Of a DNA stretch of 64,000 nucleotides, positions 1 to 64,000 are shown piece by piece (within the stretch, counting starts at the first letter, position 1; each line of letters opens with the position of its first letter). This DNA is from an uncultured Candidatus Saccharibacteria bacterium (GTDB lineage Bacteria > Patescibacteriota > WWE3 > UBA101185 > UBA10185): contig CAYLVW010000001.1 of the NCBI GenBank assembly GCA_964387275.1, positions 291,508 through 355,507 of the forward strand, read 5' to 3'. The notes beneath the pieces were generated by a model that saw only the letters and a program-made list of their open reading frames with translations, was not told where the DNA came from and searched no databases. Position numbers and translations under genes: made by a program.

Positions 1-783
1 GGATTTATCCAATATATAATTTTGCCAGATTTTTCAACTTTGGATCCCAAACTTGGGTGGGATCCCCATAAATACAGATTAACAGGAACTTTTTTCGATC
101 CAAATTTTGCAGGCGCATTTATTGTTTTGGGGTTACTTGCTTTGCTTTTTAAGATTGACACTAAGAAAAGCCTAAATTTTAATGATTTCTTAATAGGATT
201 TTCATTATTGTCTGCAATACTACTTACTTATTCTCGAAGCGCTTGGCTTATGTTGGCTGCCATCATTTTTATCTTGGGATTTAAATATAAAGAGATATTA
301 GTCTTCTCTTTGTTTATATTTTTTGCAGCTTACTTAGCAGTTCCTAGGATACAGACTAGACTAAGTGGCACAACTGATCCTGCGGATTCTGCACACTTTA
401 GATTAATTTCTTGGAAAAATGCATACAGTATTTATTCTGACAACAAAATGTTCGGTGTGGGTTTTAATGCATATAGGTATGCTCAGAATCAGGAAAAGTT
501 TTTAAATGATACTAACTTTGAGGGTAATTCTGGTGCTGGAGCAGATTCTAGTTTTCTTTTGGTTTTAGCAACAACAGGTGTTATAGGCTTTATCCTTTTT
601 CTGGTGTCCTACTTATTTCCGATTGTGGAGTCACAGGCTGGAATCTATGTATTTGCTTTGTTATTTTCTTTAGCTCTAAATACCCAGTTTATAAATTCTC
701 TATTTTATCCTCAAATCTTATTTTATATGTTTATTTTAATTGAGATTTTTAGTAACCAGTTGAATTTACGTAAGTTATTGTAA
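1..783 (+). CDS. O-antigen ligase/Wzy-like polytopic membrane protein, 5'-truncated by the window edge (no in-frame stop upstream of 22).
   Basis: Multi-TM, hydrophobic sequence; the motif pattern resembles Wzy_C/O-antigen ligase. The reading frame is open from position 1. Confidence 0.45.
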   Translation, partial: GFIQYIILPDFSTLDPKLGWDPHKYRLTGTFFDPNFAGAFIVLGLLALLFKIDTKKSLNFNDFLIGFSLLSAILLTYSRSAWLMLAAIIFILGFKYKEILVFSLFIFFAAYLAVPRIQTRLSGTTDPADSAHFRLISWKNAYSIYSDNKMFGVGFNAYRYAQNQEKFLNDTNFEGNSGAGADSSFLLVLATTGVIGFILFLVSYLFPIVESQAGIYVFALLFSLALNTQFINSLFYPQILFYMFILIEIFSNQLNLRKLL

Positions 784-1507
784 TTTTATCATCTTTTGTG
801 TTTCCTGCTTCATCAGTTGCTAATAATTTAATTTCTGACGTACCTTCTTTTACTCCCAATAAGAATTCAAAAGTAAGGTCTGGTTTTATTACAACTAATC
901 TATCATCAATCTTAAGCGAGCCTTTTTCAGAAAGCTTACCTTTAATTGTTATTCTCTTATCAAGATTTTTGATGATGGATTTGTCTTTTGGTGAGTCTAT
1001 TGTTATTTCCGGTTTTTGTGTATCTACCTCTATATAGATACTTTTTGAGTTTTCACTTTCATTTCCTGCTTCATCAGAGGCTTTTGCAAAAATAGTATTT
1101 TTCCCATTTATTAGTGGTAAATCAAATAAATTAAATTGACCTGTAGTATCTGTAACAGTGGTTTGTACTTCGGGGCCATTTACAAAAATTTTAATCTTAG
1201 AGGCAGGCTCAGCGTAGCCCTTAACAGACGCAGTGCTTTCTTTGGTTTTAGTAGGGAACTCATAGATAATTGGCGGTTGGGGTGGAGTAGTGTCTTTTGT
1301 ACTTACATATCTACTGGAAGATAGAAATCCAAATAATGTACCAATTTGCGGTCCAAAAAATACAACTGCTACAATAAGAAATACAACTATTCCTACCATG
1401 ATAAGTATTGTAGTTGCTAGTCTTTGTTGTAGTTGTGTCTCAGAGAACTCATGAATTTTTAGATTTGGCTTTTGCCTTATTTGTGGCATATAGTTTGATT
1501 TTATCAC
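749..1507 (-). CDS. Membrane-anchored extracellular protein: N-terminal TM followed by repeated beta-rich (Ig-like) segments.
   Basis: One TM helix sits after about 35 aa; the rest is Thr/Lys-rich repetitive beta sequence. No recognisable catalytic motif. Confidence 0.35.
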   Translation of the reverse strand: MIKSNYMPQIRQKPNLKIHEFSETQLQQRLATTILIMVGIVVFLIVAVVFFGPQIGTLFGFLSSSRYVSTKDTTPPQPPIIYEFPTKTKESTASVKGYAEPASKIKIFVNGPEVQTTVTDTTGQFNLFDLPLINGKNTIFAKASDEAGNESENSKSIYIEVDTQKPEITIDSPKDKSIIKNLDKRITIKGKLSEKGSLKIDDRLVVIKPDLTFEFLLGVKEGTSEIKLLATDEAGNTKDDKITITYVNSTGY

Positions 1508-1639
1508 TTTTACAATTTTCTAGCATAGATTAAAGTCACCCATTTTGTATATACGGCAATCAGAGCAAAAATTTGTCACAAATTATAGAGAAATAGTAAA
1601 CTTTGTGCTTTCTACTGAGGGTGTTTCACAAAAATTTTT

Positions 1640-1714
1640 TGGAGCCGATAGTCGGAATCGAACCGACGACCCACCCCTTACGAAGGGGTTGCTCTACCAA
1701 CTGAGCTATATCGG
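1640..1714 (-). tRNA. tRNA-Thr (anticodon CGT)
   Basis: The reverse complement folds as a cloverleaf: acceptor GCCGATA/TATCGGC, D-arm GCTC/GAGC, anticodon stem ACCCC/GGGGT with loop TTCGTAA, T-loop TTCGATT, encoded CCA. Confidence 0.85.
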
Positions 1715-2077
1715 CGTAGGAGCACTTATATCATAGCTTCAAAATACTGGTTATTGTAGCTCAAATTATTAAGTAAACCGAAAGAACATACAACCGTAGA
1801 TTTTGCTCCGTAGGGCTTCATTATCTTAGTTTCTGACCCTCTTTGCAACAGATTAAGCTACTATTACTAGAACTAAGTGATTTTGCTGTTGCAACAAAGC
1901 TAGCTAGACATATACCCTATAGTATGGTAAAATTGCTTGTTCTTGGATATTTCCAAGCGAACCTTAAAATACAAACCAACCTGCAAATTTTAGCACCTGT
2001 CCCACAGGAATTTAAATATATTTTTTGAGTTTCTGTTGGGCATGTGCTGAATTGTGTGCACAAGCATCAAAACTTAG

Positions 2078-3088
2078 GTGAAATACCTTGCAATAGGGCT
2101 TTCACATGGAGTTGTCATGAAAAAGGTAGTCGTTTTTATCGGTAGTTTACTATTGGGTTTGGCTATGTTTATTTTTATTAGTATTCCCCAAGCTACGCCG
2201 AATTGTCTAGCGCTAAGTGTTGAGGAAGCTTCTGCTCAAGGTATTTTGTGTGAGGAGTCTCCGACTCCCCAAAACACTAATACCCCTGAGGATACAGCGA
2301 CCGCTGTTCCTACTGAGACACCTAACCCTACGGCTACAGCAAGTCCGTTGCCTAGCGCAACGAGTACTACTGAGCCAACAGTAACTAAGGAGTCTACAAC
2401 TACCCCTACGTTTACGAAATCACCAACCCCAGTAACTCCTACGGAAACTAGAGTTGTGATTTCTACTATTGAGGCGACACGTACCTCTACCCCAACTACA
2501 ACCCCCACACCTGTTGTGGTGGTTACACCTACCCCAACCCCCGTGGTCACGACTCAGACTCCAACGCCTGAGCCCACCCCTACTAGTCCTCCTGCTGAGG
2601 AGACACCTGTCCCAACTCCTACTGAGGAGGTTAAGATTCCGGTGACTCTTCCAGAAACGGGAGCTAGTGCTCAAATCAATGAGCCTAACGAAGATTGGGA
2701 AGTAATTGGTTCCATTACCATTTATTCAGGGGATAAGGTTTATCTGGTAGACGACATCTACAAAGCTCGCTTTACTTTGGGCTACGTCGATGGAATCTAT
2801 TCGGCTATTCCTCAGGTGCCCTCTGATGGCTTTGCCTACGATGGCAATGGCCACATTTATGGTCACCTAATCACTAAGAGTCGTTTCTTGAACCCTAAAG
2901 TCGGCTACACCGTTATCTTTATCCTGTACGGCGCAAGCCATACAATGGTTATTGATAACGTAGCTAAGACTGCCGGGTTTAATGGTTCTATGGAACCTAA
3001 CTCTCCTAATAATTTTGAGCTTGTGACGTGCTGGTGGGATGATGTTGCTGATGATTTTGGCGGTAACATTTTCTACCGGTTGAAGTAG
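2078..3088 (+). CDS. Sortase-like transpeptidase: N-terminal TM anchor, Pro/Thr-rich linker, C-terminal sortase-fold domain. An LPETG motif lies within its own linker. The start may be the internal Met at about 2117.
   Basis: The C-terminal region aligns by eye to S. aureus SrtA: NGHIYGH (His), PKVGYTVIF against KKGSMVYF, IDNVAKTAG against IRDVKPTDV, FELVTCWWDD against LTLITCDDY (catalytic Cys), and a downstream Arg in FYRLK. Confidence 0.5.
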   Translation: MKYLAIGLSHGVVMKKVVVFIGSLLLGLAMFIFISIPQATPNCLALSVEEASAQGILCEESPTPQNTNTPEDTATAVPTETPNPTATASPLPSATSTTEPTVTKESTTTPTFTKSPTPVTPTETRVVISTIEATRTSTPTTTPTPVVVVTPTPTPVVTTQTPTPEPTPTSPPAEETPVPTPTEEVKIPVTLPETGASAQINEPNEDWEVIGSITIYSGDKVYLVDDIYKARFTLGYVDGIYSAIPQVPSDGFAYDGNGHIYGHLITKSRFLNPKVGYTVIFILYGASHTMVIDNVAKTAGFNGSMEPNSPNNFELVTCWWDDVADDFGGNIFYRLK

Positions 3089-3132
3089 GTTGGTGGAGCA
3101 CAAGATCAAGTGCTCTAATTAAGGTGGGAAGT

Positions 3133-3205
3133 GGAGACAGTGCTAAAGAGAGTAGAATAGTAAACCTTTTAAGGTGAACATTCTATACACTCTTTCACTG
3201 TCTCC
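3133..3205. other. Long imperfect hairpin, about 73 nt: 10-bp perfect outer arms GGAGACAGTG/CACTGTCTCC, an inner stem, and a central ACCTT-TT-AAGGT hairpin. Possible terminator or structured RNA.
   Basis: The inverted repeats are read directly from the sequence downstream of the sortase-like gene. A second small hairpin, GAGCAC..GTGCTC, lies at about 3097-3117. Confidence 0.3.
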
Positions 3206-3414
3206 CTAACTAGTCTTTTAGTAATAACTAAAACTGAAGAGCTTAGCAGAAATGCTAAAAGCGAAACTAGTTTGATTATAAAACCGTTAATGTTAACAGA
3301 AATTAGCGAATTTCCGTACAAGCTTGTAGTTACTTATTACAGCAGAGGCGTAACTTTGGAATATTAACTAAAAAAAGATAATGTTATTATACCTATGTGC
3401 AGGGTGTTGTGGGT

Positions 3415-3915
3415 CTAAAATATAGTATCTTTTTTATTATCTATTGAAAACTTGAGTGTAAGGAAACTTGCCACGCCTGTAAGAACAACAGATAGGATTT
3501 TTGATATTTCGGCTAATATATCTGTATAAAAGAGTAAATTAAGTTTTTCTAAAATATAGTTCCAATCATGAATTACATTTTCTCCTCCAAATAGCTGCAG
3601 CTTCATATCTAATGCATCACCCATATAGATAGAAATATTCATTATGTTTTGAGCTAGCCAGAAAAGCAGAACTGAGCCTGAAAAAAAGTCTTTTCTTAAG
3701 AAGAAATAGCCAGCAAACAAGCTAGGTATAGCTATTTGAAATAGTGTCCCACCAAGTACACTTATAAATTCTCCTAACGGTGTCGTGAGTAGATGGCCCG
3801 CCTCGTGTACCAGGAAATTTATGCTGTTAAGCAATAAGAATTGCTCTGGAAATATTAAATAGTAAGAAAAAATAATAGTTAATAAGATAGATATCGCTGT
3901 TTTTATATATTTCAC
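3415..3915 (-). CDS. Polytopic membrane protein with an HEAGH (HExxH) motif; putative membrane zinc metalloprotease.
   Basis: There are about 5 TM helices. HEAGH lies in or near TM2 and GEF follows, the pattern seen in intramembrane/CPBP-like metalloproteases. Confidence 0.35.
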   Translation of the reverse strand: MKYIKTAISILLTIIFSYYLIFPEQFLLLNSINFLVHEAGHLLTTPLGEFISVLGGTLFQIAIPSLFAGYFFLRKDFFSGSVLLFWLAQNIMNISIYMGDALDMKLQLFGGENVIHDWNYILEKLNLLFYTDILAEISKILSVVLTGVASFLTLKFSIDNKKDTIF

Positions 3916-4020
3916 ATAAATATTCTACCAATATCTGTGTTAATTTTAGTAATTAAAGGATTGTATTTGTAAAATCTTGGAAACTCTACATTACTTTGTT
4001 AGTGTGTACAGTATGTATAA

Positions 4021-4248
4021 TTGTTTGTAGGAGGTATGCACATGTTTAATGTAAATGAAGGGAAAACAGATAGGTTAGTTAGAATAGTTTTGGGCGTTGT
4101 TGCATTATATTTTAGTTACTTTGTTTTTACAGATATTTTGCAATTGATTTCCTACATAGTTGCTTTTGCCGCATTGATTACCGGGCTGACCGGGTTTTGT
4201 GGTTTATACAAATTGCTTGGAATAAATACCTGTCCTATCAAGAAATAG
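4021..4248 (+). CDS. DUF2892 (YgaP-like) small inner-membrane protein.
   Basis: N-terminal xVNxGxxDRxVRIVLG, two TM helices, and a C-terminal GLTGFCGLYKLLGINTC motif characteristic of DUF2892. Confidence 0.6.
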   Translation: MFVGGMHMFNVNEGKTDRLVRIVLGVVALYFSYFVFTDILQLISYIVAFAALITGLTGFCGLYKLLGINTCPIKK

Positions 4249-4311
4249 GCTAAAAACTTACAAATAACTATTTGCAGTGATATAATCTGGCCATCTTGAG
4301 AGGGAGGACAC

Positions 4312-4698
4312 ATGAACATACTTGTTGGGAAATTTAAGGATGTTTTTGATGTTGCTAAGATTTTGAGGAGACATAGGGGGTGGATGCTCCTAGCTATGCC
4401 TCCGTTTCCTTTATATCCTCATTATAGAAAGCCTGATGTTTTAACTAGAGATGGTTATCACAATTCTTATAAATCTATTTTATACTGGCATGAAGATAGT
4501 ATTGCAAATAAGATCTTGGAGGCAGCTCAAACTCAAAACTTAGGCCGTGAGGTTATTAGGCGATACAGTGTTTACTCAACTTCATCTACATTATCCTCAG
4601 ACGACTTGCTAAAAAAACTTGCTTCCGGGTTGGAAGTAATTACTGTTATAGAAGAGGACTATGGCCAGAAACTCACGAAAGTAACTTTTGTCTATTAG
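4312..4698 (+). CDS. Hypothetical protein (128 aa), no recognisable domain.
   Basis: The ORF is followed by a clear intrinsic terminator. Confidence 0.35.
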   Translation: MNILVGKFKDVFDVAKILRRHRGWMLLAMPPFPLYPHYRKPDVLTRDGYHNSYKSILYWHEDSIANKILEAAQTQNLGREVIRRYSVYSTSSTLSSDDLLKKLASGLEVITVIEEDYGQKLTKVTFVY

Positions 4699-4718
4699 TA
4701 TAGTTTTGTAGCTATATA

Positions 4719-4758
4719 GCTGCTTTTTTGGAATTCTTAACCAAAAAGCAGCTTTTTT
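4719..4758 (+). terminator. Rho-independent terminator: GCTGCTTTTTTGG - 9-nt loop - CCAAAAAGCAGC, followed by a T-run.
   Basis: Perfect 12-13 bp stem followed by TTTTTT. Confidence 0.6.
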
Positions 4759-4903
4759 AGTTATAGCTTTTATTGTTACCACAGCTATATCTCCTCAGAA
4801 ATTCTATGTTAGTTTAGGTTACACCACATGGATATCAATATAAATTGACAGATATCGATGTATTCTGTTCTAATTATAGAAGTGTTTATTTTGAAAGACT
4901 CGC

Positions 4904-7165
4904 ATGAAAAATAAAAACGGTTTCGTTGATCCGCATTTAATGCTTATAGTTCTTATAGTTATGGCAGTTGTTGGTGTCGGCACAGTTGCTTATAACAAAG
5001 TTAATCCAGCAAATTTTAGTTTTTTAGGGGCATCATCTGGAACGTTGACTTACTCTGCAACTAAAACCAATTCAATCGGTGAGGAAGATGGGAATGCTTT
5101 TAATGTTATTCCTGTAGGTTCTCAAGGGTGGCTTGGTAATGGGGGCGGTACAGGTTATTTAGGTATAAGGTTTACAGGCGATAAATTGCCAAGTGGTGCA
5201 AAGATTAAGAACGCTAAGGTTTCTTTTACTTCCCCTAGTGATCAATGGATCCAACTAGATCTTGATATTAGAGGAGACGACGTCACAACTTCTGACCCTT
5301 TTTCCGACTCAAGAAGACCCTCTCAAAGACTTATGACTGATGCAGTAACTAAAGTATCAGAGAATGTAAAGTGGTCTAAAGGGAAAACATACAGCTATGA
5401 TGTAACAGATATTGTTAAAGAAGTTTTTAGTCAAAATTCTGAAGTAAGTACTGTCTCATTAATTGCTAAAGGTACAGGCAGTAACTGGTCGAGAAAGCAA
5501 ATTTCAAACACAAAAAATTCACCTAAACTTACAATTACATATGAACTTCCCAGTATGCCTACTCCAAGTGTGACATCTACACCTACACCAGTTCCCACAG
5601 TGACACCTGATCCTGTGCCAAGCGTAACACCAACTCCAACACCCACACCAAGTGCAACACCTACCCCAACACCTACGCATTCGCCAAGCATAACACCAAC
5701 ACCCGTACCAACAGTAACTTCTACTCCAACTCCTTTACCTACTCAAATTGGAGGTGTGTTTAATCCTGCAGCTGCTATAGCAGCTACATCCTACGGTATC
5801 TGGGATCCAGCTAATCCTCTATATCAAGGATCAGGCGATAAGATATACCCAATTTGTAGCAAGATAGCTCACGACAGCTATTTTGTTGTAGGCCCAGATG
5901 GTAAGAAATACCCAACTTGGCACCCGCCTATTGTAACGGATCCAACTACTGGTAAGCTTTGTTCTTTTGGGCATGAACATGGAAGAGATCCTTCAAAGTC
6001 CCTACTTTGGCAACAAGTTAAAGAATATTTCTACTACGATGCTAATAACAACGGAAGAATGGATGCGAATGAGGAAGCAGTGGCTGGATTACCTTTTGGT
6101 TATACCAATGAGCAATTTTCTGCTTATCATTCATCAAATCATAGTACAACTATGAGACACGAAGATCATGTTGGTCATAAAGTAGATTTTGCTAACGGTG
6201 AGGGTGAGATCGCTACACACCAGGAAAACAGCAGTACAACTAATGGTGTAAGAGTGGGAAGACTTGGCAACGGAGTTATGTCTAAATATACCGGTGTTAG
6301 GTGTTACTACCTTGCAAAACCTCACCAAGGTGTAAGTTCTGCAGATGCATTTACAAATAACGTGCACGAAGTTTTCTATTTTGCTAACTGTTGGGCAGAC
6401 AATTCGTCGTATAACCAGAAAATAAGTGTAGCTGTAATGATGCCGTTTGGGAAACCAGGGGGGTTTAATAAGTTTATGCCTCTGTGCGGAATTGAGAGAC
6501 GAGAAGATCCACAAGATTTTGTAAATATTGGAACTAATGCAATGAATGCTAACTACTTATCTGGTCCTGGGAACAGGGAGATAGTAAGCAGAGACTGTGT
6601 AGAGAGAGGAATCCTAGTTCCACAAGGACAGTTCTCTGGTAACTTTTATGAAGCTTGGCCTGCTTCTCTTCAAATTACTCGTTCTAACGGAACAAGTATT
6701 GCGTCTGGTATAAACCTTTTGTTTGATGTAGAAGACGCAAATAGATACTATGATCCGTCTAAGCCAAATAACTTGGGATATACAATGGATTTATGTTATG
6801 AAGAAATATCTGGCGGTAGAAGAGTTAGAGGTGGTGCTTGCGAATGGGCAACTAATTATAATACAGGTCCCTCGGTGCCTACTTCACAAAGAATAGCTTG
6901 GAACAGTCCAAGGTCAGGGTTTAAAGGTATTCATAGAGGAATGTACTTCATGCCTGCTGTAATTTCTAATGCAGGTGGCCCTGAGTATTGGTACTCAGAT
7001 CCTTATGGAAGAAATGCATCTGCTACACCATTTCCAGGCTCCATCAAGCAACAGATTAGTTCCAAGAATCTAAACTACTCCACTTTGATTAACGATTCCA
7101 TTGACCCTAGAGTTAATGATAGGATTCATGACGATGGAAACGGTTCTGTCTATGCTCCAAACTAG
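4904..7165 (+). CDS. Large secreted/anchored protein: N-terminal TM, a ~150-aa beta module (shared with the C-terminus of the 36827-38605 protein), a Pro/Thr/Val/Ser linker, and a ~480-aa C-terminal domain of unknown function.
   Basis: TM at residues 12-30; PT-rich linker at about residues 205-265. The N-terminal module aligns to the C-terminal module of ORF 36827..38605 ([14 protein letters not shown] against GDQWIQVDFELYGE; [15 protein letters not shown] against ISKGTGSQFGKKSVS). Confidence 0.5.
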
Positions 7166-7184
7166 TATTTAGGAGTTTTTTGAA

Positions 7185-7222
7185 GAAGCCCGCATACTGA
7201 AAGCATGCGGGCTTCTTGTTTT
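7185..7222. terminator. Bidirectional intrinsic terminator: GAAGCCCGCAT - loop - ATGCGGGCTTC, followed by TTGTTTTC.
   Basis: Perfect 11-bp GC-rich stem between convergent genes. Confidence 0.6.
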
Positions 7223-7360
7223 CTACGTCAAGATCAGCTATATACAACTTAGTTAAATAAAAACTTTTCAATAAAAATAAAAGACCACTTTTGAAACGTG
7301 GCCTTTCATTCTAAATTAACAAAACCCCATAACGAAGTTTTTACTAATTTATAAGTTAAA

Positions 7361-7744
7361 TTATTGATTTTGAACTTCGACCTGGAAACCTCCGTAGGCC
7401 ATTTTCTTCATATCAAACGGCATTTCCATATTAACTTCACTATTTTCTTGTTTTGACATTTCTTCCATTACTTTTGCGTTAACCTCATCCCTGTGTTCTT
7501 TGGATTTAAATACTATAAAAGAAAACCAAACTGTTTCATCTTTACCGGCTCCGGCCATTTCTGGAAAAGCTCGTGTTTTTTCCGATCCCATTTCTTGTTG
7601 TTTGTAATCATCTCCACGACATTCGTAGTAATCCAATGCGCCGTGTTTCATCCATAGTTCTCTACCTCCTTCGGCCATTTTTATATATTCTTCAGTTTTG
7701 TCATTTGGTATAACTAAAACAAAACCATCTACATATTTTGACAT
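7361..7744 (-). CDS. DUF1428 (YbaA-like) family protein.
   Basis: MSKYVDGFVLVIPNDKTEEY...HGALDYYECRGDD matches the conserved DUF1428 N-terminus (VDGFVLPVPKDK..HGALEYVEC). Confidence 0.6.
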   Translation of the reverse strand: MSKYVDGFVLVIPNDKTEEYIKMAEGGRELWMKHGALDYYECRGDDYKQQEMGSEKTRAFPEMAGAGKDETVWFSFIVFKSKEHRDEVNAKVMEEMSKQENSEVNMEMPFDMKKMAYGGFQVEVQNQ

Positions 7745-7887
7745 TAAATTTCTCCTAAATTTATACTGTATTTATTTTACTAAAGATATGTTTAGTAAGG
7801 AATACAGCATTTATTGTAGGTACAATTAAAAGTCTATCCACAAAGTTTCAAAATTTCTTTAAATAAGCTTTCCTATTTTGTGTTAGA

Positions 7888-8592
7888 ATGAGCTTCATGA
7901 TTTCAGAAGTAACACATCAATCAATAAGCTATATAAATAGTCTATCTAGTAGTATTCCACTGCCGGTTTTTGCGTTTTTAGGATCAATTATTGAGGAAAT
8001 AATTGCGCCAATTCCGTCACCATTGATAATGACCTTAGCGGGTACCATGGCTGCCTCTTTAGGTAAAACCTGGCCTTACTTAGTGCTACTGTCTCTTACT
8101 GGAGCTGTAGGTAAAACTATAGCAAGTTACTTCATCTATCTTGTAGCTGATAAATTTGAAGACGTTGTTCTAGTAAAATTTGGCAAATTTATTGGATTAA
8201 CCCATGCTCAGGTAGAAGGAATAGGGCAGCATCTAAACAAAGGGATAAGAGATGATATAGTCTTAACACTGCTAAGGGCGCTACCAATAATACCGTCCGC
8301 TCCTATTTCAGCTATTTGTGGTCTTATAAAACTAAACTTAAGAACATACTTAACCTCAACACTTATAGGTACTTTCATTAGAAATTTTGTATATCTAATA
8401 GCAGGTTATACAGGGTTAAACGCAGCTGAAGAATTTATTGTTAGTATGGAGAGTCTGGAAGTTGTTGTTTATCTATTCGTTGCAATAATAACAATCGCTT
8501 CAATTTCTTATTTTTATTACCAAAAGCATAAAGATGCTATCCTACACAAGTTTTTTAATAACAATCAATCAGATAGTAAAACTAACTTGTAG
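7888..8592 (+). CDS. DedA/VTT-family membrane protein.
   Basis: About 6 TM helices. The FxxxxxEExxxPxPS and G..G motifs in the first re-entrant segment are typical of DedA. Confidence 0.5.
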   Translation: MSFMISEVTHQSISYINSLSSSIPLPVFAFLGSIIEEIIAPIPSPLIMTLAGTMAASLGKTWPYLVLLSLTGAVGKTIASYFIYLVADKFEDVVLVKFGKFIGLTHAQVEGIGQHLNKGIRDDIVLTLLRALPIIPSAPISAICGLIKLNLRTYLTSTLIGTFIRNFVYLIAGYTGLNAAEEFIVSMESLEVVVYLFVAIITIASISYFYYQKHKDAILHKFFNNNQSDSKTNL

Positions 8593-8754
8593 ATGTGCTA
8601 CTCGAAAATTCAAAGCAGTACCGAACATATAATCTAATGATGGGTCTTTTAGCCACGAAAAAAGAAATTTACCTAGAATCGCAAAACTATTCCAGCATTT
8701 TATAACTTTTTACAGGAAGATGATATCAAATAGCCACAAGTTCTCTGGAGTGGT

Positions 8755-8812
8755 TGGAACTTTAAACTTCTGGTCAAGGCGACGAGTCTATCGGAATTTC
8801 AAACATCTGGAG
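8755..8812. repeat. Left copy of an imperfect direct repeat (GGAACTTTAAAC...TCGGAATTTCAAACATCTGGAG) flanking the HIT-like gene; the right copy is at 9431-9488.
   Basis: Both sub-motifs, GGAACTTT[A/G]AAC and TCGGAA[T/C]TTCAAACATCTGGAG, recur with the same spacing about 675 bp apart. Confidence 0.45.
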
Positions 8813-8834
8813 CTCCTCTTGAGTCCGGAAACTC

Positions 8835-9323
8835 TTAGATTAAATTCCATTCTGCCAAACTGTATCTAGGGTCTTCCTCGGCTATTTTTATCTGTTTAAC
8901 TATTTCTTGTATATCATTAGCATTTAGTGGTATAAAACCATCATAAAAACCAGTAGATCTATCCGGTAAATATACAGATTCGGGGAATGGTTGTTTTTTA
9001 GCGTGTAATACACGACCCATTATATGGTAATGCAAAAAAGGTGCTTTGTTTTCTTTATATGACCAATTTCCCATATCCTGATAATTTATTTTAATTACAG
9101 GAATGCCTAAATTATTCATAGCTAACTCTAAAGCCTCTCCTACAATCGTAGAAATTCGCATAAATTCGATTGCTACTTTTGGACTAAGTTTTGTTCTATC
9201 TGTAATTGAATGATCTTTAGTACTTATTCTCAGATGACCACCTTCTTCTCTTGATACAAAAGGTTTTTCATGTGTTTCTACTATAAAGTTTGGTGTTTCA
9301 TATATTATTGCCATGTTTTTCAT
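8835..9323 (-). CDS. HIT-like superfamily protein with a degenerate histidine triad (LHYHIMGR).
   Basis: The N-terminal FIVETHEKP...GGHLRI resembles the HIT nucleotide-binding strand; the HYH motif is not canonical. The gene is flanked by ~60-bp direct repeats. Confidence 0.4.
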   Translation of the reverse strand: MKNMAIIYETPNFIVETHEKPFVSREEGGHLRISTKDHSITDRTKLSPKVAIEFMRISTIVGEALELAMNNLGIPVIKINYQDMGNWSYKENKAPFLHYHIMGRVLHAKKQPFPESVYLPDRSTGFYDGFIPLNANDIQEIVKQIKIAEEDPRYSLAEWNLI

Positions 9324-9430
9324 TTTACCACTAGAAATAGCTATTGATTACATCATTTAATTGCGTCACTACTGTGTTTATGAGTTGAACTTTAATGAAT
9401 ATAAAGATTAAATAATCCGAACGGGTCACT

Positions 9431-9488
9431 CGGAACTTTGAACAAAAGCCTAGGGAGACGGAACGGTCGGAACTTCAAACATCTGGAG
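9431..9488. repeat. Right copy of the direct repeat flanking the HIT-like gene.
   Basis: CGGAACTTTGAAC...TCGGAACTTCAAACATCTGGAG; see the left copy at 8755-8812. Confidence 0.45.
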
Positions 9489-9553
9489 GCAAATCGTCGC
9501 TTTGCTCCTATTGCACTCAAAGTACTAAAGCTCTCTTTGTTCACTAAGTACTT

Positions 9554-9628
9554 TGGAGCGGGTGACGAGATTCGAACTCGCGGTCTTCTCCTTGGGAAGG
9601 AGACGCTTTACCACTAAGCCACACCCGC
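9554..9628 (-). tRNA. tRNA-Gly (anticodon CCC)
   Basis: The reverse complement is GCGGGTG..GCTTAGTGGTAAAGC..CTCCT-TCCCAAG-AGGAG..GTTCGAATC..CACCCGC-T-CCA. Confidence 0.85.
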
Positions 9629-9806
9629 AGATAAAAATAATTGTAACTTGAGCAACTACTAATAATTTTTTACGTACTAATTTTGTCAGTAGGCCAAGTA
9701 TTAAGGAGTATACCAAACCTTGTCTAAAATTCCGATCCTGATTTATAACTCAGTAATTTATCAGAAAAATGTAGTTTGATTTAGTAGGTAGGATTTTGCA
9801 CAAAAA

Positions 9807-9832
9807 AAGCCGGGATTTCTCCCGGCTTTTTT
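9807..9832. terminator. Bidirectional intrinsic terminator: AAAAAAAGCCGGGA-TTTC-TCCCGGCTTTTTT.
   Basis: Perfect GC stem flanked by A-run and T-run. Confidence 0.6.
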
Positions 9833-10039
9833 AAGTTCGCAACAACTTGTTTTGCAAATAAGTTTTGGCAAATTTGCGAATAATATTCTTAGTTTTTTGA
9901 AGCCCCTTGGGCGATTAGCTTTCAGGCTATCTTTTCTCTAATGTTTTCTAGAAAAAACTTGTAAGGCTTTTACTAGTAAACTTGTCGAAAATAAGTAGCG
10001 AAATAGTCCAGCAACAATGTTGCACAACTAAGTCAGTAC

Positions 10040-10528
10040 TTAGGGCAGAACTAAAACCTGTCCTGGTACTATAAGCGCTTGTGTGCCGTTTGGCAAATAT
10101 TTTATAGTTTCTTTGTTAGCTTCTAAAATTTTTGTCCACTCAGCGCCATTACCATATACTGCTTCTGCTATTTCCCAAAGTGTGTCTCCTCTAACTACTG
10201 AGTAAGTACCACCTGTAATATCGCCCTCTACGTAATCATTTGCTACCCAAGCCGGACCAATAACTGTACCATTTGTTGTAGAACCTGAAATTGTTGTTTT
10301 GTCTTCTGTTTTGGTTTCGTCATCCAAACCAAACTTATCTTTTAGTTCTACGGTATCTTGATTGCTGGTACTTGTTGAAGTAATGTCTGCTGATTTGTTG
10401 AAGAAATTGTAAGTAGCAAATATTAAAGCTATAACGGCCATACCACCGACTAATAGTGCAAGTTTATCCCTATCCATTTCAAAAGGGAGATTAATCCCAG
10501 AAGGATTATTAGATTTATCGTTAGACAT
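10040..10528 (-). CDS. LysM-domain peptidoglycan-binding protein with an N-terminal TM anchor.
   Basis: The C-terminal YSVVRGDTLWEIAEAVYGNGAEWTKILEANK...PGQVLVLP is a canonical LysM. Confidence 0.65.
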   Translation of the reverse strand: MSNDKSNNPSGINLPFEMDRDKLALLVGGMAVIALIFATYNFFNKSADITSTSTSNQDTVELKDKFGLDDETKTEDKTTISGSTTNGTVIGPAWVANDYVEGDITGGTYSVVRGDTLWEIAEAVYGNGAEWTKILEANKETIKYLPNGTQALIVPGQVLVLP

Positions 10529-10687
10529 TTAAGCACCTCCATTCACGTCAAATTTAATATTCTTGCTTTTAGGCAAGAGACGTTTACGTCGTTTGGGGCA
10601 ATGTATAATCAATATTATACTATCATAGGTTAGTATTTAATCAATAAAGTTTGTTTAATAGGTTTGAGTATAAAGTTTATTACTTTA

Positions 10688-10764
10688 TGGCGGAACCGAC
10701 GGGGCTCGAACCCGCGGCCTCTTCCGTGACAGGGAAGCGCTCTAACCAACTGAGCTACGGCTCC
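10688..10764 (-). tRNA. tRNA-Asp (anticodon GTC)
   Basis: The reverse complement is GGAGCCG-TA-GCTCAGTTGGTTAGAGC-G-CTTCC-CTGTCAC-GGAAG...GGTTCGAGCCC...CGGTTCC-G-CCA. Confidence 0.85.
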
Positions 10765-10941
10765 AGATAAAAGTATTTTAACATCTCTGAGCATTTTTGA
10801 CTCAAAGCCGGTAAATATTAACAAAGCATATCTACTCGGTCAATTGGTAACATAGGTACAGACTCAGGCAGTTTTTATGTAATCTAACTATAGGGCATTA
10901 TCTTATTGTTACGGCAGCAATAAACCACTAGAATACTCTTA

Positions 10942-12708
10942 ATGAGTGCAACGAGATTAACAAACAAACAAATAGTAACCTATTTAAAAGAGACTCTAGC
11001 AGCGCTTGAGGTAACGGAAGCTAATAGATTTAGAGTTAGAGCTTACCAAAACGCTATATCTTCAATAGATGCTCTTACGTCAAGTGTTTACGATCTTTGG
11101 GAGAATAACAGGCTTTCAGAAATCGCTGGTGTTGGTGAAGGCCTTAAGTACGATTTAACGTCTCTTTTTGAGTCAGGTGGGGTTCCCGAACATGAGAAAC
11201 TCAAAAAATCCTTACCTCAAGGTATGTTTGAACTTATTGGGATTAGAGGTATTGGTGCAAAAAAAGCGTATAAATTAGCAAAGGCATTTTCTCTTGAGGA
11301 TAGAGCTTTAGCTCTTGAGAAGTTAAAGGAAGCGGCAGAAACGGGGAAAGTACAGATACTTGATGGTTTTGGTGAAAAATCAGAGAAAGATATTTTAGAG
11401 GCCCTTCTAGATTCTAAAAAGACAAAAAATGAAAAACCCAGACTTCTACTTATAAAAGCAGAGGAGGTTGCCGAAAGAGTTCTATCTTATATGAAGCTAT
11501 GCCCAAGCGTTATCGAAATTAATACTCTTGGATCTCTAAGAAGGAGGCAATCAACAGTAGGAGATTTAGATATAGCTGCATCCTCACATGATATTGAAAA
11601 AGTGCTAGGTTTTTTTGAAAAATTTCCGGAGATAGGTGAAGTTATTGCTAGGGGAGATAAAAAAATCCAGGCTGTTTTAAAAAATGATTTACAGATTGAC
11701 TTTAGAGTAGCAACTCCTAAAGCATACGGCGCTATGCTTCAATATTTTACGGGTTCAAAACAACATAATGTTCTATTAAGAACTTATTCTTTGGATAGTG
11801 GTAAATCCTTGTCAGAGTATGGGATTAAATATAAAAGTTCTCTTCATGAGTTTTCTACGGAGGCTGATTTTTATAGGTTTATCGGACTTCCATATATACA
11901 TCCAGAGCTTAGGCAAGGTAAAAACGAGATAGAACTTGCTCGAGGTAATAAACTCCCAAGCTTGGTACAACTCTCTGATATTAAAGGTGAAGTGCATACT
12001 CACACAACAAGTTCTGATGGGGAGAACTCGCTTGATGATATGACTGAGGTAGCAGCCTCCATGGACTACCAATACTATGGTATCTCGGATCATGCTCCAA
12101 GCGTTATATCAAGGGGATATGACGAGGTCGAAAAAATTATATACAACCACAAAACACAAATATCTATAAGACAGAAAGAACTTAAAGACTTAAAGTTACT
12201 TTTTGGCTATGAGGTAAATATTTTAAATGATTCCACACTGGGTTTGCCCGACTCTTTGCTTAAAGAATTAGACTATGTTGTGGCATCAATTCATACTTCT
12301 TTTAGTCAAGACAGGGATGTTATAACTGAAAGGCTTATAAAAGCAATTGAGAATCCATATGTTAATATAATCGGTCACCCGTCCGGTAGATTAATAAATG
12401 AAAGGATTGCTTGTGATATTGATTGGACAAAAGTATTTGATGCGCTTCTTTACAATGACAAAACAATTGAGATAAACTCCCAACCATCAAGGCTGGATCT
12501 TGCTGACGACTTAGTTAAAGAAGCAATTGGAAGGGGTATAAAAATTATTATAAACACAGACGCACACTCTACAAGAGATCTATCCTATATGAAGTATGGA
12601 ATCGATGTGGCAAGACGAGGTTTTTGCGAGGCAAGAAACATTGTGAATACTTTACCTTTGGACGATTTTTTGAGAGTATTGAAAGTACGTAATCAAAAAG
12701 AGAAGTAG
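10942..12708 (+). CDS. polX: DNA polymerase X family with a C-terminal PHP phosphoesterase domain.
   Basis: HhH GIGAKKA, Pol-beta nucleotidyltransferase motif GSLRRRQSTVGDLDI, PHP His cluster HTHTTSSDG. Confidence 0.8.
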   Translation: MSATRLTNKQIVTYLKETLAALEVTEANRFRVRAYQNAISSIDALTSSVYDLWENNRLSEIAGVGEGLKYDLTSLFESGGVPEHEKLKKSLPQGMFELIGIRGIGAKKAYKLAKAFSLEDRALALEKLKEAAETGKVQILDGFGEKSEKDILEALLDSKKTKNEKPRLLLIKAEEVAERVLSYMKLCPSVIEINTLGSLRRRQSTVGDLDIAASSHDIEKVLGFFEKFPEIGEVIARGDKKIQAVLKNDLQIDFRVATPKAYGAMLQYFTGSKQHNVLLRTYSLDSGKSLSEYGIKYKSSLHEFSTEADFYRFIGLPYIHPELRQGKNEIELARGNKLPSLVQLSDIKGEVHTHTTSSDGENSLDDMTEVAASMDYQYYGISDHAPSVISRGYDEVEKIIYNHKTQISIRQKELKDLKLLFGYEVNILNDSTLGLPDSLLKELDYVVASIHTSFSQDRDVITERLIKAIENPYVNIIGHPSGRLINERIACDIDWTKVFDALLYNDKTIEINSQPSRLDLADDLVKEAIGRGIKIIINTDAHSTRDLSYMKYGIDVARRGFCEARNIVNTLPLDDFLRVLKVRNQKEK

Positions 12709-12732
12709 TTGGTTTAAATAAGAAGGAGTTAT

Positions 12733-13287
12733 ATGTATTTAGTACTTGTGCCAGTTATTTTAATAGCTATAGTTGTATTTTATTTTATAAGTATTTACAA
12801 CACTTTTGCGGGCTTGAAGGTTAAGGTAAAAGAAGCGTGGAGCCATATTGATATTCAGTTAAAAAGACGTGTGGATTTAATCCCAAACCTAGTTGAAACA
12901 GTTAAAGGTTACGCAAAGCATGAGAAAGAGGTATTTGAAAATGTAACCAAGGCAAGAGCTGCTTTAATGGGGGCTTCAAATGCAACCGAGGCAAGTCAAG
13001 CTGATAACATGCTAACTGGTGCTCTAAAGAGCTTATTTGCAGTTGCCGAGGCTTATCCGGAACTTAAAGCGCAGGAAGGATTTTTGCATTTACAAAAAGA
13101 GTTAAGTGATACTGAAGATAAAATTGCCTATTCCAGACAATTCTATAACTCTGTTGTTAGAGATTTTAATTCTCAAATTGTGATGTTTCCCTCAAATTTG
13201 ATAGCTCAGATGTTTGGATTTTCACAAGAGGCATTTTTTGAAGTAACAAACCCACAAGAACGAGAGCCTGTAAAAGTAAACTTTTAA
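12733..13287 (+). CDS. lemA: LemA family protein.
   Basis: N-terminal TM plus the conserved LemA core (YNTFAGLKVKVKEAWSHIDIQLKRRVDLIPNLVETVKGYA). Confidence 0.75.
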   Translation: MYLVLVPVILIAIVVFYFISIYNTFAGLKVKVKEAWSHIDIQLKRRVDLIPNLVETVKGYAKHEKEVFENVTKARAALMGASNATEASQADNMLTGALKSLFAVAEAYPELKAQEGFLHLQKELSDTEDKIAYSRQFYNSVVRDFNSQIVMFPSNLIAQMFGFSQEAFFEVTNPQEREPVKVNF

Positions 13288-13307
13288 TAATAGCATTACT
13301 GTAAAAC

Positions 13308-14219
13308 ATGAATATCTACAATCAGATTGATAGTAATAAACGAAACACGATCTTTATAATGTTAGGATTTATACTTGTAGTTAGTTTTATTGGGTGGTTT
13401 GTCGGGGAATATTTTTTTGAAGGTAGTGGTACATTTATGACGGGCATTGCCCTTATATTTTCAGGTTTTAGTGGTTTTTTTTCTTATTATTTCTCAGATC
13501 AAATTGTCCTTGGGCTTTCGGGCGCCAAAGAAATAAAAGAGACTGATAATCCTTATATCTATAAGTTAGTTCAGAACTTATGTATAGGTGCTGGGTTACC
13601 TCTTCCTAAAATATATATTATTGAAGACACCGCCATGAATGCATTTGCTACAGGAAGAGACCCCAATCACTCTGTTGTATGTTTTACAACAGGCATTATA
13701 TCCAGATTAAACAAGCTTGAGTTAGAAGGTGTGATTGCTCATGAACTCTCTCACATTAAAAACTATGATATTAGATTGATGTCTATTGTTTCTGTTTTAG
13801 TAGGAACTATTGCACTCTTATCTGATTTTTTTACAAGAGGTGCGCTCTGGGGTTCTGGGGGTAAAAGAAGGGATAGGGAAGGATCTGGTGCTGAACTTAC
13901 TGGGTTTGTTTTAGTACTGGGAGTTTTAATACTAATTTTAGGCCCTGTTATAGCTACACTAATAAAACTTGCTGTTTCCAGAAACAGAGAATATTTAGCT
14001 GATGCTTCCGCAGCACTTCTAACAAGATATCCAAAGGGTTTGGCCGACGCTCTAAGAAAAATTTCCGGAGATACAGAAATTCTAGAGGCTGCTAATAGTG
14101 CGACTGCACACCTGTACATTTCAAATCCCTTAAAATCAGGAGCTCTGGGGTTTTTGGGCGGCCTTTTTGATACACACCCTCCTGTAGAGGAGCGCATTAA
14201 TAGACTGACCTCAATGTAA
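13308..14219 (+). CDS. htpX: HtpX-like M48 zinc metalloprotease.
   Basis: The HELSHIKN HExxH motif and TM topology match HtpX; it sits in the usual LemA-M48 pairing. Confidence 0.75.
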   Translation: MNIYNQIDSNKRNTIFIMLGFILVVSFIGWFVGEYFFEGSGTFMTGIALIFSGFSGFFSYYFSDQIVLGLSGAKEIKETDNPYIYKLVQNLCIGAGLPLPKIYIIEDTAMNAFATGRDPNHSVVCFTTGIISRLNKLELEGVIAHELSHIKNYDIRLMSIVSVLVGTIALLSDFFTRGALWGSGGKRRDREGSGAELTGFVLVLGVLILILGPVIATLIKLAVSRNREYLADASAALLTRYPKGLADALRKISGDTEILEAANSATAHLYISNPLKSGALGFLGGLFDTHPPVEERINRLTSM

Positions 14220-14300
14220 CCATACTATTACAAGTAAGGTTGCTCCTGTACAAAACCTATAGTATAATACATCTAACACTTCAGGCAAAGGATCAAAACA

Positions 14301-14567
14301 ATGGAAAATTTTTGGCCGTTTATTCATGTTTCCGTTTATTTTATGTTCGTACTTTTTAGCTTTGTGACTTTGCCCTCTATGTGGTTATATACGAGCTACT
14401 CTCATATTGAGAATAACAAGCTTAGCAGTTTTGTAAAGCTTGTGCTCGTCATATGGAGTACGGCTCTATCTGCAAGTGTTTTTATAGTTAACCTTTTCAT
14501 TATTGTCGCTAACTACGCGGGGATGGAGGCTAACTTAAAGATTTTATTAAACACTGCCTCAAGGTAG
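14301..14567 (+). CDS. Small hypothetical membrane protein (88 aa).
   Basis: Three predicted TM segments; no motif recognised. Confidence 0.3.
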   Translation: MENFWPFIHVSVYFMFVLFSFVTLPSMWLYTSYSHIENNKLSSFVKLVLVIWSTALSASVFIVNLFIIVANYAGMEANLKILLNTASR

Positions 14568-14573
14568 TACTTT

Positions 14574-14617
14574 ACCGCAGTCTTGAGATTTTATATCTCA
14601 CTTCTGCGGTTTTTTTA
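14574..14617 (+). terminator. Intrinsic terminator with a two-part stem: ACCGCAG..GAGAT-tttat-ATCTC..CTGCGGT, followed by T7.
   Basis: Direct sequence inspection. Confidence 0.55.
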
Positions 14618-14652
14618 TTGGGAAAAAGCGTTGTTATTGATATAATCTTCAC

Positions 14653-14949
14653 GTGATTACAAAAGAAGAAGTAATAAAAGTTGCAAAACTTGTAAATATC
14701 AAATTAACTGATGATGAAGTTTCTAAATTGTCTGAGTTATTTTCTGACACTCTGGATAAAATTGCGGTCCTAAATGAGCTTGATGTTAGTGGTGTTTTGG
14801 AAACATATCAAGTTAATGGTCTTACTAATATTTATAGTGTCGAGGTATTAAATAAAGCTACTCTTTCCAAAGACGAAGCCTTAGCAAATGCCACAAAAAG
14901 AGTTAATGATTACTTTGCCACTAAAGCAGTATTTGAAAGGTCACAATGA
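14653..14949 (+). CDS. gatC: Asp/Glu-tRNA amidotransferase subunit C.
   Basis: Size, position upstream of gatA, and the conserved GatC N-terminus (ITKEEVIKVAKLVNIKLTDDE). Confidence 0.75.
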   Translation: MITKEEVIKVAKLVNIKLTDDEVSKLSELFSDTLDKIAVLNELDVSGVLETYQVNGLTNIYSVEVLNKATLSKDEALANATKRVNDYFATKAVFERSQ

Positions 14950-16379
14950 AACTAAACGAACTTACTATACTTGAAGCAATAGAAGGATTAAAAACAAGTA
15001 AGTTTACGTCAGTAGAGTTAACGAAAGCCTGTTTTGACCAAATTAAAAAACATGACCTTGAGATAAAAGCCTTCGTTACTCTATGTGAATCCCAAGCACT
15101 TAATGATGCAGCTGAAGCTGACAAACTTATTAAAGTATCAGGAGTAGACATTTTTAATTCAAAACCTTTACTTGGTGTTCCATATGCCTGTAAAGATAAT
15201 TTTAATACAAACGGTATTGAAACAACCGCAAGTTCTAATGTATTAAAAGGTTATATTCCTCCTTATGAATCTACTGTGACCTCCAAGCTTAAGGACGCTG
15301 GAGCTATATTAATTGGAAAAACAAATATGGATGCTTTTGCGCATGGGTCATCTACAGAAACTTCGGATTTTTTTACTACAAGAAATCCTTGGGATACTTC
15401 AAGAGTTCCTGGTGGCTCATCTGGAGGATCAGGTGCTGCTGTTGCTTCCAATATGTGTATTTTTGCATTGGGTAGTGAGACAGCAGGTAGTATTAGATGT
15501 CCTGCTTCATGGTGCGGCGTAACAGGGTTTAAACCATCTTATGGCAGAGTTAGCAGGTACGGGCTTATAGCTATGGCGAGTTCCACAGATCAAGCTGGCC
15601 CTATCGCAAAAAATATTGAAGATTGTGCTTTAGTAATGGAGATAATAGCGGGTAAAGATCCTAAAGATGCTACCTCTTCAAATACTCCTGTTGAGAAATA
15701 CCTAGAGGAAGCAAAATCAGCAAATTCTTTAAAAGGTGTGAGGATAGGAAAACCAAAATCATATTTTGATATAGATTTAGAACCAGGTGTTAAAAAATCT
15801 ATTGAAGATGCAATTATCATATTTGAAAATCTAGGTGCAGAAATTGTAGAAATAGATCTACTTGATCCAAAATACTCAATTGCTGTCTATACAATTTTGC
15901 AAAGATCAGAGGTTTCCTCTAATTTAGCAAGACTTGATGGGATAAGATATGGTCATGATAGACAAAGCTTCGGATTTGAGGCAAAAAAGAGAATGATGCT
16001 AGGTGCTTACACATTAAGCTCTGGTTACTATGATGCATACTATTCAAAAGCACAGAAAGTCAGAACTCTAATTGTTGAGGATTTTAATAAAGCTTTCGAA
16101 AAAGTCGATATGATTGTTGGTCCTACTATGCCATGTTCTGCTTTAAAAATTGGTGAATCTGAGAAATCTTCGATGTTTGGCGAGATTATGGATGTTCTAA
16201 CTGAGCCGAGTTCAATTGCAGGAGTTACTGCTTTAAACCTCCCTTGTGGGTTTGATGAGAATGGCTTACCTATAGGTGTGCAATTAATTGGTCAGCAGTT
16301 TGATGAGGTCAAGATATTTAAAGCAGCGAGTGTATTTCAGAAGAACACTGATTTTCACAAGAAATTTCCTCTTGCGTGA
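14946..16379 (+). CDS. gatA: Asp/Glu-tRNA amidotransferase subunit A (amidase signature family).
   Basis: Amidase signature GGSSGGSGAAVAS and catalytic Ser/Lys context; there is a 4-bp overlap with gatC. Confidence 0.9.
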   Translation: MKLNELTILEAIEGLKTSKFTSVELTKACFDQIKKHDLEIKAFVTLCESQALNDAAEADKLIKVSGVDIFNSKPLLGVPYACKDNFNTNGIETTASSNVLKGYIPPYESTVTSKLKDAGAILIGKTNMDAFAHGSSTETSDFFTTRNPWDTSRVPGGSSGGSGAAVASNMCIFALGSETAGSIRCPASWCGVTGFKPSYGRVSRYGLIAMASSTDQAGPIAKNIEDCALVMEIIAGKDPKDATSSNTPVEKYLEEAKSANSLKGVRIGKPKSYFDIDLEPGVKKSIEDAIIIFENLGAEIVEIDLLDPKYSIAVYTILQRSEVSSNLARLDGIRYGHDRQSFGFEAKKRMMLGAYTLSSGYYDAYYSKAQKVRTLIVEDFNKAFEKVDMIVGPTMPCSALKIGESEKSSMFGEIMDVLTEPSSIAGVTALNLPCGFDENGLPIGVQLIGQQFDEVKIFKAASVFQKNTDFHKKFPLA

Positions 16380-16388
16380 TAAAATACT

Positions 16389-18152
16389 ATGATGACAAGA
16401 ATAAAGGCAATAGATACATCTAATAAAGTTGGAGAAACCGTGACAGTAATGGGCTGGGTTGATAGAGTTAGGGACCATGGCGGTTTGATTTTTATTGATT
16501 TACGCGATAGAAGCGGGTTTGTTCAGATAGTTTGCAATCCGGAGAATCAAGCAGTTTATACCGAGGCAAAAAAAGCAGGTCCCGAATATGTGGTTTCTGT
16601 GACGGGCACTGTAGCAAAAAGACCTGAGTTTACCATAAATAAAAACCTTCCGACTGGGGAAATAGAGATACCTGCAGAAGATTTTAAGATTCTTAATATT
16701 TCAAAAACAACTCCGTTTCCAATTCATGATGAAGACAAGGTAGAAGATGAGTCATTAAGACTCGAGTACAGATATTTAGATCTAAGAAGACCAGAAATGA
16801 AAACACGCTTAGAGCTAAGACACCAAGTTGTAGACTTTATAAGGAGATACATGAGTGATGCAGAATTTTGGGATGTTGAAACGCCTGTTCTTATGAAAGG
16901 AACTCCTGAAGGCGCAAGAGAATTCTTAGTCCCAAGTAGAGTTTATAAAGGTAAGTTTTATGTTTTGCCTCAGTCCCCTCAACAGTATAAGCAGTTGCTA
17001 ATGGTCTCAGGAATTGAGAAATACTACCAAATTGCCAGATGCTTTAGAGATGAGGATCAAAGGGGCGACAGACAACCAGAATTTACACAGCTAGATCTCG
17101 AGATGTCCTTTATTGAAAGGGAAGATATTCTACAAACACTTGAAGATTTATTTACCAAGTTGGTTGCAAAAGTTACGCCGAATAAAAAACTACTATCAAG
17201 TCCTTTTACCAGAATGACTTATGAAGAAGCTGTAACTAGGTATGGTAATGATAAACCTGATCTTCGTATCGGCATGGAGATTATAGATTTTACAAATCTT
17301 TTTAAAGACCTTGAACTTCAGATATTTAAGGAAACATTTGCAGTAGGAGGCGTGCTTAAAGGCTTTGTAGCTAAAAGAGCCAAATGGTTTGATAAGAAAG
17401 CATTTGAGGGACTAACAAATCAACTTAAAGAACTAGGGGCAAAAGGTTTGCTCTATTTTGAAGTAAGGGAAGGTACAGTAAAAACTCCAATTCAAAATCA
17501 GCTTAACGAGGAAGTGTTTTCAAAAGTTCGAGAATTATCAGGTGCTGAAGCTGGAGATATTATATTTGCTGTTTCTGATAGCAACACCAAAGTTAATGAC
17601 TATTTAACAGCTCTAAGAAAAGAGGTTGCAAGAAGAAGTGGGTTGTATGAAGAAGTTAAAGATCAGATAGCGTTTGCCTGGGTTCTTGACTTTCCGCTTT
17701 TTGAATATGACCAGGAGAATAATTTAAGTTCAGTTCATCATCCTTTTACTATGCCAAAAAAAGAAGATATCACCTTTCTTGAAAGTGACCCTCTAAGAGT
17801 TAGGTCTGACGCCTACGATATTGTCGCAAATGGCTATGAGTTAGGTAGTGGAAGCATCAGAATTCATGATAGACAATTACAGTTTAAAATATTTGAAATG
17901 CTAGGACTTAAAGAAGAGGAAATAAACGATAGATTTGGGCACATTTTGACTGCCTTTGAGTATGGGGTGCCCCCTCACGGAGGTATAGCACCTGGTATTG
18001 ATAGACTTCTTATGGTACTAACTAATACAGAGACAATCAGAGAGGTTATGGCTTTTCCTAAAAACCAAAGTGGTAAGGATTTAATGACAAAAGCCCCATC
18101 TGAAGTAAGTGAGAAACAGTTAAAAGAACTTGGTTTGAAACTTATTCAATGA
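16389..18152 (+). CDS. aspS: Aspartyl-tRNA synthetase, bacterial type. It is probably non-discriminating, given its position inside the gatCAB cluster.
   Basis: OB-fold N-terminus, class II motifs (FRDE, GGIAPGIDRL), 587 aa. Confidence 0.9.
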   Translation: MMTRIKAIDTSNKVGETVTVMGWVDRVRDHGGLIFIDLRDRSGFVQIVCNPENQAVYTEAKKAGPEYVVSVTGTVAKRPEFTINKNLPTGEIEIPAEDFKILNISKTTPFPIHDEDKVEDESLRLEYRYLDLRRPEMKTRLELRHQVVDFIRRYMSDAEFWDVETPVLMKGTPEGAREFLVPSRVYKGKFYVLPQSPQQYKQLLMVSGIEKYYQIARCFRDEDQRGDRQPEFTQLDLEMSFIEREDILQTLEDLFTKLVAKVTPNKKLLSSPFTRMTYEEAVTRYGNDKPDLRIGMEIIDFTNLFKDLELQIFKETFAVGGVLKGFVAKRAKWFDKKAFEGLTNQLKELGAKGLLYFEVREGTVKTPIQNQLNEEVFSKVRELSGAEAGDIIFAVSDSNTKVNDYLTALRKEVARRSGLYEEVKDQIAFAWVLDFPLFEYDQENNLSSVHHPFTMPKKEDITFLESDPLRVRSDAYDIVANGYELGSGSIRIHDRQLQFKIFEMLGLKEEEINDRFGHILTAFEYGVPPHGGIAPGIDRLLMVLTNTETIREVMAFPKNQSGKDLMTKAPSEVSEKQLKELGLKLIQ

Positions 18153-18544
18153 TACTAGAGTTTCTAAAAAGCATCTTTATACCAAATACCTACAAAAGAG
18201 GTACTGTATCTTCACAGACAATTGAGAAGATTTCCAGAGACTGGGAAAATATCGCCGTTTTAGTAAAAGGAAAAAGCCCAAGTCAGTTAAAACAAGCACT
18301 AATAACAGCAGACAAGACTCTAGATGCTGCTTTAAAAGATATAGTTTTAGGAGACACTATGGGGGAAAGACTTAAAAATGCTAAAGATAAGTTTGATAGA
18401 GCTACATATAATCGAATTTGGGACGCCCATAAATTAAGAAATTCTCTAGTGCACGAAGCAGGTTTTGAACCCGGGTACTTCACTTTAGATGGTGCTATTA
18501 CAAATATTAGAATGGCACTTAGAAAGTTAAGGATTTATGTCTGA
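18149..18544 (+). CDS. Hypothetical protein with a C-terminal R-x4-H (RNSLVHE) motif, possibly HEPN/DUF4145-like. It is translationally coupled between aspS and gatB.
   Basis: ATGA overlap with the aspS stop and an 8-bp overlap with the gatB start. The RNxxxH motif sits in a predicted helical C-terminus. Confidence 0.35.
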   Translation: MILEFLKSIFIPNTYKRGTVSSQTIEKISRDWENIAVLVKGKSPSQLKQALITADKTLDAALKDIVLGDTMGERLKNAKDKFDRATYNRIWDAHKLRNSLVHEAGFEPGYFTLDGAITNIRMALRKLRIYV

Positions 18545-19850
18545 AAATTATAAGCTGGTATTAGGATTGGAAATCCATTTACATTTGAAAACAAAAACAA
18601 AAATGTTTTGTGGGTGTAGCGCAGACTTTTATGACAAAGAAGCAAATACCCATACATGTCCAGTTTGCTTAGGATTGCCGGGAGCTTTGCCAGTTGCTAA
18701 TTATGAAGCAGTTAGAAAAACCCAACTGTTAGGGTTGGCATTAGGATGCAAGCTAAATACTAATTCTAAATTTGATAGAAAACACTATTTCTACCCAGAC
18801 TTACCCAAAGGCTATCAAATCAGCCAATACAAAGAACCTTTATGTGAAGGAGGTAGCTTACAACTTACAAGTGGTGTTTTTTGCGAGATCGAAAGAATTC
18901 ATCTAGAGGAAGACACAGCTAAATCCATGCATGAAGGAGAGCACACTTTAATAGATTTTAACAAATCAGGTATGCCCCTTGTAGAAATAGTTACAAAACC
19001 TACCTTTAAATCTGTTGAGGATGCTGTTGAATTTTGTAAAAAAATTCAGGATCTGGTTAGGTTATTGGAAATAGGGGATGTAGATATGGAAAAGGGACAG
19101 ATGCGCTTAGAGGCTAATATTTCTGTTAGGACACAAGAAATGGAAACTAGTAATATTCTGCCAAAATACAAGGTGGAGGTGAAAAATATTAACTCTTTTA
19201 GATTTATGGAAAAAGCTGTAAGGTATGAGTTTAAAAGACAATCTGAGCTCCTATCAAATAGCGAGAAAGTTGTACAAGAAAATAGGGGTTGGGACGAGTC
19301 TTTAGGGCAAACAGTTTCACAACGTGAAAAAGAAGAAGCTCACGACTACAGATATTTTCCAGAACCAGATTTACCGCCCATGGTTTTTTCTGATGAATAT
19401 CTCAAAAAACTTTCTTCAGAGTTACCAGAACTCCCGTGGGTAAAAAAAGCCAGACTTATAAAACAGTATGGTCTGTCCGACAGCGTTGCCTTGCTGCTTT
19501 CCTCTACTGATAATAAAGTGATACTTGAGAAATTTGAAAGTATAGTTAAAGCTGGGATAGATCCATCAAAGGTTGCTAACTTATTACTTAATAAGCTTGA
19601 GTATAGGGAGCTAAGCACAAGTGATTTCGTATCAAAATATAAATCAGAAAACTCTAAGTTAACCGACACCATATTGATTTCTGAAGCAGTTGATAGGGTA
19701 TTAACAAGTAACTTAAAGTCAATCCAAGAATATCGCAAGGGTAAACTTAGTGTTATAGAGTTTCTAGTAGGAATGGCCATGAGAGAATTAAAAGGTAAAG
19801 CAGATGCAAATGTTGTACGAGGTCTTATAAGTGAAAAGCTTAATTTGTAA
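18537..19850 (+). CDS. gatB: Asp/Glu-tRNA amidotransferase subunit B.
   Basis: Conserved GatB N-terminus (LGLEIHLHLKTKTKMFCGC...CPVCLGLPG). Confidence 0.9.
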   Translation: MSENYKLVLGLEIHLHLKTKTKMFCGCSADFYDKEANTHTCPVCLGLPGALPVANYEAVRKTQLLGLALGCKLNTNSKFDRKHYFYPDLPKGYQISQYKEPLCEGGSLQLTSGVFCEIERIHLEEDTAKSMHEGEHTLIDFNKSGMPLVEIVTKPTFKSVEDAVEFCKKIQDLVRLLEIGDVDMEKGQMRLEANISVRTQEMETSNILPKYKVEVKNINSFRFMEKAVRYEFKRQSELLSNSEKVVQENRGWDESLGQTVSQREKEEAHDYRYFPEPDLPPMVFSDEYLKKLSSELPELPWVKKARLIKQYGLSDSVALLLSSTDNKVILEKFESIVKAGIDPSKVANLLLNKLEYRELSTSDFVSKYKSENSKLTDTILISEAVDRVLTSNLKSIQEYRKGKLSVIEFLVGMAMRELKGKADANVVRGLISEKLNL

Positions 19851-19943
19851 CTCTTGTTAAATTACATATTCTTCCTATAATTAATTCAGGCAGTGAAACA
19901 TATTTATTAACCTCTACTGGGTAGATTTCCTGTCGCCAAAATT

Positions 19944-21767
19944 ATGGAATTTAAATTTGCACTAGACAACCCACCATACGAATATATAACAGAGTATTCT
20001 CAGGGGGAGAGAGCTTTATTGGAACTCGCTGAGATGCCTATACTTGGCCTTGATATTGAATCCACTGGCCTTGATCCCTATACAAGTCACCTGCTTCTAG
20101 TACAAATAGGAGATGCTAATAAGTCTTATATTTTTGACGCTAGGATTTTAGATCTTAAAAATTTACCAAAACTTAAAGAAATTTGTGAGAACACAAAGGT
20201 AATAAAACTTATGCAAAACGGTAAGTTTGACTATGGATTTTTGGCACACCAGCTTGATATTAGGGTGAATAATATATTTGATACGCTGCTTGCTGAGTCA
20301 TTACTGGGTGCAGGTATGCGCGGAAAGTCAGCCTCACTTAAAGAACTCTGTATGACTTATTTGCAGGTAGATTTGGATAAAACCATCCGAAAAAGTTTTG
20401 CAGGTTACACAGGGAAAATAACAGAAGAGCAACTGAGGTACTCAGCACTAGATACTTTGCTACTCTTTCCAATCTTTGAACAACAAACTGAGAGACTTAA
20501 AAAAGAAAATCTGGTTAATATCGCAAAATTAGAATTTTCTGTTACAAGGGTTGTTGCTGAAATGGAACTTAATGGGATTCATATAGATGTACCTAAATGG
20601 AGAGGAATTATTAATAATCTATCAGTAAAAAGAGATAAGTACATGACAGATTTTTATAATGAAATAAGACCTTACTATCAGACTAGTCAATTTGATTTAT
20701 TCGGAAATGCTACGGAACCAATTAATATTAACTCTCAAGTTCAGTTGATGGATCTGTTTAATAACAAACTTAAGTTAAATATCCCATCCACCGGAGATCC
20801 AATACTAGAAACACTCGATCATCCTGTTGCAAAAATTTTGCGTGATTATAGAGGATATGAAAAACTTATTTCTGCATTTGGAGAGTCTTTGTTACAAAAA
20901 GTAAATCCTGTAAGTGGCAGAATACACCCAGATTTCCAACAACTTGGTACAGCGACTGGGAGATTTTCTTGTAGGAATCCTAACTTACAACAAATTCCCC
21001 AAAAATCTGCTGAAGTTCCTTTTAGGGAGTGTTTTACTCCGGCTGAGGGCTACATGTTGGTTGTTACAGACTACTCGGCAATGGAAATGAGAATCCTCGC
21101 AGATTTATCAGGTGATGAGATGCTGGTTAAAGCAATTAAAGAGGGTTATGATTTGCACTCTCACACAGCGTCACTAATGTTTAACTTGGAATATACAAAT
21201 GATTTCAAAAAGAAATACCCACAACAAAGACAAGATGCAAAGGCCATTAATTTTGGTTTAGTTTATGGTATGGGGGCAGGAGGCTTAGCAAGGCAGATTG
21301 GTAAAACTCCTGAAGAAGCCAAGGAACTTATGGAAAGATATTTCAAAAATTACCCTAAAATTAAGAGATGGTTAGATACAGCAGGCGCAGAAGCAGTAAA
21401 AAACGGTTGGAGTTCTACCCCAGCCGGTAGGAAGAGATGGTACCATCCACTTGATCCCATGGACCCTGATTATAAGAAGAACAAAGCCAAAATCGAAAGA
21501 GAAGCCAAAAATCATCCAATACAAGGAACTAATGCTGATATTACTAAATATGCAATGGTGTTTTTACAAGAAAGGCTCAAAAAAGATAAAGTTGATGGCT
21601 CTGTGATATTAACAGTACATGATGAGGTAGTGTGTGAAGTTCGTGAAGATCAAGCAGAGGATTGGGCCAAAATACAACAAGCAGAAATGATTAGAGCTGC
21701 AGAATTAATTATTAAAAAAGTACCAATAGCATCAGAACCTTTCGTAGGTAAGGTTTGGGAGCACTAA
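19944..21767 (+). CDS. polA: Family-A DNA polymerase (Pol I-like) with a 3'-5' exonuclease domain but no 5'-3' nuclease domain.
   Basis: Exo I LGLDIES, motif A DYSAMEMRILA, motif B RQDAKAINFGLVYG, motif C VHDEVV. Only 607 aa. Confidence 0.85.
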   Translation: MEFKFALDNPPYEYITEYSQGERALLELAEMPILGLDIESTGLDPYTSHLLLVQIGDANKSYIFDARILDLKNLPKLKEICENTKVIKLMQNGKFDYGFLAHQLDIRVNNIFDTLLAESLLGAGMRGKSASLKELCMTYLQVDLDKTIRKSFAGYTGKITEEQLRYSALDTLLLFPIFEQQTERLKKENLVNIAKLEFSVTRVVAEMELNGIHIDVPKWRGIINNLSVKRDKYMTDFYNEIRPYYQTSQFDLFGNATEPININSQVQLMDLFNNKLKLNIPSTGDPILETLDHPVAKILRDYRGYEKLISAFGESLLQKVNPVSGRIHPDFQQLGTATGRFSCRNPNLQQIPQKSAEVPFRECFTPAEGYMLVVTDYSAMEMRILADLSGDEMLVKAIKEGYDLHSHTASLMFNLEYTNDFKKKYPQQRQDAKAINFGLVYGMGAGGLARQIGKTPEEAKELMERYFKNYPKIKRWLDTAGAEAVKNGWSSTPAGRKRWYHPLDPMDPDYKKNKAKIEREAKNHPIQGTNADITKYAMVFLQERLKKDKVDGSVILTVHDEVVCEVREDQAEDWAKIQQAEMIRAAELIIKKVPIASEPFVGKVWEH

Positions 21768-21806
21768 GCTGTTGATTAGTTAATATAAATAACTGTAGCA
21801 TTAGAT

Positions 21807-23444
21807 ATGCCAAATAATCTGGAAGCTATTGCTAGTTTAACAGATGAAGACAATGGTAATAGTTCAGATATTACTGAGCCTGTTGACATAGATACAATTA
21901 GAGGCTTGGGTTCTGTGGAGAAGGAAGGATTTGTACCTTTTGATGCAGAAACAGTTAATGTAAAACTTGGTAACCTGCTAAAAGTGTCCACTTCTAAGGA
22001 ATCCAATGCTAAAGAGGCACTTGCTGAATATAAAGAGTTAGAGCCCCATATTAGATATCATTTAACGGAGATAAGTGATATAGATAGTACAATCTCTATC
22101 ATTTCGGGACTAAAAAACTTCTTAGAGTTTGGTATAGGTACCAATGAATTAGTTGCAACTCAGATTGAACGATTGCTTGATAGTTGTAGTTCAGTCCTAC
22201 TTAAAGATTTGGAAGCTAGGGGTCCCCAATATACTTACTTATTGTTTAGTACCTATGGACTTGTATCCCCACACAGAATACCAAACCAAGCTTTTAAAGA
22301 GTTCGAAAATATTGAAGATAGACTTAAAGGCATTATCCTTAGTGAGCCTCTACTTGTAGATTCTATAGGGCGTAGAGTTACTGCTACAAGAAGCTTTGAA
22401 GATTCTACCACCTATGAGATGCATTCTACCTTTCCAAATCTCTACCAGTTAAGGTACTGGTTTGCAAATCCTGAGGAGCTTAGTACTTCCCTAGCACCTA
22501 CATTTAAAAGAATGCATGATTTATTTCCCGGTTTTGATAGTTTAATTACTGGATATAGCCTCGCATTAGATGCAAAGTACTATAAATTAATTTATGGTGA
22601 TACATTGTGTGGGTTGGTAGGTGAAGAAAATGTAGACCGGTTACTCTTAAGTTGGGTTGGGAATATAGGCAAGAAAACCACAAAAGCAAGTTTCTATGGT
22701 CCAGAAAATGTTTCAAAAAACATAAAGCTAATGCAGGATCTAGAAGAAACTGCACAAGGAGCTGTTAAGGTTCTCATGGAACCTCCATTTAATATTCGTA
22801 ATTTTGGTAGATATGATGGACATGATTTATACATGCAATATCGTCAAAGGGATTTACCTGGTTACTATATACTTGTGGTAACACCAGATGATGACCATAA
22901 CGGTGTGTTTTACGGGAAAAATAATTTTAGTGAGCTGGCAGATTCTGCTAAAACCGCCAATTTATATGTAAGATTTGCAGAAGTGGGTAAAGCTACCGGT
23001 AGGAGAAATAGTTTGTCCAGGCTGCACAGTAATTTACATGCAAAGTATGGCGAGGCCAAAATTGTGTGTGGTGTACTATCCGGACATGGGGATGTTGACA
23101 TTCAAAAAATACAACTAGGTAATTCACATGTGTCCTCTGCTATTTTTGGCGAAGAAGATTATAAAATTTCAAAAAGACCACAATTGATAAGAAGTTGCTA
23201 TACACCTAATGCAGTTATTTTTGTGAATTCATGTGGTTTAGGGGCTGATAAAGATGACAGTTTTGCAAAATTTGTTTCTGGGGTAACAGGATTAAAAACA
23301 GTGGGATCAAGTGATTCTATAATACCCCTACACCTGATGGTAGAGAGAACGCCTGAAGGAGGTTTAAAGTATAGGTATTCTTACAATATAGATTACGATA
23401 AACCTGCTGGAGTTAACGTATATTTAAATGCTGAAAAGCTATAA
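21807..23444 (+). CDS. Hypothetical cytoplasmic protein with a C-terminal caspase/metacaspase-like (clan CD, CHAT-like) domain.
   Basis: A beta-strand followed by His (KIVCGVLSGHGD), then 49 aa later a beta-strand followed by Cys (AVIFVNSCGLG). This reproduces the caspase His-Cys dyad spacing and the metacaspase YSGHG/DSCHSG-like motifs. Confidence 0.4.
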   Translation: MPNNLEAIASLTDEDNGNSSDITEPVDIDTIRGLGSVEKEGFVPFDAETVNVKLGNLLKVSTSKESNAKEALAEYKELEPHIRYHLTEISDIDSTISIISGLKNFLEFGIGTNELVATQIERLLDSCSSVLLKDLEARGPQYTYLLFSTYGLVSPHRIPNQAFKEFENIEDRLKGIILSEPLLVDSIGRRVTATRSFEDSTTYEMHSTFPNLYQLRYWFANPEELSTSLAPTFKRMHDLFPGFDSLITGYSLALDAKYYKLIYGDTLCGLVGEENVDRLLLSWVGNIGKKTTKASFYGPENVSKNIKLMQDLEETAQGAVKVLMEPPFNIRNFGRYDGHDLYMQYRQRDLPGYYILVVTPDDDHNGVFYGKNNFSELADSAKTANLYVRFAEVGKATGRRNSLSRLHSNLHAKYGEAKIVCGVLSGHGDVDIQKIQLGNSHVSSAIFGEEDYKISKRPQLIRSCYTPNAVIFVNSCGLGADKDDSFAKFVSGVTGLKTVGSSDSIIPLHLMVERTPEGGLKYRYSYNIDYDKPAGVNVYLNAEKL

Positions 23445-23496
23445 GTTAGCAATTAAGACTTGCATCTGCTAAATAAAATGTGGTAATATTTTCGAT

Positions 23497-25578
23497 ATGG
23501 TCATCTGCCACAGATGCGGACAAAAACCCGCAGTAATATCCACTAATAAAATAATAGATGGTAGACAGGTTTATGTTGCTTTATGCGAGCAATGTTACAA
23601 CGAGCTCCAAAAAGAAACTGTTTCTACATCAAAAATTGATAAATTTGGTCGCGACCTCACTACTATGGCAAAAGATGGGAAACTAGATCCTGTGATAGGT
23701 AGAAGACAGGAGATAGAACGTGTCGTGCATATTCTTTCAAGACGAACAAAAAATAACCCTGTACTTATAGGGGATCCAGGTGTCGGTAAGACCGCAATTG
23801 CAGAGGGTTTGGCCCAGAGAATTGTCAACGGACAAGTTCCAGAACCTCTTAGAAATAAAAGAGTTTTCGCCCTTGATCTTGCCTCAATACTTGCAGGAAC
23901 ATCACATAGAGGTATGTTTGAAAGTAGATTAAAAGACATAATTCAAGAAGTCGTAGATGCACAGGGGCAGATTATACTTTTTGTGGATGAACTGCATACA
24001 GTCGTTGGTGCCGGTAATGCTGAAGGAGCTATGGATGCTGCAAATATTTTAAAACCTGCTCTTGCTCGAGGAGAGCTCCAAATGGTCGGTGCAACAACTA
24101 TCGATGAATACAGAAAATATATAGAAAAAGATGCTGCTCTAGAGCGTAGATTTCAGCCAATTATGGTTAATGAACCTACTACAGAAGAAACTGTTGAAAT
24201 AATCAAAGGCTTGAGGGATCGCTATGAAAAACACCACCAAGTAAAAATACTGGATGACGCTATTGTTACCTCAGTAAAAATGTCAGATCGCTATATTAGT
24301 GATAGATTCTTACCTGATAAAGCAATTGATCTTATTGATGAGGCTTCGGCTCTGATAAGACTCTCCCAAGTTAAAGAACCGGAGAATTTAAAAATTGTTG
24401 AGGATGAAATTGCTGAAATTAAATCCAAAATAAGATCTAAACCCTCTACTGAAGAAAAGTCTAAGCTAGATAAAAAACTAACAGAACTAGAAAAAGTTAG
24501 AGGTGAGCTTGTGGATATTTGGACAAAGACAAAACTAGAGGAAATACCTGAAGTAAATGAAGATGCAGTAATAAAAGTAGTGAGCAGGGCAACGGGTATC
24601 CCGTTGGAGAAACTCTCAATTGAAGAGAAAGACAGATTACTAAACATGGAGGAAAATCTTCATAAGCGTATTGTAGGTCAGCATGAAGCCGTATCTCTAG
24701 TTTCTGAGGCAGTTAGAAGAGCAAGATCTGGTCTAAAAGATCCAAAAAGACCGATTGGTACTTTCTTATTTTTAGGTCCTACGGGTGTTGGTAAAACTGA
24801 GCTTTCTAAAGCCTTAGCCGAAGTTTTATATGGAGACGAAAACCAGATTGTCCGATTAGACATGAGTGAATATATGGAAAAACATTCTGTAAGTAAGATG
24901 CTTGGGGCTCCTCCAGGATACATTGGATACGATAAGCCCGGAGGTCTTACTGAGATAGTAAGAAGAAAACCATTTTCTGTGGTTTTATTAGACGAAATAG
25001 AGAAAGCTCACCCAGATGTCTTTAACTCCTTGCTACAAATAATGGAGGATGGAAGACTAACTGATTCAAAGGGAAGAACAGTAGATTTTAAAAACACCAT
25101 TATAATTATGACTTCAAATGTAGGTTCTGAACTACTTAGAAAAGCAGATATAGGATTTACAGGGGAAGGTGCAAAAGAATCAAGTAAAATTGAATTTGAA
25201 AACAAGGTACTTAGATTATTAAAAGACAGTTTCAAACCAGAGTTCCTAAATAGAATTGACGAGATTGTGATTTTTGGTTCTCTTAGCAAAGAAGACATTA
25301 CTGTAATATCAGACAAAATGCTTGCTAAAACACAAAAGCTTTTAGTTGAACACAGTATCACACTGAAAATTGATGCGAAAGCAAAAGATTTTATTGTTGA
25401 CAATGGATATAACGAAGAATATGGTGCACGGCCTTTAAGAAGACTGATTCAAAAAGAAATTGAGAATCCAATAGCATCAAAGCTCATAAGCGGAGAAATC
25501 AAAGATGGAGATGAGGTTAGTGTCTCAGCGGGAAAATCCGGCTTATCTTTTAAAGTATCTGCAATTGTAAAACAGTAG
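23497..25578 (+). CDS. clpE: Clp/Hsp100 ATPase of ClpE/ClpC type: N-terminal C4 zinc ribbon, two AAA+ modules, ClpP-docking IGF loop.
   Basis: CxxC..CxxC at the N-terminus; Walker A GDPGVGKT and GPTGVGKT; IGF (DIGFTG). Confidence 0.8.
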
Positions 25579-25741
25579 ACATAGTATCTCTAGGAATTGC
25601 CTGTTTTGGTCGGATTCTTACCATAAATTATCATGCAAGTTTGCATACTAGGGTCTTTTTTGTCTGAAGCTACCCAGTCTCAGTAGACCCAAATATAAAG
25701 ATCTTGATAACATATTCTGTATCTGGTATCATCCTCAAGTT

Positions 25742-26089
25742 ATGGAAAACACGGCAAAAAACAACAATTTACCTGTATTTGGATCTGGTGACACTGTAAA
25801 AGTTCACTATAAGATCGTAGAAGGTGACAAAACAAGAACTCAACCTTACGAGGGCATTGTTATATCCAAAAGGGGAGCCGGAGTTTCTAAAAGCTTTACT
25901 GTTAGAAGAATTGGTGCTGATAATGTCGGTATCGAGAGAATTTTCCCACTGTATTCACCAAATATTGAAAAAATAGAAGTAACAAGACACGGTAAGACGA
26001 GAAGAGCCAAGCTTTTCTACCTACGAGATAAAAAGGGTAAAGAAGCTACCAAAGTAAAAGAGGCTACTAAGCAACAAATTGTTAAATAA
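25742..26089 (+). CDS. rplS: 50S ribosomal protein L19.
   Basis: Strong match to the L19 core ([32 protein letters not shown]...[19 protein letters not shown]). Confidence 0.9.
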
Positions 26090-26140
26090 GAAGTAAGAAC
26101 ATCTACAAATTTGTTAAAAGTATTTACTGTAAGTCCTATC

Positions 26141-26578
26141 CTACACTAGAGTGTCTATCTGTTCAGGATCATCCTGTGTTTCTACTGCATTACTTAATAA
26201 TCTATCTATATCTTCTAAATTCTTATGACTAATCTGTACACGCTCAACTTTGTATTTTAAACCCCCGTCCAAATCTTTTCCTTTACTTATAACCCCACTA
26301 GGCCCATATTTAGGTGAGCCTGGGTAGATTACTCTAATAACAAACCCGTCCTGTGGGACAATATCAACCTCATCAGGTAGATCAACTAAGTCTAAACCTT
26401 GTTTTAATTGAGCATATACTGTTTTAATCTGCTCAATTGTCCGGTACAGACTTTTAGTTTGTTTAAACAGTTGCTCCTTTATCTCGCCGTGCCTTGGTGA
26501 CCCAGACTTCATCTCTATCAATCCACAAATTACTGCTCTTTTTTTATTTGAAACTGGATCATCGACAATTGAGAGCAA
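26141..26578 (-). CDS. Hypothetical protein (145 aa), last gene of the PAS-kinase operon.
   Basis: Co-oriented with, and closely spaced to, the upstream small ORF and the kinase gene. No motif recognised. Confidence 0.35.
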   Translation of the reverse strand: MLSIVDDPVSNKKRAVICGLIEMKSGSPRHGEIKEQLFKQTKSLYRTIEQIKTVYAQLKQGLDLVDLPDEVDIVPQDGFVIRVIYPGSPKYGPSGVISKGKDLDGGLKYKVERVQISHKNLEDIDRLLSNAVETQDDPEQIDTLV

Positions 26579-26658
26579 AAGCCCATCTGGATTCGGTAGG
26601 GTACGTGCCTTATAACCAAGGTTAATTTTGATTGTTGCTGCTTCAGTATCTGGCTGTA

Positions 26659-27024
26659 CTACTTCACTAGGTACTTGCTTTTTCTATTAAATACTTTTAG
26701 ATGCTCAGGTGTTGGCGGATACACACTTAATTCACGCGTTGTTGGTTCTCTCGCCAGACTAAGTATAAAGTTTGATAGGACAATATGCTCATTAGTCTCT
26801 TTCAAAATATGTCTAGTCACTAGTAACTCAAAAATACGCCCATACCTATTACCCGCAACTTTCATTTCGGTAATCTCGGCTGCTTCCTCGGGAGTGATAA
26901 GTTTAGCTAATTCTTCTGCGACTGTGCCTGACTCTATTTTTACTTTAGATTCGGCTTCACCTGGCTCTGTTTCTAGTTGAGGCTCCTGAACTAAACTCGA
27001 GATCATGTCACTTTTTCCCCTCAA
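26659..27024 (-). CDS. Hypothetical acidic protein (121 aa); overlaps the 3' end of the kinase gene by 17 bp.
   Basis: Translational coupling with the PAS kinase; it has no receiver-domain motifs. Confidence 0.35.
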   Translation of the reverse strand: MRGKSDMISSLVQEPQLETEPGEAESKVKIESGTVAEELAKLITPEEAAEITEMKVAGNRYGRIFELLVTRHILKETNEHIVLSNFILSLAREPTTRELSVYPPTPEHLKVFNRKSKYLVK

Positions 27025-28111
27025 TAAACAATGAAAAACTAAATATAGAGCCCTTACCCTCAGTGCTTTCGGCCCAAATGCGACCTTTATAAGATTCTAT
27101 TATTTTTTTGCAAATAAAAAGGCTAATACCTGTTCCATACTCCATCTCAAGAGCTGTAGATTTAACACGGTAAAATTTCTCAAAAACATGTTCTAAATTT
27201 TTTGATGGGATACCTGATCCTGTATCTTGAATACTTGTGACTATCTCCTCACCTTGCTGACCTAAAGTCACAGAAACCCCTCCTTGTTCTGTGTATTTTA
27301 TTGCATTATCCAGTAATCTTCCGAGCACTTCTTGGATCATCTTAAAGTCGGCTCTAACGTAAGGCAATTTATAAATGGGTTTATTGAAAACTAAAGTTAA
27401 GTTTTTAGTTGAAGCTACTTGCTGATATCTATCAACTGTGACTCTAACTAGTTCTTCAAAATCAAATGATATAGCATTGGCGTTTGGTCTGCTTTGTTGT
27501 AAATCGGACAAGTTTAATAGTTTTTCTACAAGATCTTTAAGTTCATTTGCACCTTTAAGAGCATTCTCCAAATTCTCTATTTCACTTTGATTGAGTTTTT
27601 TAAGAGCATCTGGCGTTTTTAATGCTGATAGATAACCTCTAAGGATAGTAACAGGGGTTCGTAAAGTGTGAACGGACATTGATACAAAGTCTACTTTCAT
27701 CTTTTCAAATTCAGAAGCCTCGTCTATGTCTTTTATTATCATTATACAACCGAGATTTATTAGGGAAGCAGATTTGATTTTCCTTGTTTCTACACTTACA
27801 AGATTTAGCTTTTTATCAATATCTAATATATTAATTTTTGGATTTTCATATACCACTCCTTCTATATCAAACTCATTATTTGGGCAGTAAACATCACCAC
27901 TTACCTCTTCATCAGCATTAAAAAACTTAATTATAGTGCCTATGTCCTGTCCAACAGCTTGGTTTTTTGTGTAGCCTGTAAGCTTCTCAGCAGCCTTGTT
28001 AAAGAAAGAAATCTTGTGAGAAGTGTCTACGAGTACAACAGGGTTTTCTATAGAATTTAGAACAGTATTTAGCTTATTTTTTTCTACATCTAATTCCGTG
28101 GGCTGGAACAT
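27008..28111 (-). CDS. Cytoplasmic PAS-domain sensor histidine kinase.
   Basis: PAS N-terminus, HisKA H-box SVHTLRTPVT, HATPase_c N/G boxes (LLDNAIKYT, GTGISLFICK). No TM helices. Confidence 0.75.
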   Translation of the reverse strand: MFQPTELDVEKNKLNTVLNSIENPVVLVDTSHKISFFNKAAEKLTGYTKNQAVGQDIGTIIKFFNADEEVSGDVYCPNNEFDIEGVVYENPKINILDIDKKLNLVSVETRKIKSASLINLGCIMIIKDIDEASEFEKMKVDFVSMSVHTLRTPVTILRGYLSALKTPDALKKLNQSEIENLENALKGANELKDLVEKLLNLSDLQQSRPNANAISFDFEELVRVTVDRYQQVASTKNLTLVFNKPIYKLPYVRADFKMIQEVLGRLLDNAIKYTEQGGVSVTLGQQGEEIVTSIQDTGSGIPSKNLEHVFEKFYRVKSTALEMEYGTGISLFICKKIIESYKGRIWAESTEGKGSIFSFSLFIEGKK

Positions 28112-28190
28112 TGCTTAATTATAGAGGTATCCAGCTAAAATAGAAAACAGTATATTTATACGATCAAACTTATAGGTATAATTTAAGATA

Positions 28191-28703
28191 ATGAAATTAA
28201 CTAAAAAAACCGTACTAGGGATATTGAGTTTGTTAATAGCCATATTATTTGTTGCTTCGGGGTTACAACCTACCACCACAAGCAAGCCTGCTGTATTAGA
28301 TGGAGATAAGTTTTTGGTTTCTAGGGTTATAGATGGCGACACTATAGAGTTGGCTGAGGGACATACAGTAAGGTACATAGGTATTGATACCCCAGAAACT
28401 GTTAAACCAAATACTCCGATAGAGTGTTTTGGTAAAGAAGCTTCCAAAAGAAATAAAGAGCTGGTAGAAGGTAAGTATGTATCTCTCGAAAAAGATGTAA
28501 ACGAAACTGACAAGTATGGTAGGCTTCTTAGGTACGTTTATACTGAGGAATATTTTATTAATAAAAAACTTGTAGAAGATGGTTACGCTGAATCTGCTAG
28601 TTTTCCGCCAGATATAGCAAAACAAAGCGAACTTGATGAAGCAGAACGTTATGCCCGAGAAAATAATTTAGGCTTGTGGGGTAAATGTAATGAATACGAT
28701 TAA
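28191..28703 (+). CDS. Thermonuclease (staphylococcal nuclease/SNase homologue), membrane-anchored or secreted.
   Basis: N-terminal TM; SNase motifs VIDGDTIEL, GIDTPET, GRLLRYVY. Confidence 0.75.
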   Translation: MKLTKKTVLGILSLLIAILFVASGLQPTTTSKPAVLDGDKFLVSRVIDGDTIELAEGHTVRYIGIDTPETVKPNTPIECFGKEASKRNKELVEGKYVSLEKDVNETDKYGRLLRYVYTEEYFINKKLVEDGYAESASFPPDIAKQSELDEAERYARENNLGLWGKCNEYD

Positions 28704-30099
28704 TAGACAAGCAGCTCTATTCTTGTTAGTAGTTATCACCTTCTTTGCTTTTAGATTTATTGGATTAAAGAGCGATATGACCAATTCCGACGCCATAAGA
28801 TGGCATGAAAGATCTGAGAATTTTATAAACGCTTTTGTCAACGGTAACTACAAAGATACTTACCAGAAGTACCACCCAGGGGTCACCTTAATGTGGATTG
28901 TAGGTACTACAAAATACTTCTTGGGAGAATTTAGAGTACTTGGTATGGGCACTCATGTCACATACGATAATAAAGACTGGTATGAAACCGTAGATTTTGT
29001 CTCAAAACTGTCCGTCCTTGCTACAATCACATTACTTTTTAGTGTGAGCCTTAATATTATCTACAAATTATACGGTGCAAAAATAGCTATTCTGTTTGGC
29101 TTTATGGTCGCAGTTGAGCCTTACTTAATAGGTATTGATAGATGGTTGCACCTTACTTCTCTGGAAACATATTTGTGTTTAACAAGTTTTCTGGTAATCC
29201 TATACAAACAAAAAATTGGATATTTGGTGGGATCTGCATTTTTACTAAGTCTTGCGATTTTAACAAAAATCTCAGCTTTGTTTATTTTACCCGTCATTCT
29301 ATTTATAGTTCTTAAAAGAAACTCAGTCAAACATACTTTTTTATATTTAACCCTCATTAGTATATTTATTTTTATATTTTTTCCGGCTTTGTGGGTAGAG
29401 CCTATTGCTACTCTAGCCAAAATCCTAAGTGCTAGCGGTTCTGCAATAGACGGTAGCCTCAGAAGTGAAAACTCACTAACAAGTTATAGTTTTTATTTCG
29501 TAGTGTTAGCTATTAAAACAAGCGTTGTAACTATAGTGTTGCTTTTGGTTGCATTAAAAAATTCTTTTAGGAACAAATTAACTGGTAGTAAGTACTTAGT
29601 AATTTATTTTTGCTTAATATTTGTAGGACTTACTTCATCAGGTCAGAAAATTGACAGGTATGTTGTTACTTTACTGCCTATACTTTTACTTTTTATCGCA
29701 GTAAACATAAATAACTGGAGATCTATAGCAATTGCTAAATCAATAGAAACACTTTTGGTTTTAGTAATATTTTTCCCAATAATGTCGGGGTATTTTATTT
29801 ATACTCCAAAATCTTTTGAATTTATTAAAAACATGGGATTTTATGATAATAGTGGGGAATATTACAGAGATGCTGCTGTTTATTTAAACAATAAAAATTC
29901 TAAGGTGTTTGTACCTGACAATTTTGACACTTTTAACCCATATTACAAAGGTATTTATGGTATGTCCTATACTAATTCCGACTATGTAGTTACTTCGTAC
30001 GATGTTGATAGAAAAAACGCATATATTGAGGGTTGTACTATAGAGAAAGCTTTCGGTTCCAAAACTTACGTATCAGTTTTTGTTTTTAAATGTAATTAG
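28690..30099 (+). CDS. Glycosyltransferase family 39/83-like (PMT/ArnT-type) polytopic membrane protein.
   Basis: About 11 TM helices. The first extracytoplasmic loop has a conserved acidic D..D/KDxxxxxxxxHPG-like region (KSDMTNSD...KYHPGVTLMW). Confidence 0.5.
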   Translation: MNTINRQAALFLLVVITFFAFRFIGLKSDMTNSDAIRWHERSENFINAFVNGNYKDTYQKYHPGVTLMWIVGTTKYFLGEFRVLGMGTHVTYDNKDWYETVDFVSKLSVLATITLLFSVSLNIIYKLYGAKIAILFGFMVAVEPYLIGIDRWLHLTSLETYLCLTSFLVILYKQKIGYLVGSAFLLSLAILTKISALFILPVILFIVLKRNSVKHTFLYLTLISIFIFIFFPALWVEPIATLAKILSASGSAIDGSLRSENSLTSYSFYFVVLAIKTSVVTIVLLLVALKNSFRNKLTGSKYLVIYFCLIFVGLTSSGQKIDRYVVTLLPILLLFIAVNINNWRSIAIAKSIETLLVLVIFFPIMSGYFIYTPKSFEFIKNMGFYDNSGEYYRDAAVYLNNKNSKVFVPDNFDTFNPYYKGIYGMSYTNSDYVVTSYDVDRKNAYIEGCTIEKAFGSKTYVSVFVFKCN

Positions 30100-30244
30100 G
30101 TCTTTTAAGGTGTTTTATGGTACAATATGTGCACTCTAAGAAGCAAGAAATCTCCCACTTTCACTGAAAGCTAGTTTTCCCAGGTTTTAGATAGTAAACA
30201 TGTTTCGAAAAATGATAAGGCGGTGAATATTTAAAACCAAAGAA

Positions 30245-30520
30245 ATGACTAAGTTGTACGTGGGGAATCTCCCTTATAAGTTTAGAGATGCAGATTTAGG
30301 TAATTTGTTTTCTTCATACGGTACAGTACATTCAGCTTCAATCATCATGGATAGAGCTACAAGAAGAAGTAAAGGCTTCGGATTTGTAGAACTCGATGAC
30401 GATGCAGCACAAGCAGCAATTGCTGAAATGAATGGAAAAGACATCGAAGGCAGAAATTTAACTGTTAACGTTGCTAGACCAATGGAAAAAAGAGAAGACA
30501 GAGGCGATAGAAGATACTAA
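30245..30520 (+). CDS. RRM-type RNA-binding protein.
   Basis: RNP2 LYVGNL and RNP1 KGFGFVEL. An intrinsic terminator lies at 30541-30572. Confidence 0.8.
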   Translation: MTKLYVGNLPYKFRDADLGNLFSSYGTVHSASIIMDRATRRSKGFGFVELDDDAAQAAIAEMNGKDIEGRNLTVNVARPMEKREDRGDRRY

Positions 30521-30540
30521 TTCTAACATTCTGAAACGAG

Positions 30541-30572
30541 AAAAAGCTCCGGCTAATGCTGGAGCTTTTTTT
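30541..30572 (+). terminator. Intrinsic terminator: AAAAAGCTCCGGC-TAAT-GCTGGAGCTTTTTTT.
   Basis: Stem plus T-run immediately after the RRM gene. Confidence 0.55.
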
Positions 30573-30729
30573 ATAACTCAAACATTTTTCTGCTAGTATT
30601 CACGCGCAGGCGATAATTTCTCGTTTAAAGGAACGATTGAGACAATAAATTCCACAACACAAGTAAGCCCATATACATCGACTATTAAAAAGGGGCTTTT
30701 GTAGTGAGTGTACAAAAACCCCGTGAATG

Positions 30730-31353
30730 TCATCCCAATTGAGTAGCTGCAATTATCCGTGTAAATACCTGATCTAAACTTCTATTCGCGTCAACAGTTA
30801 CCCACTTATCTCTAAACAGTTCCCATTTCATTACCTCATGATAACCGTAGCGAACACGTTCATGATACTCCCTACCGAAAGCCTCAAACTTATCTCCAGC
30901 ATGATCTTTTACTCTTCTATAACTAACTTCCACTTTGGTATCGAGATAAATTATAAGATCGGGAAGTATATTTCCTACAGCAGGGAAGTTGATTTCTCTA
31001 ACAGTGTCGATATTAAGGCCTCTGCCATACCCTTGATTTACAATTGAAGAAACAAAACACCTATCACTTACAACATATCCCCCAGCCTCAATTACTGGAA
31101 AAACTACCGTCCTTAAAGTTTGAGAACGAGATGCTGCGTATAGATACGACTCACATATAACAGTCATATCTTCTACGAATTTAGTGCCTTGAACTACATT
31201 TCTAATAACATCGGATATTTCTGAACCCCCTGGCTCCCTAGTCCATATTACGTTCTTATTGGGATATAGTTTTTTAAGGTACTCTACTAGTCGTTTCGAA
31301 AGAGTAGTCTTACCGCTACCTACTGTTCCTTCGATTGCGATGTACATGGACAT
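30730..31353 (-). CDS. tmk: Thymidylate kinase.
   Basis: P-loop IEGTVGSGKTT, DRxxxS (VSDRCFVSS), LID region. A terminator hairpin lies at about 30690-30725. Confidence 0.85.
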   Translation of the reverse strand: MSMYIAIEGTVGSGKTTLSKRLVEYLKKLYPNKNVIWTREPGGSEISDVIRNVVQGTKFVEDMTVICESYLYAASRSQTLRTVVFPVIEAGGYVVSDRCFVSSIVNQGYGRGLNIDTVREINFPAVGNILPDLIIYLDTKVEVSYRRVKDHAGDKFEAFGREYHERVRYGYHEVMKWELFRDKWVTVDANRSLDQVFTRIIAATQLG

Positions 31354-31413
31354 AGAATAGTAAGTTTATCTAAATACGTCAACAAAAAATGCTGCAATTT
31401 ATGCTATATTGTT

Positions 31414-31821
31414 TTGAGGGAGGGCAACATGAAATTTTTAGCTGCTAAAGGCCATGCACTGAAACTTTTAGGGCTTAGTCTAGTTATTTTACCAATGCTA
31501 CTCGAAGTTTTTTTTGCAAGTTATATAAACACGCGGCTTCTGGGTCTAATTGGAATTGTAAGCAAACTAAGCGGATTAGGGGTAGTGATCTACAGTGTAT
31601 TTGTTATTGAAAATGAGAAGACCGGTAAAAGCGGAGATAATTGGGTCTCTATCATATTAGATTCTTTGGGCTTTATAAGTGGGTCCCTATTTGTAGTCCT
31701 GGTAGTTAGCAGTATAGCTATGAATATTTTACTGCTTACAACTGCATTTCTTTTCTGGCTGTCAGGATTTATTAGTTTGTTGGTAGCAGTTTACAGGATT
31801 TACAGTGTTAAAACTTATTAA
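31414..31821 (+). CDS. Hypothetical 4-TM membrane protein.
   Basis: Hydrophobicity pattern only. Confidence 0.3.
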   Translation: MREGNMKFLAAKGHALKLLGLSLVILPMLLEVFFASYINTRLLGLIGIVSKLSGLGVVIYSVFVIENEKTGKSGDNWVSIILDSLGFISGSLFVVLVVSSIAMNILLLTTAFLFWLSGFISLLVAVYRIYSVKTY

Positions 31822-31925
31822 ATAAACTAGTTGAGTAATTTCTAGGAAGTGCTGACTTAGTACATATAAACGGGTTTAAGAAAAACTTAAATCCGTTTTT
31901 TCAATGTCTAAATTCTCTAAAATAT

Positions 31926-32000
31926 TGGTGAGGACGGTGGGGATCGAACCCACGACAAACGGCTTAAAAGGCCGCTGCTCTACCACTGAGCTACGTCCCC
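31926..32000 (-). tRNA. tRNA-Lys (anticodon TTT)
   Basis: The reverse complement is GGGGACG-TA-GCTCAGTGGTAGAGC-A-GCGGC-CTTTTAA-GCCGT..GGTTCGATCCC..CGTCCTC-A-CCA. Confidence 0.85.
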
Positions 32001-32214
32001 AAGGCTTTGGGAAGTTAACGCCGTCAATTATACATAATAAACCGACTTTTTTGAATACTATGGCAAAAAGTATGTATTTTTGATAACTAGAGCGATAATA
32101 TACCCATTTCGGTTTAAAAATACTTGATAGTATAAAATCTATATTGTTAGGGGTTGTTGGGGTATTACTAGAACATGAAACATGCTAGTTATCCTAAAAC
32201 ACTAAATATATATA

Positions 32215-32316
32215 ATGACAAATTGTCCAAATTGCTATTACCAAATACTAGATATTAAAGGATCCACCAAGTCAGTGTGCAAAAACTGCGGCTTTAAGGA
32301 CGGGTGTTGTTTTTAA
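32215..32316 (+). CDS. Unannotated 33-aa Cys-rich small ORF (MTNCPNCYYQILDIKGSTKSVCKNCGFKDGCCF): CxxC-x14-CxxC zinc-ribbon-like peptide ending in CCF.
   Basis: ATG at 32215 preceded by TATATAAT; stop at 32314-32316. It falls below the ORF-track size cutoff. Confidence 0.3.
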   Translation: MTNCPNCYYQILDIKGSTKSVCKNCGFKDGCCF

Positions 32317-32363
32317 ATCATAAGATTAGTTGAAAAACAATATTGACGTGACCTTATATATCT

Positions 32364-35300
32364 GTGACCATTACTTTGATGCAAAATCACAAATTTTTTA
32401 CATCAATATTTCTAAGTTTATTTATTTTAGGTTTTATCATAAATCAGGATGTAGTTTACGCAGCAGCTACCCCAACCGTGACTACACTTACACCTGTTTC
32501 TACAAGTGTAGGTAAATTTAAAAAATTCGAGGTAGATTTTCAGATCTCGCAGTCTTATCCTGCAGATTCTCTTCTGCCCTACTACTATTATGATGCTAAT
32601 GATAATCCTACTGCTGATCCAGGCAGAACTTCTCCATATGGAATAGATGGTATATCTATTGATGCACACTTTGTTGCACCATCGGGTAAAGAGCAAGTTG
32701 TACCAGCTTTCTATTTCCAAGAGTATGTAAGAGGAGGTTCTCAAACATCTGCAACAATGACAGCAACCGGTAAGGTTGGCTGGAAAATCAGATATGCCCC
32801 ATCAGAGGTAGGAGCCTTTTCATATTATGTAACCGTAACTGATAAGAACGGTACTACAAGATATCCGACAAGCGGAAACTTGTCTTTCACTTCAACACAA
32901 AGTGACTCTAAAGGGTTTATACGTGTTGCAAGTAAAGATAGTAGGTTTTTACAATTTGATGATGGAAGCTCGTATGTTCCAATATCTGCTGGTAAGCAGT
33001 GGTGGCTTTGCTGCGGAGGCAGATCTTATGATATTGAGAATAGCTACAACAGATTTGGTGCAAATGGTGTTAACTTAACCAGACTTTGGGATCAAAATGA
33101 TGGTTACAACTTAACTGTCGAGGGACATTATGATGGCTATAATTGGCCTGAAGATTATAACCCAGACAATGGTGTAAATGATCTGACGACGATCAGAAAG
33201 GGAACTCAGTTTAACCAAAGAGGCAATGCTGAGGAAGACTTAATTATCCAAGCAGCTGAAAGAAATGGTGTATACATTGAGCTTTCGTCACATGAAGATC
33301 CTTATTGGATTTGGGACGGCTCCGTACACAACGAATCCTGGAATACTTCTGTACAAAAATTTGATAGCCTAAGACATATCGGCTATTGGAAGAGAAACTT
33401 CAGATATAGGGTAGCTAGATGGGGTTACTCAACTTCAATACTATCTTGGGAAACATGGAACGAACATGGCCATGTATTACCAGGCACTGAAGTATACAAC
33501 TTTTATCAACAGCTAGGAGCTTATCAAAAAGTGGCAGATGTATATGGTCACCTTAGAACTACATCTCAAGGCAGTCAAGCCTTTAGTCCTGCTTTTTGGA
33601 CTTCTGGTGCATTTGATTTAGCTAACCTTCACTTCTACATAATGGGTTTTACACCCGAAGCTTTTAGAACAGATGAAGCAAAGTTCGTATATAGTGTAGC
33701 TTGGTGCTTGAGAGATATTGGAAGAGGTACTTCAAGTCCTTATTGTACCGATCTTGGCTTAGGAGATGGCACTACTTGGTCTGCTTTTAAAGGCCATATG
33801 CCTTGGATATGGGGTGAATTTGACGCAGGTACAAATAATTGGAATGAATCTAACCCCCTTACTAAAACAGGAGAGGGAAGACTAAGACTCTTGCATAACT
33901 CTTTATGGAGTGGCTTATTCTCACCACTAGGAACTTCTCCAATAGAATGGTATTTTGATGGAGAAGATGCAGCAACTACAACAGCTAAGCTAGCTCAAAG
34001 GCTGGGCGCCAGCAAGTTCTTCAAGGATGTAGATTATGCAAATGGCAATCTTACTTTTCTACCAGGCCAGTACGACACACCTACAGGCTATACAGGTGAA
34101 ACTATCACTTCCTCAGATGCTAGAATTAAAGTTTATGGAATGAGAAGAGGAGATAAAACTGCTGCATACTTGTGGATTCAAAATAGAGGCTATACTTGGG
34201 TTAACTCACCTAATACGGCTCAACAAGTAACAGGAGTTGCAAAAATCGCAGGTCTTGGTACTGGGTCTTATAGAGTTGAAATGTGGAATACAAATGATGG
34301 TTCTATTACTAGCACTAATGTTGTTACACCATCCAACGGTGAAATAACAGTAAATGTGAATAATTTAACAACAGATTTTGCTGTTAAGATAATCTCAACA
34401 ACTGCAACACCATCCACGACGCCTACTCCAACAGCAACCCCAACACCTAGCCCTACTGCAACACCAACCCCAACACCCACGCCTTCTAATCTAGGTAATG
34501 GAGATGTTAATGGTGATGGTGTGGTAAATGCAGGAGACTTAGTATCACTGGTAACAAATTGGGCAGCAACTGTAACTAGTTCACTAGATCAATACAAAGA
34601 CGGAGTGGTAAATAGTTTAGATTTTGCAGTGACATCAAATACAATACCTGTAACAACCCCGACCCCAAGCCCAACTGTAACACCAACTCCAACACCTACA
34701 CCAACTCCAACACCTACACCGACTGCTACTGCAACCCCTGTTCCAACTCCGACCCCTACACCAACAGCTACACCAGCACCAGGAACTCCCATATCTTGGT
34801 CACAGTTTGGTGGTAATGCTCAACGCACAAACCATACAGAGCAAACTGTCGCTTCGCCTTGGAGATTTAAATGGGTTTGGAATGGTCCTGATGCCAGTGG
34901 TAAAACACAAGCAAACCATCTAAACGACGTACCAGATATGGTACAACCAATAACTGGAGGTAATAGAGTTTACATGGTTGCAAACAACACCCTATATGCT
35001 CTTGATAAAAATAGCTCCAATAAAGCATCTGGTACAGTACTGTGGTCAAAGGGAAATATAGGTACTTTAAATGCAACACCAGCGTATGAAGCCGAAGTTA
35101 TCTACCTAACAAGCTCCACAGGTGTGTATAAACTTAACGCGTCTGACGGCTCCACTTTAGCTTCTTATACAACTCAGGGTTCCACTGTAGCTCCTTTACT
35201 TGCAAATAATAGTTTGTATGTTGCTTTAGCAAACGGAAACTTAGTTTCCTTAAATAAAGCCAACATGACTGCAACTTGGACTTATACAGGGGGCTCAAAC

Positions 35301-36836
35301 AGTGCTACTCCTCCGTCCTTCTCGAGTAGTAAATCAACAATTGTTTATGTAACCCAAGATCTTAATGTCCACGCAGTTAATACAAATGGTACTCAAAAGT
35401 GGAAAGTAAAACCAACTCCAAGAACACCTGGTAATCCTGCCTCTTCTCCAGCAAACAACTTAGCTGAAGCGCTAAATGGATGGCCGGTTATCGCTGAGGC
35501 TCATGGATTAGTGTTTGTAAGGTATCGACTAGACTGGCAAACCCTTTGGGAACATAACCCTTACCCAACAACCGTTACAGGAGATACCGTGGTAAATCAA
35601 ACTATGTATGCTCTTAATTTGGATAACGGTACTATTGCCTTTAAACCGGCTGTAGGTAATGCAGCTCAAGGTGATGGTGGCGTTCTCGATATGGGACCTC
35701 AGCCCATAATACGGGTTGTTGATGGAAAAGAAGTTGCTTACGTAATTTGGAGAAATGGACAAGTCTGTGGAGGCTGTGCTTCTGGAGGTAACTGTACAAA
35801 TAATGGTGTGACTCAATGGTGTGATGGTAGAGAAGATGCAACGTTCGGAGAAATGGTCTTAGACAACAATACAGTTAGTGGATATCAAGCAGGTCAAGTA
35901 AGATTTGTAGGCTCAGGCAGATACTTAGCTCAAGAGGGAACACACCAGTTCGATATACAAACAGATGAAGCACTGAACATCACTATGTCCGGCTCTACTT
36001 TATTTCATAACCACTGGTTAGTGTCTCAGACAATAAATATTGTAGACAGAAGTAGTAGCCTTGGTTCAAGCTTCCAAAACCCAATAAGGGCTGTTGCCGG
36101 TCAAAACACTATTTGGAGGCAAGTCTATTGTGCGCCAACAAATACACAGTGTAACCCGCAAATCTTCCCTGGAGGTTCAGGAACTACTTATGGATCATCC
36201 GACTGCCAATTCAATGCTAATACAAGAGCTTGTACCAGCAACCTTTATTCTTATGGAGATAACAGATCCTATGGACCTGGTTTTTACGAATATCATAACG
36301 ATAACAACCATGGAACAATGGCATTTTCTGTTGTGAGTGATGGCTTAGTCCTCGTAAAAACAATAGATGGTGCTGTAATGGCTTACGAAAACGGAAGCAT
36401 AGCTGATACTGAAAACGAGCTACTTGCGTTAGGCAACGTAGACTCCAACGTTCTAGGTGCAGAAACAGTAGCAGAAACTCCTAAAATATCTTGGGAACAA
36501 GCACTTGATCATGTGGGAAAAAATGTAATTCTTAATGGTAAGGTTACAGTAGTTGAAGACCACATGCCAAAAGCATACTACATAGGATTTACAGAAAATC
36601 CTAAGGAAAAGTTTTTGGTAAGAATTTTTGCGGAAAATGCTTCTAAATTTACTTACGACATTAGTAGTCTCGTAGGTAAGGAAGTAAGTATAAAAGGATA
36701 TGTCACAACTTACTGGCCTGATAATGAGATTGCGGAGATCGTCGTAACAGACCCAACACAAATTGAAGTAGCTAAAGCTTCAAAAAATGATAATTGGTTA
36801 TTTAGCTTTTTGAAAGGTATCTTCTCATGGAAATAA
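32364..36836 (+). CDS. Giant secreted multidomain protein. Domains in order: N-terminal TM/signal; Ig-like domain; GH5-like (clan GH-A) TIM-barrel glycoside hydrolase domain; PT linker; type-I dockerin module; PT linker; PQQ-like beta-propeller; C-terminal domain.
   Basis: WETWNEHG (GH-A acid/base NE motif); two dockerin Ca-binding repeats GDVNGDGVVNAGDLVSL and DQYKDGVVNSLDFAV; repeated xYALDxxxGxxxW propeller blades. Confidence 0.55.
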   Translation: MTITLMQNHKFFTSIFLSLFILGFIINQDVVYAAATPTVTTLTPVSTSVGKFKKFEVDFQISQSYPADSLLPYYYYDANDNPTADPGRTSPYGIDGISIDAHFVAPSGKEQVVPAFYFQEYVRGGSQTSATMTATGKVGWKIRYAPSEVGAFSYYVTVTDKNGTTRYPTSGNLSFTSTQSDSKGFIRVASKDSRFLQFDDGSSYVPISAGKQWWLCCGGRSYDIENSYNRFGANGVNLTRLWDQNDGYNLTVEGHYDGYNWPEDYNPDNGVNDLTTIRKGTQFNQRGNAEEDLIIQAAERNGVYIELSSHEDPYWIWDGSVHNESWNTSVQKFDSLRHIGYWKRNFRYRVARWGYSTSILSWETWNEHGHVLPGTEVYNFYQQLGAYQKVADVYGHLRTTSQGSQAFSPAFWTSGAFDLANLHFYIMGFTPEAFRTDEAKFVYSVAWCLRDIGRGTSSPYCTDLGLGDGTTWSAFKGHMPWIWGEFDAGTNNWNESNPLTKTGEGRLRLLHNSLWSGLFSPLGTSPIEWYFDGEDAATTTAKLAQRLGASKFFKDVDYANGNLTFLPGQYDTPTGYTGETITSSDARIKVYGMRRGDKTAAYLWIQNRGYTWVNSPNTAQQVTGVAKIAGLGTGSYRVEMWNTNDGSITSTNVVTPSNGEITVNVNNLTTDFAVKIISTTATPSTTPTPTATPTPSPTATPTPTPTPSNLGNGDVNGDGVVNAGDLVSLVTNWAATVTSSLDQYKDGVVNSLDFAVTSNTIPVTTPTPSPTVTPTPTPTPTPTPTPTATATPVPTPTPTPTATPAPGTPISWSQFGGNAQRTNHTEQTVASPWRFKWVWNGPDASGKTQANHLNDVPDMVQPITGGNRVYMVANNTLYALDKNSSNKASGTVLWSKGNIGTLNATPAYEAEVIYLTSSTGVYKLNASDGSTLASYTTQGSTVAPLLANNSLYVALANGNLVSLNKANMTATWTYTGGSNSATPPSFSSSKSTIVYVTQDLNVHAVNTNGTQKWKVKPTPRTPGNPASSPANNLAEALNGWPVIAEAHGLVFVRYRLDWQTLWEHNPYPTTVTGDTVVNQTMYALNLDNGTIAFKPAVGNAAQGDGGVLDMGPQPIIRVVDGKEVAYVIWRNGQVCGGCASGGNCTNNGVTQWCDGREDATFGEMVLDNNTVSGYQAGQVRFVGSGRYLAQEGTHQFDIQTDEALNITMSGSTLFHNHWLVSQTINIVDRSSSLGSSFQNPIRAVAGQNTIWRQVYCAPTNTQCNPQIFPGGSGTTYGSSDCQFNANTRACTSNLYSYGDNRSYGPGFYEYHNDNNHGTMAFSVVSDGLVLVKTIDGAVMAYENGSIADTENELLALGNVDSNVLGAETVAETPKISWEQALDHVGKNVILNGKVTVVEDHMPKAYYIGFTENPKEKFLVRIFAENASKFTYDISSLVGKEVSIKGYVTTYWPDNEIAEIVVTDPTQIEVAKASKNDNWLFSFLKGIFSWK

Positions 36837-38605
36837 GAAACTTAATAAATCTTATAACTGGTGATAAGAAGTACCTGATGATAGCAACTGCTTTAACGCT
36901 ACTTACCACAGGCATTGGTCTTAAGGTAGCAGTAGATAGGGGATTTATTTTTGGGGCCGCTTCTGGTGGAAGACTGGCCCTTCCCCAAACAGCTTCATCC
37001 ACTGTAAATACTGATTTTTCTGTACCACTTACTATCAATCCTAATAGCCAAAATGTCTTAGGCTTTGATGTGAGGGTTAAAATACCTAATACTTTAGTAC
37101 AGTTGGTACAGATAGTGCCTTCAAATAGCATCCAAACAACTCTTACCTATGTACCTACGTTGAGTGAGGCTATCGCAAAAGCCAATGAGACGGGAGAACT
37201 TAGTTTCAGTGTTCTAACCTATGATAGTAACAAGGCAGCTGTTACAAACCCAATTACTGGGACAACAGACACCACTGTAGCTACATTAACATTTAAACCT
37301 CTAACCGTGGGCAATGGAACTGTAGAGTGGCTTTTTACTGATGGCAGTACCACTGATTCAAACATTGCAGTAAAAGGTAGCAATAACGATGCGCTATCAA
37401 CAGTTACCAATATGGCAGTCTCTATAGGGGAGACACCAACCCCAACCCTAACTCCAACTCAAACCTCAACACCTACTGCAACTACCACACCAACCCCAAC
37501 TCCTAGCACAACACCTTCTGGTACAACCACCCCGACGACAACACCAACCCCAACAGTCACAGGTACTCCAACCCCGGTCCCAACTCCGGATAGCCCAACT
37601 TCCACAGACTCCCTACAAAACTCCGGTTTTGAGACTGGCAAAACTACGCCGTGGAAAACCAGTAGTGCTACTGTAGTTAGTGGGGCAAAAAGCGGGTCAT
37701 ACGCTTTAAGACTCAACTCAAGCAGTGCCTACAATTCTCAAAACATCTCAGGTTTATTAAAGGCTGGGACGGAATACACACTATCTGCTTGGATTAAGGT
37801 CACTAAGAAAGGTACTAGCTGGGGAGTTCCAGGACTTAGAGTTTCGAAATTTGATGATCTGGGAACATCTGATTATGGTGAAGCTAAAGTAGCAAATGAT
37901 ACAAAACCAGGGTGGACCCAAGTCAAAATCAAGAAAACATTCACAGCAAAGGAATTGCAATCTAATGTGTTTTTCGGCGTAAAGAATTTTGGATTTAATG
38001 GTACAAGCTTAGTGGATGATTTCACTATAACAGCCGGTGCCTCATCACCAACACCCACGCCTTCCCCCACTCCAACCCCTACTCCAACCCCTACTCCTAT
38101 ACCTACTGCACAAACAGTGACATACACTGGTAGTATATTTAACCAAGATGGAGGTAGCCAATCAAACGGAGGAAACTGGATTGGAACTGGTCAAGATACT
38201 ACATCAAGTTTTGCTGCCTTTAGCTTTAGTGGAGTTAATATTCCACAAAACGCAACTATACAGTCAGCTAAAGTGGAACTTCAGTCTAGTGGAGATCAAT
38301 GGATACAAGTAGATTTTGAGCTTTATGGTGAAAATACAGCAAATAGTAGTAGTTTCTCAAGTAATTCACTGCCTTCAAGTAGAACGCTTACATCAGATAA
38401 AATAGCAAGTTCTACTAACGAGAGGTGGGTTAATGGAAATTGGTATGGCTATGATGAAGTAACACAGATACTAAAAACTCTCACGGCAAAATCAGACTGG
38501 AAATCAGGTAACACGCTTTCGCTTATTTCTAAGGGAACAGGTAGTCAGTTTGGTAAGAAAAGTGTCTCTTCTGCTAGACTTACTGTTACTTTTGTAGCTA
38601 AGTAG
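36827..38605 (+). CDS. Secreted scaffold-like protein: N-terminal TM, cohesin-like domain, PT linker, CBM4/9-like carbohydrate-binding module, PT linker, and a C-terminal ~150-aa module homologous to the N-terminal module of ORF 4904-7165. Its start overlaps the dockerin gene by 10 bp.
   Basis: GFDVRVKIPNTLVQLVQIVP against the cohesin signature DFVYSYDPNVLEIIEIEP; ATLTFKPLTVGNGTVEW against ATIVAKVKSGAPNGLSV. CBM4/9 pattern: LQNSGFETGKTTPW...GSYALRL...YTLSAWIKV. Confidence 0.5.
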   Translation: MEIRNLINLITGDKKYLMIATALTLLTTGIGLKVAVDRGFIFGAASGGRLALPQTASSTVNTDFSVPLTINPNSQNVLGFDVRVKIPNTLVQLVQIVPSNSIQTTLTYVPTLSEAIAKANETGELSFSVLTYDSNKAAVTNPITGTTDTTVATLTFKPLTVGNGTVEWLFTDGSTTDSNIAVKGSNNDALSTVTNMAVSIGETPTPTLTPTQTSTPTATTTPTPTPSTTPSGTTTPTTTPTPTVTGTPTPVPTPDSPTSTDSLQNSGFETGKTTPWKTSSATVVSGAKSGSYALRLNSSSAYNSQNISGLLKAGTEYTLSAWIKVTKKGTSWGVPGLRVSKFDDLGTSDYGEAKVANDTKPGWTQVKIKKTFTAKELQSNVFFGVKNFGFNGTSLVDDFTITAGASSPTPTPSPTPTPTPTPTPIPTAQTVTYTGSIFNQDGGSQSNGGNWIGTGQDTTSSFAAFSFSGVNIPQNATIQSAKVELQSSGDQWIQVDFELYGENTANSSSFSSNSLPSSRTLTSDKIASSTNERWVNGNWYGYDEVTQILKTLTAKSDWKSGNTLSLISKGTGSQFGKKSVSSARLTVTFVAK

Positions 38606-38630
38606 TATTTTGTTAGTGATGTTTGTTTTG

Positions 38631-38657
38631 AGGGCGGGGCCAAAGGCCCCGCCCTCT
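38631..38657 (+). terminator. GC-rich palindromic hairpin GAGGGCGGGGCC-AAA-GGCCCCGCCCTC followed by TTTAT; first member of an AGGGCGG...CCGCCCT hairpin family.
   Basis: Perfect 12-bp stem in AT-rich DNA just after the scaffold gene. Confidence 0.55.
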
Positions 38658-38777
38658 TTATACATACAACACACAGTACAATAGGCTATTTTTACAATCT
38701 AACGTACTTAAAACTAAATTTATTGAAGCTATATTACTATAAAGTTATTAGGAGGAATTTATTTTATAGGAGGCATT

Positions 38778-38802
38778 AAGGGCGGCGCTTTGCGCCGCCC
38801 TT
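38778..38802. repeat. Second GC-rich palindrome AAGGGCGGCGC-TTT-GCGCCGCCCTT, preceded by two AGGAGG boxes with no downstream ORF.
   Basis: Perfect 11-bp stem. It shares the AAGGGCGG / CCGCCCTT arm ends with the hairpins at 38631 and 53741. Confidence 0.45.
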
Positions 38803-38828
38803 AAAAAGAGCAAAATCAAAACATAAAC

Positions 38829-39203
38829 CTATTTACCTAAAGGTAAACTCTCGCAAGCAACGCCATCATTATCACCATCAAGGTTATTAGTATCCCCAGA
38901 AACCCCACCAGCTTTATCAAAAAAACCCTGGGCTAAAGTTTGAGTTTGAAAATCACTACAATTGTACTCATCTGTATACTTACCCCCTGAAGTAACAACA
39001 TTACCATCAGCATCTCTCATTACTTTAGATTCAGAAAGACTAGAACCTGAAATTAATTTCCCAAGATCAAAATCATTATTAGAAGCCTCTAACCCAAATG
39101 CTCCTAAAAGTAGGACCAAAGCACCAATAAGAATAGGTTTTGCAATTTTCTTAGAGGACTCACTGGTATTTGCTAGCTTGTCTATTTTAGGTATATTTAC
39201 CAT
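38829..39203 (-). CDS. Secreted Excalibur calcium-binding domain protein.
   Basis: N-terminal TM/signal; C-terminal [13 protein letters not shown]...[13 protein letters not shown] is the Excalibur consensus (CxDF..Q..AQ...DxDxDGxxCE). Confidence 0.65.
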
Positions 39204-39364
39204 ACGTTATACAATAGATAAGCAACAACCAAAATTAATAAAGTGATTACAACAAGCCTTGCAGTTTTATTACCACGTAGATTATTCATAATTCTGATAA
39301 TCGCCAATCGGCGTAAATTTAATACTTCTATTACACTACAGCACAGATCAAACCGCTACAACAT

Positions 39365-40123
39365 TTAGTTGATCTTAGATGAAAGATTAAGGGACAAGAT
39401 TTCGGTGGTGCTGGTTTTTTGGTCGTTGGGATTTTTCCAATAAGTGTGTTCTACTGTGATTATCCCATCTACAACTGATTTAACCATATAGAAGTTTTTG
39501 TAACTTGCTGCTGGGTAAACTAAAGTTTCCTCCCCGGTTTGTATATTGTAGTACGCTACTGATGATGCATCATAAAATTCCCCTGAGTTAGCAGGAGGTT
39601 TTATAACTCCGTTGTAAATTAGAAAGTCTTTATAGAAAATCTTAGTTTCTCCAAAAATGGAAAAGTCATTCTTTATTATTTTACTTTCAGATAATGAAAT
39701 TAAAACGCCATGTCTGGTTATAGAAGTTCCCGATGTTATAAAGAGATATTTACCATCTACGCTAAAGTAAGGTTTAACAGTACCGAAAAGTGCTACTTTA
39801 CCTTGTATATCCAAAGTTATGTTTTCTTTTTTGTTCCTAACACTTATCTCAACTTCTCCTGTGGAGCTATCAAATGACCTATCATAGACTTCGTACAAAG
39901 AATGACTTTCAAAAACATACTGGTGAGGTAAGGGGGTGGATGTAGGCTTTTGAGCACTAGTCCCAGTAGGTGTTGGATTAACAGGAGTTACATTAGTAAA
40001 AGGATTATCACCTGTGTTACCAATACCCGAATTTTTTAATGTGTTGCTATCAATAAAAACTAAAACTATAAAAAGAACTATAGAACCAGACACTGCTAAT
40101 ACTATGAAAAGTTTCTTTTTCAT
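39365..40123 (-). CDS. Hypothetical membrane-anchored extracellular protein (252 aa).
   Basis: N-terminal TM, a PT-rich stretch, and a beta-rich C-terminus. Confidence 0.35.
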   Translation of the reverse strand: MKKKLFIVLAVSGSIVLFIVLVFIDSNTLKNSGIGNTGDNPFTNVTPVNPTPTGTSAQKPTSTPLPHQYVFESHSLYEVYDRSFDSSTGEVEISVRNKKENITLDIQGKVALFGTVKPYFSVDGKYLFITSGTSITRHGVLISLSESKIIKNDFSIFGETKIFYKDFLIYNGVIKPPANSGEFYDASSVAYYNIQTGEETLVYPAASYKNFYMVKSVVDGIITVEHTYWKNPNDQKTSTTEILSLNLSSKIN

Positions 40124-40370
40124 TACTTAAGTATAGAAAGAGTCTTTAAATTAAGCAATGTTATAAACTATTTACTTTAATTTCTTTGAGATAAGTGGTT
40201 TAGAATCTGTAATTCCAGCATACTTATTATAAAAACACTGCCTGTGAAACCAATATAATTTTGTAAGAATAACTTATGTGCTATGACACCTGAAAAAAGT
40301 AGCTCACCCGGAAGAAGTATATTAAACTAATGGCGGGCATTTACTAATAGTAACTACCCACCATAGCCTG

Positions 40371-40724
40371 TTACTTAAAAACAATCCAAATAGTGTCTCC
40401 TACTTTGATACTTTTATACAAATCACTAGTGGTAGCAAAATTAACTTTTTCAATCTTATTACCACTGTATTGGTATAAAACTTCAAAGCACATAGCGCTA
40501 AAATCATCCTGTGTCCTAGTTACGTCTGCGCAGTTTGAAGCTAAATACTTATCAAAAACTCTAGCAGGAAAAGCTCCAAAGGTATCAGCAGATACAATTT
40601 CCACCTGTTGGTATAAAGGATTATTAAAAGAAAGCATAATCATAATGCTAAAAAATCCTACAAGTGTTAAGAGAAGAACTTCAGGGAAACTAGCTTTAAT
40701 TCTAGCAAAGACTGCATGTATCAT
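40371..40724 (-). CDS. Hypothetical small membrane-anchored protein (117 aa).
   Basis: N-terminal TM only. Confidence 0.3.
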   Translation of the reverse strand: MIHAVFARIKASFPEVLLLTLVGFFSIMIMLSFNNPLYQQVEIVSADTFGAFPARVFDKYLASNCADVTRTQDDFSAMCFEVLYQYSGNKIEKVNFATTSDLYKSIKVGDTIWIVFK

Positions 40725-40790
40725 GGGTTCTCTCCTGAGGGGTATTATAACACGAGGTAGAAAAAACGACGTCTGAAAGAAGCCGAATTC

Positions 40791-41708
40791 TTATCCTTTA
40801 TAAGCTAACTCAAGCTCTGCTAGGTTATACTTTTTCATTTTAAGAAAAGCTTGAGTTACCCTATCTTTTTGGTCCTGAGTCCCGTTTTGCATGAATTCAC
40901 CCAACTTAGTAGGCCATACTTGCCACGACACACCAAATTTATCTCGCAACCAACCACATTGCTCCGCAGAAGAATCATGGGATAACTTAGACCAGTAGTG
41001 GTCTATCTCTTCCTGTGTGTCACAGGGAATTAGAAGTGAGATACCTTCGCTAAACTTAAATTTATGGTCTTGGGCACTATCCATAGCAACTATCCATGTA
41101 CCATTAATATGAAATTCTGAATACATTAGTGTACCAGGTTTATCAGGACCCATACCTTCTGGGTACCTAACGATACTGCCTATCTTAGAGCCTGTACCAA
41201 AAACAGTTACATAGTAGTTAATAGCCTCTTCAGCTTTTCCTGCAAATTCTTTTGTGAATAATAAAGAGGGAATGATATTTGGCCGTAACTCTCCATTTGG
41301 ATTAGTTAAAATTAGCTGCCATGATACACCAAATTTGTCTTCTACCCAACCATACAGCTCACTAAATGGATATTGGCCTAGATCCATTAATACCTTCCCT
41401 CCATCACTTAAATAAGCCCACGTTTTTTTAAGATTAGCTAAAGCATTTAAATCTTGGGATGGATCAAAATTGATGAAAAAAGAGATTGACGGATTTTTTG
41501 TGAATATAGGGCCAGCGTTAATTGCTATAAAGGGTTGTCCAGAGATCTCAAAATTTATTATATTGGTTTCACCAGAAGGTGTAGGCACATCATCAAGATC
41601 AGATACATTTAGTATCTTAAAGTCAGGGAAAATTTTCGAATAGAAATTTACTGCTGTCTTAGCATCTGAATCAAACCACAAATGTGGTGTTATTTTATGT
41701 ATCAACAT
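40791..41708 (-). CDS. Tandem VOC-superfamily protein (two PhnB / 3-demethylubiquinone-9 methyltransferase-like glyoxalase-fold domains).
   Basis: Internal duplication: ...LYGWVEDKFGVSWQLI and ...QCGWLRDKFGVSWQVW, each after an HLWF/INGTW-type core. Confidence 0.65.
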   Translation of the reverse strand: MLIHKITPHLWFDSDAKTAVNFYSKIFPDFKILNVSDLDDVPTPSGETNIINFEISGQPFIAINAGPIFTKNPSISFFINFDPSQDLNALANLKKTWAYLSDGGKVLMDLGQYPFSELYGWVEDKFGVSWQLILTNPNGELRPNIIPSLLFTKEFAGKAEEAINYYVTVFGTGSKIGSIVRYPEGMGPDKPGTLMYSEFHINGTWIVAMDSAQDHKFKFSEGISLLIPCDTQEEIDHYWSKLSHDSSAEQCGWLRDKFGVSWQVWPTKLGEFMQNGTQDQKDRVTQAFLKMKKYNLAELELAYKG

Positions 41709-41763
41709 AACTAAATATTAAAGCAACATGTAGAATTGTAAATGATTATCTTTAAACCTATAG

Positions 41764-42297
41764 TTGGTGTTTTTAGGTATTTATAATATAATCACACATC
41801 AGGAGACAAAAATAATGGAAAACGCATTGTCTATAGCAATGTACACCCTTTTCGTACTTTCTATTATAACCTTGTTTGTTTCAGCTTTTGTACTTGCAAA
41901 AAAACTGATTTCTACTGAGCTAAGAGTTTTGCCTAAAGGTTATGTAGCATTAAGAATTAAGGGATCGCCAAGAAGTTGGTATGTCAATAAAGATACTAAA
42001 CTTAAAATTAACTTAGATATTGCTAAAGCAGAAGCAGACAAAGACTGGTATGCACTAATAGAAAGACTATTTGCAACAAATCCAACTGCATTCTATTTTT
42101 CATACGATGTTAATGAAGTTGGCAAGGTAGCTAATAACGGTGCCGTTAGAGTGATTAATGAGGCAGGGCTCAATATGGGTCTTCGGGGTGAGAATTTTCA
42201 AGTTCCCCTTACGCATGTAAATGTAAAAGCGACTGGATCATTAGCTAACATTTTAGCCACCGAAATACTAAAATATCTCGGTGGCTTTTTTCAATAG
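41764..42297 (+). CDS. Hypothetical membrane-anchored protein; the real start is probably at the Met at about 41815.
   Basis: TM at residues 25-45 of the listed ORF. Confidence 0.35.
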   Translation: MVFLGIYNIITHQETKIMENALSIAMYTLFVLSIITLFVSAFVLAKKLISTELRVLPKGYVALRIKGSPRSWYVNKDTKLKINLDIAKAEADKDWYALIERLFATNPTAFYFSYDVNEVGKVANNGAVRVINEAGLNMGLRGENFQVPLTHVNVKATGSLANILATEILKYLGGFFQ

Positions 42298-42315
42298 GAT
42301 ATATAAAATAACTAT

Positions 42316-42921
42316 ATGAAACATAAAACTCTTTTACTAATCTCCCTATTTCTTGTAATTACGACTATTTATTATTTGAAATATAGCAAACAGCCTCATT
42401 TTGATAATCCGATTTCCTCGGACAATAAGTCAAAACCAGTAACTTGCATTAATAAAACGTACGGATTCAAGTTTGATTTATCGGAAAATAAAACCGATAA
42501 AAACTGCCCTAATAATGACAATACTATTACTGCTGATAACAAAGTTTATGAAATTATTTCTGTAACCACTGAGGATACCAAAGACCTTAAGTTGTGGTGG
42601 AATAAAGAAGTTAAAGTTGAAAATGATGACAATTTCAAACTTCATACTGACATAAACGATTATGAACTAGTATCGGGAGATAATATTGCAGCAACAAGTA
42701 ACTTCTCAGTGCTAAATTCACCATTAGACGTTCTAACAGTTTCAATTAAGATAGATAAAATCATTATTCCTGAAGAAGTAGGAATTCCTTATCTGGTTCA
42801 GTACTACGCATACGACTTTGGAAAACCTTTTGTTATAAAACGAAGTGGTATTGCAGATGGTGCAGGCCCTAATACTGACTACTTGGATACTTTCTCTACA
42901 CTTAGACCCATTGATAAATAG
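42316..42921 (+). CDS. Hypothetical secreted protein (201 aa).
   Basis: N-terminal TM/signal; a bidirectional terminator hairpin at 42932-42968 follows. Confidence 0.35.
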   Translation: MKHKTLLLISLFLVITTIYYLKYSKQPHFDNPISSDNKSKPVTCINKTYGFKFDLSENKTDKNCPNNDNTITADNKVYEIISVTTEDTKDLKLWWNKEVKVENDDNFKLHTDINDYELVSGDNIAATSNFSVLNSPLDVLTVSIKIDKIIIPEEVGIPYLVQYYAYDFGKPFVIKRSGIADGAGPNTDYLDTFSTLRPIDK

Positions 42922-42983
42922 ATATAAAAAAGGCAGCTGTGAAATTTTGTTAGAATCTCAAAGCTGCCCAGATCTCTTATAGT

Positions 42984-43688
42984 CTATTTATAACTCAAAG
43001 TGTAATTGTAGCCGGGCTGAAGCACCGAAGACAGTTCATCACCGCCATAAAATGCTAGTACCTCAGACACCCACTCCCTATATTCGGGTAGAAAACTCCC
43101 GTCAGCCGAGAAACTAATAGTACTTTCAGTAATATAAAGAGTAAGCCCTTGCTTCCTACAAAGGACACCTTCTTCAAAGTGGAAGCAGTAAGAAGGCTTA
43201 ACCCTAAGATGGAAAATAGTACCATCTTCAACAGTAGTGCATCGCTTAAGATTCATTCTACTTTGATATACAGTATCATCATCCTCACTACTTCTCCAGT
43301 GACTCCAGTAGCAACCGCCATTAAGAGCATTGTCAGTTGTTAACGATTCAAAGGTTACTTCGAGATTAAACAAAGTAACATCAGGGTGATAGATAGTGTC
43401 AACAGCAACATATGACCAACCAAAACCCGGTTTAAAACTAACCTCTACCTCTCTATTGAGGGGAAGTGATGTATACCAACCATCAGGAATACTAAGATAC
43501 ACATACTCAAGGGTAATAGTGCCGGTAAAAGGTTTAGCCTTAACCAGGATGGTAGTATCTTGTAACTCCTCGGTCCGGTGAGGTGCACAACCTGAAGTAA
43601 AAATAAATACAACTAACGACAAAAGGTAAGCGAGTCTTGATCTGAACATCCCTTTTCCTTTTTTCCTTTCATTTGTTCGTCCAGACAA
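42984..43688 (-). CDS. Hypothetical lipoprotein (lipobox FTSGC).
   Basis: Signal peptide followed by lipobox Cys; no catalytic motif. Confidence 0.4.
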   Translation of the reverse strand: MSGRTNERKKGKGMFRSRLAYLLSLVVFIFTSGCAPHRTEELQDTTILVKAKPFTGTITLEYVYLSIPDGWYTSLPLNREVEVSFKPGFGWSYVAVDTIYHPDVTLFNLEVTFESLTTDNALNGGCYWSHWRSSEDDDTVYQSRMNLKRCTTVEDGTIFHLRVKPSYCFHFEEGVLCRKQGLTLYITESTISFSADGSFLPEYREWVSEVLAFYGGDELSSVLQPGYNYTLSYK

Positions 43689-43810
43689 ACTGCAGAAAGC
43701 CTAAGCTATATTAACACTAATTGACTAATAAATCAAACTATAGGTTATAGGGCCACTAAAACCTGCAATGTGTAGCCTATAAAGGGCTGATGAGGTAATA
43801 TACTACCCAT

Positions 43811-44674
43811 ATGACATGGTTTGGATTTGCTTTACTATCAATAACTGCTCTTGCCGTTGCTGAACTGGTGCAACAAAAACTGTTAAATGATGATAATGAA
43901 GTCGACCCAAATACCAGTACTGTACTCACTTTTGGAGTTCAAACTCTACTAGCAATTCCAATTATCTTTCTTTTTAATGAACAAAATAGTTTCTTCTCGG
44001 TTTTTGATCACAGAGTTTTTTGGTATGTAATCCTAACTTCAATTACTGCATCTTTTGCAATGTATTTTTACCTCAAAAGTTTTGTGGCAAAAAATATCAG
44101 CTTTTCGACAATGTTCATATCTTTGTCAGTGGTTGTTTCCACACTACTTGGAATATTAATTTTTGGAGAGACAACAGGTCTAATGAAAGTGGTTGGAATC
44201 ACTTTAGTTCTGAGTGCGATAGCTATTCTCAACTTTAAAAATGAACAACTTGAGAAAAACAATTTGTACGGTCTTCTTGCAGGAGTTTTCTTTGGAGTCA
44301 CCTATACATTTGATAAGATGGTTGTTTTAGAAATACACCCTATGGTGTATCTGTTCTGGTCATTCTTATTTGTAATTTTTATAGCATTGGTACAAAACCC
44401 AAGGGGTATAACTAAAGCAATAAAAACACTAAAAGCTCTGGATGTCAGAAATTTACTAGTTTCAGGGGTTGGGTATTTAGTTTATAACTTATGTACTTTT
44501 TTTGCTTACAACGTAGGCGGGGAAGTAGGCAGGGTAGATGCAATAAATAACTCGCAGATCTTTTTAATAATTTTGGCTGAATATTTTATCCTTAATCAAA
44601 AAACCGGTATGACTAGAAAGCTTGTAACAGCAACCATAGCAATTATAGGTGTTTATATATTAGGTAATTATTAA
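43811..44674 (+). CDS. EamA/DMT-superfamily transporter (10 TM).
   Basis: Two 5-TM repeats, each ending in a Gly-rich LxxG.A motif typical of EamA. Confidence 0.5.
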   Translation: MTWFGFALLSITALAVAELVQQKLLNDDNEVDPNTSTVLTFGVQTLLAIPIIFLFNEQNSFFSVFDHRVFWYVILTSITASFAMYFYLKSFVAKNISFSTMFISLSVVVSTLLGILIFGETTGLMKVVGITLVLSAIAILNFKNEQLEKNNLYGLLAGVFFGVTYTFDKMVVLEIHPMVYLFWSFLFVIFIALVQNPRGITKAIKTLKALDVRNLLVSGVGYLVYNLCTFFAYNVGGEVGRVDAINNSQIFLIILAEYFILNQKTGMTRKLVTATIAIIGVYILGNY

Positions 44675-44776
44675 AGTTAAGAAACTACAATAAGTAAGCT
44701 TAACTATTAGTTTTTACATTGCTTAATCTGTTTATAGAATCTATCAGCTGGCACTATTATAGTTTTATATAAAAAC

Positions 44777-44808
44777 CACGCAGTAAATGTTGGAACATCA
44801 ACTGCGTG
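44777..44808. terminator. Bidirectional terminator hairpin CACGCAGT - 17 nt - ACTGCGTG between convergent genes.
   Basis: 8-bp perfect stem followed by AT-rich sequence on both sides. Confidence 0.4.
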
Positions 44809-44821
44809 TATATAAATATAT

Positions 44822-45991
44822 TTATTCACTCAAAAGGTATAGATCTCCTTGTACAACCGGCTCTGATATAACCAATTGGCTAAAATCAACGCTAGAACTA
44901 CCACTACCCAAACTACCAAAGCCTAGAATAAAATCTCCATCAGAGCCTACAGTATGAACAGAGACATCTGTTATGGAAACAAACCTATCTCTCATATAAC
45001 CGATAAAAGCTGGGTGATGTACGTGCTTACCACTAATCCAAGCTTTAAACAAAGTTAGCCTTGATGCAAGATCAAGTACGGTCTCTTGACTCTCAATTGA
45101 AGACCAAGAAAACCTGGCTACTAACTCGCCATCTTTTTGAACTCTAATGGCATTTTGTAATACAGACTCTTCATAGTTACTCTCACCTATAGTAAGTGCT
45201 GGGTCTTCAAAAACAATCTCTTTAAGCACTTGAGATGCTTCATATTCTCTAAATAGAAGCGCTTCTACTTCGTAGTCACGTAATGGGAACTCAACATAGT
45301 TGGCTCCGGAACTAATCTTAAAGTAAGACGTACTACTCTCATTTGGTATTGATATTCCTACTCTCCATAATGCATCTGTAACTGTATTAGTGCTATCAGC
45401 AAGGCTGATCTGATAACGCAAAGTCCAGTCAGTTGGGCAAGTTATGTTGTCTGAAAACGGATCTGGAGACTCAACGTTACCTACATCTTCAAATAAAGTA
45501 GAGGCGTTGTAAGCAAAAGAATCTACCCACAACTTCTCACTAATACCCAAAGCCCTTCTAAGCTTACCATCGACAGATGAAGATACATCTGAAACAAAAC
45601 GTCTTTTTAGTTCCAAAAATTCCTCTAACCAATTAGTTTTTTCGCTATAGTACCCACTGGTATTAAAAGGGACAAAATAAAACTTGCTAACATAGATTTG
45701 ATCTGCATATAAAGCTTCCATTCTAACTAAACAGTTAATTGTTCTAACCCTGCTTAAATCGGCGACGCGCGATACACCATATGTGCCGTCTTTTGGATAG
45801 TTACCTTCTCTAATCTCGTAATAGTGCAGCCTCTCAGGCGTATCACATGAAGCTAATGGAAGAGAAAATAAAATGAACAGTAGTAAAGATAGAATCCTAT
45901 GTAGAGGGTTTCCAGACATTCTCGGTAACTTAATAGTAATTCCTACAATCCTACGTGCTAGATTCGAAAGCGTAGGGAATTTCTTACCCAT
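44822..45991 (-). CDS. Hypothetical lipoprotein (389 aa; lipobox LPLASC).
   Basis: Signal peptide and lipobox; no recognised domain. Confidence 0.4.
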   Translation of the reverse strand: MGKKFPTLSNLARRIVGITIKLPRMSGNPLHRILSLLLFILFSLPLASCDTPERLHYYEIREGNYPKDGTYGVSRVADLSRVRTINCLVRMEALYADQIYVSKFYFVPFNTSGYYSEKTNWLEEFLELKRRFVSDVSSSVDGKLRRALGISEKLWVDSFAYNASTLFEDVGNVESPDPFSDNITCPTDWTLRYQISLADSTNTVTDALWRVGISIPNESSTSYFKISSGANYVEFPLRDYEVEALLFREYEASQVLKEIVFEDPALTIGESNYEESVLQNAIRVQKDGELVARFSWSSIESQETVLDLASRLTLFKAWISGKHVHHPAFIGYMRDRFVSITDVSVHTVGSDGDFILGFGSLGSGSSSVDFSQLVISEPVVQGDLYLLSE

Positions 45992-46322
45992 TCGGCTCTC
46001 CTTTTCTAGGAACAGTTTAGCATAGTGTGAGGTTGTTTGAAATTATACTATTGAGCCGGATTTTTAAATGAGTATATGGTGAAGCATGTCGGTCTGGAAC
46101 CCCACCTTCGAAATTATACTCTCCAGGATGTAAATGGAACAAATGGGACACCTTAAAAAAAGAATGTCCCATTATTCTCTCCAGGTTACTTTTTTCTGCG
46201 GTTATGCTCTATTTCAGTAGTATTTGGATGTTTTTTAACGTAGCTCTTGGTTACAAACTGACCGTTTTTAGAGTTTCTGTTATTTGTTATCGTTTTACTT
46301 GGCATCGTAACTCACCCCCTTA

Positions 46323-46946
46323 TTATTCTCTAATAGGTACTCCCAAACTAGATGCTAAACTATCTTTACGCGCAATTTCATTTTTTCTTGATGAGATATA
46401 TTCGTTGATTTTATTATCCAGCGAGTTATTGTACCCACTTATTTCTCTGTTTAAGTGCCCAAGTTGAGTGATGGCACTAGATTTAAAGTGGTCAAATTCG
46501 CGCTTTATTTGGTCAGCATTTTCCGAAAAGACTTTAATATCAACACAAAGATCACTGTCGCAGATATATACCTCTTCAGTCCACATCAACCGTTGTTGTG
46601 AAGGTATGTACCTAAGAAGATTTGAATCACCTTTAACAGGAATATAATAGGTGACCATATTCTTCTTATAAATACGTCCAGGATGCGTGTAAAAGCTGCT
46701 TCCCAAATCCTCTGACGAAACTTCTACTTCTTTGACTGCTGCTTTGGCAGATTCCATATCAAACTCAGGTTTGTCTATAGTGAATTCTTTTAGGATCTCT
46801 TGTCTTTGCACATCAGACAGTCCGTCCAAAATCTGACTTTGCGGAAGACTATAAATTTTGTTCTTTAGCTCCATCAACTTTTGGTTGAAATATGAATCTA
46901 TTTCTTCCTCATTAAATATATTAAAACTATCATAATTTCTGTACAT
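46323..46946 (-). CDS. Hypothetical soluble protein (207 aa); second gene of the lexA-divergent operon.
   Basis: Abuts the upstream gene with a 1-bp gap. No TM and no recognised domain. Confidence 0.4.
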   Translation of the reverse strand: MYRNYDSFNIFNEEEIDSYFNQKLMELKNKIYSLPQSQILDGLSDVQRQEILKEFTIDKPEFDMESAKAAVKEVEVSSEDLGSSFYTHPGRIYKKNMVTYYIPVKGDSNLLRYIPSQQRLMWTEEVYICDSDLCVDIKVFSENADQIKREFDHFKSSAITQLGHLNREISGYNNSLDNKINEYISSRKNEIARKDSLASSLGVPIRE

Positions 46947-46947
46947 T

Positions 46948-47904
46948 TTAGTTTGTTCCTTCTGTTAATTTTGGTACTATTTCGTTCATTGTGTAATGAA
47001 CAAATTGCTTTCCTAGCTCTGTAAGTACGTACTCCTTTTCGTCGTCGAAAAAGCTTGCGTAAGTGGAGCTTCTTTGTATAACTTTTTTTCTTTGAGGTTT
47101 TACAAAATTACCGGAATAATCGGTTTCCCGATACTGGCGAATAACGTGACCCATGCTTAGGTCCTGTATAACAAGCTTGAATAAATCTGCCTCAGCGGAA
47201 TCCTCACGGACCCTTTGTCCATACATCAGGTCCCATATTCCAGCACGGGTGATACCAGATTTATTAAATATAGTTGATATAATCTTGAAGTGGAGTTCCG
47301 AATAAGCTTCAATCCAGTCGATAAACATGGATATCACGTCATCACTGCAAATACTTGTTGCCGCAGCATTTGACAGTAAATTTCTTACAAGAATCCGTTT
47401 TTCTTCACTCTCTGCTGCCGACCAGTCCCTAAATGCTTTTTTCAAAAGTTTCATATACTCGGGGCTTTCTAGTCTGATTCTGATTTTCTCATCGGTTTGG
47501 TCGACTCGTAGCATTATCTCTACTAAAGTTTTGCCTATTTCTTTAATTTCATCCTCTTGAAGTTTGAGCCAAATGTTAAAAAGTTTATTAAGATTACTTT
47601 GTTCATTTTCGGACCATGTGCTTCCTACAGCACCGATTAAACCTCCCGCATAGGGAATTGCTCCACCTACAGCGGCAAGTGCAAAGCGCGCTATCTTTGG
47701 ACCATTTCCAGCAGATAAAGCTGCATTTATTTCATCTTTCACATCATATTTTTTGTTTTCCTCGGTCGTCATGCCTATAATAATTCCTTCAAATAAAAAA
47801 TAAACCCATTTTCCTTTGGCTAAGGAATATGGGCAGTTACTTGCCACAATTAAATCGCAAAAATTGACCAGTGTCAATAATGTGTTAAAATACAAAGTAG
47901 ACAT
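46948..47904 (-). CDS. Hypothetical protein with an N-terminal Gly-zipper-like amphipathic/hydrophobic segment (AAVGGAIPYAGGLIGAVGS). The true start is probably the Met at about 47772 (MTTEENKKYD). It is divergent from lexA.
   Basis: The listed ORF runs to the lexA start codon. Using the internal Met leaves a ~130-bp shared promoter region containing palindromes. Confidence 0.4.
   Translation of the reverse strand: MSTLYFNTLLTLVNFCDLIVASNCPYSLAKGKWVYFLFEGIIIGMTTEENKKYDVKDEINAALSAGNGPKIARFALAAVGGAIPYAGGLIGAVGSTWSENEQSNLNKLFNIWLKLQEDEIKEIGKTLVEIMLRVDQTDEKIRIRLESPEYMKLLKKAFRDWSAAESEEKRILVRNLLSNAAATSICSDDVISMFIDWIEAYSELHFKIISTIFNKSGITRAGIWDLMYGQRVREDSAEADLFKLVIQDLSMGHVIRQYRETDYSGNFVKPQRKKVIQRSSTYASFFDDEKEYVLTELGKQFVHYTMNEIVPKLTEGTN
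47811..47891. promoter_or_regulatory. lexA/divergent-operon control region. It contains palindromes TTCCTT-N5-AAGGAA (47811-47827), GGCA-N6-TGCC (47832-47845) and TTGAC-cagt-GTCAA (47864-47877). The last overlaps a -35 (TTGACC) with an extended -10 (TGTTAAAAT) at 47883-47891.
   Basis: Inverted repeats and sigma70-like hexamers read directly from the sequence. Which one, if any, is the LexA box is not established. Confidence 0.4.
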
Positions 47905-48567
47905 ATGGCTACAAATGTAAAAACAGACGAAAAATTAAATAAAATTTGGCATTTTATCTCTCAATACCAGCAAGAACACGGTTATTCTCCTAGTTATGCT
48001 GAACTTGCAACTGTTGCAGAAGTAACTTCCAAACGTGGCGTAAGCATTCAGTTGAAAAAATTAGAAGCTAAAAAGCTAATATCCCGCACTAGTAATTCTC
48101 GCAGGGCTATTAAAATTCTGGAAAAACCATCGGGAGAAAATGCCACTGACAGTGTTACAGTAAAAATTCCTATCCTAGGGGAGGTTGTGGCCGGAGTTCC
48201 GAGGTATGCTGAGCAAAATGTCGAAGGATATCTTTCCGTTTCTCTTGCTGAGACCCATGGAACTAAGGATGCATTTTTGCTAAAGATTGACGGAAATAGC
48301 ATGAACAAGCTTGGATATGAAACAGGAGACTTTGCTATAGTAACACCTCAATCCACAGCTGTTAATGGCGATGTTGTAATTGCTTTTGACCCTGAGGAAG
48401 AAACCGCTACCGTAAAAAGATATAAAAGAGCGGATGAGTTTATATTATTAATTCCTGAAAGTTACGACCCAAAATTTAAACCAATAGTTGGCAATAGCTT
48501 TGTTATTCAAGGTAAAGTTGTAGGTAGAATTCCTAAGGAAAATGCTGTTTTTGTAGACGAGGAGTAG
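47905..48567 (+). CDS. lexA: LexA repressor (winged-HTH LexA DNA-binding domain plus S24 autopeptidase).
   Basis: GYSPSYAELA / RAIKIL in the N-terminal domain; VVAGVP, GNSMNKLGYETGDFAIV (Ser) and ATVKRYK (Lys) in the C-terminal domain. Confidence 0.8.
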   Translation: MATNVKTDEKLNKIWHFISQYQQEHGYSPSYAELATVAEVTSKRGVSIQLKKLEAKKLISRTSNSRRAIKILEKPSGENATDSVTVKIPILGEVVAGVPRYAEQNVEGYLSVSLAETHGTKDAFLLKIDGNSMNKLGYETGDFAIVTPQSTAVNGDVVIAFDPEEETATVKRYKRADEFILLIPESYDPKFKPIVGNSFVIQGKVVGRIPKENAVFVDEE

Positions 48568-48816
48568 TGTCTATTCCCACTAGAAATGTCTAAGTTGCAA
48601 AAACAGAGCAGTAGACCTATCATATACTTGTATTGAAAACCAAATAGTTCGCATTTGTGCGATCCGAGCTGTACTCGTTAAAGGACTGTAAATAAGAAAA
48701 GATAACCTTTTCTTTGGCATTACAGTCTTTTTTTGTGCTCGAAATGTCTTTTAAGAGAAGGTTATAACGTAATTGTTTAGCCTTCTTTTTTGGTTTTCAG
48801 AGGCAGAAAGGCTTAG

Positions 48817-50091
48817 ATGAAATTAAGTAATCTTAAAGTCGAGTATGTAGAGGTTAGTAAATTAAAGTATTGCGAATACAACGCAAGAACTTGGACAGAA
48901 AAGGCAACTAAAGACCTTACCGAAAGTATTAAACGTTTCGGAATTATTAGTCCTCTTTTGGTCAATAGTTCTATAGAACGTAAAAACATTGTGCTGGGTG
49001 GGAATTTTCGTCTGAAAATTCTCAATGATTTAGGTGTTAAAGAAACTGCGGTTATTTATTTAGACGTACCTGATATCGAAAAGGAACGTGAGCTAAACCT
49101 CAGACTCAATGCTAACACAGGAGATTTTGACTGGGAAAAACTGAAAAATTTTGATTTAGAACTCTTGCTAGATGTGGGGTTTGACGATTCCGGATTGTCG
49201 AAGATTTGGGACGCAAGTCTCGAAATTGAAGACGATGACATTGATCCCGAAACAGAAGCTGAAAGAGTAACAGAACCAAAAACTAAACTTGGCGATTTAT
49301 ACAAACTAAACGATCACTATTTACTTTGTGGGGATTCCCAAGACATTAATGTAGTTAAAAGGCTTGTAGGTGAAACGAAGATTGATCTTATAACATGCGA
49401 TCCCGTTTATAACATTTCGTACGATTACAATAAAGGATTAGGAAAAAAGAACAAGTATAGTGAAAGCGTTAATGACACCAGAACAACCGAAGAATACAAA
49501 CAATTCCTAAGTAGCACAGTCGCTAACGCACTAAGTGTATCAAAGCAAGATGTCCACGTCTTTTATTGGTGTGATCAAAAATATATCTGGCTAATTCAAA
49601 CACTCTTTTCGGTACATGGCTTGGATAATAAACGCGTATGCTTTTGGGTTAAGGGTCAGCACAATGTAGTCCCACAGGTAGCTTTTAATAAATGTTATGA
49701 GCCTTGTGTTTATGCAGTGCGCGGTACACCGTACTTAGCGGATTCAATCACAAATCTCAATGAAATATTAAATAAAGAAATTGGAACAGGTAATAGAGCT
49801 GTTGATGACATTATAGATATCTTTGATATTTGGTTAGCAAAGCGAGAATCAACCTCAGAGTACCAGCATGCAACCACAAAACCTATTACCCTGATGGAAA
49901 AACCACTGAAACGATGTTCAAAAGTGGGATCTAGCGTTTTGGATTTATTTGGTGGAGGTGGATCAACACTTCTCGCTTGCGAACAGCTTAAGAGAAAAGC
50001 TTTCTTATGCGAATTAAGTCCTGTGTTTTGTGACGTGATAATAAACCGTTGGGAAAGGAGGACAAATGGAAAAGCCGAACTTGTTAAATAA
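48817..50091 (+). CDS. ParB-like nuclease domain fused to a beta-class DNA methyltransferase (PF01555-like). Motif IV reads DPVY rather than DPPY.
   Basis: ParB N-terminus (arginine-finger region GGNFRLKIL); motif IV LITCDPVYNISYDY; AdoMet motif I VLDLFGGGGSTLLAC near the C-terminus. Confidence 0.65.
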   Translation: MKLSNLKVEYVEVSKLKYCEYNARTWTEKATKDLTESIKRFGIISPLLVNSSIERKNIVLGGNFRLKILNDLGVKETAVIYLDVPDIEKERELNLRLNANTGDFDWEKLKNFDLELLLDVGFDDSGLSKIWDASLEIEDDDIDPETEAERVTEPKTKLGDLYKLNDHYLLCGDSQDINVVKRLVGETKIDLITCDPVYNISYDYNKGLGKKNKYSESVNDTRTTEEYKQFLSSTVANALSVSKQDVHVFYWCDQKYIWLIQTLFSVHGLDNKRVCFWVKGQHNVVPQVAFNKCYEPCVYAVRGTPYLADSITNLNEILNKEIGTGNRAVDDIIDIFDIWLAKRESTSEYQHATTKPITLMEKPLKRCSKVGSSVLDLFGGGGSTLLACEQLKRKAFLCELSPVFCDVIINRWERRTNGKAELVK

Positions 50092-50863
50092 TGAGCTTAA
50101 AGTGTGGCAGTTAGGTGAACACCTACTTATTCAGGGAGATTCTACTAAGGCGGATACATTTGAAATACTTAACAGCTTGGGTCTAAGGGCTAGTTATCTT
50201 TTAAGTGACATACCGTACGGCGTTGCTTATACAGAAAGCAAAATAAGCTTTGGTAGAAATCCAAAGAAATCAAAAGATATCCAAAACGATGCGTATCAGT
50301 CACCAGATCAGTATAAAAATTTCTGTATTAAATGGTTAACAGCTGTAAAACCGTACATGGCAGATAAAAATGTTATCCATATTTTCAATTCTGACCGCAT
50401 GCTATTTTCGTTACACGACGCAATGCAAGAAAGTGGGTATAGATTTTCCCAGCTACTTATTTGGATTAAAAACCAAAGCGTTATTGGTCGGTTGGATTAT
50501 AACGTTCAACATGAATTGATAATTTATGGTTGGTTAGGCACACATAACTTCTATGGCTCTAAAGACAAATCAGTATTTTGTTACCCAAGACCACAGAGCA
50601 GTCCTTGTCATCCCACGACTAAACCTGTTGGGTTACTGCGCCAATTAATTCTTAATAGCTCGAGAGTAAACGATATAGTTCTAGATCCATTTATTGGTAG
50701 TGGTTCAACATTGTGGGCTTGTATAGACACACATAGAAGATGTGTTGGTGTTGAGATTGATAGTGAATATTGCAATTCAATAATTCAAAGATTTGAAAAA
50801 CTGACTGGCATAAAAACTAAAGAAATAAATTGCTTTGCAGAAAGGAGGTTAAATGACCTCTAG
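50066..50863 (+). CDS. Second DNA methyltransferase (PF01555-like); motif IV reads DIPY. It overlaps the upstream gene by 26 bp.
   Basis: Motif IV LLSDIPYGVAY; motif I VLDPFIGSGSTLWAC. Confidence 0.65.
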   Translation: MEKPNLLNNELKVWQLGEHLLIQGDSTKADTFEILNSLGLRASYLLSDIPYGVAYTESKISFGRNPKKSKDIQNDAYQSPDQYKNFCIKWLTAVKPYMADKNVIHIFNSDRMLFSLHDAMQESGYRFSQLLIWIKNQSVIGRLDYNVQHELIIYGWLGTHNFYGSKDKSVFCYPRPQSSPCHPTTKPVGLLRQLILNSSRVNDIVLDPFIGSGSTLWACIDTHRRCVGVEIDSEYCNSIIQRFEKLTGIKTKEINCFAERRLNDL

Positions 50864-51269
50864 CAAAGAGACGACAATTAAAGCAAGGCAAGATGCTGAA
50901 AAGGCACTGCTCATTGAACAGTTGAAAAAGACACCAATTATTTCAGTTGCTTGCGATAAAACAGGTGTGGGGCGCACTAGTTATTACAGATGGCGTGAAG
51001 AAGACAAGGATTTTGCTATAAAAGCAGACAAATCTTTATCAGAAGGAATATTGCTGATGAACGATATGGCTGAAAGCCAATTATTGTCTGCCATCAAGGA
51101 TGGAAATATGACGGCAATAATCTATTGGTTAAAACATAGGCACTCTGCTTACTCAACCAAGATTGAAATTGAAGGCAACATAAATACAAACTATGAACTT
51201 TCAGATTCCCAAAAGGAATTACTAAACAAAGCTATTAATTTAATTTTTAAGGAGGATTATGAATCTTAA
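50853..51269 (+). CDS. Phage terminase small subunit-like HTH protein.
   Basis: The HTH region ISVACDKTGVGRTSYYRWREED resembles TerS N-termini; it overlaps the downstream large subunit gene. Confidence 0.5.
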   Translation: MTSSKETTIKARQDAEKALLIEQLKKTPIISVACDKTGVGRTSYYRWREEDKDFAIKADKSLSEGILLMNDMAESQLLSAIKDGNMTAIIYWLKHRHSAYSTKIEIEGNINTNYELSDSQKELLNKAINLIFKEDYES

Positions 51270-52785
51270 AGAAATCGAACAAAATATAGTTACAGATAAA
51301 AAATTTCGTATTAATTTGACGCAAGAAGATTTTGCATGGTTTTTCACGACTTACTTTAGTGATTACATTGGTTACAAAATCGCACCCTTACACAAGCAAA
51401 TGTTCAAAATCATTACGGATAGTGATAAATCCCTATCCGTGTTTGTAACATTTCGTGGATCAGGCAAGTCTACAATTCTTTCTTTAGCGTATCCAATATG
51501 GTCAATATTGGGAAAGCCTGGGAAGAAACACATAATTATTTGTAGTTACACGCAACCTCAAGCCAAACTAATATTAGAAAATATTAAGACTGAGCTTGAG
51601 AAAAATGAGCTTCTCATTCATGACTACGGTAAGTTTCAATATAGTGACGACTTGTGGAGAGCTGATACATTAGTTTTACCAAAATACGACGCAAGAATAT
51701 CAATTGCTTCTGTTGGTACGAGTATTAGAGGTGTACGACATGGAAAATATAGACCTGATCTTGTTATTCTTGACGATGCAGAGAGCTTGGAATCCGTGGA
51801 AACACTGGAAGGTCGCGATAGGGTTACTCATTGGTTAGAAAGAGATTTAATACCAGCAGGTGATAAAAACACACGCATTATAGTTTTAGGTAACTTGCTA
51901 CATAACGATGACCTAATTAATAGACTAATTAAGCGTGTTGATAACGAACAGTTAAGTGGGGATTACATGCGAGTGCCACTTATCGACGATAATGAAAAAA
52001 TAACATGGAAGGGTAAATATTCTGACATGACCGCTATAACTAGAGAAAAACTCCGTATTGGCGATGATAGGGCCTTTCGCAGAGAATATCTGCTCCAAAT
52101 AATTCCAGAAGATGAACAAATCATAACTGAGGATATGCTTACCTACTACGACGAGCTACCTGAGGCAAAATATAGGGACGCGGGCTTATTGGCAGTTGAT
52201 TTAGCGATTTCCAAAAAAGAATCCGCGGATAACACCGCCATGCTTGCAGGGTATGTTTACAAGATTAAAGATACACAATATCTATATATTCTACCTTTGC
52301 TTGTTAACTCTAAGCTCAATTTCCACGAAGCTGTAGATAAAGCAGAGGAGTTTGCCAAATCTATGGAAACAGGTAAGGCGACGCACATATATTCGGAAAG
52401 TGTTGGGTACCAATCTGCATTCATTGAGGAACTACTAAAGGATAGTTTTAATAATGCAGAAGGATTTGAGATTATGGGTAATGACAAAAGATCTAGATTA
52501 TCTACGACAGTACATCCGCTTAGCCAAGGGCGTGTCTTATTTCCTAAGAAGGGCTTAGATTTACTAAAAACACAGCTTTATGGCTTTGGCGTGGAGAAAC
52601 ACGACGATCTAGCGGACGCTTTTTCTATGCTCGTTATGAAAGGCTTAAATAATAAGTTTGGTTACGTTGACGCTATAGCTGTTCCATTTATTGACGGTAG
52701 AGAACGACTTTTGCCAAGTTTCGACGACGACAGTGGTTATCGTAGACGTGGGTTTTCTAGGTTCAGTATTCAGTTTCCTAGTTAA
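51259..52785 (+). CDS. Phage terminase large subunit (ATPase plus RNase-H-like nuclease).
   Basis: Walker A FRGSGKST, Walker B LVILDDAES, and nuclease Asp residues VDLAIS / HDDLADAF. Confidence 0.75.
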   Translation: MNLKEIEQNIVTDKKFRINLTQEDFAWFFTTYFSDYIGYKIAPLHKQMFKIITDSDKSLSVFVTFRGSGKSTILSLAYPIWSILGKPGKKHIIICSYTQPQAKLILENIKTELEKNELLIHDYGKFQYSDDLWRADTLVLPKYDARISIASVGTSIRGVRHGKYRPDLVILDDAESLESVETLEGRDRVTHWLERDLIPAGDKNTRIIVLGNLLHNDDLINRLIKRVDNEQLSGDYMRVPLIDDNEKITWKGKYSDMTAITREKLRIGDDRAFRREYLLQIIPEDEQIITEDMLTYYDELPEAKYRDAGLLAVDLAISKKESADNTAMLAGYVYKIKDTQYLYILPLLVNSKLNFHEAVDKAEEFAKSMETGKATHIYSESVGYQSAFIEELLKDSFNNAEGFEIMGNDKRSRLSTTVHPLSQGRVLFPKKGLDLLKTQLYGFGVEKHDDLADAFSMLVMKGLNNKFGYVDAIAVPFIDGRERLLPSFDDDSGYRRRGFSRFSIQFPS

Positions 52786-52811
52786 GTTGCTATAATGAGC
52801 ATAGAAAATTG

Positions 52812-52909
52812 AATCCGCGGCGAAATCAAAAATCCATATCTGTATAGGTATGGTGCGTAAAACCTAAAAAGGGGTCTACCTTCTAGGGTTTTACGCTTCG
52901 CCGCGGATT
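52812..52909. repeat. Large inverted-repeat structure after the terminase genes. The outer 13-bp perfect arms AATCCGCGGCGAA / TTCGCCGCGGATT enclose an inner GCGTAAAACC..GGTTTTACGC stem and a GGGCCCC-T6 element.
   Basis: Read directly from the sequence; about 100 nt of nested dyad symmetry. Confidence 0.45.
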
Positions 52910-53062
52910 ACTACAAAGGTGGGCCCCTTTTTTATGTATAGGCGAAGCAAAGCAAAACTTAATACAATACTTTTTAACAGCACACTCCTTTGCATTATTA
53001 CCATTAGTGCGTCATCCATTAGACAGATAAATATTTTGAGAATTTTTAAGGAGGTGATATGA

Positions 53063-53725
53063 GTGTCAATTAAAAAATGTAAATATTGTCAAACTGATAT
53101 AGATCAAAAAGCGAAAATTTGTCCAAACTGTAAAAAGGATCAAAGAATTTGGTTTGCAAAACATCCTATCCTAACAGCAATACTAGTATTGTTCGTTATC
53201 GGTATCATATCTTCATCAGGAGATTCATCTAGTAAATTTACTACTGAAGGCGGATCAAAACCTACAACTACGGATACTTCTACAAAAACAACTCCTGAAA
53301 AACAGGCTGATACAGCTAAAACTGTAAAGCTTAACGAAGATTTACAGGTAGGAGATGTAAAGTGGAAGGTTATCAAGGCACGAACTGCTGACCAACTTAC
53401 TGATTATTCAGGAGCAGTTAAACCTGCAGGTAAGTTCCTTATAGTTAATGTTGTCGTGGAGAACATGGGCAAAGACATGAAAACTGTAACTGGACTTAAG
53501 GTTGTGGATGATAAAGACCGCGAATTTACTTCATATAGTAAATCTTTTGGACTTCAGAACCTTGGAGCTGAATCGCTTTATGTTCTAAGTAACATAAATC
53601 CAAACGTACCTTTAACATTTGCTGATGTATATGAAATACCTGCCGATGCAAAAGGATTAAGACTTAAGGTTGGAGATCTGTCGCTACTTGGAAGTGAGTC
53701 TGGTTTGATAGACCTGGGTTTATAG
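53063..53725 (+). CDS. DUF4352-like extracellular domain protein with an N-terminal zinc ribbon and a TM anchor.
   Basis: CxxC-x9-CxxC, one TM helix, a Thr-rich linker, then a DUF4352-type beta domain (GKFLIVNVVVENMGKD...). Confidence 0.5.
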   Translation: MSIKKCKYCQTDIDQKAKICPNCKKDQRIWFAKHPILTAILVLFVIGIISSSGDSSSKFTTEGGSKPTTTDTSTKTTPEKQADTAKTVKLNEDLQVGDVKWKVIKARTADQLTDYSGAVKPAGKFLIVNVVVENMGKDMKTVTGLKVVDDKDREFTSYSKSFGLQNLGAESLYVLSNINPNVPLTFADVYEIPADAKGLRLKVGDLSLLGSESGLIDLGL

Positions 53726-53740
53726 CACTTAAGGGCGGAC

Positions 53741-53764
53741 TAATATCCGCCCTTAATCGTCTTA
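53741..53764. terminator. Bidirectional terminator hairpin AAGGGCGGAC-taat-ATCCGCCCTT; third member of the AAGGGCGG hairpin family.
   Basis: Perfect stem between convergent genes. Confidence 0.55.
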
Positions 53765-53781
53765 CCTACTTAATGAAAGTA

Positions 53782-56700
53782 CTATTTTTTTAACGCATTA
53801 ACATTCAGATAATGGAAATTATCCAATACAGTATCCGTTTTAGGTAGAATCCCAGTCACAATTACATTTATTCCGAAGAAGTTCTCGATGCGATCACCTT
53901 CTTTACTAAATAGCTTTTCTTTAATCATCATATCTGCTTCGGTATTACCGATGTACACTGGTTGATACACTTTACCCCCAATTGTAACGGTGTTAAATGC
54001 ATTCTCAGGTATAAACTGCTTTATTTTTTCAGGTATATTACCTTCAACTAAGTAAAATAACTTAGCGGTACCATCCTCAGCTCGCGCTGAGGCAACAGAG
54101 CCTACAGATATAATGTTTTTATATGTATTTGCGTTTACAATATGCATTTTATCCAGTATGGTTCCTGTAGGTGCTAACACTCCTGAAATCTTCATCTTAT
54201 TAATTCCAAAGAAGTCAGCTAAAGTATCTCCAGGTTTACTGAAAAGATTCTCATTTTTCATCATCATTGCTTCGTCGTAACCCACAATCATAGAATTGTC
54301 TTCTAAATTATATGTACCCTCTGAAATTTTAAGATCTTTAATTTTTCCAATGTCTATTGTTGAAAATACTTTTGGGTCTCCTTCAGCAAAATTCACCTTC
54401 ATATTGCCAGACGCTAATCCTAGGTTAATGTTTTTTACAACTTCATTTGACACAACAGTTTTTGTCATTTCACTTTCGGCAATAGCCATAGTAGAACTAA
54501 ACCTAGCAAATTCAAAAAACAAGAACGAAAAAAGTACAATCATAATTATGGGAGCTGATATTGAAATCCAATTTCTTTTTCCAGGCTTGTAACCTCTTAG
54601 AGTTAATGAATTTGAGACAACCGAGATAGAACTTAGTGCCATAGCAAGCCCTGCGAGCTCTGGTTTTAGAACTAAGCCCAAACCTACAAAGACGCGTGCT
54701 GCGATGGGAATACCAATTACATTGTAGAACAAGGCAAAGAACATGTTCTGTTTAATCTTATTTACAGTAGCTTTTGAAAGATCGATTGCATTAACTACAT
54801 CTCTTAGGTCGTTTCTTATGATTACAATACCACCAGCTTCCATAGCGACGTCAGTTCCAGAACCCATGGCAATACCTAAGTTTGCCTGTGCGAGGGCTGG
54901 GGCATCATTTATACCGTCTCCAACCATTGCTACCCGTTTACCAGAATCCTGTAATTTCTTAACTTCGTTAACTTTGTCTTCGGGTAAGACTTCCGCTAAA
55001 ATATTTGTTATTCCAACCTGTTGAGCTATTGCTTTCGCTGTGCGTTCGTTATCTCCTGTAATCATATAAACCTCTATCCCAAGTTTTCTTAACCTGTCTA
55101 CCGCCTCCTTAGAGGTTTCTTTGACGGTGTCTGCAACAGCAACAGTACCTAAAACTGACTCTTTTGTAGCCAGAATCATTGCAGTTTTTCCCTGCTCTTC
55201 TAGCTTAGTGAGCTTTCTATCAAACTTCTCAATTGAAAGATTTAATACATCTTTGATATGTTTTCTGTTACCGAAATAGTAAGTAATATCACCAATTGAA
55301 CCCTCGACACCATGTCCTGGGATTGCTTTAAATGATGCCACCTCACTCAACGCCATTTGTTCTTCTTGTGCATACGTATAGATGGCCTCTGCCAACGGAT
55401 GTTCTGATTGTTTCTCAAGACTTGCTGCAACTTGAAGAACTTCATCTTCATCTAACAAGCCAAAACTTAAGGTATCTGTTACTTCTGGTTTGCCTTTGGT
55501 AATTGTTCCAGTCTTATCAAATACAATTGCATTAATTTTTACTGCAGCCTCTAATGGTTCTCCACCTTTAACAAGGATTCCGTTTTCTGCACCTTTACCA
55601 GTTCCAACCATAATAGATGTTGGCGTAGCCAAACCTAGCGCACAGGGGCAAGCTATAACTATTACTGATGTAAAGGCCATTAATGCAAAGGATAGGGTTG
55701 ACCCTAATAAAAAGTACCAAACACCAAATGTAATTAGAGCCAATACTAATACTACGGGAACAAATACCGCTGAAATTTTATCAGCTACAGCTTGAATAGG
55801 AGCTTTTGATCCTTGAGCTGTCTCAACTAATCTAATAATTTGAGATAGTGTTGTCTCGGAGCCTACTCTCGTGGCTTTAAATTCAAAACTTCCTGTTTTA
55901 TTTATTGTTCCACCTACAACCGTATCACCTTCGTGTTTCTCTACAGGTAAACTTTCACCTGTAATCATAGATTCATCTACGGCCGAAGACCCTTTTATAA
56001 TCTCCCCATCAACAGGAACTTTTTCACCAGGTCTAACAACAACTACATCTCCGTTAACAACCTGCTCAATGGGAATATCTACTGTATTTCCGTTTCTTAC
56101 AATGCGTGCTGTTTTAGCTTGTAATCCCATTAATTTTTTTATTGCATCGGAAGTTCTGCCCTTAGCTTTTGCCTCAAGCCATTTACCTAAGATTACAAAA
56201 GTTATCAAAAAAGCGGCAGTTTCAAAGTAGAGTTCAGGAATTTTGGCTCCACCTATACCAATTATAGATTTTGTGGCTAGGTAATAAGCAATAAAGTTAA
56301 TAACGCTGTAAAAGTAAGCTACAGAAGTACCAATTGCAATTAAGCTGTCCATATTAAATGTTCTCATCCTTAGAGCAGAAAACATTCCTTTATAAAAACC
56401 TTTTCCAATAATGAACTGTACGGGCGTAGTAAGTATAAGAGAAATTATTCCGACGTAAGGAAGTAATGCGACACGACCTGGAAATGTTGCCACAAAGTCA
56501 AATATCATAAAGTAAATCATTGGTACACTAAGAACCAAGCTTATAAGGAATTGCTTAAACATCCAATTTATATGACCCTGTTGCTTATTTTTGTCACTGT
56601 CAGATGGATTCTGTTTTGTAATAGAGGCTTTATATCCAGCTTTCTCTACAGCTTTAATCAATGTTTCTTTTTCGGTGACTGCTTCATCCACTAAAATACT

Positions 56701-57300
56701 TGCTTTTTCAGCTGCAAAATTAACATTTGCTTCTTTAACGCCACTCACCTTCCGTATAGATTTTTCAATGATTGCGGCACAAGAGGAACAGTGCATTCCT
56801 TCGATATCTAAGGAAACTCTATTTATACCCTTTGGGGTTACAGGTAAAGCTACTGAATTATCACCTACTTTTGTTGCAACCGTTTGTTGGATTGCGTTTG
56901 TATTCAGTTGGGCAGGTTCTGTATTTTTAGGACCCTCTATATGATTATTAAAGACTCCTGAAAGATTTAATGACTTCAAATCTTTTTCAGATCCTTCTAA
57001 TTCTATCCTTTGTTCTAAAATTATTTTTATCGAGCTAGTATCAGAGTTTTTATCCTCCTGAGTCTCACTAGATGTTGCTTTATATCCTGCTTTTTCTACC
57101 GCACCTAAAAGAGCGTTAATATTAGTTTTATCTGTATCTACAATTACAGTACCTTCTCCTGATTTTGCATCAACTTTTATATCACTTACTCCCTGTATTT
57201 CTGATAATTCATCTTTTATAAGGGTCTCACATGAAGAACAGTGCATCCCTTCAATTTTGAGTTTGATTAACTTCTGCATTTTAAACCTCCACAAAACCAA
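53782..57300 (-). CDS. copA: Copper-translocating P1B-type ATPase with two N-terminal HMA domains and an unusual ~330-aa C-terminal extension containing a tandem ~60-aa repeat.
   Basis: GMHCSSC twice, [16 protein letters not shown]. The C-terminal repeats are ...[39 protein letters not shown]... and ...[38 protein letters not shown]... Confidence 0.9.
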
Positions 57301-57496
57301 TAATTTTATACTCTGTATCTTTCAAGGCATTTTCGACCTGTATTTGGTTTATTGGGTTGTTAGACTGTATTAATGCAGTTTGTGCATCTAACTCTACAGT
57401 GATTAAAGTTACTCCTTCTAATTTTCCGAGTCTTTTTTGTATGATTTTCTTACACGCATCGCAATGTAGACCTTGTAATTGGATTTTATAGTTCAT
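57281..57496 (-). CDS. copZ: HMA-domain copper chaperone (CopZ-like).
   Basis: [11 protein letters not shown] ferredoxin-like HMA fold, 71 aa. Confidence 0.7.
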
Positions 57497-57507
57497 ATTT
57501 TCTCCTC

Positions 57508-59385
57508 TTAATTAACCGTTATTGTTCCTCTTGGAACTCCCATCGCACAGGTTATTTTATATACACCTGTTTTTGTAGGGGTGAAATTAAATACTGTTTT
57601 TTGCCCTTTCTGGAAGGGGTAATAATCTTGAGCAAGCCCCGGTAAGGCTACACTTCCCATACAACCAGCTCCGTCGTCGTTAGCTTCAATCTCAAACTGA
57701 ACAGGCATATTGGCTTTTACAGTAAAGTTGTTTGGTTGGAGGTCTCTATCCACCGAATAGGTAGCCTGAATTAACTGAACTTGCGTATTTGTACCATTTG
57801 TAGATGGTACTGTGTCTGCATTAACATTTGCTGATGGTTGCATATTCTTTAAACCTCCGCCACAGCCACAACCCCCACCAGATGCTCCACAACTTCCTCC
57901 TCTTTGTGGAACTTGGTTTTGAGCAGAAGCATATAAATTACCATTGGAATTTGTATTAGAACCTACTCCAGAGTTATCGACAACATTAAAAGATCCTGTG
58001 TACATTCCCATGCTACAAGAAAACCTTATGGTTCCGTTTTCATTAGGCGTGAATTCAATTATGTTTTCTCCTTCATTCAACATTTTCCTGATTCCAAGTT
58101 GTGAAGAAAATATACTAGCCGCACAAGTATTAGAGTCAGTTGATGTAATGAGCCATTTTACGGGAACTCCTTTTTTAATCGTGAATGACCTAGGTGAGTA
58201 CCCATTACTGTTTTGTGTCATTTTGACTAGTTGAACTCCATTTTGCATGGTGACATTAGGATCTGTTGCATTTAAATTAGAGTTAACAGTAGTATTTGCA
58301 AGTGCTCCAAGGGAAGGAAGTACAAACCCTGTAAGATTCAAACCATTGGAAATATTAAAAATAGAAAGGGCAATAACCATAAGTCCGACAAACTTGAAAA
58401 AAGGTTTGGCAAAAACTCCTTTGACTAAAGATGTTAATCCACCAACCCCTAATAGTCCTGGTGCAGTACCTAAAGCGAAAATCCCCATAGTGAGTGCACC
58501 TGTTAACGCACTTCCGCTTGAAATTGCGTATAACTGCATTGCTTGTGTAAATCCGCATGGCAAAAAGAATGTCATACCGCCAAGTAAAAAAGAACCTTTA
58601 TTTGAATATTCATCTTCTTTTTGAGTGTCTATGCCAATAAGCTTATATAGACTTTTGGGCAACGTGAACTTAATTCTTTCAAGTCTGGGAAATATTGCTA
58701 TTGTTTGCAGACCCAGTAGAAGCATTACAATTCCAACTAATATTGTTAAGAATCCAATTGATGATGGACCTAGTTGTAGAAAAGAACCAAAATACCCTAT
58801 TACTCCACCAAATAAAATAAAGAAAAATATCCTACCTAAGTTGAAAATAACGTGAGGTGTAAATTTTTGTAGTGCTGTTGTATTAGGGTGTTTCTCAGAA
58901 AATCTTGCTGAAACTCCTAAGACCAATCCACCTACTAAAGCCATGCATGTTGATAAACCTGCGGTTAGCCCCACTAGAAACACTACAGGAAGGCTGGATA
59001 AATTATTCGAGGAGTTAAAAGCAATATTAAAGAAACCTAAACCTTTCGCAACAAAATAGACTGCGATTAATGCGATGGTAGCTTTTACTAATTCTTTATA
59101 GTCTTTTGGATTTCTTGAAATCCAACTATTACTATCTTTACCCAAACTATAACCGCAACCACACACGGCATCTTCTATATGAGAGTCCAATACCTCACCA
59201 TCATAGAATATCTCAGCTATTCCTTTTTTTTCGCTTACATTAACTTTATGAATACCGTCAATTTTTAGAAGTTCTTCTTCTATTAAAATTTCACAGGAAC
59301 GACAGTGCATCCCTTTAATAGGTACGATTTTTTTTCTTCGCTCACCGGGGTGGGCAAAGTTATTTGTTTGGATTTGTTTGGCCAT
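57508..59385 (-). CDS. Fusion protein: HMA domain, DsbD_2/TauE-like permease, Cys/Gly-rich linker, and two C-terminal cupredoxin-like domains.
   Basis: GMHCRSCE; TM region with LSTCMALVGG and FFLPCGFTQ; GGSCGASGGGCGCGGG; C-terminal domains with TCAASIF..FSCSMGMYTGSF and YKITCAMGVPRGTITV. Confidence 0.45.
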   Translation of the reverse strand: MAKQIQTNNFAHPGERRKKIVPIKGMHCRSCEILIEEELLKIDGIHKVNVSEKKGIAEIFYDGEVLDSHIEDAVCGCGYSLGKDSNSWISRNPKDYKELVKATIALIAVYFVAKGLGFFNIAFNSSNNLSSLPVVFLVGLTAGLSTCMALVGGLVLGVSARFSEKHPNTTALQKFTPHVIFNLGRIFFFILFGGVIGYFGSFLQLGPSSIGFLTILVGIVMLLLGLQTIAIFPRLERIKFTLPKSLYKLIGIDTQKEDEYSNKGSFLLGGMTFFLPCGFTQAMQLYAISSGSALTGALTMGIFALGTAPGLLGVGGLTSLVKGVFAKPFFKFVGLMVIALSIFNISNGLNLTGFVLPSLGALANTTVNSNLNATDPNVTMQNGVQLVKMTQNSNGYSPRSFTIKKGVPVKWLITSTDSNTCAASIFSSQLGIRKMLNEGENIIEFTPNENGTIRFSCSMGMYTGSFNVVDNSGVGSNTNSNGNLYASAQNQVPQRGGSCGASGGGCGCGGGLKNMQPSANVNADTVPSTNGTNTQVQLIQATYSVDRDLQPNNFTVKANMPVQFEIEANDDGAGCMGSVALPGLAQDYYPFQKGQKTVFNFTPTKTGVYKITCAMGVPRGTITVN

Positions 59386-59466
59386 ATCGACAATGATACC
59401 TAACTACCTATGAGAAACTTATGAAGATGGCTAGATATTTTAATATAGGGTTGTATTACGTAGATT

Positions 59467-60846
59467 TCATTTCTGTATTTTAAGTATTATCCTAAAAGTA
59501 CTGCCTTTATTTTTTTCGCTTTCAACTTCTATATAACCTTCATGGGTGTTAATAATAGAATCAGCTATAGCTAGTCCTAACCCATGTCCTGCTATATTTT
59601 TATTTTGTTCAGTTCTATAAAATCTGTTAAATATATTTTTTTGGTGTTCTTTGTCAATTCCAATTCCTGTATCTGTTATCTCTATAACTGCATTTTCTTC
59701 TTTTTTATATAAATTTAACGTTACTTCTCCTTTTGCTGGCGTAAATTTTAGTGCATTATCAAGAATATTGTAAATTGCCTGATATAGTTTTTCCTCCTTT
59801 CCTAAGACAACTATATTCTCATCGATTATGTTATGTATTTTTATCTGTTTAGGCGATGCCGTATATTCAGCGATATTAATAATTTCTAACATTAGTTGGG
59901 ACAAGTTTATTTTGGTAAATTTACTTTTTACTTCAGTACTTTGTGACCATGCAAAGTCCATTAAGCTCAGCAGATTTTTGGTTAGTTTTTCAATTTGATC
60001 TAGCGATTGATGTATAGCCTGTTTATATTCGGCAGGAGTTCTATCTTTTGAAAGGATTACTTCCGCGTTACTTTTTATAACTGCGAGTGGTGTTTTGATT
60101 TCGTGTGCCATCTCTCCTAAAAATTGACGTTCCAAATTAAACGAACTATTTAACCTGTCCAGTAATGAGTTAAAATTTCTTACAAGTAACGCTGTCTCTT
60201 CAGAATCAATTTTAACTTCTAAGTGCCTAGATAAATTTTCTGAATTTATTTTATTAATGTCAAAGCTCAATGTTCTTATTGGATCAGTGGCAGACTTTGC
60301 AATCAAATATCCAATTAAGATAGCTGGTGCAATTAGAAATATTAACAATAAGATACCTATGGTTCTTATTTGAGATAGGGTTGACTCGTAGACATCTATT
60401 TGATGTCCCATTATTACTGCCCCGTAAGCTACATTATTAGTAGTTACTGGATATGCTATTACTCTCATACTGTAACCATTTATTTTTGTTTGCGAGAAGA
60501 TTGCGTTATTAGCATGTATAGCTCTTAGTGCTAGATCTTTAAAGATGGAATCGGACCCATCCGCATTGTACCCTTGATCATCAACTATTTGAATAAATAT
60601 TCCAGGTGCTTCTTTTTGACTAAGTTCGAGAATGTTTTTAGTTTCCTCATCGTGTAAATTATTTGTCTTACCACCTAAGGTATATGCAATCTGGGTAGAA
60701 TGTATAGTTAAAGACCTGTCAGTTTCATAGATCAAATATCTATTTGTTAGCAGATAAAAGCTTACAAATAATATTATGCTGACTGAAATAAAGACCAGTG
60801 AATACCAGATAGTTAGTTTATTTTTTATACTTAAATGTTTTTTCAT
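59467..60846 (-). CDS. Membrane sensor histidine kinase (two TM helices plus periplasmic loop; HisKA; HATPase_c).
   Basis: H-box EMAHEIKTPLA; N/G boxes LDNALKFT, GHGLGLAI. Confidence 0.8.
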   Translation of the reverse strand: MKKHLSIKNKLTIWYSLVFISVSIILFVSFYLLTNRYLIYETDRSLTIHSTQIAYTLGGKTNNLHDEETKNILELSQKEAPGIFIQIVDDQGYNADGSDSIFKDLALRAIHANNAIFSQTKINGYSMRVIAYPVTTNNVAYGAVIMGHQIDVYESTLSQIRTIGILLLIFLIAPAILIGYLIAKSATDPIRTLSFDINKINSENLSRHLEVKIDSEETALLVRNFNSLLDRLNSSFNLERQFLGEMAHEIKTPLAVIKSNAEVILSKDRTPAEYKQAIHQSLDQIEKLTKNLLSLMDFAWSQSTEVKSKFTKINLSQLMLEIINIAEYTASPKQIKIHNIIDENIVVLGKEEKLYQAIYNILDNALKFTPAKGEVTLNLYKKEENAVIEITDTGIGIDKEHQKNIFNRFYRTEQNKNIAGHGLGLAIADSIINTHEGYIEVESEKNKGSTFRIILKIQK

Positions 60847-61538
60847 TCTTTTTCTGATAATTTAAAACCGACGCCGTAAACAGTATGAATTAATTTCCTA
60901 CATTCGGATCTATCAATTTTTTTTCTTAAGGAACCCATTAACACATCTACTATATTACTATTCCCTGTATAACTCGTGTCCCAAACGTGATCTAACATCA
61001 TTGTTCTGGTCACTACATTGTCTTTGTGGCTTGCCAGTAATTCCAGGATTGAAAACTCTTTTGGTGTAAGAAGTATTTCTATAGCGCCTCTAAACACTTC
61101 ATGTTTGGCAGAGTTTATTTTTAGATCGGCTACCTCTATTATTGGAAGTTCAATTTGATCTTTTCTTCTCAATAATGCTTTTACACGCACATATAGTTCT
61201 GCAATACTAAAAGGCTTAGTTAGGTAATCATCAGCACCTATGTTAAATCCTTCTATTTTATCTTCTAACCGTGATTTGGCAGTTAACATCAGTATAGGAG
61301 TATGTATTCTCTTATCCTTTAACATTTTACATAGCAGAAGTCCATCTATTTTTGGAAGCATTAAATCCAGAATAATGAGATCGTAAGGTTCGGTTTCAGC
61401 CATAAAGCTACCCTCTTCGCCGTCAAATGCAATATCAACAGCATACCCTTGTTCTAATAAGCCTTTTTGCAGGTTTTTTGCTAAATCCTCTTCATCTTCA
61501 ACTATTAGTAGTCTCATACCTTTTATTTTATCGCACAA
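60843..61538 (-). CDS. OmpR-family response regulator.
   Basis: Receiver Asp pocket (LIVEDE..DLIILDLMLP..K), winged-helix C-terminus; 4-bp overlap with the kinase gene. Confidence 0.85.
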   Translation of the reverse strand: MCDKIKGMRLLIVEDEEDLAKNLQKGLLEQGYAVDIAFDGEEGSFMAETEPYDLIILDLMLPKIDGLLLCKMLKDKRIHTPILMLTAKSRLEDKIEGFNIGADDYLTKPFSIAELYVRVKALLRRKDQIELPIIEVADLKINSAKHEVFRGAIEILLTPKEFSILELLASHKDNVVTRTMMLDHVWDTSYTGNSNIVDVLMGSLRKKIDRSECRKLIHTVYGVGFKLSEKE

Positions 61539-61619
61539 AAAAGCTACATTTGCAAAATCTTAAATAATGGCTAAAACTCAATTAGCATTCCGACTAGTTG
61601 TGTTTTTAGCCACTTACTC

Positions 61620-61632
61620 CTACAATATGTAG
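61620..61632. promoter_or_regulatory. Cop-box/BlaI-box-like palindrome CTACA-ATA-TGTAG, immediately 5' of the blaI/copY-like start codon.
   Basis: Perfect inverted repeat with TACA/TGTA half-sites, 2 nt upstream of the ATG at 61634. Confidence 0.4.
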
Positions 61633-61633
61633 T

Positions 61634-62014
61634 ATGAATTCAACTCAAATGAGTAATTTAGAACAAGAAGTTATGGCCATTGTCTGGGACTTAAAAGAGG
61701 TAAAGGTTAGAGACGTTATGGAAAAAGTTCAATCAAGGAAAGATTTGGCTTATACAACTATAGCCACGATATTTACCCGACTTGAGCATAAAGGGTTGCT
61801 AACTAGAAGTACTCAGGGAAGTTCTTATTTATATAAGCCTAAGATATCAAAAGAAGTTTATTCAAAATCTATTGCCAAATCTTTTATAGCAAAATTTACA
61901 TCATCTTTTGGAAGTATGGCAATATCTGCGTTTGCTGAATCAATTCACGAATTACCAGAAAGTAAAAGAAAATATTTTCTCGAATTATTAGAGGCTGAAA
62001 AGAATGATATATAG
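61634..62014 (+). CDS. BlaI/MecI/CopY-family winged-helix repressor. It has no C-terminal Cys metal-binding motif.
   Basis: Penicillinase-repressor fold signature (EQEVMAIVW...TIATIFTRLEHKGLL...YLY). Confidence 0.75.
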   Translation: MNSTQMSNLEQEVMAIVWDLKEVKVRDVMEKVQSRKDLAYTTIATIFTRLEHKGLLTRSTQGSSYLYKPKISKEVYSKSIAKSFIAKFTSSFGSMAISAFAESIHELPESKRKYFLELLEAEKNDI

Positions 62015-62990
62015 TAAGTACTTGAAACTACAATTTTCTATTTTTATATTACTGTTAGTGGGAGTAACCTTACTCGTTTCAAAATATTTTACGTTTCTAA
62101 TTCACGAGACTGTCATTTACTGCCAAAAGATTATAAGTCAACCAGATTTAATTATTCGTTCCCCACATTTGTTAGCCACGATAATAATTGGATTAGCTGT
62201 ATTTCATATTATCGTTCTATTTTTCTATAAATTATTCCGTGAGTTTTACATGGTGCGTAATTTTGAAAGAAACATTGAAAGATTAACTTCAGAAGTACTA
62301 ACTGTAACTACAAAGTACAATATTAGTACTAGCTCATTGTGTTTATTTAAGAATGAGGACTTATATGCTTTTTGTTTTGGCGTGATAAATCCAAAAATCT
62401 ATATTTCAACGCAGTTTGTCAACAATTTAGATCAAGAAGAGCTGGAAGCTGTACTATTACATGAATATTACCACATGAAGAAAAGACATAGTGTACTGCG
62501 GGTCTATTCTAAAGCCCTATCTATGCTTTTTCCGTTCTTTCCAATATTATCCGAAATGCATACTCTTATAAAAGAAAAGCAAGAAATATCTGCGGATAAC
62601 TTTGTTGTAAATAAGCTTCAAAGCACTAAACCGCTAGTCAATGTGTTCAAAAAAATAGTTTCAAATAAGTATGTAAGTAATGAATTATTTTTATCAACAA
62701 TCTATGAGGACACAACTATTGAAAATAGGATTAAAAACTTAAAAAATATTAAATTTACTAACCAGAGTTTCAGTCTACCCAAAGTGTTTATCAGTATAAT
62801 TTCCAGTTTAACGATCGTTACATTACTGGCACTACCTGTGAATGCAACAGAGATCCACAACAACGGGCAAGACATTGTTATGATTTGCCTTAACAAAGAT
62901 TGTCAAAGATCTTGTGAGGCTGAGATAACCACATCTTCATATATAAATACCCAAATTATTTCCTATCCATTTACTCCATATATACATTAA
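62004..62990 (+). CDS. BlaR1-like M56 membrane metalloprotease (signal transducer) lacking a penicillin-binding sensor domain; its C-terminal tail has a Cx5Cx3C cluster.
   Basis: HEYYHMKKRH (HExxH) after TM3; C-terminus ...MICLNKDCQRSCEAE. Confidence 0.7.
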   Translation: MIYSKYLKLQFSIFILLLVGVTLLVSKYFTFLIHETVIYCQKIISQPDLIIRSPHLLATIIIGLAVFHIIVLFFYKLFREFYMVRNFERNIERLTSEVLTVTTKYNISTSSLCLFKNEDLYAFCFGVINPKIYISTQFVNNLDQEELEAVLLHEYYHMKKRHSVLRVYSKALSMLFPFFPILSEMHTLIKEKQEISADNFVVNKLQSTKPLVNVFKKIVSNKYVSNELFLSTIYEDTTIENRIKNLKNIKFTNQSFSLPKVFISIISSLTIVTLLALPVNATEIHNNGQDIVMICLNKDCQRSCEAEITTSSYINTQIISYPFTPYIH

Positions 62991-63044
62991 CCCGTTGACA
63001 TAAAAACAAGCTCCTACTACACTATGTAGTATTGTATTTGTTTA

Positions 63045-63842
63045 ATGAAAGAAATTAGCATATTTTGCTATTTAAGCTATATGGAACAAACTAAATCATT
63101 TTTAAAAGAAAATCCTACAATTATCGTAATGCCTTTGGTAATACTATTAATACTGGCATCTTTTGTTATAGGATCCTTATATACTAAGGTAAATTATCTG
63201 GAAAAAGGTGGAACGTTGGTTGGTGCTCAAAATGCGAATCAACCTGCCAAGGCACCTTCTCCTGCGGGTCAACCTCAACCACAGGCTGCAGTTAAGAAAC
63301 CTGAAGTAACTAATACAGATTATTATCGAGGAAATAAAAATGCCAAGGTTACTTTAGTTGAATACTCGGATTTTGAATGTCCTTTTTGTATACGCTTCCA
63401 TCCAACAATGTTACAAGTGATGAAAGAATATGGAGATAAGGTTAAATGGGTATATAGACATTTTCCTCTTTCCTTTCATGCTAACGCTCAAAAAGCAGCA
63501 GAAGCATCTGAGTGTGTCGGTAAATTAGCAGGAAACGATGCTTTCTGGAAATTTGCTGATTTGTATTTCGAACGCACTAAGGGAAATGGAACAGGTTTTG
63601 CATTAGATAAATTAGCCGACCTTGGTGCTGAGGCTGGTGCAAATAAAACTGCGGTACAAAAATGTTTAGATAGCAATGAAATGGCCCAAAAGGTTAAGGA
63701 CCAAATGGCAAAAGGTTCAGAGGAGGGTGTAACAGGAACACCAGGAACTATAATAATTGATGCAAAAGGCGGTACGCAATTGGTTCCAGGTGCGTTACCA
63801 TTCGAACAACTTAAACCAATGCTTGATCAAGCATTAAAGTAA
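63045..63842 (+). CDS. DsbA-family thiol:disulfide oxidoreductase, membrane-anchored.
   Basis: Thioredoxin-fold CPFC active site (YSDFECPFCIRFHP); N-terminal TM. Confidence 0.75.
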   Translation: MKEISIFCYLSYMEQTKSFLKENPTIIVMPLVILLILASFVIGSLYTKVNYLEKGGTLVGAQNANQPAKAPSPAGQPQPQAAVKKPEVTNTDYYRGNKNAKVTLVEYSDFECPFCIRFHPTMLQVMKEYGDKVKWVYRHFPLSFHANAQKAAEASECVGKLAGNDAFWKFADLYFERTKGNGTGFALDKLADLGAEAGANKTAVQKCLDSNEMAQKVKDQMAKGSEEGVTGTPGTIIIDAKGGTQLVPGALPFEQLKPMLDQALK

Positions 63843-63863
63843 AAGCGATAGGAAAAGTACTGT

Positions 63864-64000
63864 ATGGATCTAGTAACTATATTTATCACAGGATTATTTG
63901 CAGGAGGACTAACTTGTATAGCAGTACAAGGAGGTCTTCTTGCATCGTCGGTTGCAAATCATGAGTCTGACAAATTATCTGATATTGCTAGACGAACAGG
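63864..64000 (+). CDS. 5' end of a DsbD_2/CcdA-like thiol-disulfide membrane transporter gene, truncated by the window edge.
   Basis: The N-terminus LVTIFITGLFAGGLTCIAVQGGLL is homologous to the permease start (FLVGLTAGLSTCMALVGGLVL) in ORF 57508..59385. Confidence 0.4.
   Translation, partial: MDLVTIFITGLFAGGLTCIAVQGGLLASSVANHESDKLSDIARRT

Follow-up and report, generated by a model that had tools for sequence, protein, structure and literature searches.

Two overlapping genes in a 64-kb stretch of Patescibacteria (CPR) DNA, which is the window analysed here, raise the question of whether an enzyme carrying a dockerin and a neighbouring protein carrying a cohesin act together as a minimal cellulosome-like pair, as an earlier note on the sequence had proposed. 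ORF A (32364..36836, + strand; 1490 aa) starts with GTG, has an in-frame ATG downstream at codon 6, and encodes a multimodular, probably secreted enzyme; ORF B (36827..38605, +; 592 aa) encodes a putative anchoring or targeting protein with a single cohesin. Both ORFs lie where they had been placed, and the 10-bp overlap of the A stop and the B start (ATGGAAATAA; 36827..36836, +, from the ORF coordinates) is exact. A Shine-Dalgarno-like GAAAGG is found 8–13 nt 5' of the ATG of B. The unit is isolated, with a divergent tRNA-Lys gene on one side and a convergent downstream gene on the other. A perfect, GC-rich 12-bp hairpin (38630..38656, +) lies 25 nt 3' of the stop codon of B; it is terminator-like with a weak T tract, and is kept with one loop change in a strain-level relative (L001). 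The window as a whole contains one cohesin, that of B, and one dockerin, that of A; further copies of either may exist outside these 64 kb of the genome. The context is that of a small genome, and genes for sugar uptake or sugar catabolism were not found beside the pair.

The modules of A run in the order signal peptide, DUF5060, GH5-like clan GH-A domain, dockerin, PQQ-type propeller and C-terminal domain. N-terminal transmembrane anchors had been suggested for both proteins, and hydropathy analysis revealed one hydrophobic segment in each, at aa 12–35 of A and aa 17–36 of B (36875..36934, +). That of A, however, reads rather as a cleavable signal peptide (aa 1–33, 32364..32462, +; hydropathy and sequence) with a probable cleavage site between VYA and AA, and secretion by this route appears more likely than membrane anchoring. 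The helix of B is either a signal anchor or a signal sequence, uncleaved or cleaved.

Next in A is a DUF5060 N-terminal beta-domain (PF16586; aa ~36–180, 32469..32903, +), identified by Pfam (aa 95–157, 33.3 bits against a cutoff of 27.2) and by alignment to 9gmj, followed by a clan GH-A (GH5-like) catalytic domain (aa ~181–560, 32904..34043, +) identified by homology to 9gmj and conserved residues. The 'DUF5060 domain-containing protein' of structures 9gmj and 9gpc (568 aa) is homologous across the enzyme unit of A (aa ~90–680), with 9gmj matching at E = 4.6e-23 for the single sequence and 1e-83 for the profile. The profile alignment falls into three stretches spanning chain residues 40–562 of 568, the third of which (383–562) corresponds to the C-terminal part of the enzyme unit (aa ~561–677, 34044..34394, +), assumed to be a beta-sandwich. 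Both proteins have an N-terminal DUF5060, an NE acid/base motif and a GEF nucleophile motif, but 9gmj consists of the enzyme by itself and lacks dockerin, propeller and linkers; our literature search returned neither a paper on 9gmj nor an activity for it.

The claim of a GH5-like domain with the motif WETWNE (aa 362–367) held at the level of the clan, though not of the family. A has the clan GH-A signature (Asn-Glu, Glu in a G-E-F/W context, Arg, His, His-x-Tyr and Trp); R240, N366, E367, H396 and H423 are invariant, and Y425 and E485 nearly so (homologue alignment, numbering +35). Its NE motif aligned with that of the GH5 mannanases 3ziz and 1qno, the Glu of this motif with the residue mutated E->Q in 9gpc, and its GEF with GEFG of 9gmj. 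E367 (codon 33462–33464, in WETWNE) is the probable acid/base and E485 (codon 33816–33818, in WIWGEFD) the probable nucleophile. GH5 mannanases matched the catalytic family of A at 4e-8 (profile against PDB), whereas PF00150 (GH5) gave no match to A or to its isolated catalytic region at E <= 10, and among the homologues of A listed 2 of 120 have a precomputed PF00150 match. The term GH5-like thus seems correct solely as a remote, clan-level description. We infer that A, a member of the uncharacterised DUF5060/9gmj family, is a putative retaining glycoside hydrolase of clan GH-A; Pfam and PDB profile searches did not identify it as a recognised cellulase.

Pro/Thr linkers (aa 678–708 and 761–808) flank the dockerin of A (aa 709–760, 34488..34643, +), which has two F-hand repeats, GDVNGDGVVNAGDLVSL at aa 713–729 and DQYKDGVVNSLDFAV at aa 742–756. 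Dockerin_1 (PF00404), the check that had been recommended, matched above its gathering cutoff of 22.9 bits, with 30.2 bits on whole A (E = 5e-7), 37.0 bits on the isolated segment (E = 4e-9) and 25–33 bits in orthologues. A canonical dockerin loop has 12 residues, D-x-[DN]-x-[DN]-G-x-x-[DN]-x-x-D, and is followed by a helix, with two such units in tandem. Loop 1 of A (DVNGDGVVNAGD, aa 714–725) is fully canonical, but loop 2 (DQYKDGVVNSLD, aa 742–753) has Tyr at Ca-ligand position 3, and to call both repeats canonical was a slight overstatement. Whether site 2 would bind Ca is uncertain. The Tyr is kept in orthologues, with Asn in L032, and the dockerin variant GDGDVNGDG...DQYRDG..N.LDFAVV is present in every orthologue of A.

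Beyond the second linker, the reported PQQ-type propeller was confirmed (PQQ_2/BamB-type; aa ~809–1345, 34788..36398, +; Pfam and PDB sequence matches), with PQQ_2 scoring 47.3 bits against a cutoff of 27.6 over aa 875–1092. Eight Cys lie between aa 1135 and 1290. Matches were to PQQ_2 (BamB family) and to designed or PQQ-repeat propellers only; since nothing in them points to cofactor binding, we treat the module as a putative binding or scaffold propeller and not as a PQQ-dependent dehydrogenase. The C-terminal domain (aa 1346–1490, 36399..36836, +) gave no Pfam or PDB sequence match and is conserved across orthologues, being present in L003, L008, L009 and L012 and absent in L006.

The cohesin proposed for B was a harder case. 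The earlier note would have withdrawn its reading for want of a significant cohesin match, and formally PF00963 (Cohesin) gave none at E <= 10, either to B or to aa 45–202 alone. The module (aa 45–205, 36959..37441, +) was recognized instead through its homologues, a profile search against the PDB and a fold search. Its relatives fall into 132 representative clusters (phmmer), with a hydrophobic segment ahead of the cohesin in 109 of the 132 family members. PF00963 matches 84 of 133 aligned members (best E = 1.3e-20), and the family profile matches the solved cohesins 3l8q (1.3e-7) and 2y3n_A (8.8e-6). All 28 Foldseek matches of the AF2 model (pLDDT 96.5, pTM 0.90) at E <= 1e-3 were cohesins (best 1.3e-9, TM 0.67/0.74). 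Together, the PF00963 matches in homologues, the profile matches to solved cohesins and the cohesin-only fold matches establish this domain as a cohesin despite the Pfam miss. The domain is too divergent for Pfam, and its binding face may therefore differ from that of characterised cohesins.

Such divergence, together with the degenerate position 3 of dockerin loop 2, could also mean that no complex forms: the part of A resembling a dockerin would be only a Ca2+-stabilised spacer that separates enzyme and propeller, the cohesin fold of B a stalk or a glycan-binding beta-sandwich, and the two proteins would act independently on the same substrate. Many modules of this sort outside cellulosomes, dockerin-like as well as cohesin-like, are not known to have a proven partner. 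We nevertheless consider this explanation very improbable, as the dockerin, its atypical second repeat included, is strongly conserved in orthologues that are 51–59% identical to A overall, and the fold matches of the B domain are without exception dockerin-binding cohesins.

Comparison of related loci bears more directly on whether the two modules belong together. The enzyme-then-cohesin pair recurs in at least five other Patescibacteria-like genomes (L003/L027, L006/L010, L008, L009 and L012), and L032 has it in reversed gene order. In all seven loci of the clade the dockerin variant and an adjacent cohesin gene occur together, neither alone; homologues of A in Chloroflexota and Planctomycetota have C-terminal dockerins and no adjacent cohesin. 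A different arrangement is seen in L030, where one protein fuses a TM segment, a cohesin, a B-type jelly-roll and an A-type enzyme, while two proteins encoded upstream each consist of a dockerin, a propeller and an A-type C-terminal domain. The L030 dockerin is 53% identical to that of A, the propeller 51% over 553 aa, the C-terminus of the second dockerin-propeller protein (docPQQ2) 41% to the C-terminal domain of A, and the cohesin 31% to that of B, scoring 37.8 bits against the PF00963 cutoff of 24.1. With enzyme and propeller on separate chains, only a cohesin–dockerin contact would reunite them; this rewiring of the same modules argues that they would work as one assembly. Moreover, an N-terminal dockerin on stand-alone propeller proteins cannot be an interdomain spacer.

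The overlap, the isolated unit, the sole cohesin and dockerin in the window, the conservation and the L030 rewiring show that the pairing of A and B is not accidental. The conserved pair and the L030 redistribution are, in addition, strong indirect evidence that A and B would bind each other through cohesin and dockerin. We therefore think it probable that the two genes form an operon for a minimal, one-to-one cohesin–dockerin surface complex in Patescibacteria. It is also possible, however, that A and B carry genuine modules without being each other's partners, the cohesin of B recruiting dockerin proteins from other loci or the dockerin of A engaging a different cohesin, and that the adjacency reflects only co-regulation of surface proteins. 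In the large cohesin family, 32 of the 133 members combine cohesin and dockerin in a single chain, which points to a wider interaction network, possibly with promiscuous partners; L030 has a single cohesin but two dockerin-propeller paralogues; L037 (Roizmanbacteria) carries dockerin-like motifs in seven large ORFs in succession, with no cohesin close by; and our view of the genome spans 64 kb. Set against this are the co-occurrence in seven of seven clade loci, the overlapping stop and start codons, the single cohesin and dockerin in the window, and the retention of the module set through the L030 swap, and we regard non-partnership as unlikely.

For the favoured one-to-one complex we propose the following mechanism. 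A would be exported by its Sec signal peptide, with Pro/Thr linkers tying the enzyme to the internal dockerin, the BamB/PQQ-type propeller and the C-terminal domain. The N-terminal hydrophobic helix of B would keep this protein on or close to the membrane, where it would present its one cohesin and, after it, two modules of glycan-binding type, the CBM_4_9 and the DNRLRE/CBM96-like jelly-roll. Ca2+-dependent insertion of the dockerin of A into the cohesin of B would tether enzyme and propeller to the cell surface beside these modules, and hydrolysis would be concentrated on bound polysaccharide.

Such a pair would be the assembly principle of the cellulosome in one-to-one form; it is real and conserved, and belongs to a known kind. 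It falls short of a true cellulosome, a multi-cohesin scaffoldin with several dockerin-bearing cellulases, as B carries a single cohesin, cohesin and dockerin each occur once in the window, and A is no recognised cellulase. Nor is it as unusual for a CPR-like organism as had been supposed, given 132 cohesin clusters, many with dockerins, and the Patescibacteria MAGs that are its nearest relatives. The cohesin family of B is common, and a direct precedent for the concept exists: ClcC/ClcD of Cellulosilyticum lentocellum, an adjacent single-cohesin/single-dockerin pair for which a heterodimer was shown experimentally (PMC13487519, 2026). Both systems have adjacent, co-oriented genes with the sole cohesin and sole dockerin seen (here, in the 64-kb window), a GH5-type enzyme with a dockerin, a non-catalytic one-cohesin protein with CBMs and no SLH module, and asymmetric dockerin repeats suggesting a single binding mode. 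They differ in organism (Patescibacteria versus a Firmicute), enzyme (the DUF5060/9gmj GH-A family versus a GH5_1 cellulase) and CBMs (CBM_4_9 and DNRLRE-like versus CBM3). The dockerin of A, moreover, is internal, with the propeller after it; the cohesin of B is N-terminal, right after the hydrophobic helix, whereas ClcC is CBM3-X2-cohesin; and the A and B genes overlap, whereas those of ClcC/ClcD are ~40 bp apart.

Tethering of a single dockerin enzyme by one surface cohesin is seen in OlpA/OlpC of Clostridium thermocellum and ScaE/ScaC of R. flavefaciens, and the best fold matches of B include the cohesins of OlpC (4dh2) and ScaC (5lxv). These monovalent anchoring scaffoldins attach through SLH modules or sortase and form part of large multi-scaffoldin cellulosomes, whereas B has an N-terminal hydrophobic helix only, plus CBM-type modules. 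Assembly of glycoside hydrolases or surface proteins by cohesin and dockerin outside cellulose degradation occurs in the R. bromii amylosome (PMC4611034), and non-cellulosomal use is likewise found in the C. perfringens GH84/GH33 toxin complexes, whose host contributes four significant fold matches of B (2jh2, 2w1n, 2vo8 and 2o4e), and in Archaeoglobus fulgidus proteins. These systems differ from A–B in lineage, enzymes (GH13, GH84, GH33) and dockerin subtypes, and the literature searched yielded none of these kinds from CPR.

What such a complex would act on is suggested in part by the remainder of B. As had been reported, B has a CBM_4_9-type module (PF02018; aa ~259–405, 37601..38041, +), which lies between Pro/Thr linkers and scores 28.7 bits against a gathering cutoff of 25.9 (aa 262–375), and 33.3 and 34.9 bits in orthologues. 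The beta-jelly-roll that follows (aa 429–592, 38111..38602, +) has a DNRLRE/CBM96-like, TGF-beta-prodomain-like fold, nearest to CBMs for the anionic polysaccharides chondroitin sulfate and alginate, and is probably a second glycan-binding module; its family gave no Pfam match in 12 members and no PDB sequence match, and B gave no NCBIfam DNRLRE match. One could imagine the same assembly serving an episymbiont to bind and cleave the envelope glycans of its host, for attachment or feeding, instead of degrading environmental plant-type polysaccharide. In a cultivated Patescibacterium, host glycans were proposed as the target of an envelope protein that is essential and has a dockerin domain (PMC10633639), and the jelly-roll fold and the small-genome window, with no sugar-uptake or catabolism genes beside the pair, point the same way; by sequence, however, the characterised proteins closest to the catalytic domain are beta-mannanases, and the enzyme family also occurs in free-living Chloroflexota and Planctomycetota. 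We hold this role to be possible but doubtful. Somewhat more speculative still is the extension that the pair is one instance of a Patescibacteria-wide, rewirable cohesin–dockerin toolkit, from whose modules (enzyme, propeller, cohesin plus CBMs), which may be joined covalently or by docking, ultra-small episymbionts would build surface machines to grip and cut host envelope glycans. If true, this would be a second major use of the cohesin–dockerin pair, independent of plant-biomass degradation.

As to the type of cohesin in B, the sequence profile favours the cohesins of ScaB and SdbA, which we take to be type II, and in the fold search type I came out ahead (CaCohA2, OlpC and C. cellulolyticum). 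The model contains one helix, at domain residues 68–78.

The two open reading frames proposed in the earlier note, a dockerin-bearing enzyme gene (A) and a cohesin/CBM gene directly after it (B), were found exactly where it had placed them, together with their 10-bp overlap. Gene A (32364-36836, + strand) has a GTG start and encodes 1490 amino acids, and gene B (36827-38605, + strand) encodes 592; a Shine-Dalgarno-like GAAAGG is located 8-13 nucleotides 5' of the ATG of B. Upstream, a tRNA-Lys gene (31926-32000) on the other strand borders the unit, and on the downstream side an Excalibur-domain protein is encoded convergently (38829-39203, - strand). A perfect 12-bp GC hairpin lies 3' of B (38630-38656) and is kept in a strain-level relative, where one loop base differs; a scan for consensus promoters and terminators gave matches at chance level only and missed this hairpin. 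A second perfect GC-rich hairpin (38778-38802, AAGGGCGGCGC-TTT-GCGCCGCCCTT) is located in the convergent intergenic region, just beyond the end of the Excalibur-domain gene, and the two constitute a pair of terminator-like elements. The 363-bp intergenic region 5' of A contains a 33-codon, zinc-ribbon-like ORF with two CxxC pairs (32215-32316, + strand, MTNCPNCYYQILDIKGSTKSVCKNCGFKDGCCF), which had no counterpart 5' of the A-orthologues at five relatives' loci (L006, L008, L009, L012 and L032). The G+C content is 0.41-0.43 across positions 34000-38000 of the window, compared with ~0.36 in the flanks, due at least in part to Pro/Thr linker codons. Elsewhere in the window, positions 53782-59385 (- strand) hold genes for copper handling: a 1172-aa P-type ATPase containing two HMA domains, a 625-aa fusion of HMA, DsbD_2 and cupredoxin, and then a histidine kinase. 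Two large + strand ORFs, at 4904-7165 (753 aa) and 21807-23444 (545 aa), matched nothing in Pfam at E<=1e-5.

Direct Pfam and NCBIfam scans gave no cohesin match for the N-terminal domain of B (aa 45-205), which the earlier note had identified as a cohesin. Word-indexed homologue searches returned nothing for this domain or for the C-terminal domain of B, exact look-up of the B sequence found no record, and a metagenome scan with B as a single protein found no relatives. Taken alone, the negative direct scans for cohesin in B and for GH5 in A would have led to a mistaken refutation of the finding. Exhaustive phmmer against 1.84 billion representatives yielded 132 relatives of the cohesin domain, 11 of them below 1e-10, among them a 592-aa orthologue that shares 90% identity with B across the cohesin domain. 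A Pfam scan of all 133 family sequences assigned Cohesin (PF00963) to 84 members, the best at E=1.3e-20, Dockerin_1 to 32 and CBM_4_9 to seven. A profile built from 40 sequences of the domain alone matched solved cohesins almost exclusively (3l8q, 1.3e-7; 2y3n_A, 8.8e-6; 1tyj, 2.1e-5), the cohesins of SdbA, ScaC and CaCohA2 also being matched. The AF2 model of the domain had a pLDDT of 96.5 and a pTM of 0.90, and in a Foldseek search all 28 matches at E<=1e-3 were cohesins (best 6kgc_A, 1.3e-9, TM 0.67/0.74). A generic Ig-like or phage-sheath-like sandwich, suggested by a Pfam match to Phage_sheath_domII (E=0.06), was rejected because the significant fold and profile matches were all to cohesins. 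The cohesin of B is thus upheld by homologues, profile and fold, although not by the direct Pfam scan; sequence profile and fold search point to different cohesin types.

The cohesin starts at or before residue 90 in 119 of the 132 relatives and is preceded by a hydrophobic segment in 109, so that the standard layout of the family is a helix at the N-terminus with the cohesin after it. The CBM4/9-like module noted earlier was confirmed as CBM_4_9 (aa 262-375, 28.7 bits, cutoff 25.9). The C-terminal domain (aa 429-592) had no annotation at the sequence level, was confidently modelled as a jelly-roll (pLDDT 94.9), and was found in 11 cohesin-family proteins.

Protein A contains a Dockerin_1 domain (aa 713-759, 30.2 bits, cutoff 22.9, E=5e-7), and the isolated segment scored 37.0 bits (E=4e-9), bearing out the dockerin of the earlier note. 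Of the two canonical calcium-binding repeats described there, the first loop, DVNGDGVVNAGD, is canonical, while in the second, DQYKDGVVNSLD, ligand position 3 is occupied by Tyr. The PQQ-type propeller was likewise recovered (PQQ_2, aa 875-1092, 47.3 bits, cutoff 27.6); a PQQ dehydrogenase was rejected, the sole match being to the BamB-type PQQ_2. A single N-terminal hydrophobic segment (aa 12-35) is followed by VYA|AA, which we read as a putative cleavable signal peptide; A is more probably secreted than anchored through the N-terminal transmembrane helix that the earlier note proposed. The eight Cys of the propeller region are consistent with A being extracellular. No match to the C-terminal 145 aa was found in Pfam or among PDB sequences, and an OB-fold was dropped for lack of support from these searches. 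This domain (aa 1346-1490; 36399-36833) is conserved and travels with the propeller, including in a stand-alone protein of L030, a Patescibacteria MAG, but is missing in the L006 orthologue; its last residues form a short hydrophobic/aromatic tail, NWLFSFLKGIFSWK.

Pfam identified DUF5060 in the enzyme unit of A (aa 95-157, 33.3 bits, cutoff 27.2) and gave no GH5 match at any threshold. Residues 90-425 matched the solved structure 9gmj, a DUF5060 domain-containing protein (E=4.6e-23), and the deposited variant 9gpc carries a Glu to Gln substitution exactly at the Glu aligned to E367 of A (WETWNE). A profile of 62 enzyme-family members matched 9gmj at 1e-83 over essentially all of its 568-residue chain, followed by the GH5 endo-beta-1,4-mannanases 3ziz (4.2e-8) and 1qno (1.1e-7) and, more weakly, 3wfl, 4awe and 3wh9. 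R240, N366, E367, H396 and H423 do not vary within the family, and Y425 and E485 hardly vary (residue number in A = alignment position + 35). The NE motif of A aligns with FAWEL[AG]NEP of the mannanases, and WIWGEFD with LVGEFG of 9gmj. Because of these profile matches, invariant residues and aligned motifs, residues ~36-680 are assigned, at the level of sequence, to a distinct family of GH5-like retaining glycosidases in clan GH-A. The 'GH5-like' label of the earlier note therefore holds for the clan, without a Pfam GH5 match. A literature search on 9gmj, 9gpc and DUF5060 enzymes found no paper, and the family is, as far as could be found, unpublished. The catalytic module resembles its Chloroflexota homologues (58-61%) no less closely than its CPR orthologues (51-62%), which suggests lateral transfer of the module between the two.

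The 64-kb window encodes exactly one cohesin and exactly one dockerin. The same order, an enzyme with dockerin and propeller followed by a cohesin with CBM, was present in the strain-level relative (L001) and in five other genomes (L003/L027, L006/L010, L008, L009 and L012), in which the A-orthologues are 51-59% identical and the two genes abut or overlap. At L032, unlike in the window, the cohesin/CBM gene lies directly upstream of the enzyme gene. All enzymes of these pair-bearing loci share the same dockerin variant, with DQY[KRP]D as second loop. In catalytic-module homologues from Chloroflexota, Planctomycetota and others, the dockerin is C-terminal or absent, and none has an adjacent cohesin. 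The nearest pair-bearing genomes are MAGs labelled Candidatus Saccharibacteria, Patescibacteria group or Candidatus Woesebacteria, and the window itself has ~36% G+C and housekeeping genes of the reduced-genome type. The pair, regarded earlier as unusual for a CPR-like organism, is not rare in its own lineage.

A different arrangement of these modules was found in L030 (JAMCSY010000004.1, 2337-13399). A 1729-aa fusion there has a helix at its N-terminus, then a cohesin that scores 37.8 bits with Pfam Cohesin and shares 31% identity with that of B, a B-type jelly-roll (40% identity) and an A-type DUF5060 enzyme (43-46% identity). Immediately 5' of this fusion are two proteins with a dockerin and a PQQ-type propeller, the second of which (5691-8180) has a dockerin 53% identical to that of A, a propeller 51% identical over 553 aa and an A-type C-terminal domain (41% identical). 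The two have an identical N-terminal region and look like recent paralogues. One module set is thus divided differently among polypeptides, and in L030 enzyme and propeller can be reunited only through cohesin-dockerin contact. Given this Rosetta-stone-type pattern and the conserved gene overlap, we consider it fairly probable that A and B dock through their cohesin and dockerin; the overall interpretation of the earlier note was essentially right and the finding is real.

The A-B pair is an established kind of system, its mechanism is not new, and the understanding of cohesin-dockerin function is unchanged by it. Among known systems, ClcC/ClcD of Cellulosilyticum lentocellum comes closest: the two genes, likewise adjacent, encode the only cohesin (CBM3-X2-cohesin) and the only dockerin (GH5_1-dockerin) of that genome, and the heterodimer of their products raises cellulase activity (PMC13487519). 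Further relatives in principle are the R. bromii amylosome (PMC4611034), the monovalent anchoring scaffoldins OlpC and ScaE, and the cohesin-bearing glycosidases of C. perfringens, which were among the fold matches of B. A and B differ from these precedents in lineage, enzyme family and CBM types, in the internal dockerin of A with a propeller after it, in the N-terminal cohesin of B beside a membrane helix, and in the rewiring of modules from lineage to lineage. A literature search turned up no account of a CPR cohesin-dockerin pair; Patescibacteria dockerin domains are mentioned in passing, for example in an essential envelope protein of a cultivated strain, for which host-glycan targeting was speculated (PMC10633639). 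A and B could serve to degrade nutrient polysaccharides, or to attack or adhere to glycans on a host surface. Should A and B bind as proposed, cohesin-dockerin assembly at its simplest, one-to-one, would be at work in the candidate phyla radiation, a group with very small genomes in which surface proteins are believed to underlie reliance on other cells. With two small modules, the pair is tractable for probing divergent cohesin-dockerin specificity and could serve as an orthogonal pair in designer assemblies, and the window, L030 and L032 together represent a natural experiment in module rewiring. An uncharacterised GH-A family with a solved structure is also now tied to a defined surface context.

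Among the relatives, the contigs of L012, L024 and L032 carry CPR-type enzyme/cohesin genes; their MAG records, generated automatically, assign them to Pseudomonadales or Gammaproteobacteria, probably through errors of binning or labelling. In L037 (Candidatus Roizmanbacteria, CAWJTN010000001.1, 301-21731, - strand), seven large ORFs in succession (581-1060 aa) adjoin a dockerin-bearing DUF5060 enzyme, with no cohesin detected nearby; every one of the seven contains, mostly near the N-terminus, a dockerin-like calcium-loop motif (by regular expression only). The 32 dockerin-containing members of the 133-sequence cohesin family carry both modules in one polypeptide, many of them, such as P0127, P0128, P0131 and P0132, with the cohesin at the N-terminus and the dockerin at the C-terminus, so that they might form head-to-tail chains or act as adaptors.

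What the first reader, a model, noticed from the sequence alone, without database searches (positions are those of the whole stretch)
46323..48567. Bona fide lexA divergently paired with a two-gene operon of unknown function; candidate SOS effectors and candidate LexA operators
ORF 47905-48567 has every LexA hallmark (GYSPSYAELA, RAIKIL, VVAGVP, GNSM Ser, VKRYK Lys). Divergent from it is a two-gene operon encoding unknown proteins. The first has an N-terminal Gly-zipper-like hydrophobic segment (AAVGGAIPYAGGLIGAVGS). Its geometry matches lexA/yneA-type loci, where an SOS-induced membrane protein inhibits division. The shared 130-bp region contains three palindromes, including TTGAC-cagt-GTCAA overlapping the lexA -35. 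A similar 5-4-5 palindrome, TCGCA-tttg-TGCGA, lies downstream of lexA at about 48650. The LexA box of this lineage is not defined.
Basis: partly seen in the sequence, partly recalled or inferred. Interest (0 to 1): 0.6.

Follow-up and report, generated by a model that had tools for sequence, protein, structure and literature searches.

The report
LexA-linked phage-defence cassette slot
A genuine lexA gene of a Patescibacteria (CPR) bacterium sits back-to-back with a position that holds CBASS, Thoeris, reverse-transcriptase or candidate phage-defence operons in most related genomes examined and here holds an uncharacterised two-gene candidate defence system, so the DNA-damage repressor may gate immunity rather than a cell-division inhibitor.

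Summary
ORF 47905-48567 is a full LexA, and a tightly coupled two-gene operon (geneA 46948-47772, geneB 46323-46946) diverges from it across 132 bp that contains the reported palindromes.

- GeneB is the N-terminal module of PADLOC candidate PDC-S54. In relatives this module is fused to TIR or to what look like nuclease domains.
- GeneA belongs to a large, highly conserved, unannotated family. In other genomes it is overlapped by a geneB-like or HEPN-like partner gene, or sits at the end of a CBASS operon.
- The cargo lies between two conserved flanks (46076-46185 and 47780 onward). In sister genomes the same slot holds Thoeris or CBASS. Across 14 patescibacterial lexA loci at least 10 slots hold known or candidate defence systems.
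- TTGAC-N4-GTCAA is two back-to-back -35 boxes and is not conserved in more distant relatives.
- TCGCA-N4-TGCGA is a hairpin with a compensatory change.
- A better candidate operator is GTAG-N8-CTAC across the lexA start codon.
- A terminator-like hairpin precedes the cargo in 10 of the 14 loci.

LexA control of the cargo is inferred, not shown. A yneA-type function is unlikely.

The parts
47905..48567 (+). lexA (220 aa): winged-helix DNA-binding domain plus S24 self-cleaving domain. Cleavage site A96-G97, catalytic S132 and K171.
47864..47891 (+). PlexA promoter: TTGACC, 16-bp spacer, TG-extended TAAAAT. It ends 13 nt before the ATG, so the lexA mRNA would be nearly leaderless (inferred).
   Evidence: 10 of 12 matches, TG present; sequence.
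47864..47877 (.). It is made of two back-to-back -35 hexamers: TTGACC on the + strand and TTGACA on the - strand.
   Evidence: It is unique in the window. It is replaced by TTGATGTCAA in L011.
47849..47877 (-). Putative divergent promoter P(div): TTGACA (47877-47872), 17-bp spacer, TTTAAT (47854-47849). The predicted start of transcription is about 47842.
   Evidence: My reading of the sequences. Equivalent TTGACA/TTGAAA/TTGCTT plus TATAAA promoters occur in L014, L016, L017 and L019. The scanner did not call the window copy because its -10 lacks A at position 2.
47897..47912 (.). Dyad GTAG-ACATATGG-CTAC spanning the lexA start codon. This is the best candidate for an autoregulatory LexA operator.
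   Evidence: The same register and spacing occur in L010, L011, L047 and L019. Post-hoc enrichment P is about 0.018.
47832..47845 (.). Imperfect palindrome GGCAGTTACTTGCC at the predicted P(div) transcription start. The ACTGCC motif precedes the leader hairpin in most relatives.
47791..47833 (-). Leader hairpin (12-bp stem, 47805-47833) followed by UUUAUUUUUU. It looks like a terminator or attenuator and lies between P(div) and the geneA ribosome-binding site.
   Evidence: Analogous hairpin plus U-run structures, with different stem sequences, occur in 10 of 14 lexA loci.
47780..47790 (-). Right boundary of the swapped cassette. Homology with L009 and L010 starts at 47780. The ribosome-binding site GAAGGAA is at 47784-47790.
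46948..47772 (-). geneA (274 aa): Gly/Ala-rich hydrophobic segment (about residues 28-52), helical body, and a C-terminal winged helix resembling histone H1 or MarR.
46323..46946 (-). geneB (207 aa): stand-alone copy of the N-terminal module of PADLOC PDC-S54. Alpha/beta core plus a 57-residue C-terminal helix.
46186..47779 (-). Cargo of the cassette slot. This stretch is not homologous to L009 or L010, which carry Thoeris and DUF2188 plus CBASS between the same flanks.
46076..46185 (-). Conserved left flank (84-85% identity to L009 and L010). It contains a terminator-like hairpin (about 46142-46173), a direct repeat CCTGGAGAG[A/T]ATAAT present twice, and a promoter-like TTGTTC-18-TATAAT that reads leftwards.
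48649..48662 (.). TCGCA-tttg-TGCGA: a small hairpin in the lexA 3' region, not an operator.
   Evidence: Compensatory change in L009.
48680..48737 (+). lexA intrinsic terminator: nested 12-bp and 8-bp stems followed by TTTTTTT. A second hairpin follows at 48753-48789.
   Evidence: sequence; 100% conserved in L009.

Best explanation
The locus is the chromosomal lexA of a Patescibacteria bacterium together with a conserved 'socket' for phage-defence cassettes.

The socket has a fixed frame. On the right are lexA, its promoter, a back-to-back divergent promoter and a leader with a terminator-like hairpin and ribosome-binding site. On the left is a 110-bp element with a terminator-like hairpin. 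The cargo between these flanks is exchangeable, probably by recombination between the flanks.

In this genome the cargo is an uncharacterised two-gene candidate defence system.
- GeneB is a sensor or scaffold module. Elsewhere it is fused to TIR domains or to domains that look like PD-(D/E)xK nucleases.
- GeneA is a highly conserved protein that may be membrane-anchored and has a winged helix. It is the probable partner or effector.

Inferred mechanism:
1. LexA keeps the shared control region repressed.
2. DNA damage or phage replication activates RecA.
3. LexA cleaves itself at A96-G97, and transcription from the divergent promoter rises.
4. Transcripts that read through the leader hairpin express geneA and geneB, which are translationally coupled.
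5. The two proteins then arrest or kill the infected cell.

Shown: LexA identity, operon structure, cassette boundaries, the defence content of the slot in relatives, and recurrence of the geneA-geneB pairing. Inferred: LexA control of the cargo, the role of the hairpin, and the biochemical action of geneA and geneB.
For: - LexA identity.
- Lineage: the closest named LexA relatives are Woesebacteria and Levybacteria.
- Cassette boundaries: blastn homology with L009 (95% identical LexA) and L010 (85%) covers only 47780 onward and 46076-46185.
- Cargo between the same flanks: ThsB_TIR plus TM-ThsA_Macro in L009; DUF2188 plus SMODS/AGS_C plus SLATT_4 in L010.
- More distant lexA loci: CBASS in L011-13, L047, L022 and L019; PDC-M48B in L014; PDC-M50A plus ThsB_TIR in L017; the reverse transcriptase RT_UG13b in L025.
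- GeneB: PDC-S54 at E 6e-35, matching profile positions 4-204 of 410. The family has 443 representatives, either about 200 aa alone or about 400 aa fused to TIR or to a GKTDIL...ExK region (my reading of the sequences).
- GeneA family contexts: last gene of a CBASS operon next to AbiGi (L004); after a HEPN/Hypoth_Ymh protein, with recombinase and AbiEii genes nearby (L005); overlapped by a second PDC-S54-type protein in L041 (E 1.3e-18, 8-nt overlap, gene order reversed).
- Divergent promoters with overlapping -35 regions, and a hairpin plus U-run leader in 10 of 14 loci.
Against: - No LexA operator has been identified within the divergent promoter. The best dyad (47897-47912) lies 20 bp beyond its -35.
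- The window copy of the divergent -10 (TTTAAT) is weak.
- Both sides of lexA are variable and rich in defence genes in these genomes. Mere position in a defence island could therefore explain the association without any regulation.
- GeneA has no match in PADLOC.
- Two of seven geneA contexts show no recognised defence genes within the locus read (L043-44) and one has only a weak PD-T7-4 match beside it (L002/L003).
- Neither predicted structure matches a known effector fold.
- No experiment supports any step.
Confidence: 0.6

Rival explanations
1. Positional hotspot only. The neighbourhood of lexA (with DUF2188) is a recombination or integration hotspot where defence cassettes accumulate. 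The cargo uses the divergent promoter constitutively, damped by the leader terminator. LexA regulates only itself.
For: - Both flanks of lexA are variable. The downstream side carries methyltransferases, RM-like genes and a terminase module.
- The only dyad conserved among relatives lies over the lexA start, outside the divergent promoter core.
- A second variable gene lies beyond the left flank.
Against: - The cargo is joined to the frame within a few bases of its start codon, behind a conserved promoter, leader and ribosome-binding site. This suggests that expression from this particular promoter is what is retained.
- The two promoters interdigitate within 37-56 bp, so a repressor bound there would probably affect both.
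Confidence: 0.25
2. The operon encodes SOS effectors of the yneA type: a membrane protein, induced by LexA cleavage, that blocks cell division or acts as an SOS toxin.
For: - The divergent geometry resembles B. subtilis lexA/yneA (established knowledge).
- GeneA has one borderline transmembrane-like Gly-rich segment.
Against: - GeneA is 274 aa with no LysM or other Pfam domain.
- In all seven geneA-homologue contexts read, outside this genome, no lexA lies within the 12-kb locus, and the family has more than 3000 members.
- The slot holds Thoeris or CBASS in genomes whose LexA is 95% and 85% identical.
- GeneB is a module of a defence candidate family fused to TIR.
Confidence: 0.07
3. Mobile-element repressor. 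This LexA is the SOS-sensitive master repressor of a satellite-like element made of ParB-methyltransferase, methyltransferase, TerS and TerL (48817-52785). GeneA-geneB is that element's accessory defence cargo, as in P4 or PICI hotspots.
For: - The order lexA, ParB-MTase, TerS, TerL is syntenic in the window, L009 (as far as that contig reaches, ParB-MTase and MTase), L014 and L022. TerL is 42% identical where LexA is about 46% identical.
- The four-gene block recurs in about 30 IMG/VR contigs. In the four long loci inspected no large ORF cluster of the kind expected for head genes follows TerL (ORF listing only). In L052 and L074 the next ORF starts with a motif that looks like a serine recombinase (my reading, not scanned).
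- Twice it has a LexA-like gene nearby that heads TIR-like or ATPase-like operons (my reading of the N-termini).
Against: - Only 4 of 14 lexA loci carry the block, and only 2 of about 13 block loci with enough upstream sequence carry a LexA-like gene.
- No recombinase was recognised between 38 and 54 kb of the window. Several ORFs there have no Pfam match.
- The protein scores as the LexA equivalog.
- LexA relatives were essentially absent from viral contigs.
Confidence: 0.15

Closest known systems
Bacillus subtilis lexA / yneA-yneB-ynzC locus (SOS division inhibitor transcribed divergently from lexA)
   Same: An operon transcribed divergently from lexA across a short shared control region, whose first product has an N-terminal hydrophobic segment.
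   Different: YneA is about 100 aa with a LysM domain and is a fixed member of the regulon. Here the first product is 274 aa with a winged helix. The second gene is a defence-family module, and the whole operon is exchanged for CBASS or Thoeris in sister genomes.
DNA-damage-responsive regulators next to defence systems: CapW and BrxR (WYL), CapH/CapP, DdaA (PMC9122588, PMC9122589, PMC12392091; CapH/CapP from my own knowledge)
   Same: A regulator that responds to DNA damage or ssDNA is encoded next to, and divergently from, CBASS and other defence operons. This would tie immune expression to a damage signal.
   Different: Those regulators are WYL, HTH/metallopeptidase or activator proteins dedicated to the system. 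Here the neighbour is a canonical LexA (winged helix plus S24), and no binding to the cargo promoter has been shown. No held paper links Patescibacteria LexA with CBASS.
Defence hotspots between conserved flanks, such as the P2/P4 hotspots and chromosomal defence islands (my own knowledge)
   Same: Unrelated defence systems occupy the same position between conserved flanking sequences in related genomes.
   Different: The flanks here are a regulator gene with its promoter and leader on one side and a 110-bp non-coding element on the other. The junction lies at the ribosome-binding site or start codon, so the frame supplies the expression signals.
PADLOC candidate system PDC-S54
   Same: GeneB aligns with profile positions 4-204 at E 6e-35.
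   Different: PDC-S54 is a single protein of about 410 aa whose C-terminal half looks like a PD-(D/E)xK nuclease. GeneB lacks that half and is coupled to geneA instead. PDC-S54 is itself only a candidate, and no held paper mentions it.
Integron cassette arrays with a LexA-controlled integrase (my own knowledge)
   Same: Exchangeable promoterless cassettes are expressed from a fixed promoter, and the system is linked to SOS.
   Different: No integrase was recognised among the annotated genes next to the slot and no attC-like repeat array was found. The left-flank element is single-copy in the window.

Membership tests
LexA repressor (TIGR00498; Pfam LexA_DNA_bind plus Peptidase_S24) | N-terminal LexA-type winged-helix DNA-binding domain | tested here: met
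   PF01726 at E 3e-8, residues 13-68. Solved LexA structures align from residue 9-13.
LexA repressor (TIGR00498; Pfam LexA_DNA_bind plus Peptidase_S24) | C-terminal S24 domain with the Ser/Lys dyad and the Ala-Gly cleavage site | tested here: met
   PF00717 at E 5e-21. A96, G97, S132 and K171 are invariant in 21 sequences.
LexA repressor (TIGR00498; Pfam LexA_DNA_bind plus Peptidase_S24) | Score above the curated equivalog cutoff | tested here: met
   138.6 bits against a cutoff of 110.95.
LexA repressor (TIGR00498; Pfam LexA_DNA_bind plus Peptidase_S24) | Palindromic operator in its own promoter that also recurs at other SOS genes | tested here: inconclusive
   A candidate dyad, GTAG-N8-CTAC, lies at the lexA start and is conserved in register in four other lineages. 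No recA or uvrA locus was available. A brute-force dyad search found no motif common to all loci.
LexA repressor (TIGR00498; Pfam LexA_DNA_bind plus Peptidase_S24) | RecA-stimulated self-cleavage | not testable with these tools
   Needs biochemistry.
YneA-type SOS cell-division inhibitor | Small protein (about 100 aa) with a single N-terminal transmembrane segment | tested here: not met
   GeneA is 274 aa. Its hydrophobic segment is borderline, with a Kyte-Doolittle value of 1.63.
YneA-type SOS cell-division inhibitor | LysM peptidoglycan-binding domain | tested here: not met
   No Pfam family at E below 0.01 for either protein.
YneA-type SOS cell-division inhibitor | Transcribed divergently from lexA under a LexA box | tested here: inconclusive
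   The divergent geometry is met. No operator was identified at the divergent promoter.
PADLOC PDC-S54 (single-gene defence candidate) | N-terminal module of about 200 aa | tested here: met
   GeneB at E 6.1e-35, matching profile positions 4-204 of 410.
PADLOC PDC-S54 (single-gene defence candidate) | C-terminal half of about 200 aa (GKTDIL...ExK, resembling a PD-(D/E)xK nuclease) in the same polypeptide | tested here: not met
   GeneB ends at residue 207. GeneA is unrelated to that half (hhalign probability 0.3%).
Defence-island hotspot with exchangeable cargo | Conserved flanks with non-homologous cargo in close relatives | tested here: met
   (flanks at 84-91% identity in the sister genome L009 and 79-84% in L010; cargo unrelated).
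Defence-island hotspot with exchangeable cargo | Known defence systems at the same position in relatives | tested here: met
   Thoeris, CBASS (several types), DRT UG13b, PDC-M48 and PDC-M50 in at least 10 of 14 loci.
CBASS or Thoeris | CD-NTase/SMODS cyclase, or ThsB TIR plus ThsA | tested here: not met
   No such domains in geneA or geneB.
Integron | Tyrosine-recombinase integrase and repeated attC sites | tested here: not met
   No integrase domain was found among the annotated genes adjacent to the slot. The left-flank element is single-copy in the window.

The most novel reading that the evidence does not exclude
In Patescibacteria the canonical SOS repressor LexA doubles as the gatekeeper of innate immunity. 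Its divergent promoter, with a conserved leader attenuator, would be a dedicated socket into which interchangeable defence operons (CBASS, Thoeris, DRT and new systems) are plugged at the start codon. Phage-induced or damage-induced LexA cleavage would then arm whichever system is installed. GeneA-geneB would be a new two-component defence system discovered through this socket.
Probability: 0.35. Interest if true: 0.8.

Novelty: new variant of a known kind. Interest (0 to 1): 0.65.

Why it matters
If LexA really gates this slot, it would be the first case known to me of the canonical SOS repressor, rather than a dedicated WYL or CapH-type regulator, being hard-wired to interchangeable CBASS, Thoeris or DRT cassettes. 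It would occur in the CPR bacteria, whose phage defence and gene regulation are almost unexplored.

In practice the conserved frame (lexA, promoter, hairpin leader, slot, 110-bp flank) is a positional probe for finding new defence systems in CPR metagenomes. It nominates the geneA family (more than 3000 members, no annotation) and the PDC-S54 N-terminal module as defence components. It also gives a testable candidate for the LexA operator of this clade.

Tried and rejected
- Genome-collection scan for close LexA relatives: only two distant hits, from Rokubacteria and Planctomycetota.
- The Patescibacteria SOS paper: not held in the library, and the motif is not quoted in the papers that cite it.
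- Brute-force dyad search over 11 lexA promoters: dominated by AT-rich patterns, with no motif common to all.
- GGCAGT/ACTGCC as a regulon motif: 27 copies, 5 of them intergenic, not clearly enriched. Dropped.
- TTGAC-N4-GTCAA and TCGCA-N4-TGCGA as recurring boxes: rejected.
- Rfam: nothing in the left flank and nothing but tRNAs in the window.
- GeneA: absent from plasmids and found in only one viral contig.
- GeneA as the missing C-terminal half of PDC-S54: rejected by hhalign.
- P0122 context: a geneB-like gene followed by a 204-aa ORF that was not analysed, and not informative on geneA linkage.
- Covariance model of the leader hairpin: not built, because the alignment of non-homologous stems was poor.
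Full report
**Observation**

The region was read directly.
- It hits Pfam LexA_DNA_bind and Peptidase_S24.
- It passes the curated NCBIfam LexA equivalog: TIGR00498, 138.6 bits against a cutoff of 110.95.
- Its best matches among solved structures are all full-length LexA proteins.
- In an alignment with 20 relatives, the cleavage site A96-G97 and the catalytic S132 and K171 are invariant.
- The closest relatives that carry names come from Woesebacteria and Levybacteria, so the genome is a member of the Patescibacteria (CPR).

Two ORFs lie on the opposite strand. The mechanical ORF 46948-47904 is over-extended. Thirty-one homologues of 269-303 aa align from MTTEENK, so geneA is 46948-47772 and the intergenic region is 132 bp. 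GeneB (46323-46946) follows after TAAAATG, which indicates translational coupling.

**Anatomy of the control region**

- PlexA is TTGACC, a 16-bp spacer and a TG-extended TAAAAT (47864-47891). It ends 13 nt before the ATG, so the lexA mRNA would be nearly leaderless.
This second hexamer sits 17 bp from TTTAAT (47854-47849) and forms a divergent promoter. The window's -10 lacks the canonical A2 and was not called by the scanner.
- Equivalent divergent promoters (TTGACA, TTGAAA or TTGCTT with TATAAA) are present in L014, L016, L017 and L019 (my reading of the sequences).
- From the predicted start of transcription near 47842, the transcript immediately forms a 12-bp hairpin (47805-47833) followed by UUUAUUUUUU, and then reaches the ribosome-binding site of geneA.
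- Hairpins with different stem sequences but the same position, the same U-run and a preceding ACTGCC motif occur in 10 of 14 related loci. A promoter-proximal terminator or attenuator (or a 5' stabiliser) is therefore a conserved feature of the frame.
- Downstream of lexA lie two terminator hairpins (48680-48737 and 48753-48789).
This is a compensatory double change, as expected for a hairpin. It shares no half-site with the first palindrome.

**The two genes**

GeneB:
- It matches the PADLOC candidate PDC-S54 at E 6e-35, but only profile positions 4-204 of 410.
- An exhaustive HMMER search found 443 representatives, either about 200 aa alone or about 400 aa.
- The longer forms carry a C-terminal TIR domain (P0198, P0301) or a region with GKTDIL...ExK. 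I read that region as a PD-(D/E)xK-like nuclease from the sequences, but did not test it.
- The AlphaFold model is confident (pLDDT 95.5). It has an alpha/beta core and a 57-residue C-terminal helix, with no match in the PDB.

GeneA:
- It has more than 3000 homologues at about 60-68% identity among the best hits, from CPR and Bdellovibrionota. None is annotated.
- Its model (pLDDT 70.7) is helical with a C-terminal winged helix. That helix weakly resembles histone H1/H5 and MarR/PadR.
- The N-terminal 53 residues, which include the Gly-rich hydrophobic segment, are modelled with low confidence. The segment is borderline transmembrane.

Contexts of geneA homologues:
- the last gene of a CBASS operon next to AbiGi (L004);
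- directly after a HEPN/Hypoth_Ymh protein, with recombinase and AbiEii genes nearby (L005);
- solitary (L043-L046), or solitary next to a convergent DUF4145 gene that weakly matches PD-T7-4 (L002/L003);
- in L041/L042, overlapped by 8 nt by an upstream 217-aa protein that also matches the PDC-S54 N-terminal module (E 1.3e-18), with the gene order reversed.

The geneA-geneB pairing therefore recurs independently, which supports a functional two-gene unit.

**The slot**

Close LexA relatives were located on their contigs. The 125-bp intergenic region of L009 (95% identical LexA) and L010 (85%) is almost identical to the window, yet the divergent genes differ. Blastn homology covers only 47780 onward and a 110-bp element at 46076-46185.

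Cargo between these flanks:

| Locus | Cargo |
|---|---|
| window | geneA plus geneB |
| L009 | ThsB_TIR plus a transmembrane ThsA_Macro protein (Thoeris) |
| L010 | DUF2188 plus SMODS/AGS_C plus SLATT_4 (CBASS) |

The right junction lies 7-8 nt upstream of the cargo start codon.

Cargo in more distant lexA loci (classified):

| Locus | Cargo |
|---|---|
| L011-13 | DUF2188 plus SAVED plus SMODS |
| L047 | DUF2188 plus 4TM effector plus cyclase plus Mrr-type nuclease |
| L022 | 1TM effector plus SMODS plus E2 |
| L019 | SMODS plus a membrane protein |
| L014 | DUF2188 plus PDC-M48B |
| L017 | PDC-M50A plus ThsB_TIR |
| L025 | RT_UG13b |
| L015, L016, L018, L048 | only small unknown, DUF2188 or DUF1508 genes |

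At least 10 of 14 slots thus hold known or candidate defence systems. DUF2188 is the commonest first gene and may be the ancestral partner of lexA. This positional evidence, together with the family evidence above, makes a defence role for geneA-geneB much more likely than a yneA-type division inhibitor.

**Is the cargo LexA-controlled?**

This remains inferred.
- TTGAC-N4-GTCAA is unique in the window and is not above chance as a motif.
- It is absent upstream of the PolX and PolA genes.
- In L011 it becomes TTGATGTCAA, with a different spacing.
- A better candidate operator is GTAG-ACATATGG-CTAC (47897-47912). The same rGTAn-N8-nTACy dyad spans the lexA start codon in L010, L011, L047 and L019. 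Other lineages have dyads resembling GTGGTAG-N4/6-CTACCAC just upstream of the ATG. Dyads with GTA or GGT arms occur in 5 of 8 independent lineages against 1.7 in shuffles (P about 0.018, a post-hoc test).
- This dyad lies 20 bp outside the -35 of the divergent promoter in the window. It supports autoregulation more than cargo control.
- No recA or uvrA locus was available, and the published Patescibacteria motif could not be read.
- The two promoters interdigitate within 37-56 bp in all lineages, which makes joint repression plausible but not demonstrated.

**Comparison with what is known**

The geometry resembles lexA/yneA, but the defining features of YneA (small size, LysM domain) are not met.

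The logic resembles the DNA-damage-responsive regulators placed next to CBASS or BREX (CapW, BrxR, CapH/CapP) and the DdaA network. Here, however, the neighbour is a canonical LexA. No held paper links Patescibacteria LexA with CBASS.

The exchange of cargo between conserved flanks resembles known defence hotspots. An integron was considered and rejected, because there is no integrase and no repeated attC-like element.

**Surroundings**

Downstream of lexA, the block ParB_N-methyltransferase, methyltransferase, TerS and TerL (48817-52785) is syntenic with L009, L014 and L022. It recurs in about 30 IMG/VR contigs without head genes. This raises the rival reading that this LexA belongs to a satellite-like element. 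The association is only partial: 4 of 14 lexA loci carry the block, and 2 of about 13 block loci carry a LexA-like gene.

**Verdict**

The LexA call is right. The SOS division-inhibitor reading and the proposed operators are not supported. The locus is best described as a defence-cassette socket attached to lexA, carrying a new candidate two-gene system. SOS gating is an attractive hypothesis that remains untested.

Noticed in passing
window 48817-52785; L009, L014, L022; L049-L078: A four-gene block (ParB_N-methyltransferase, methyltransferase, TerS, TerL) follows lexA. It recurs in about 30 IMG/VR contigs (TerL 37-45% identical). In the four long loci inspected no large ORF cluster follows TerL (ORF listing only). 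In L052 and L074 the next ORF starts with a motif that looks like a serine recombinase (my reading), followed by very large ORFs. The block looks like a satellite-like or cryptic packaging module rather than a prophage.
   Followed up: partly
L063 3037-4444 and L074 2484-4485: Distant LexA-like S24 genes (33% and 28% identity) lie divergent from the same ParB-MTase/TerS/TerL block. They head operons whose next genes look TIR-like (L063) or ATPase-like (L074) from their N-terminal sequences, not scanned. This is a second, independent pairing of an S24 repressor with defence-like genes.
   Followed up: no
window 46076-46185 and 44822-45991: The conserved left flank contains a direct repeat CCTGGAGAG[A/T]ATAAT (46113-46127 and 46171-46185, given on the minus strand) and a promoter-like TTGTTC-18-TATAAT. 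The promoter reads towards a 389-aa gene with a lipoprotein-like signal sequence. Its counterpart in L009 is an unrelated 273-aa gene, so this may be a second variable slot.
   Followed up: partly
window 15846, 22372, 25120, 31304, 47508, 47897: GTAG-N8-CTAC occurs six times against 0.69 expected from shuffles. Apart from the copy at the lexA start, all copies are inside genes. One lies 35-50 nt into the thymidylate kinase gene, and one lies inside geneA.
   Followed up: no
L010, L011, L014, L018, L047, L048 (first or second gene divergent from lexA): A 79-aa DUF2188 protein is the recurrent immediate divergent partner of lexA in Patescibacteria, upstream of the variable defence cargo. It is absent from the window and from L009. 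It may be a core SOS gene of this lineage.
   Followed up: no
window 10900-10944: The PolX gene (10942-12708) has TTGTTA-17-TAGAAT ending 7 nt before its ATG. Like lexA, it appears to be expressed from a leaderless or near-leaderless mRNA without a Shine-Dalgarno sequence.
   Followed up: no
window 53063-53725: A DUF4352 protein with an N-terminal zinc-ribbon-like segment follows TerL directly. It has weak PHROG similarity to Sie-like superinfection-exclusion proteins.
   Followed up: no
L041/L042 2184-6834: In another CPR genome the geneB-like/geneA pair is preceded by a 945-aa protein (HATPase_c_3, Sigma70_r4, DnaA_C; weak MzaA match) and a GIY-YIG protein. Together they may form a larger defence operon.
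   Followed up: no
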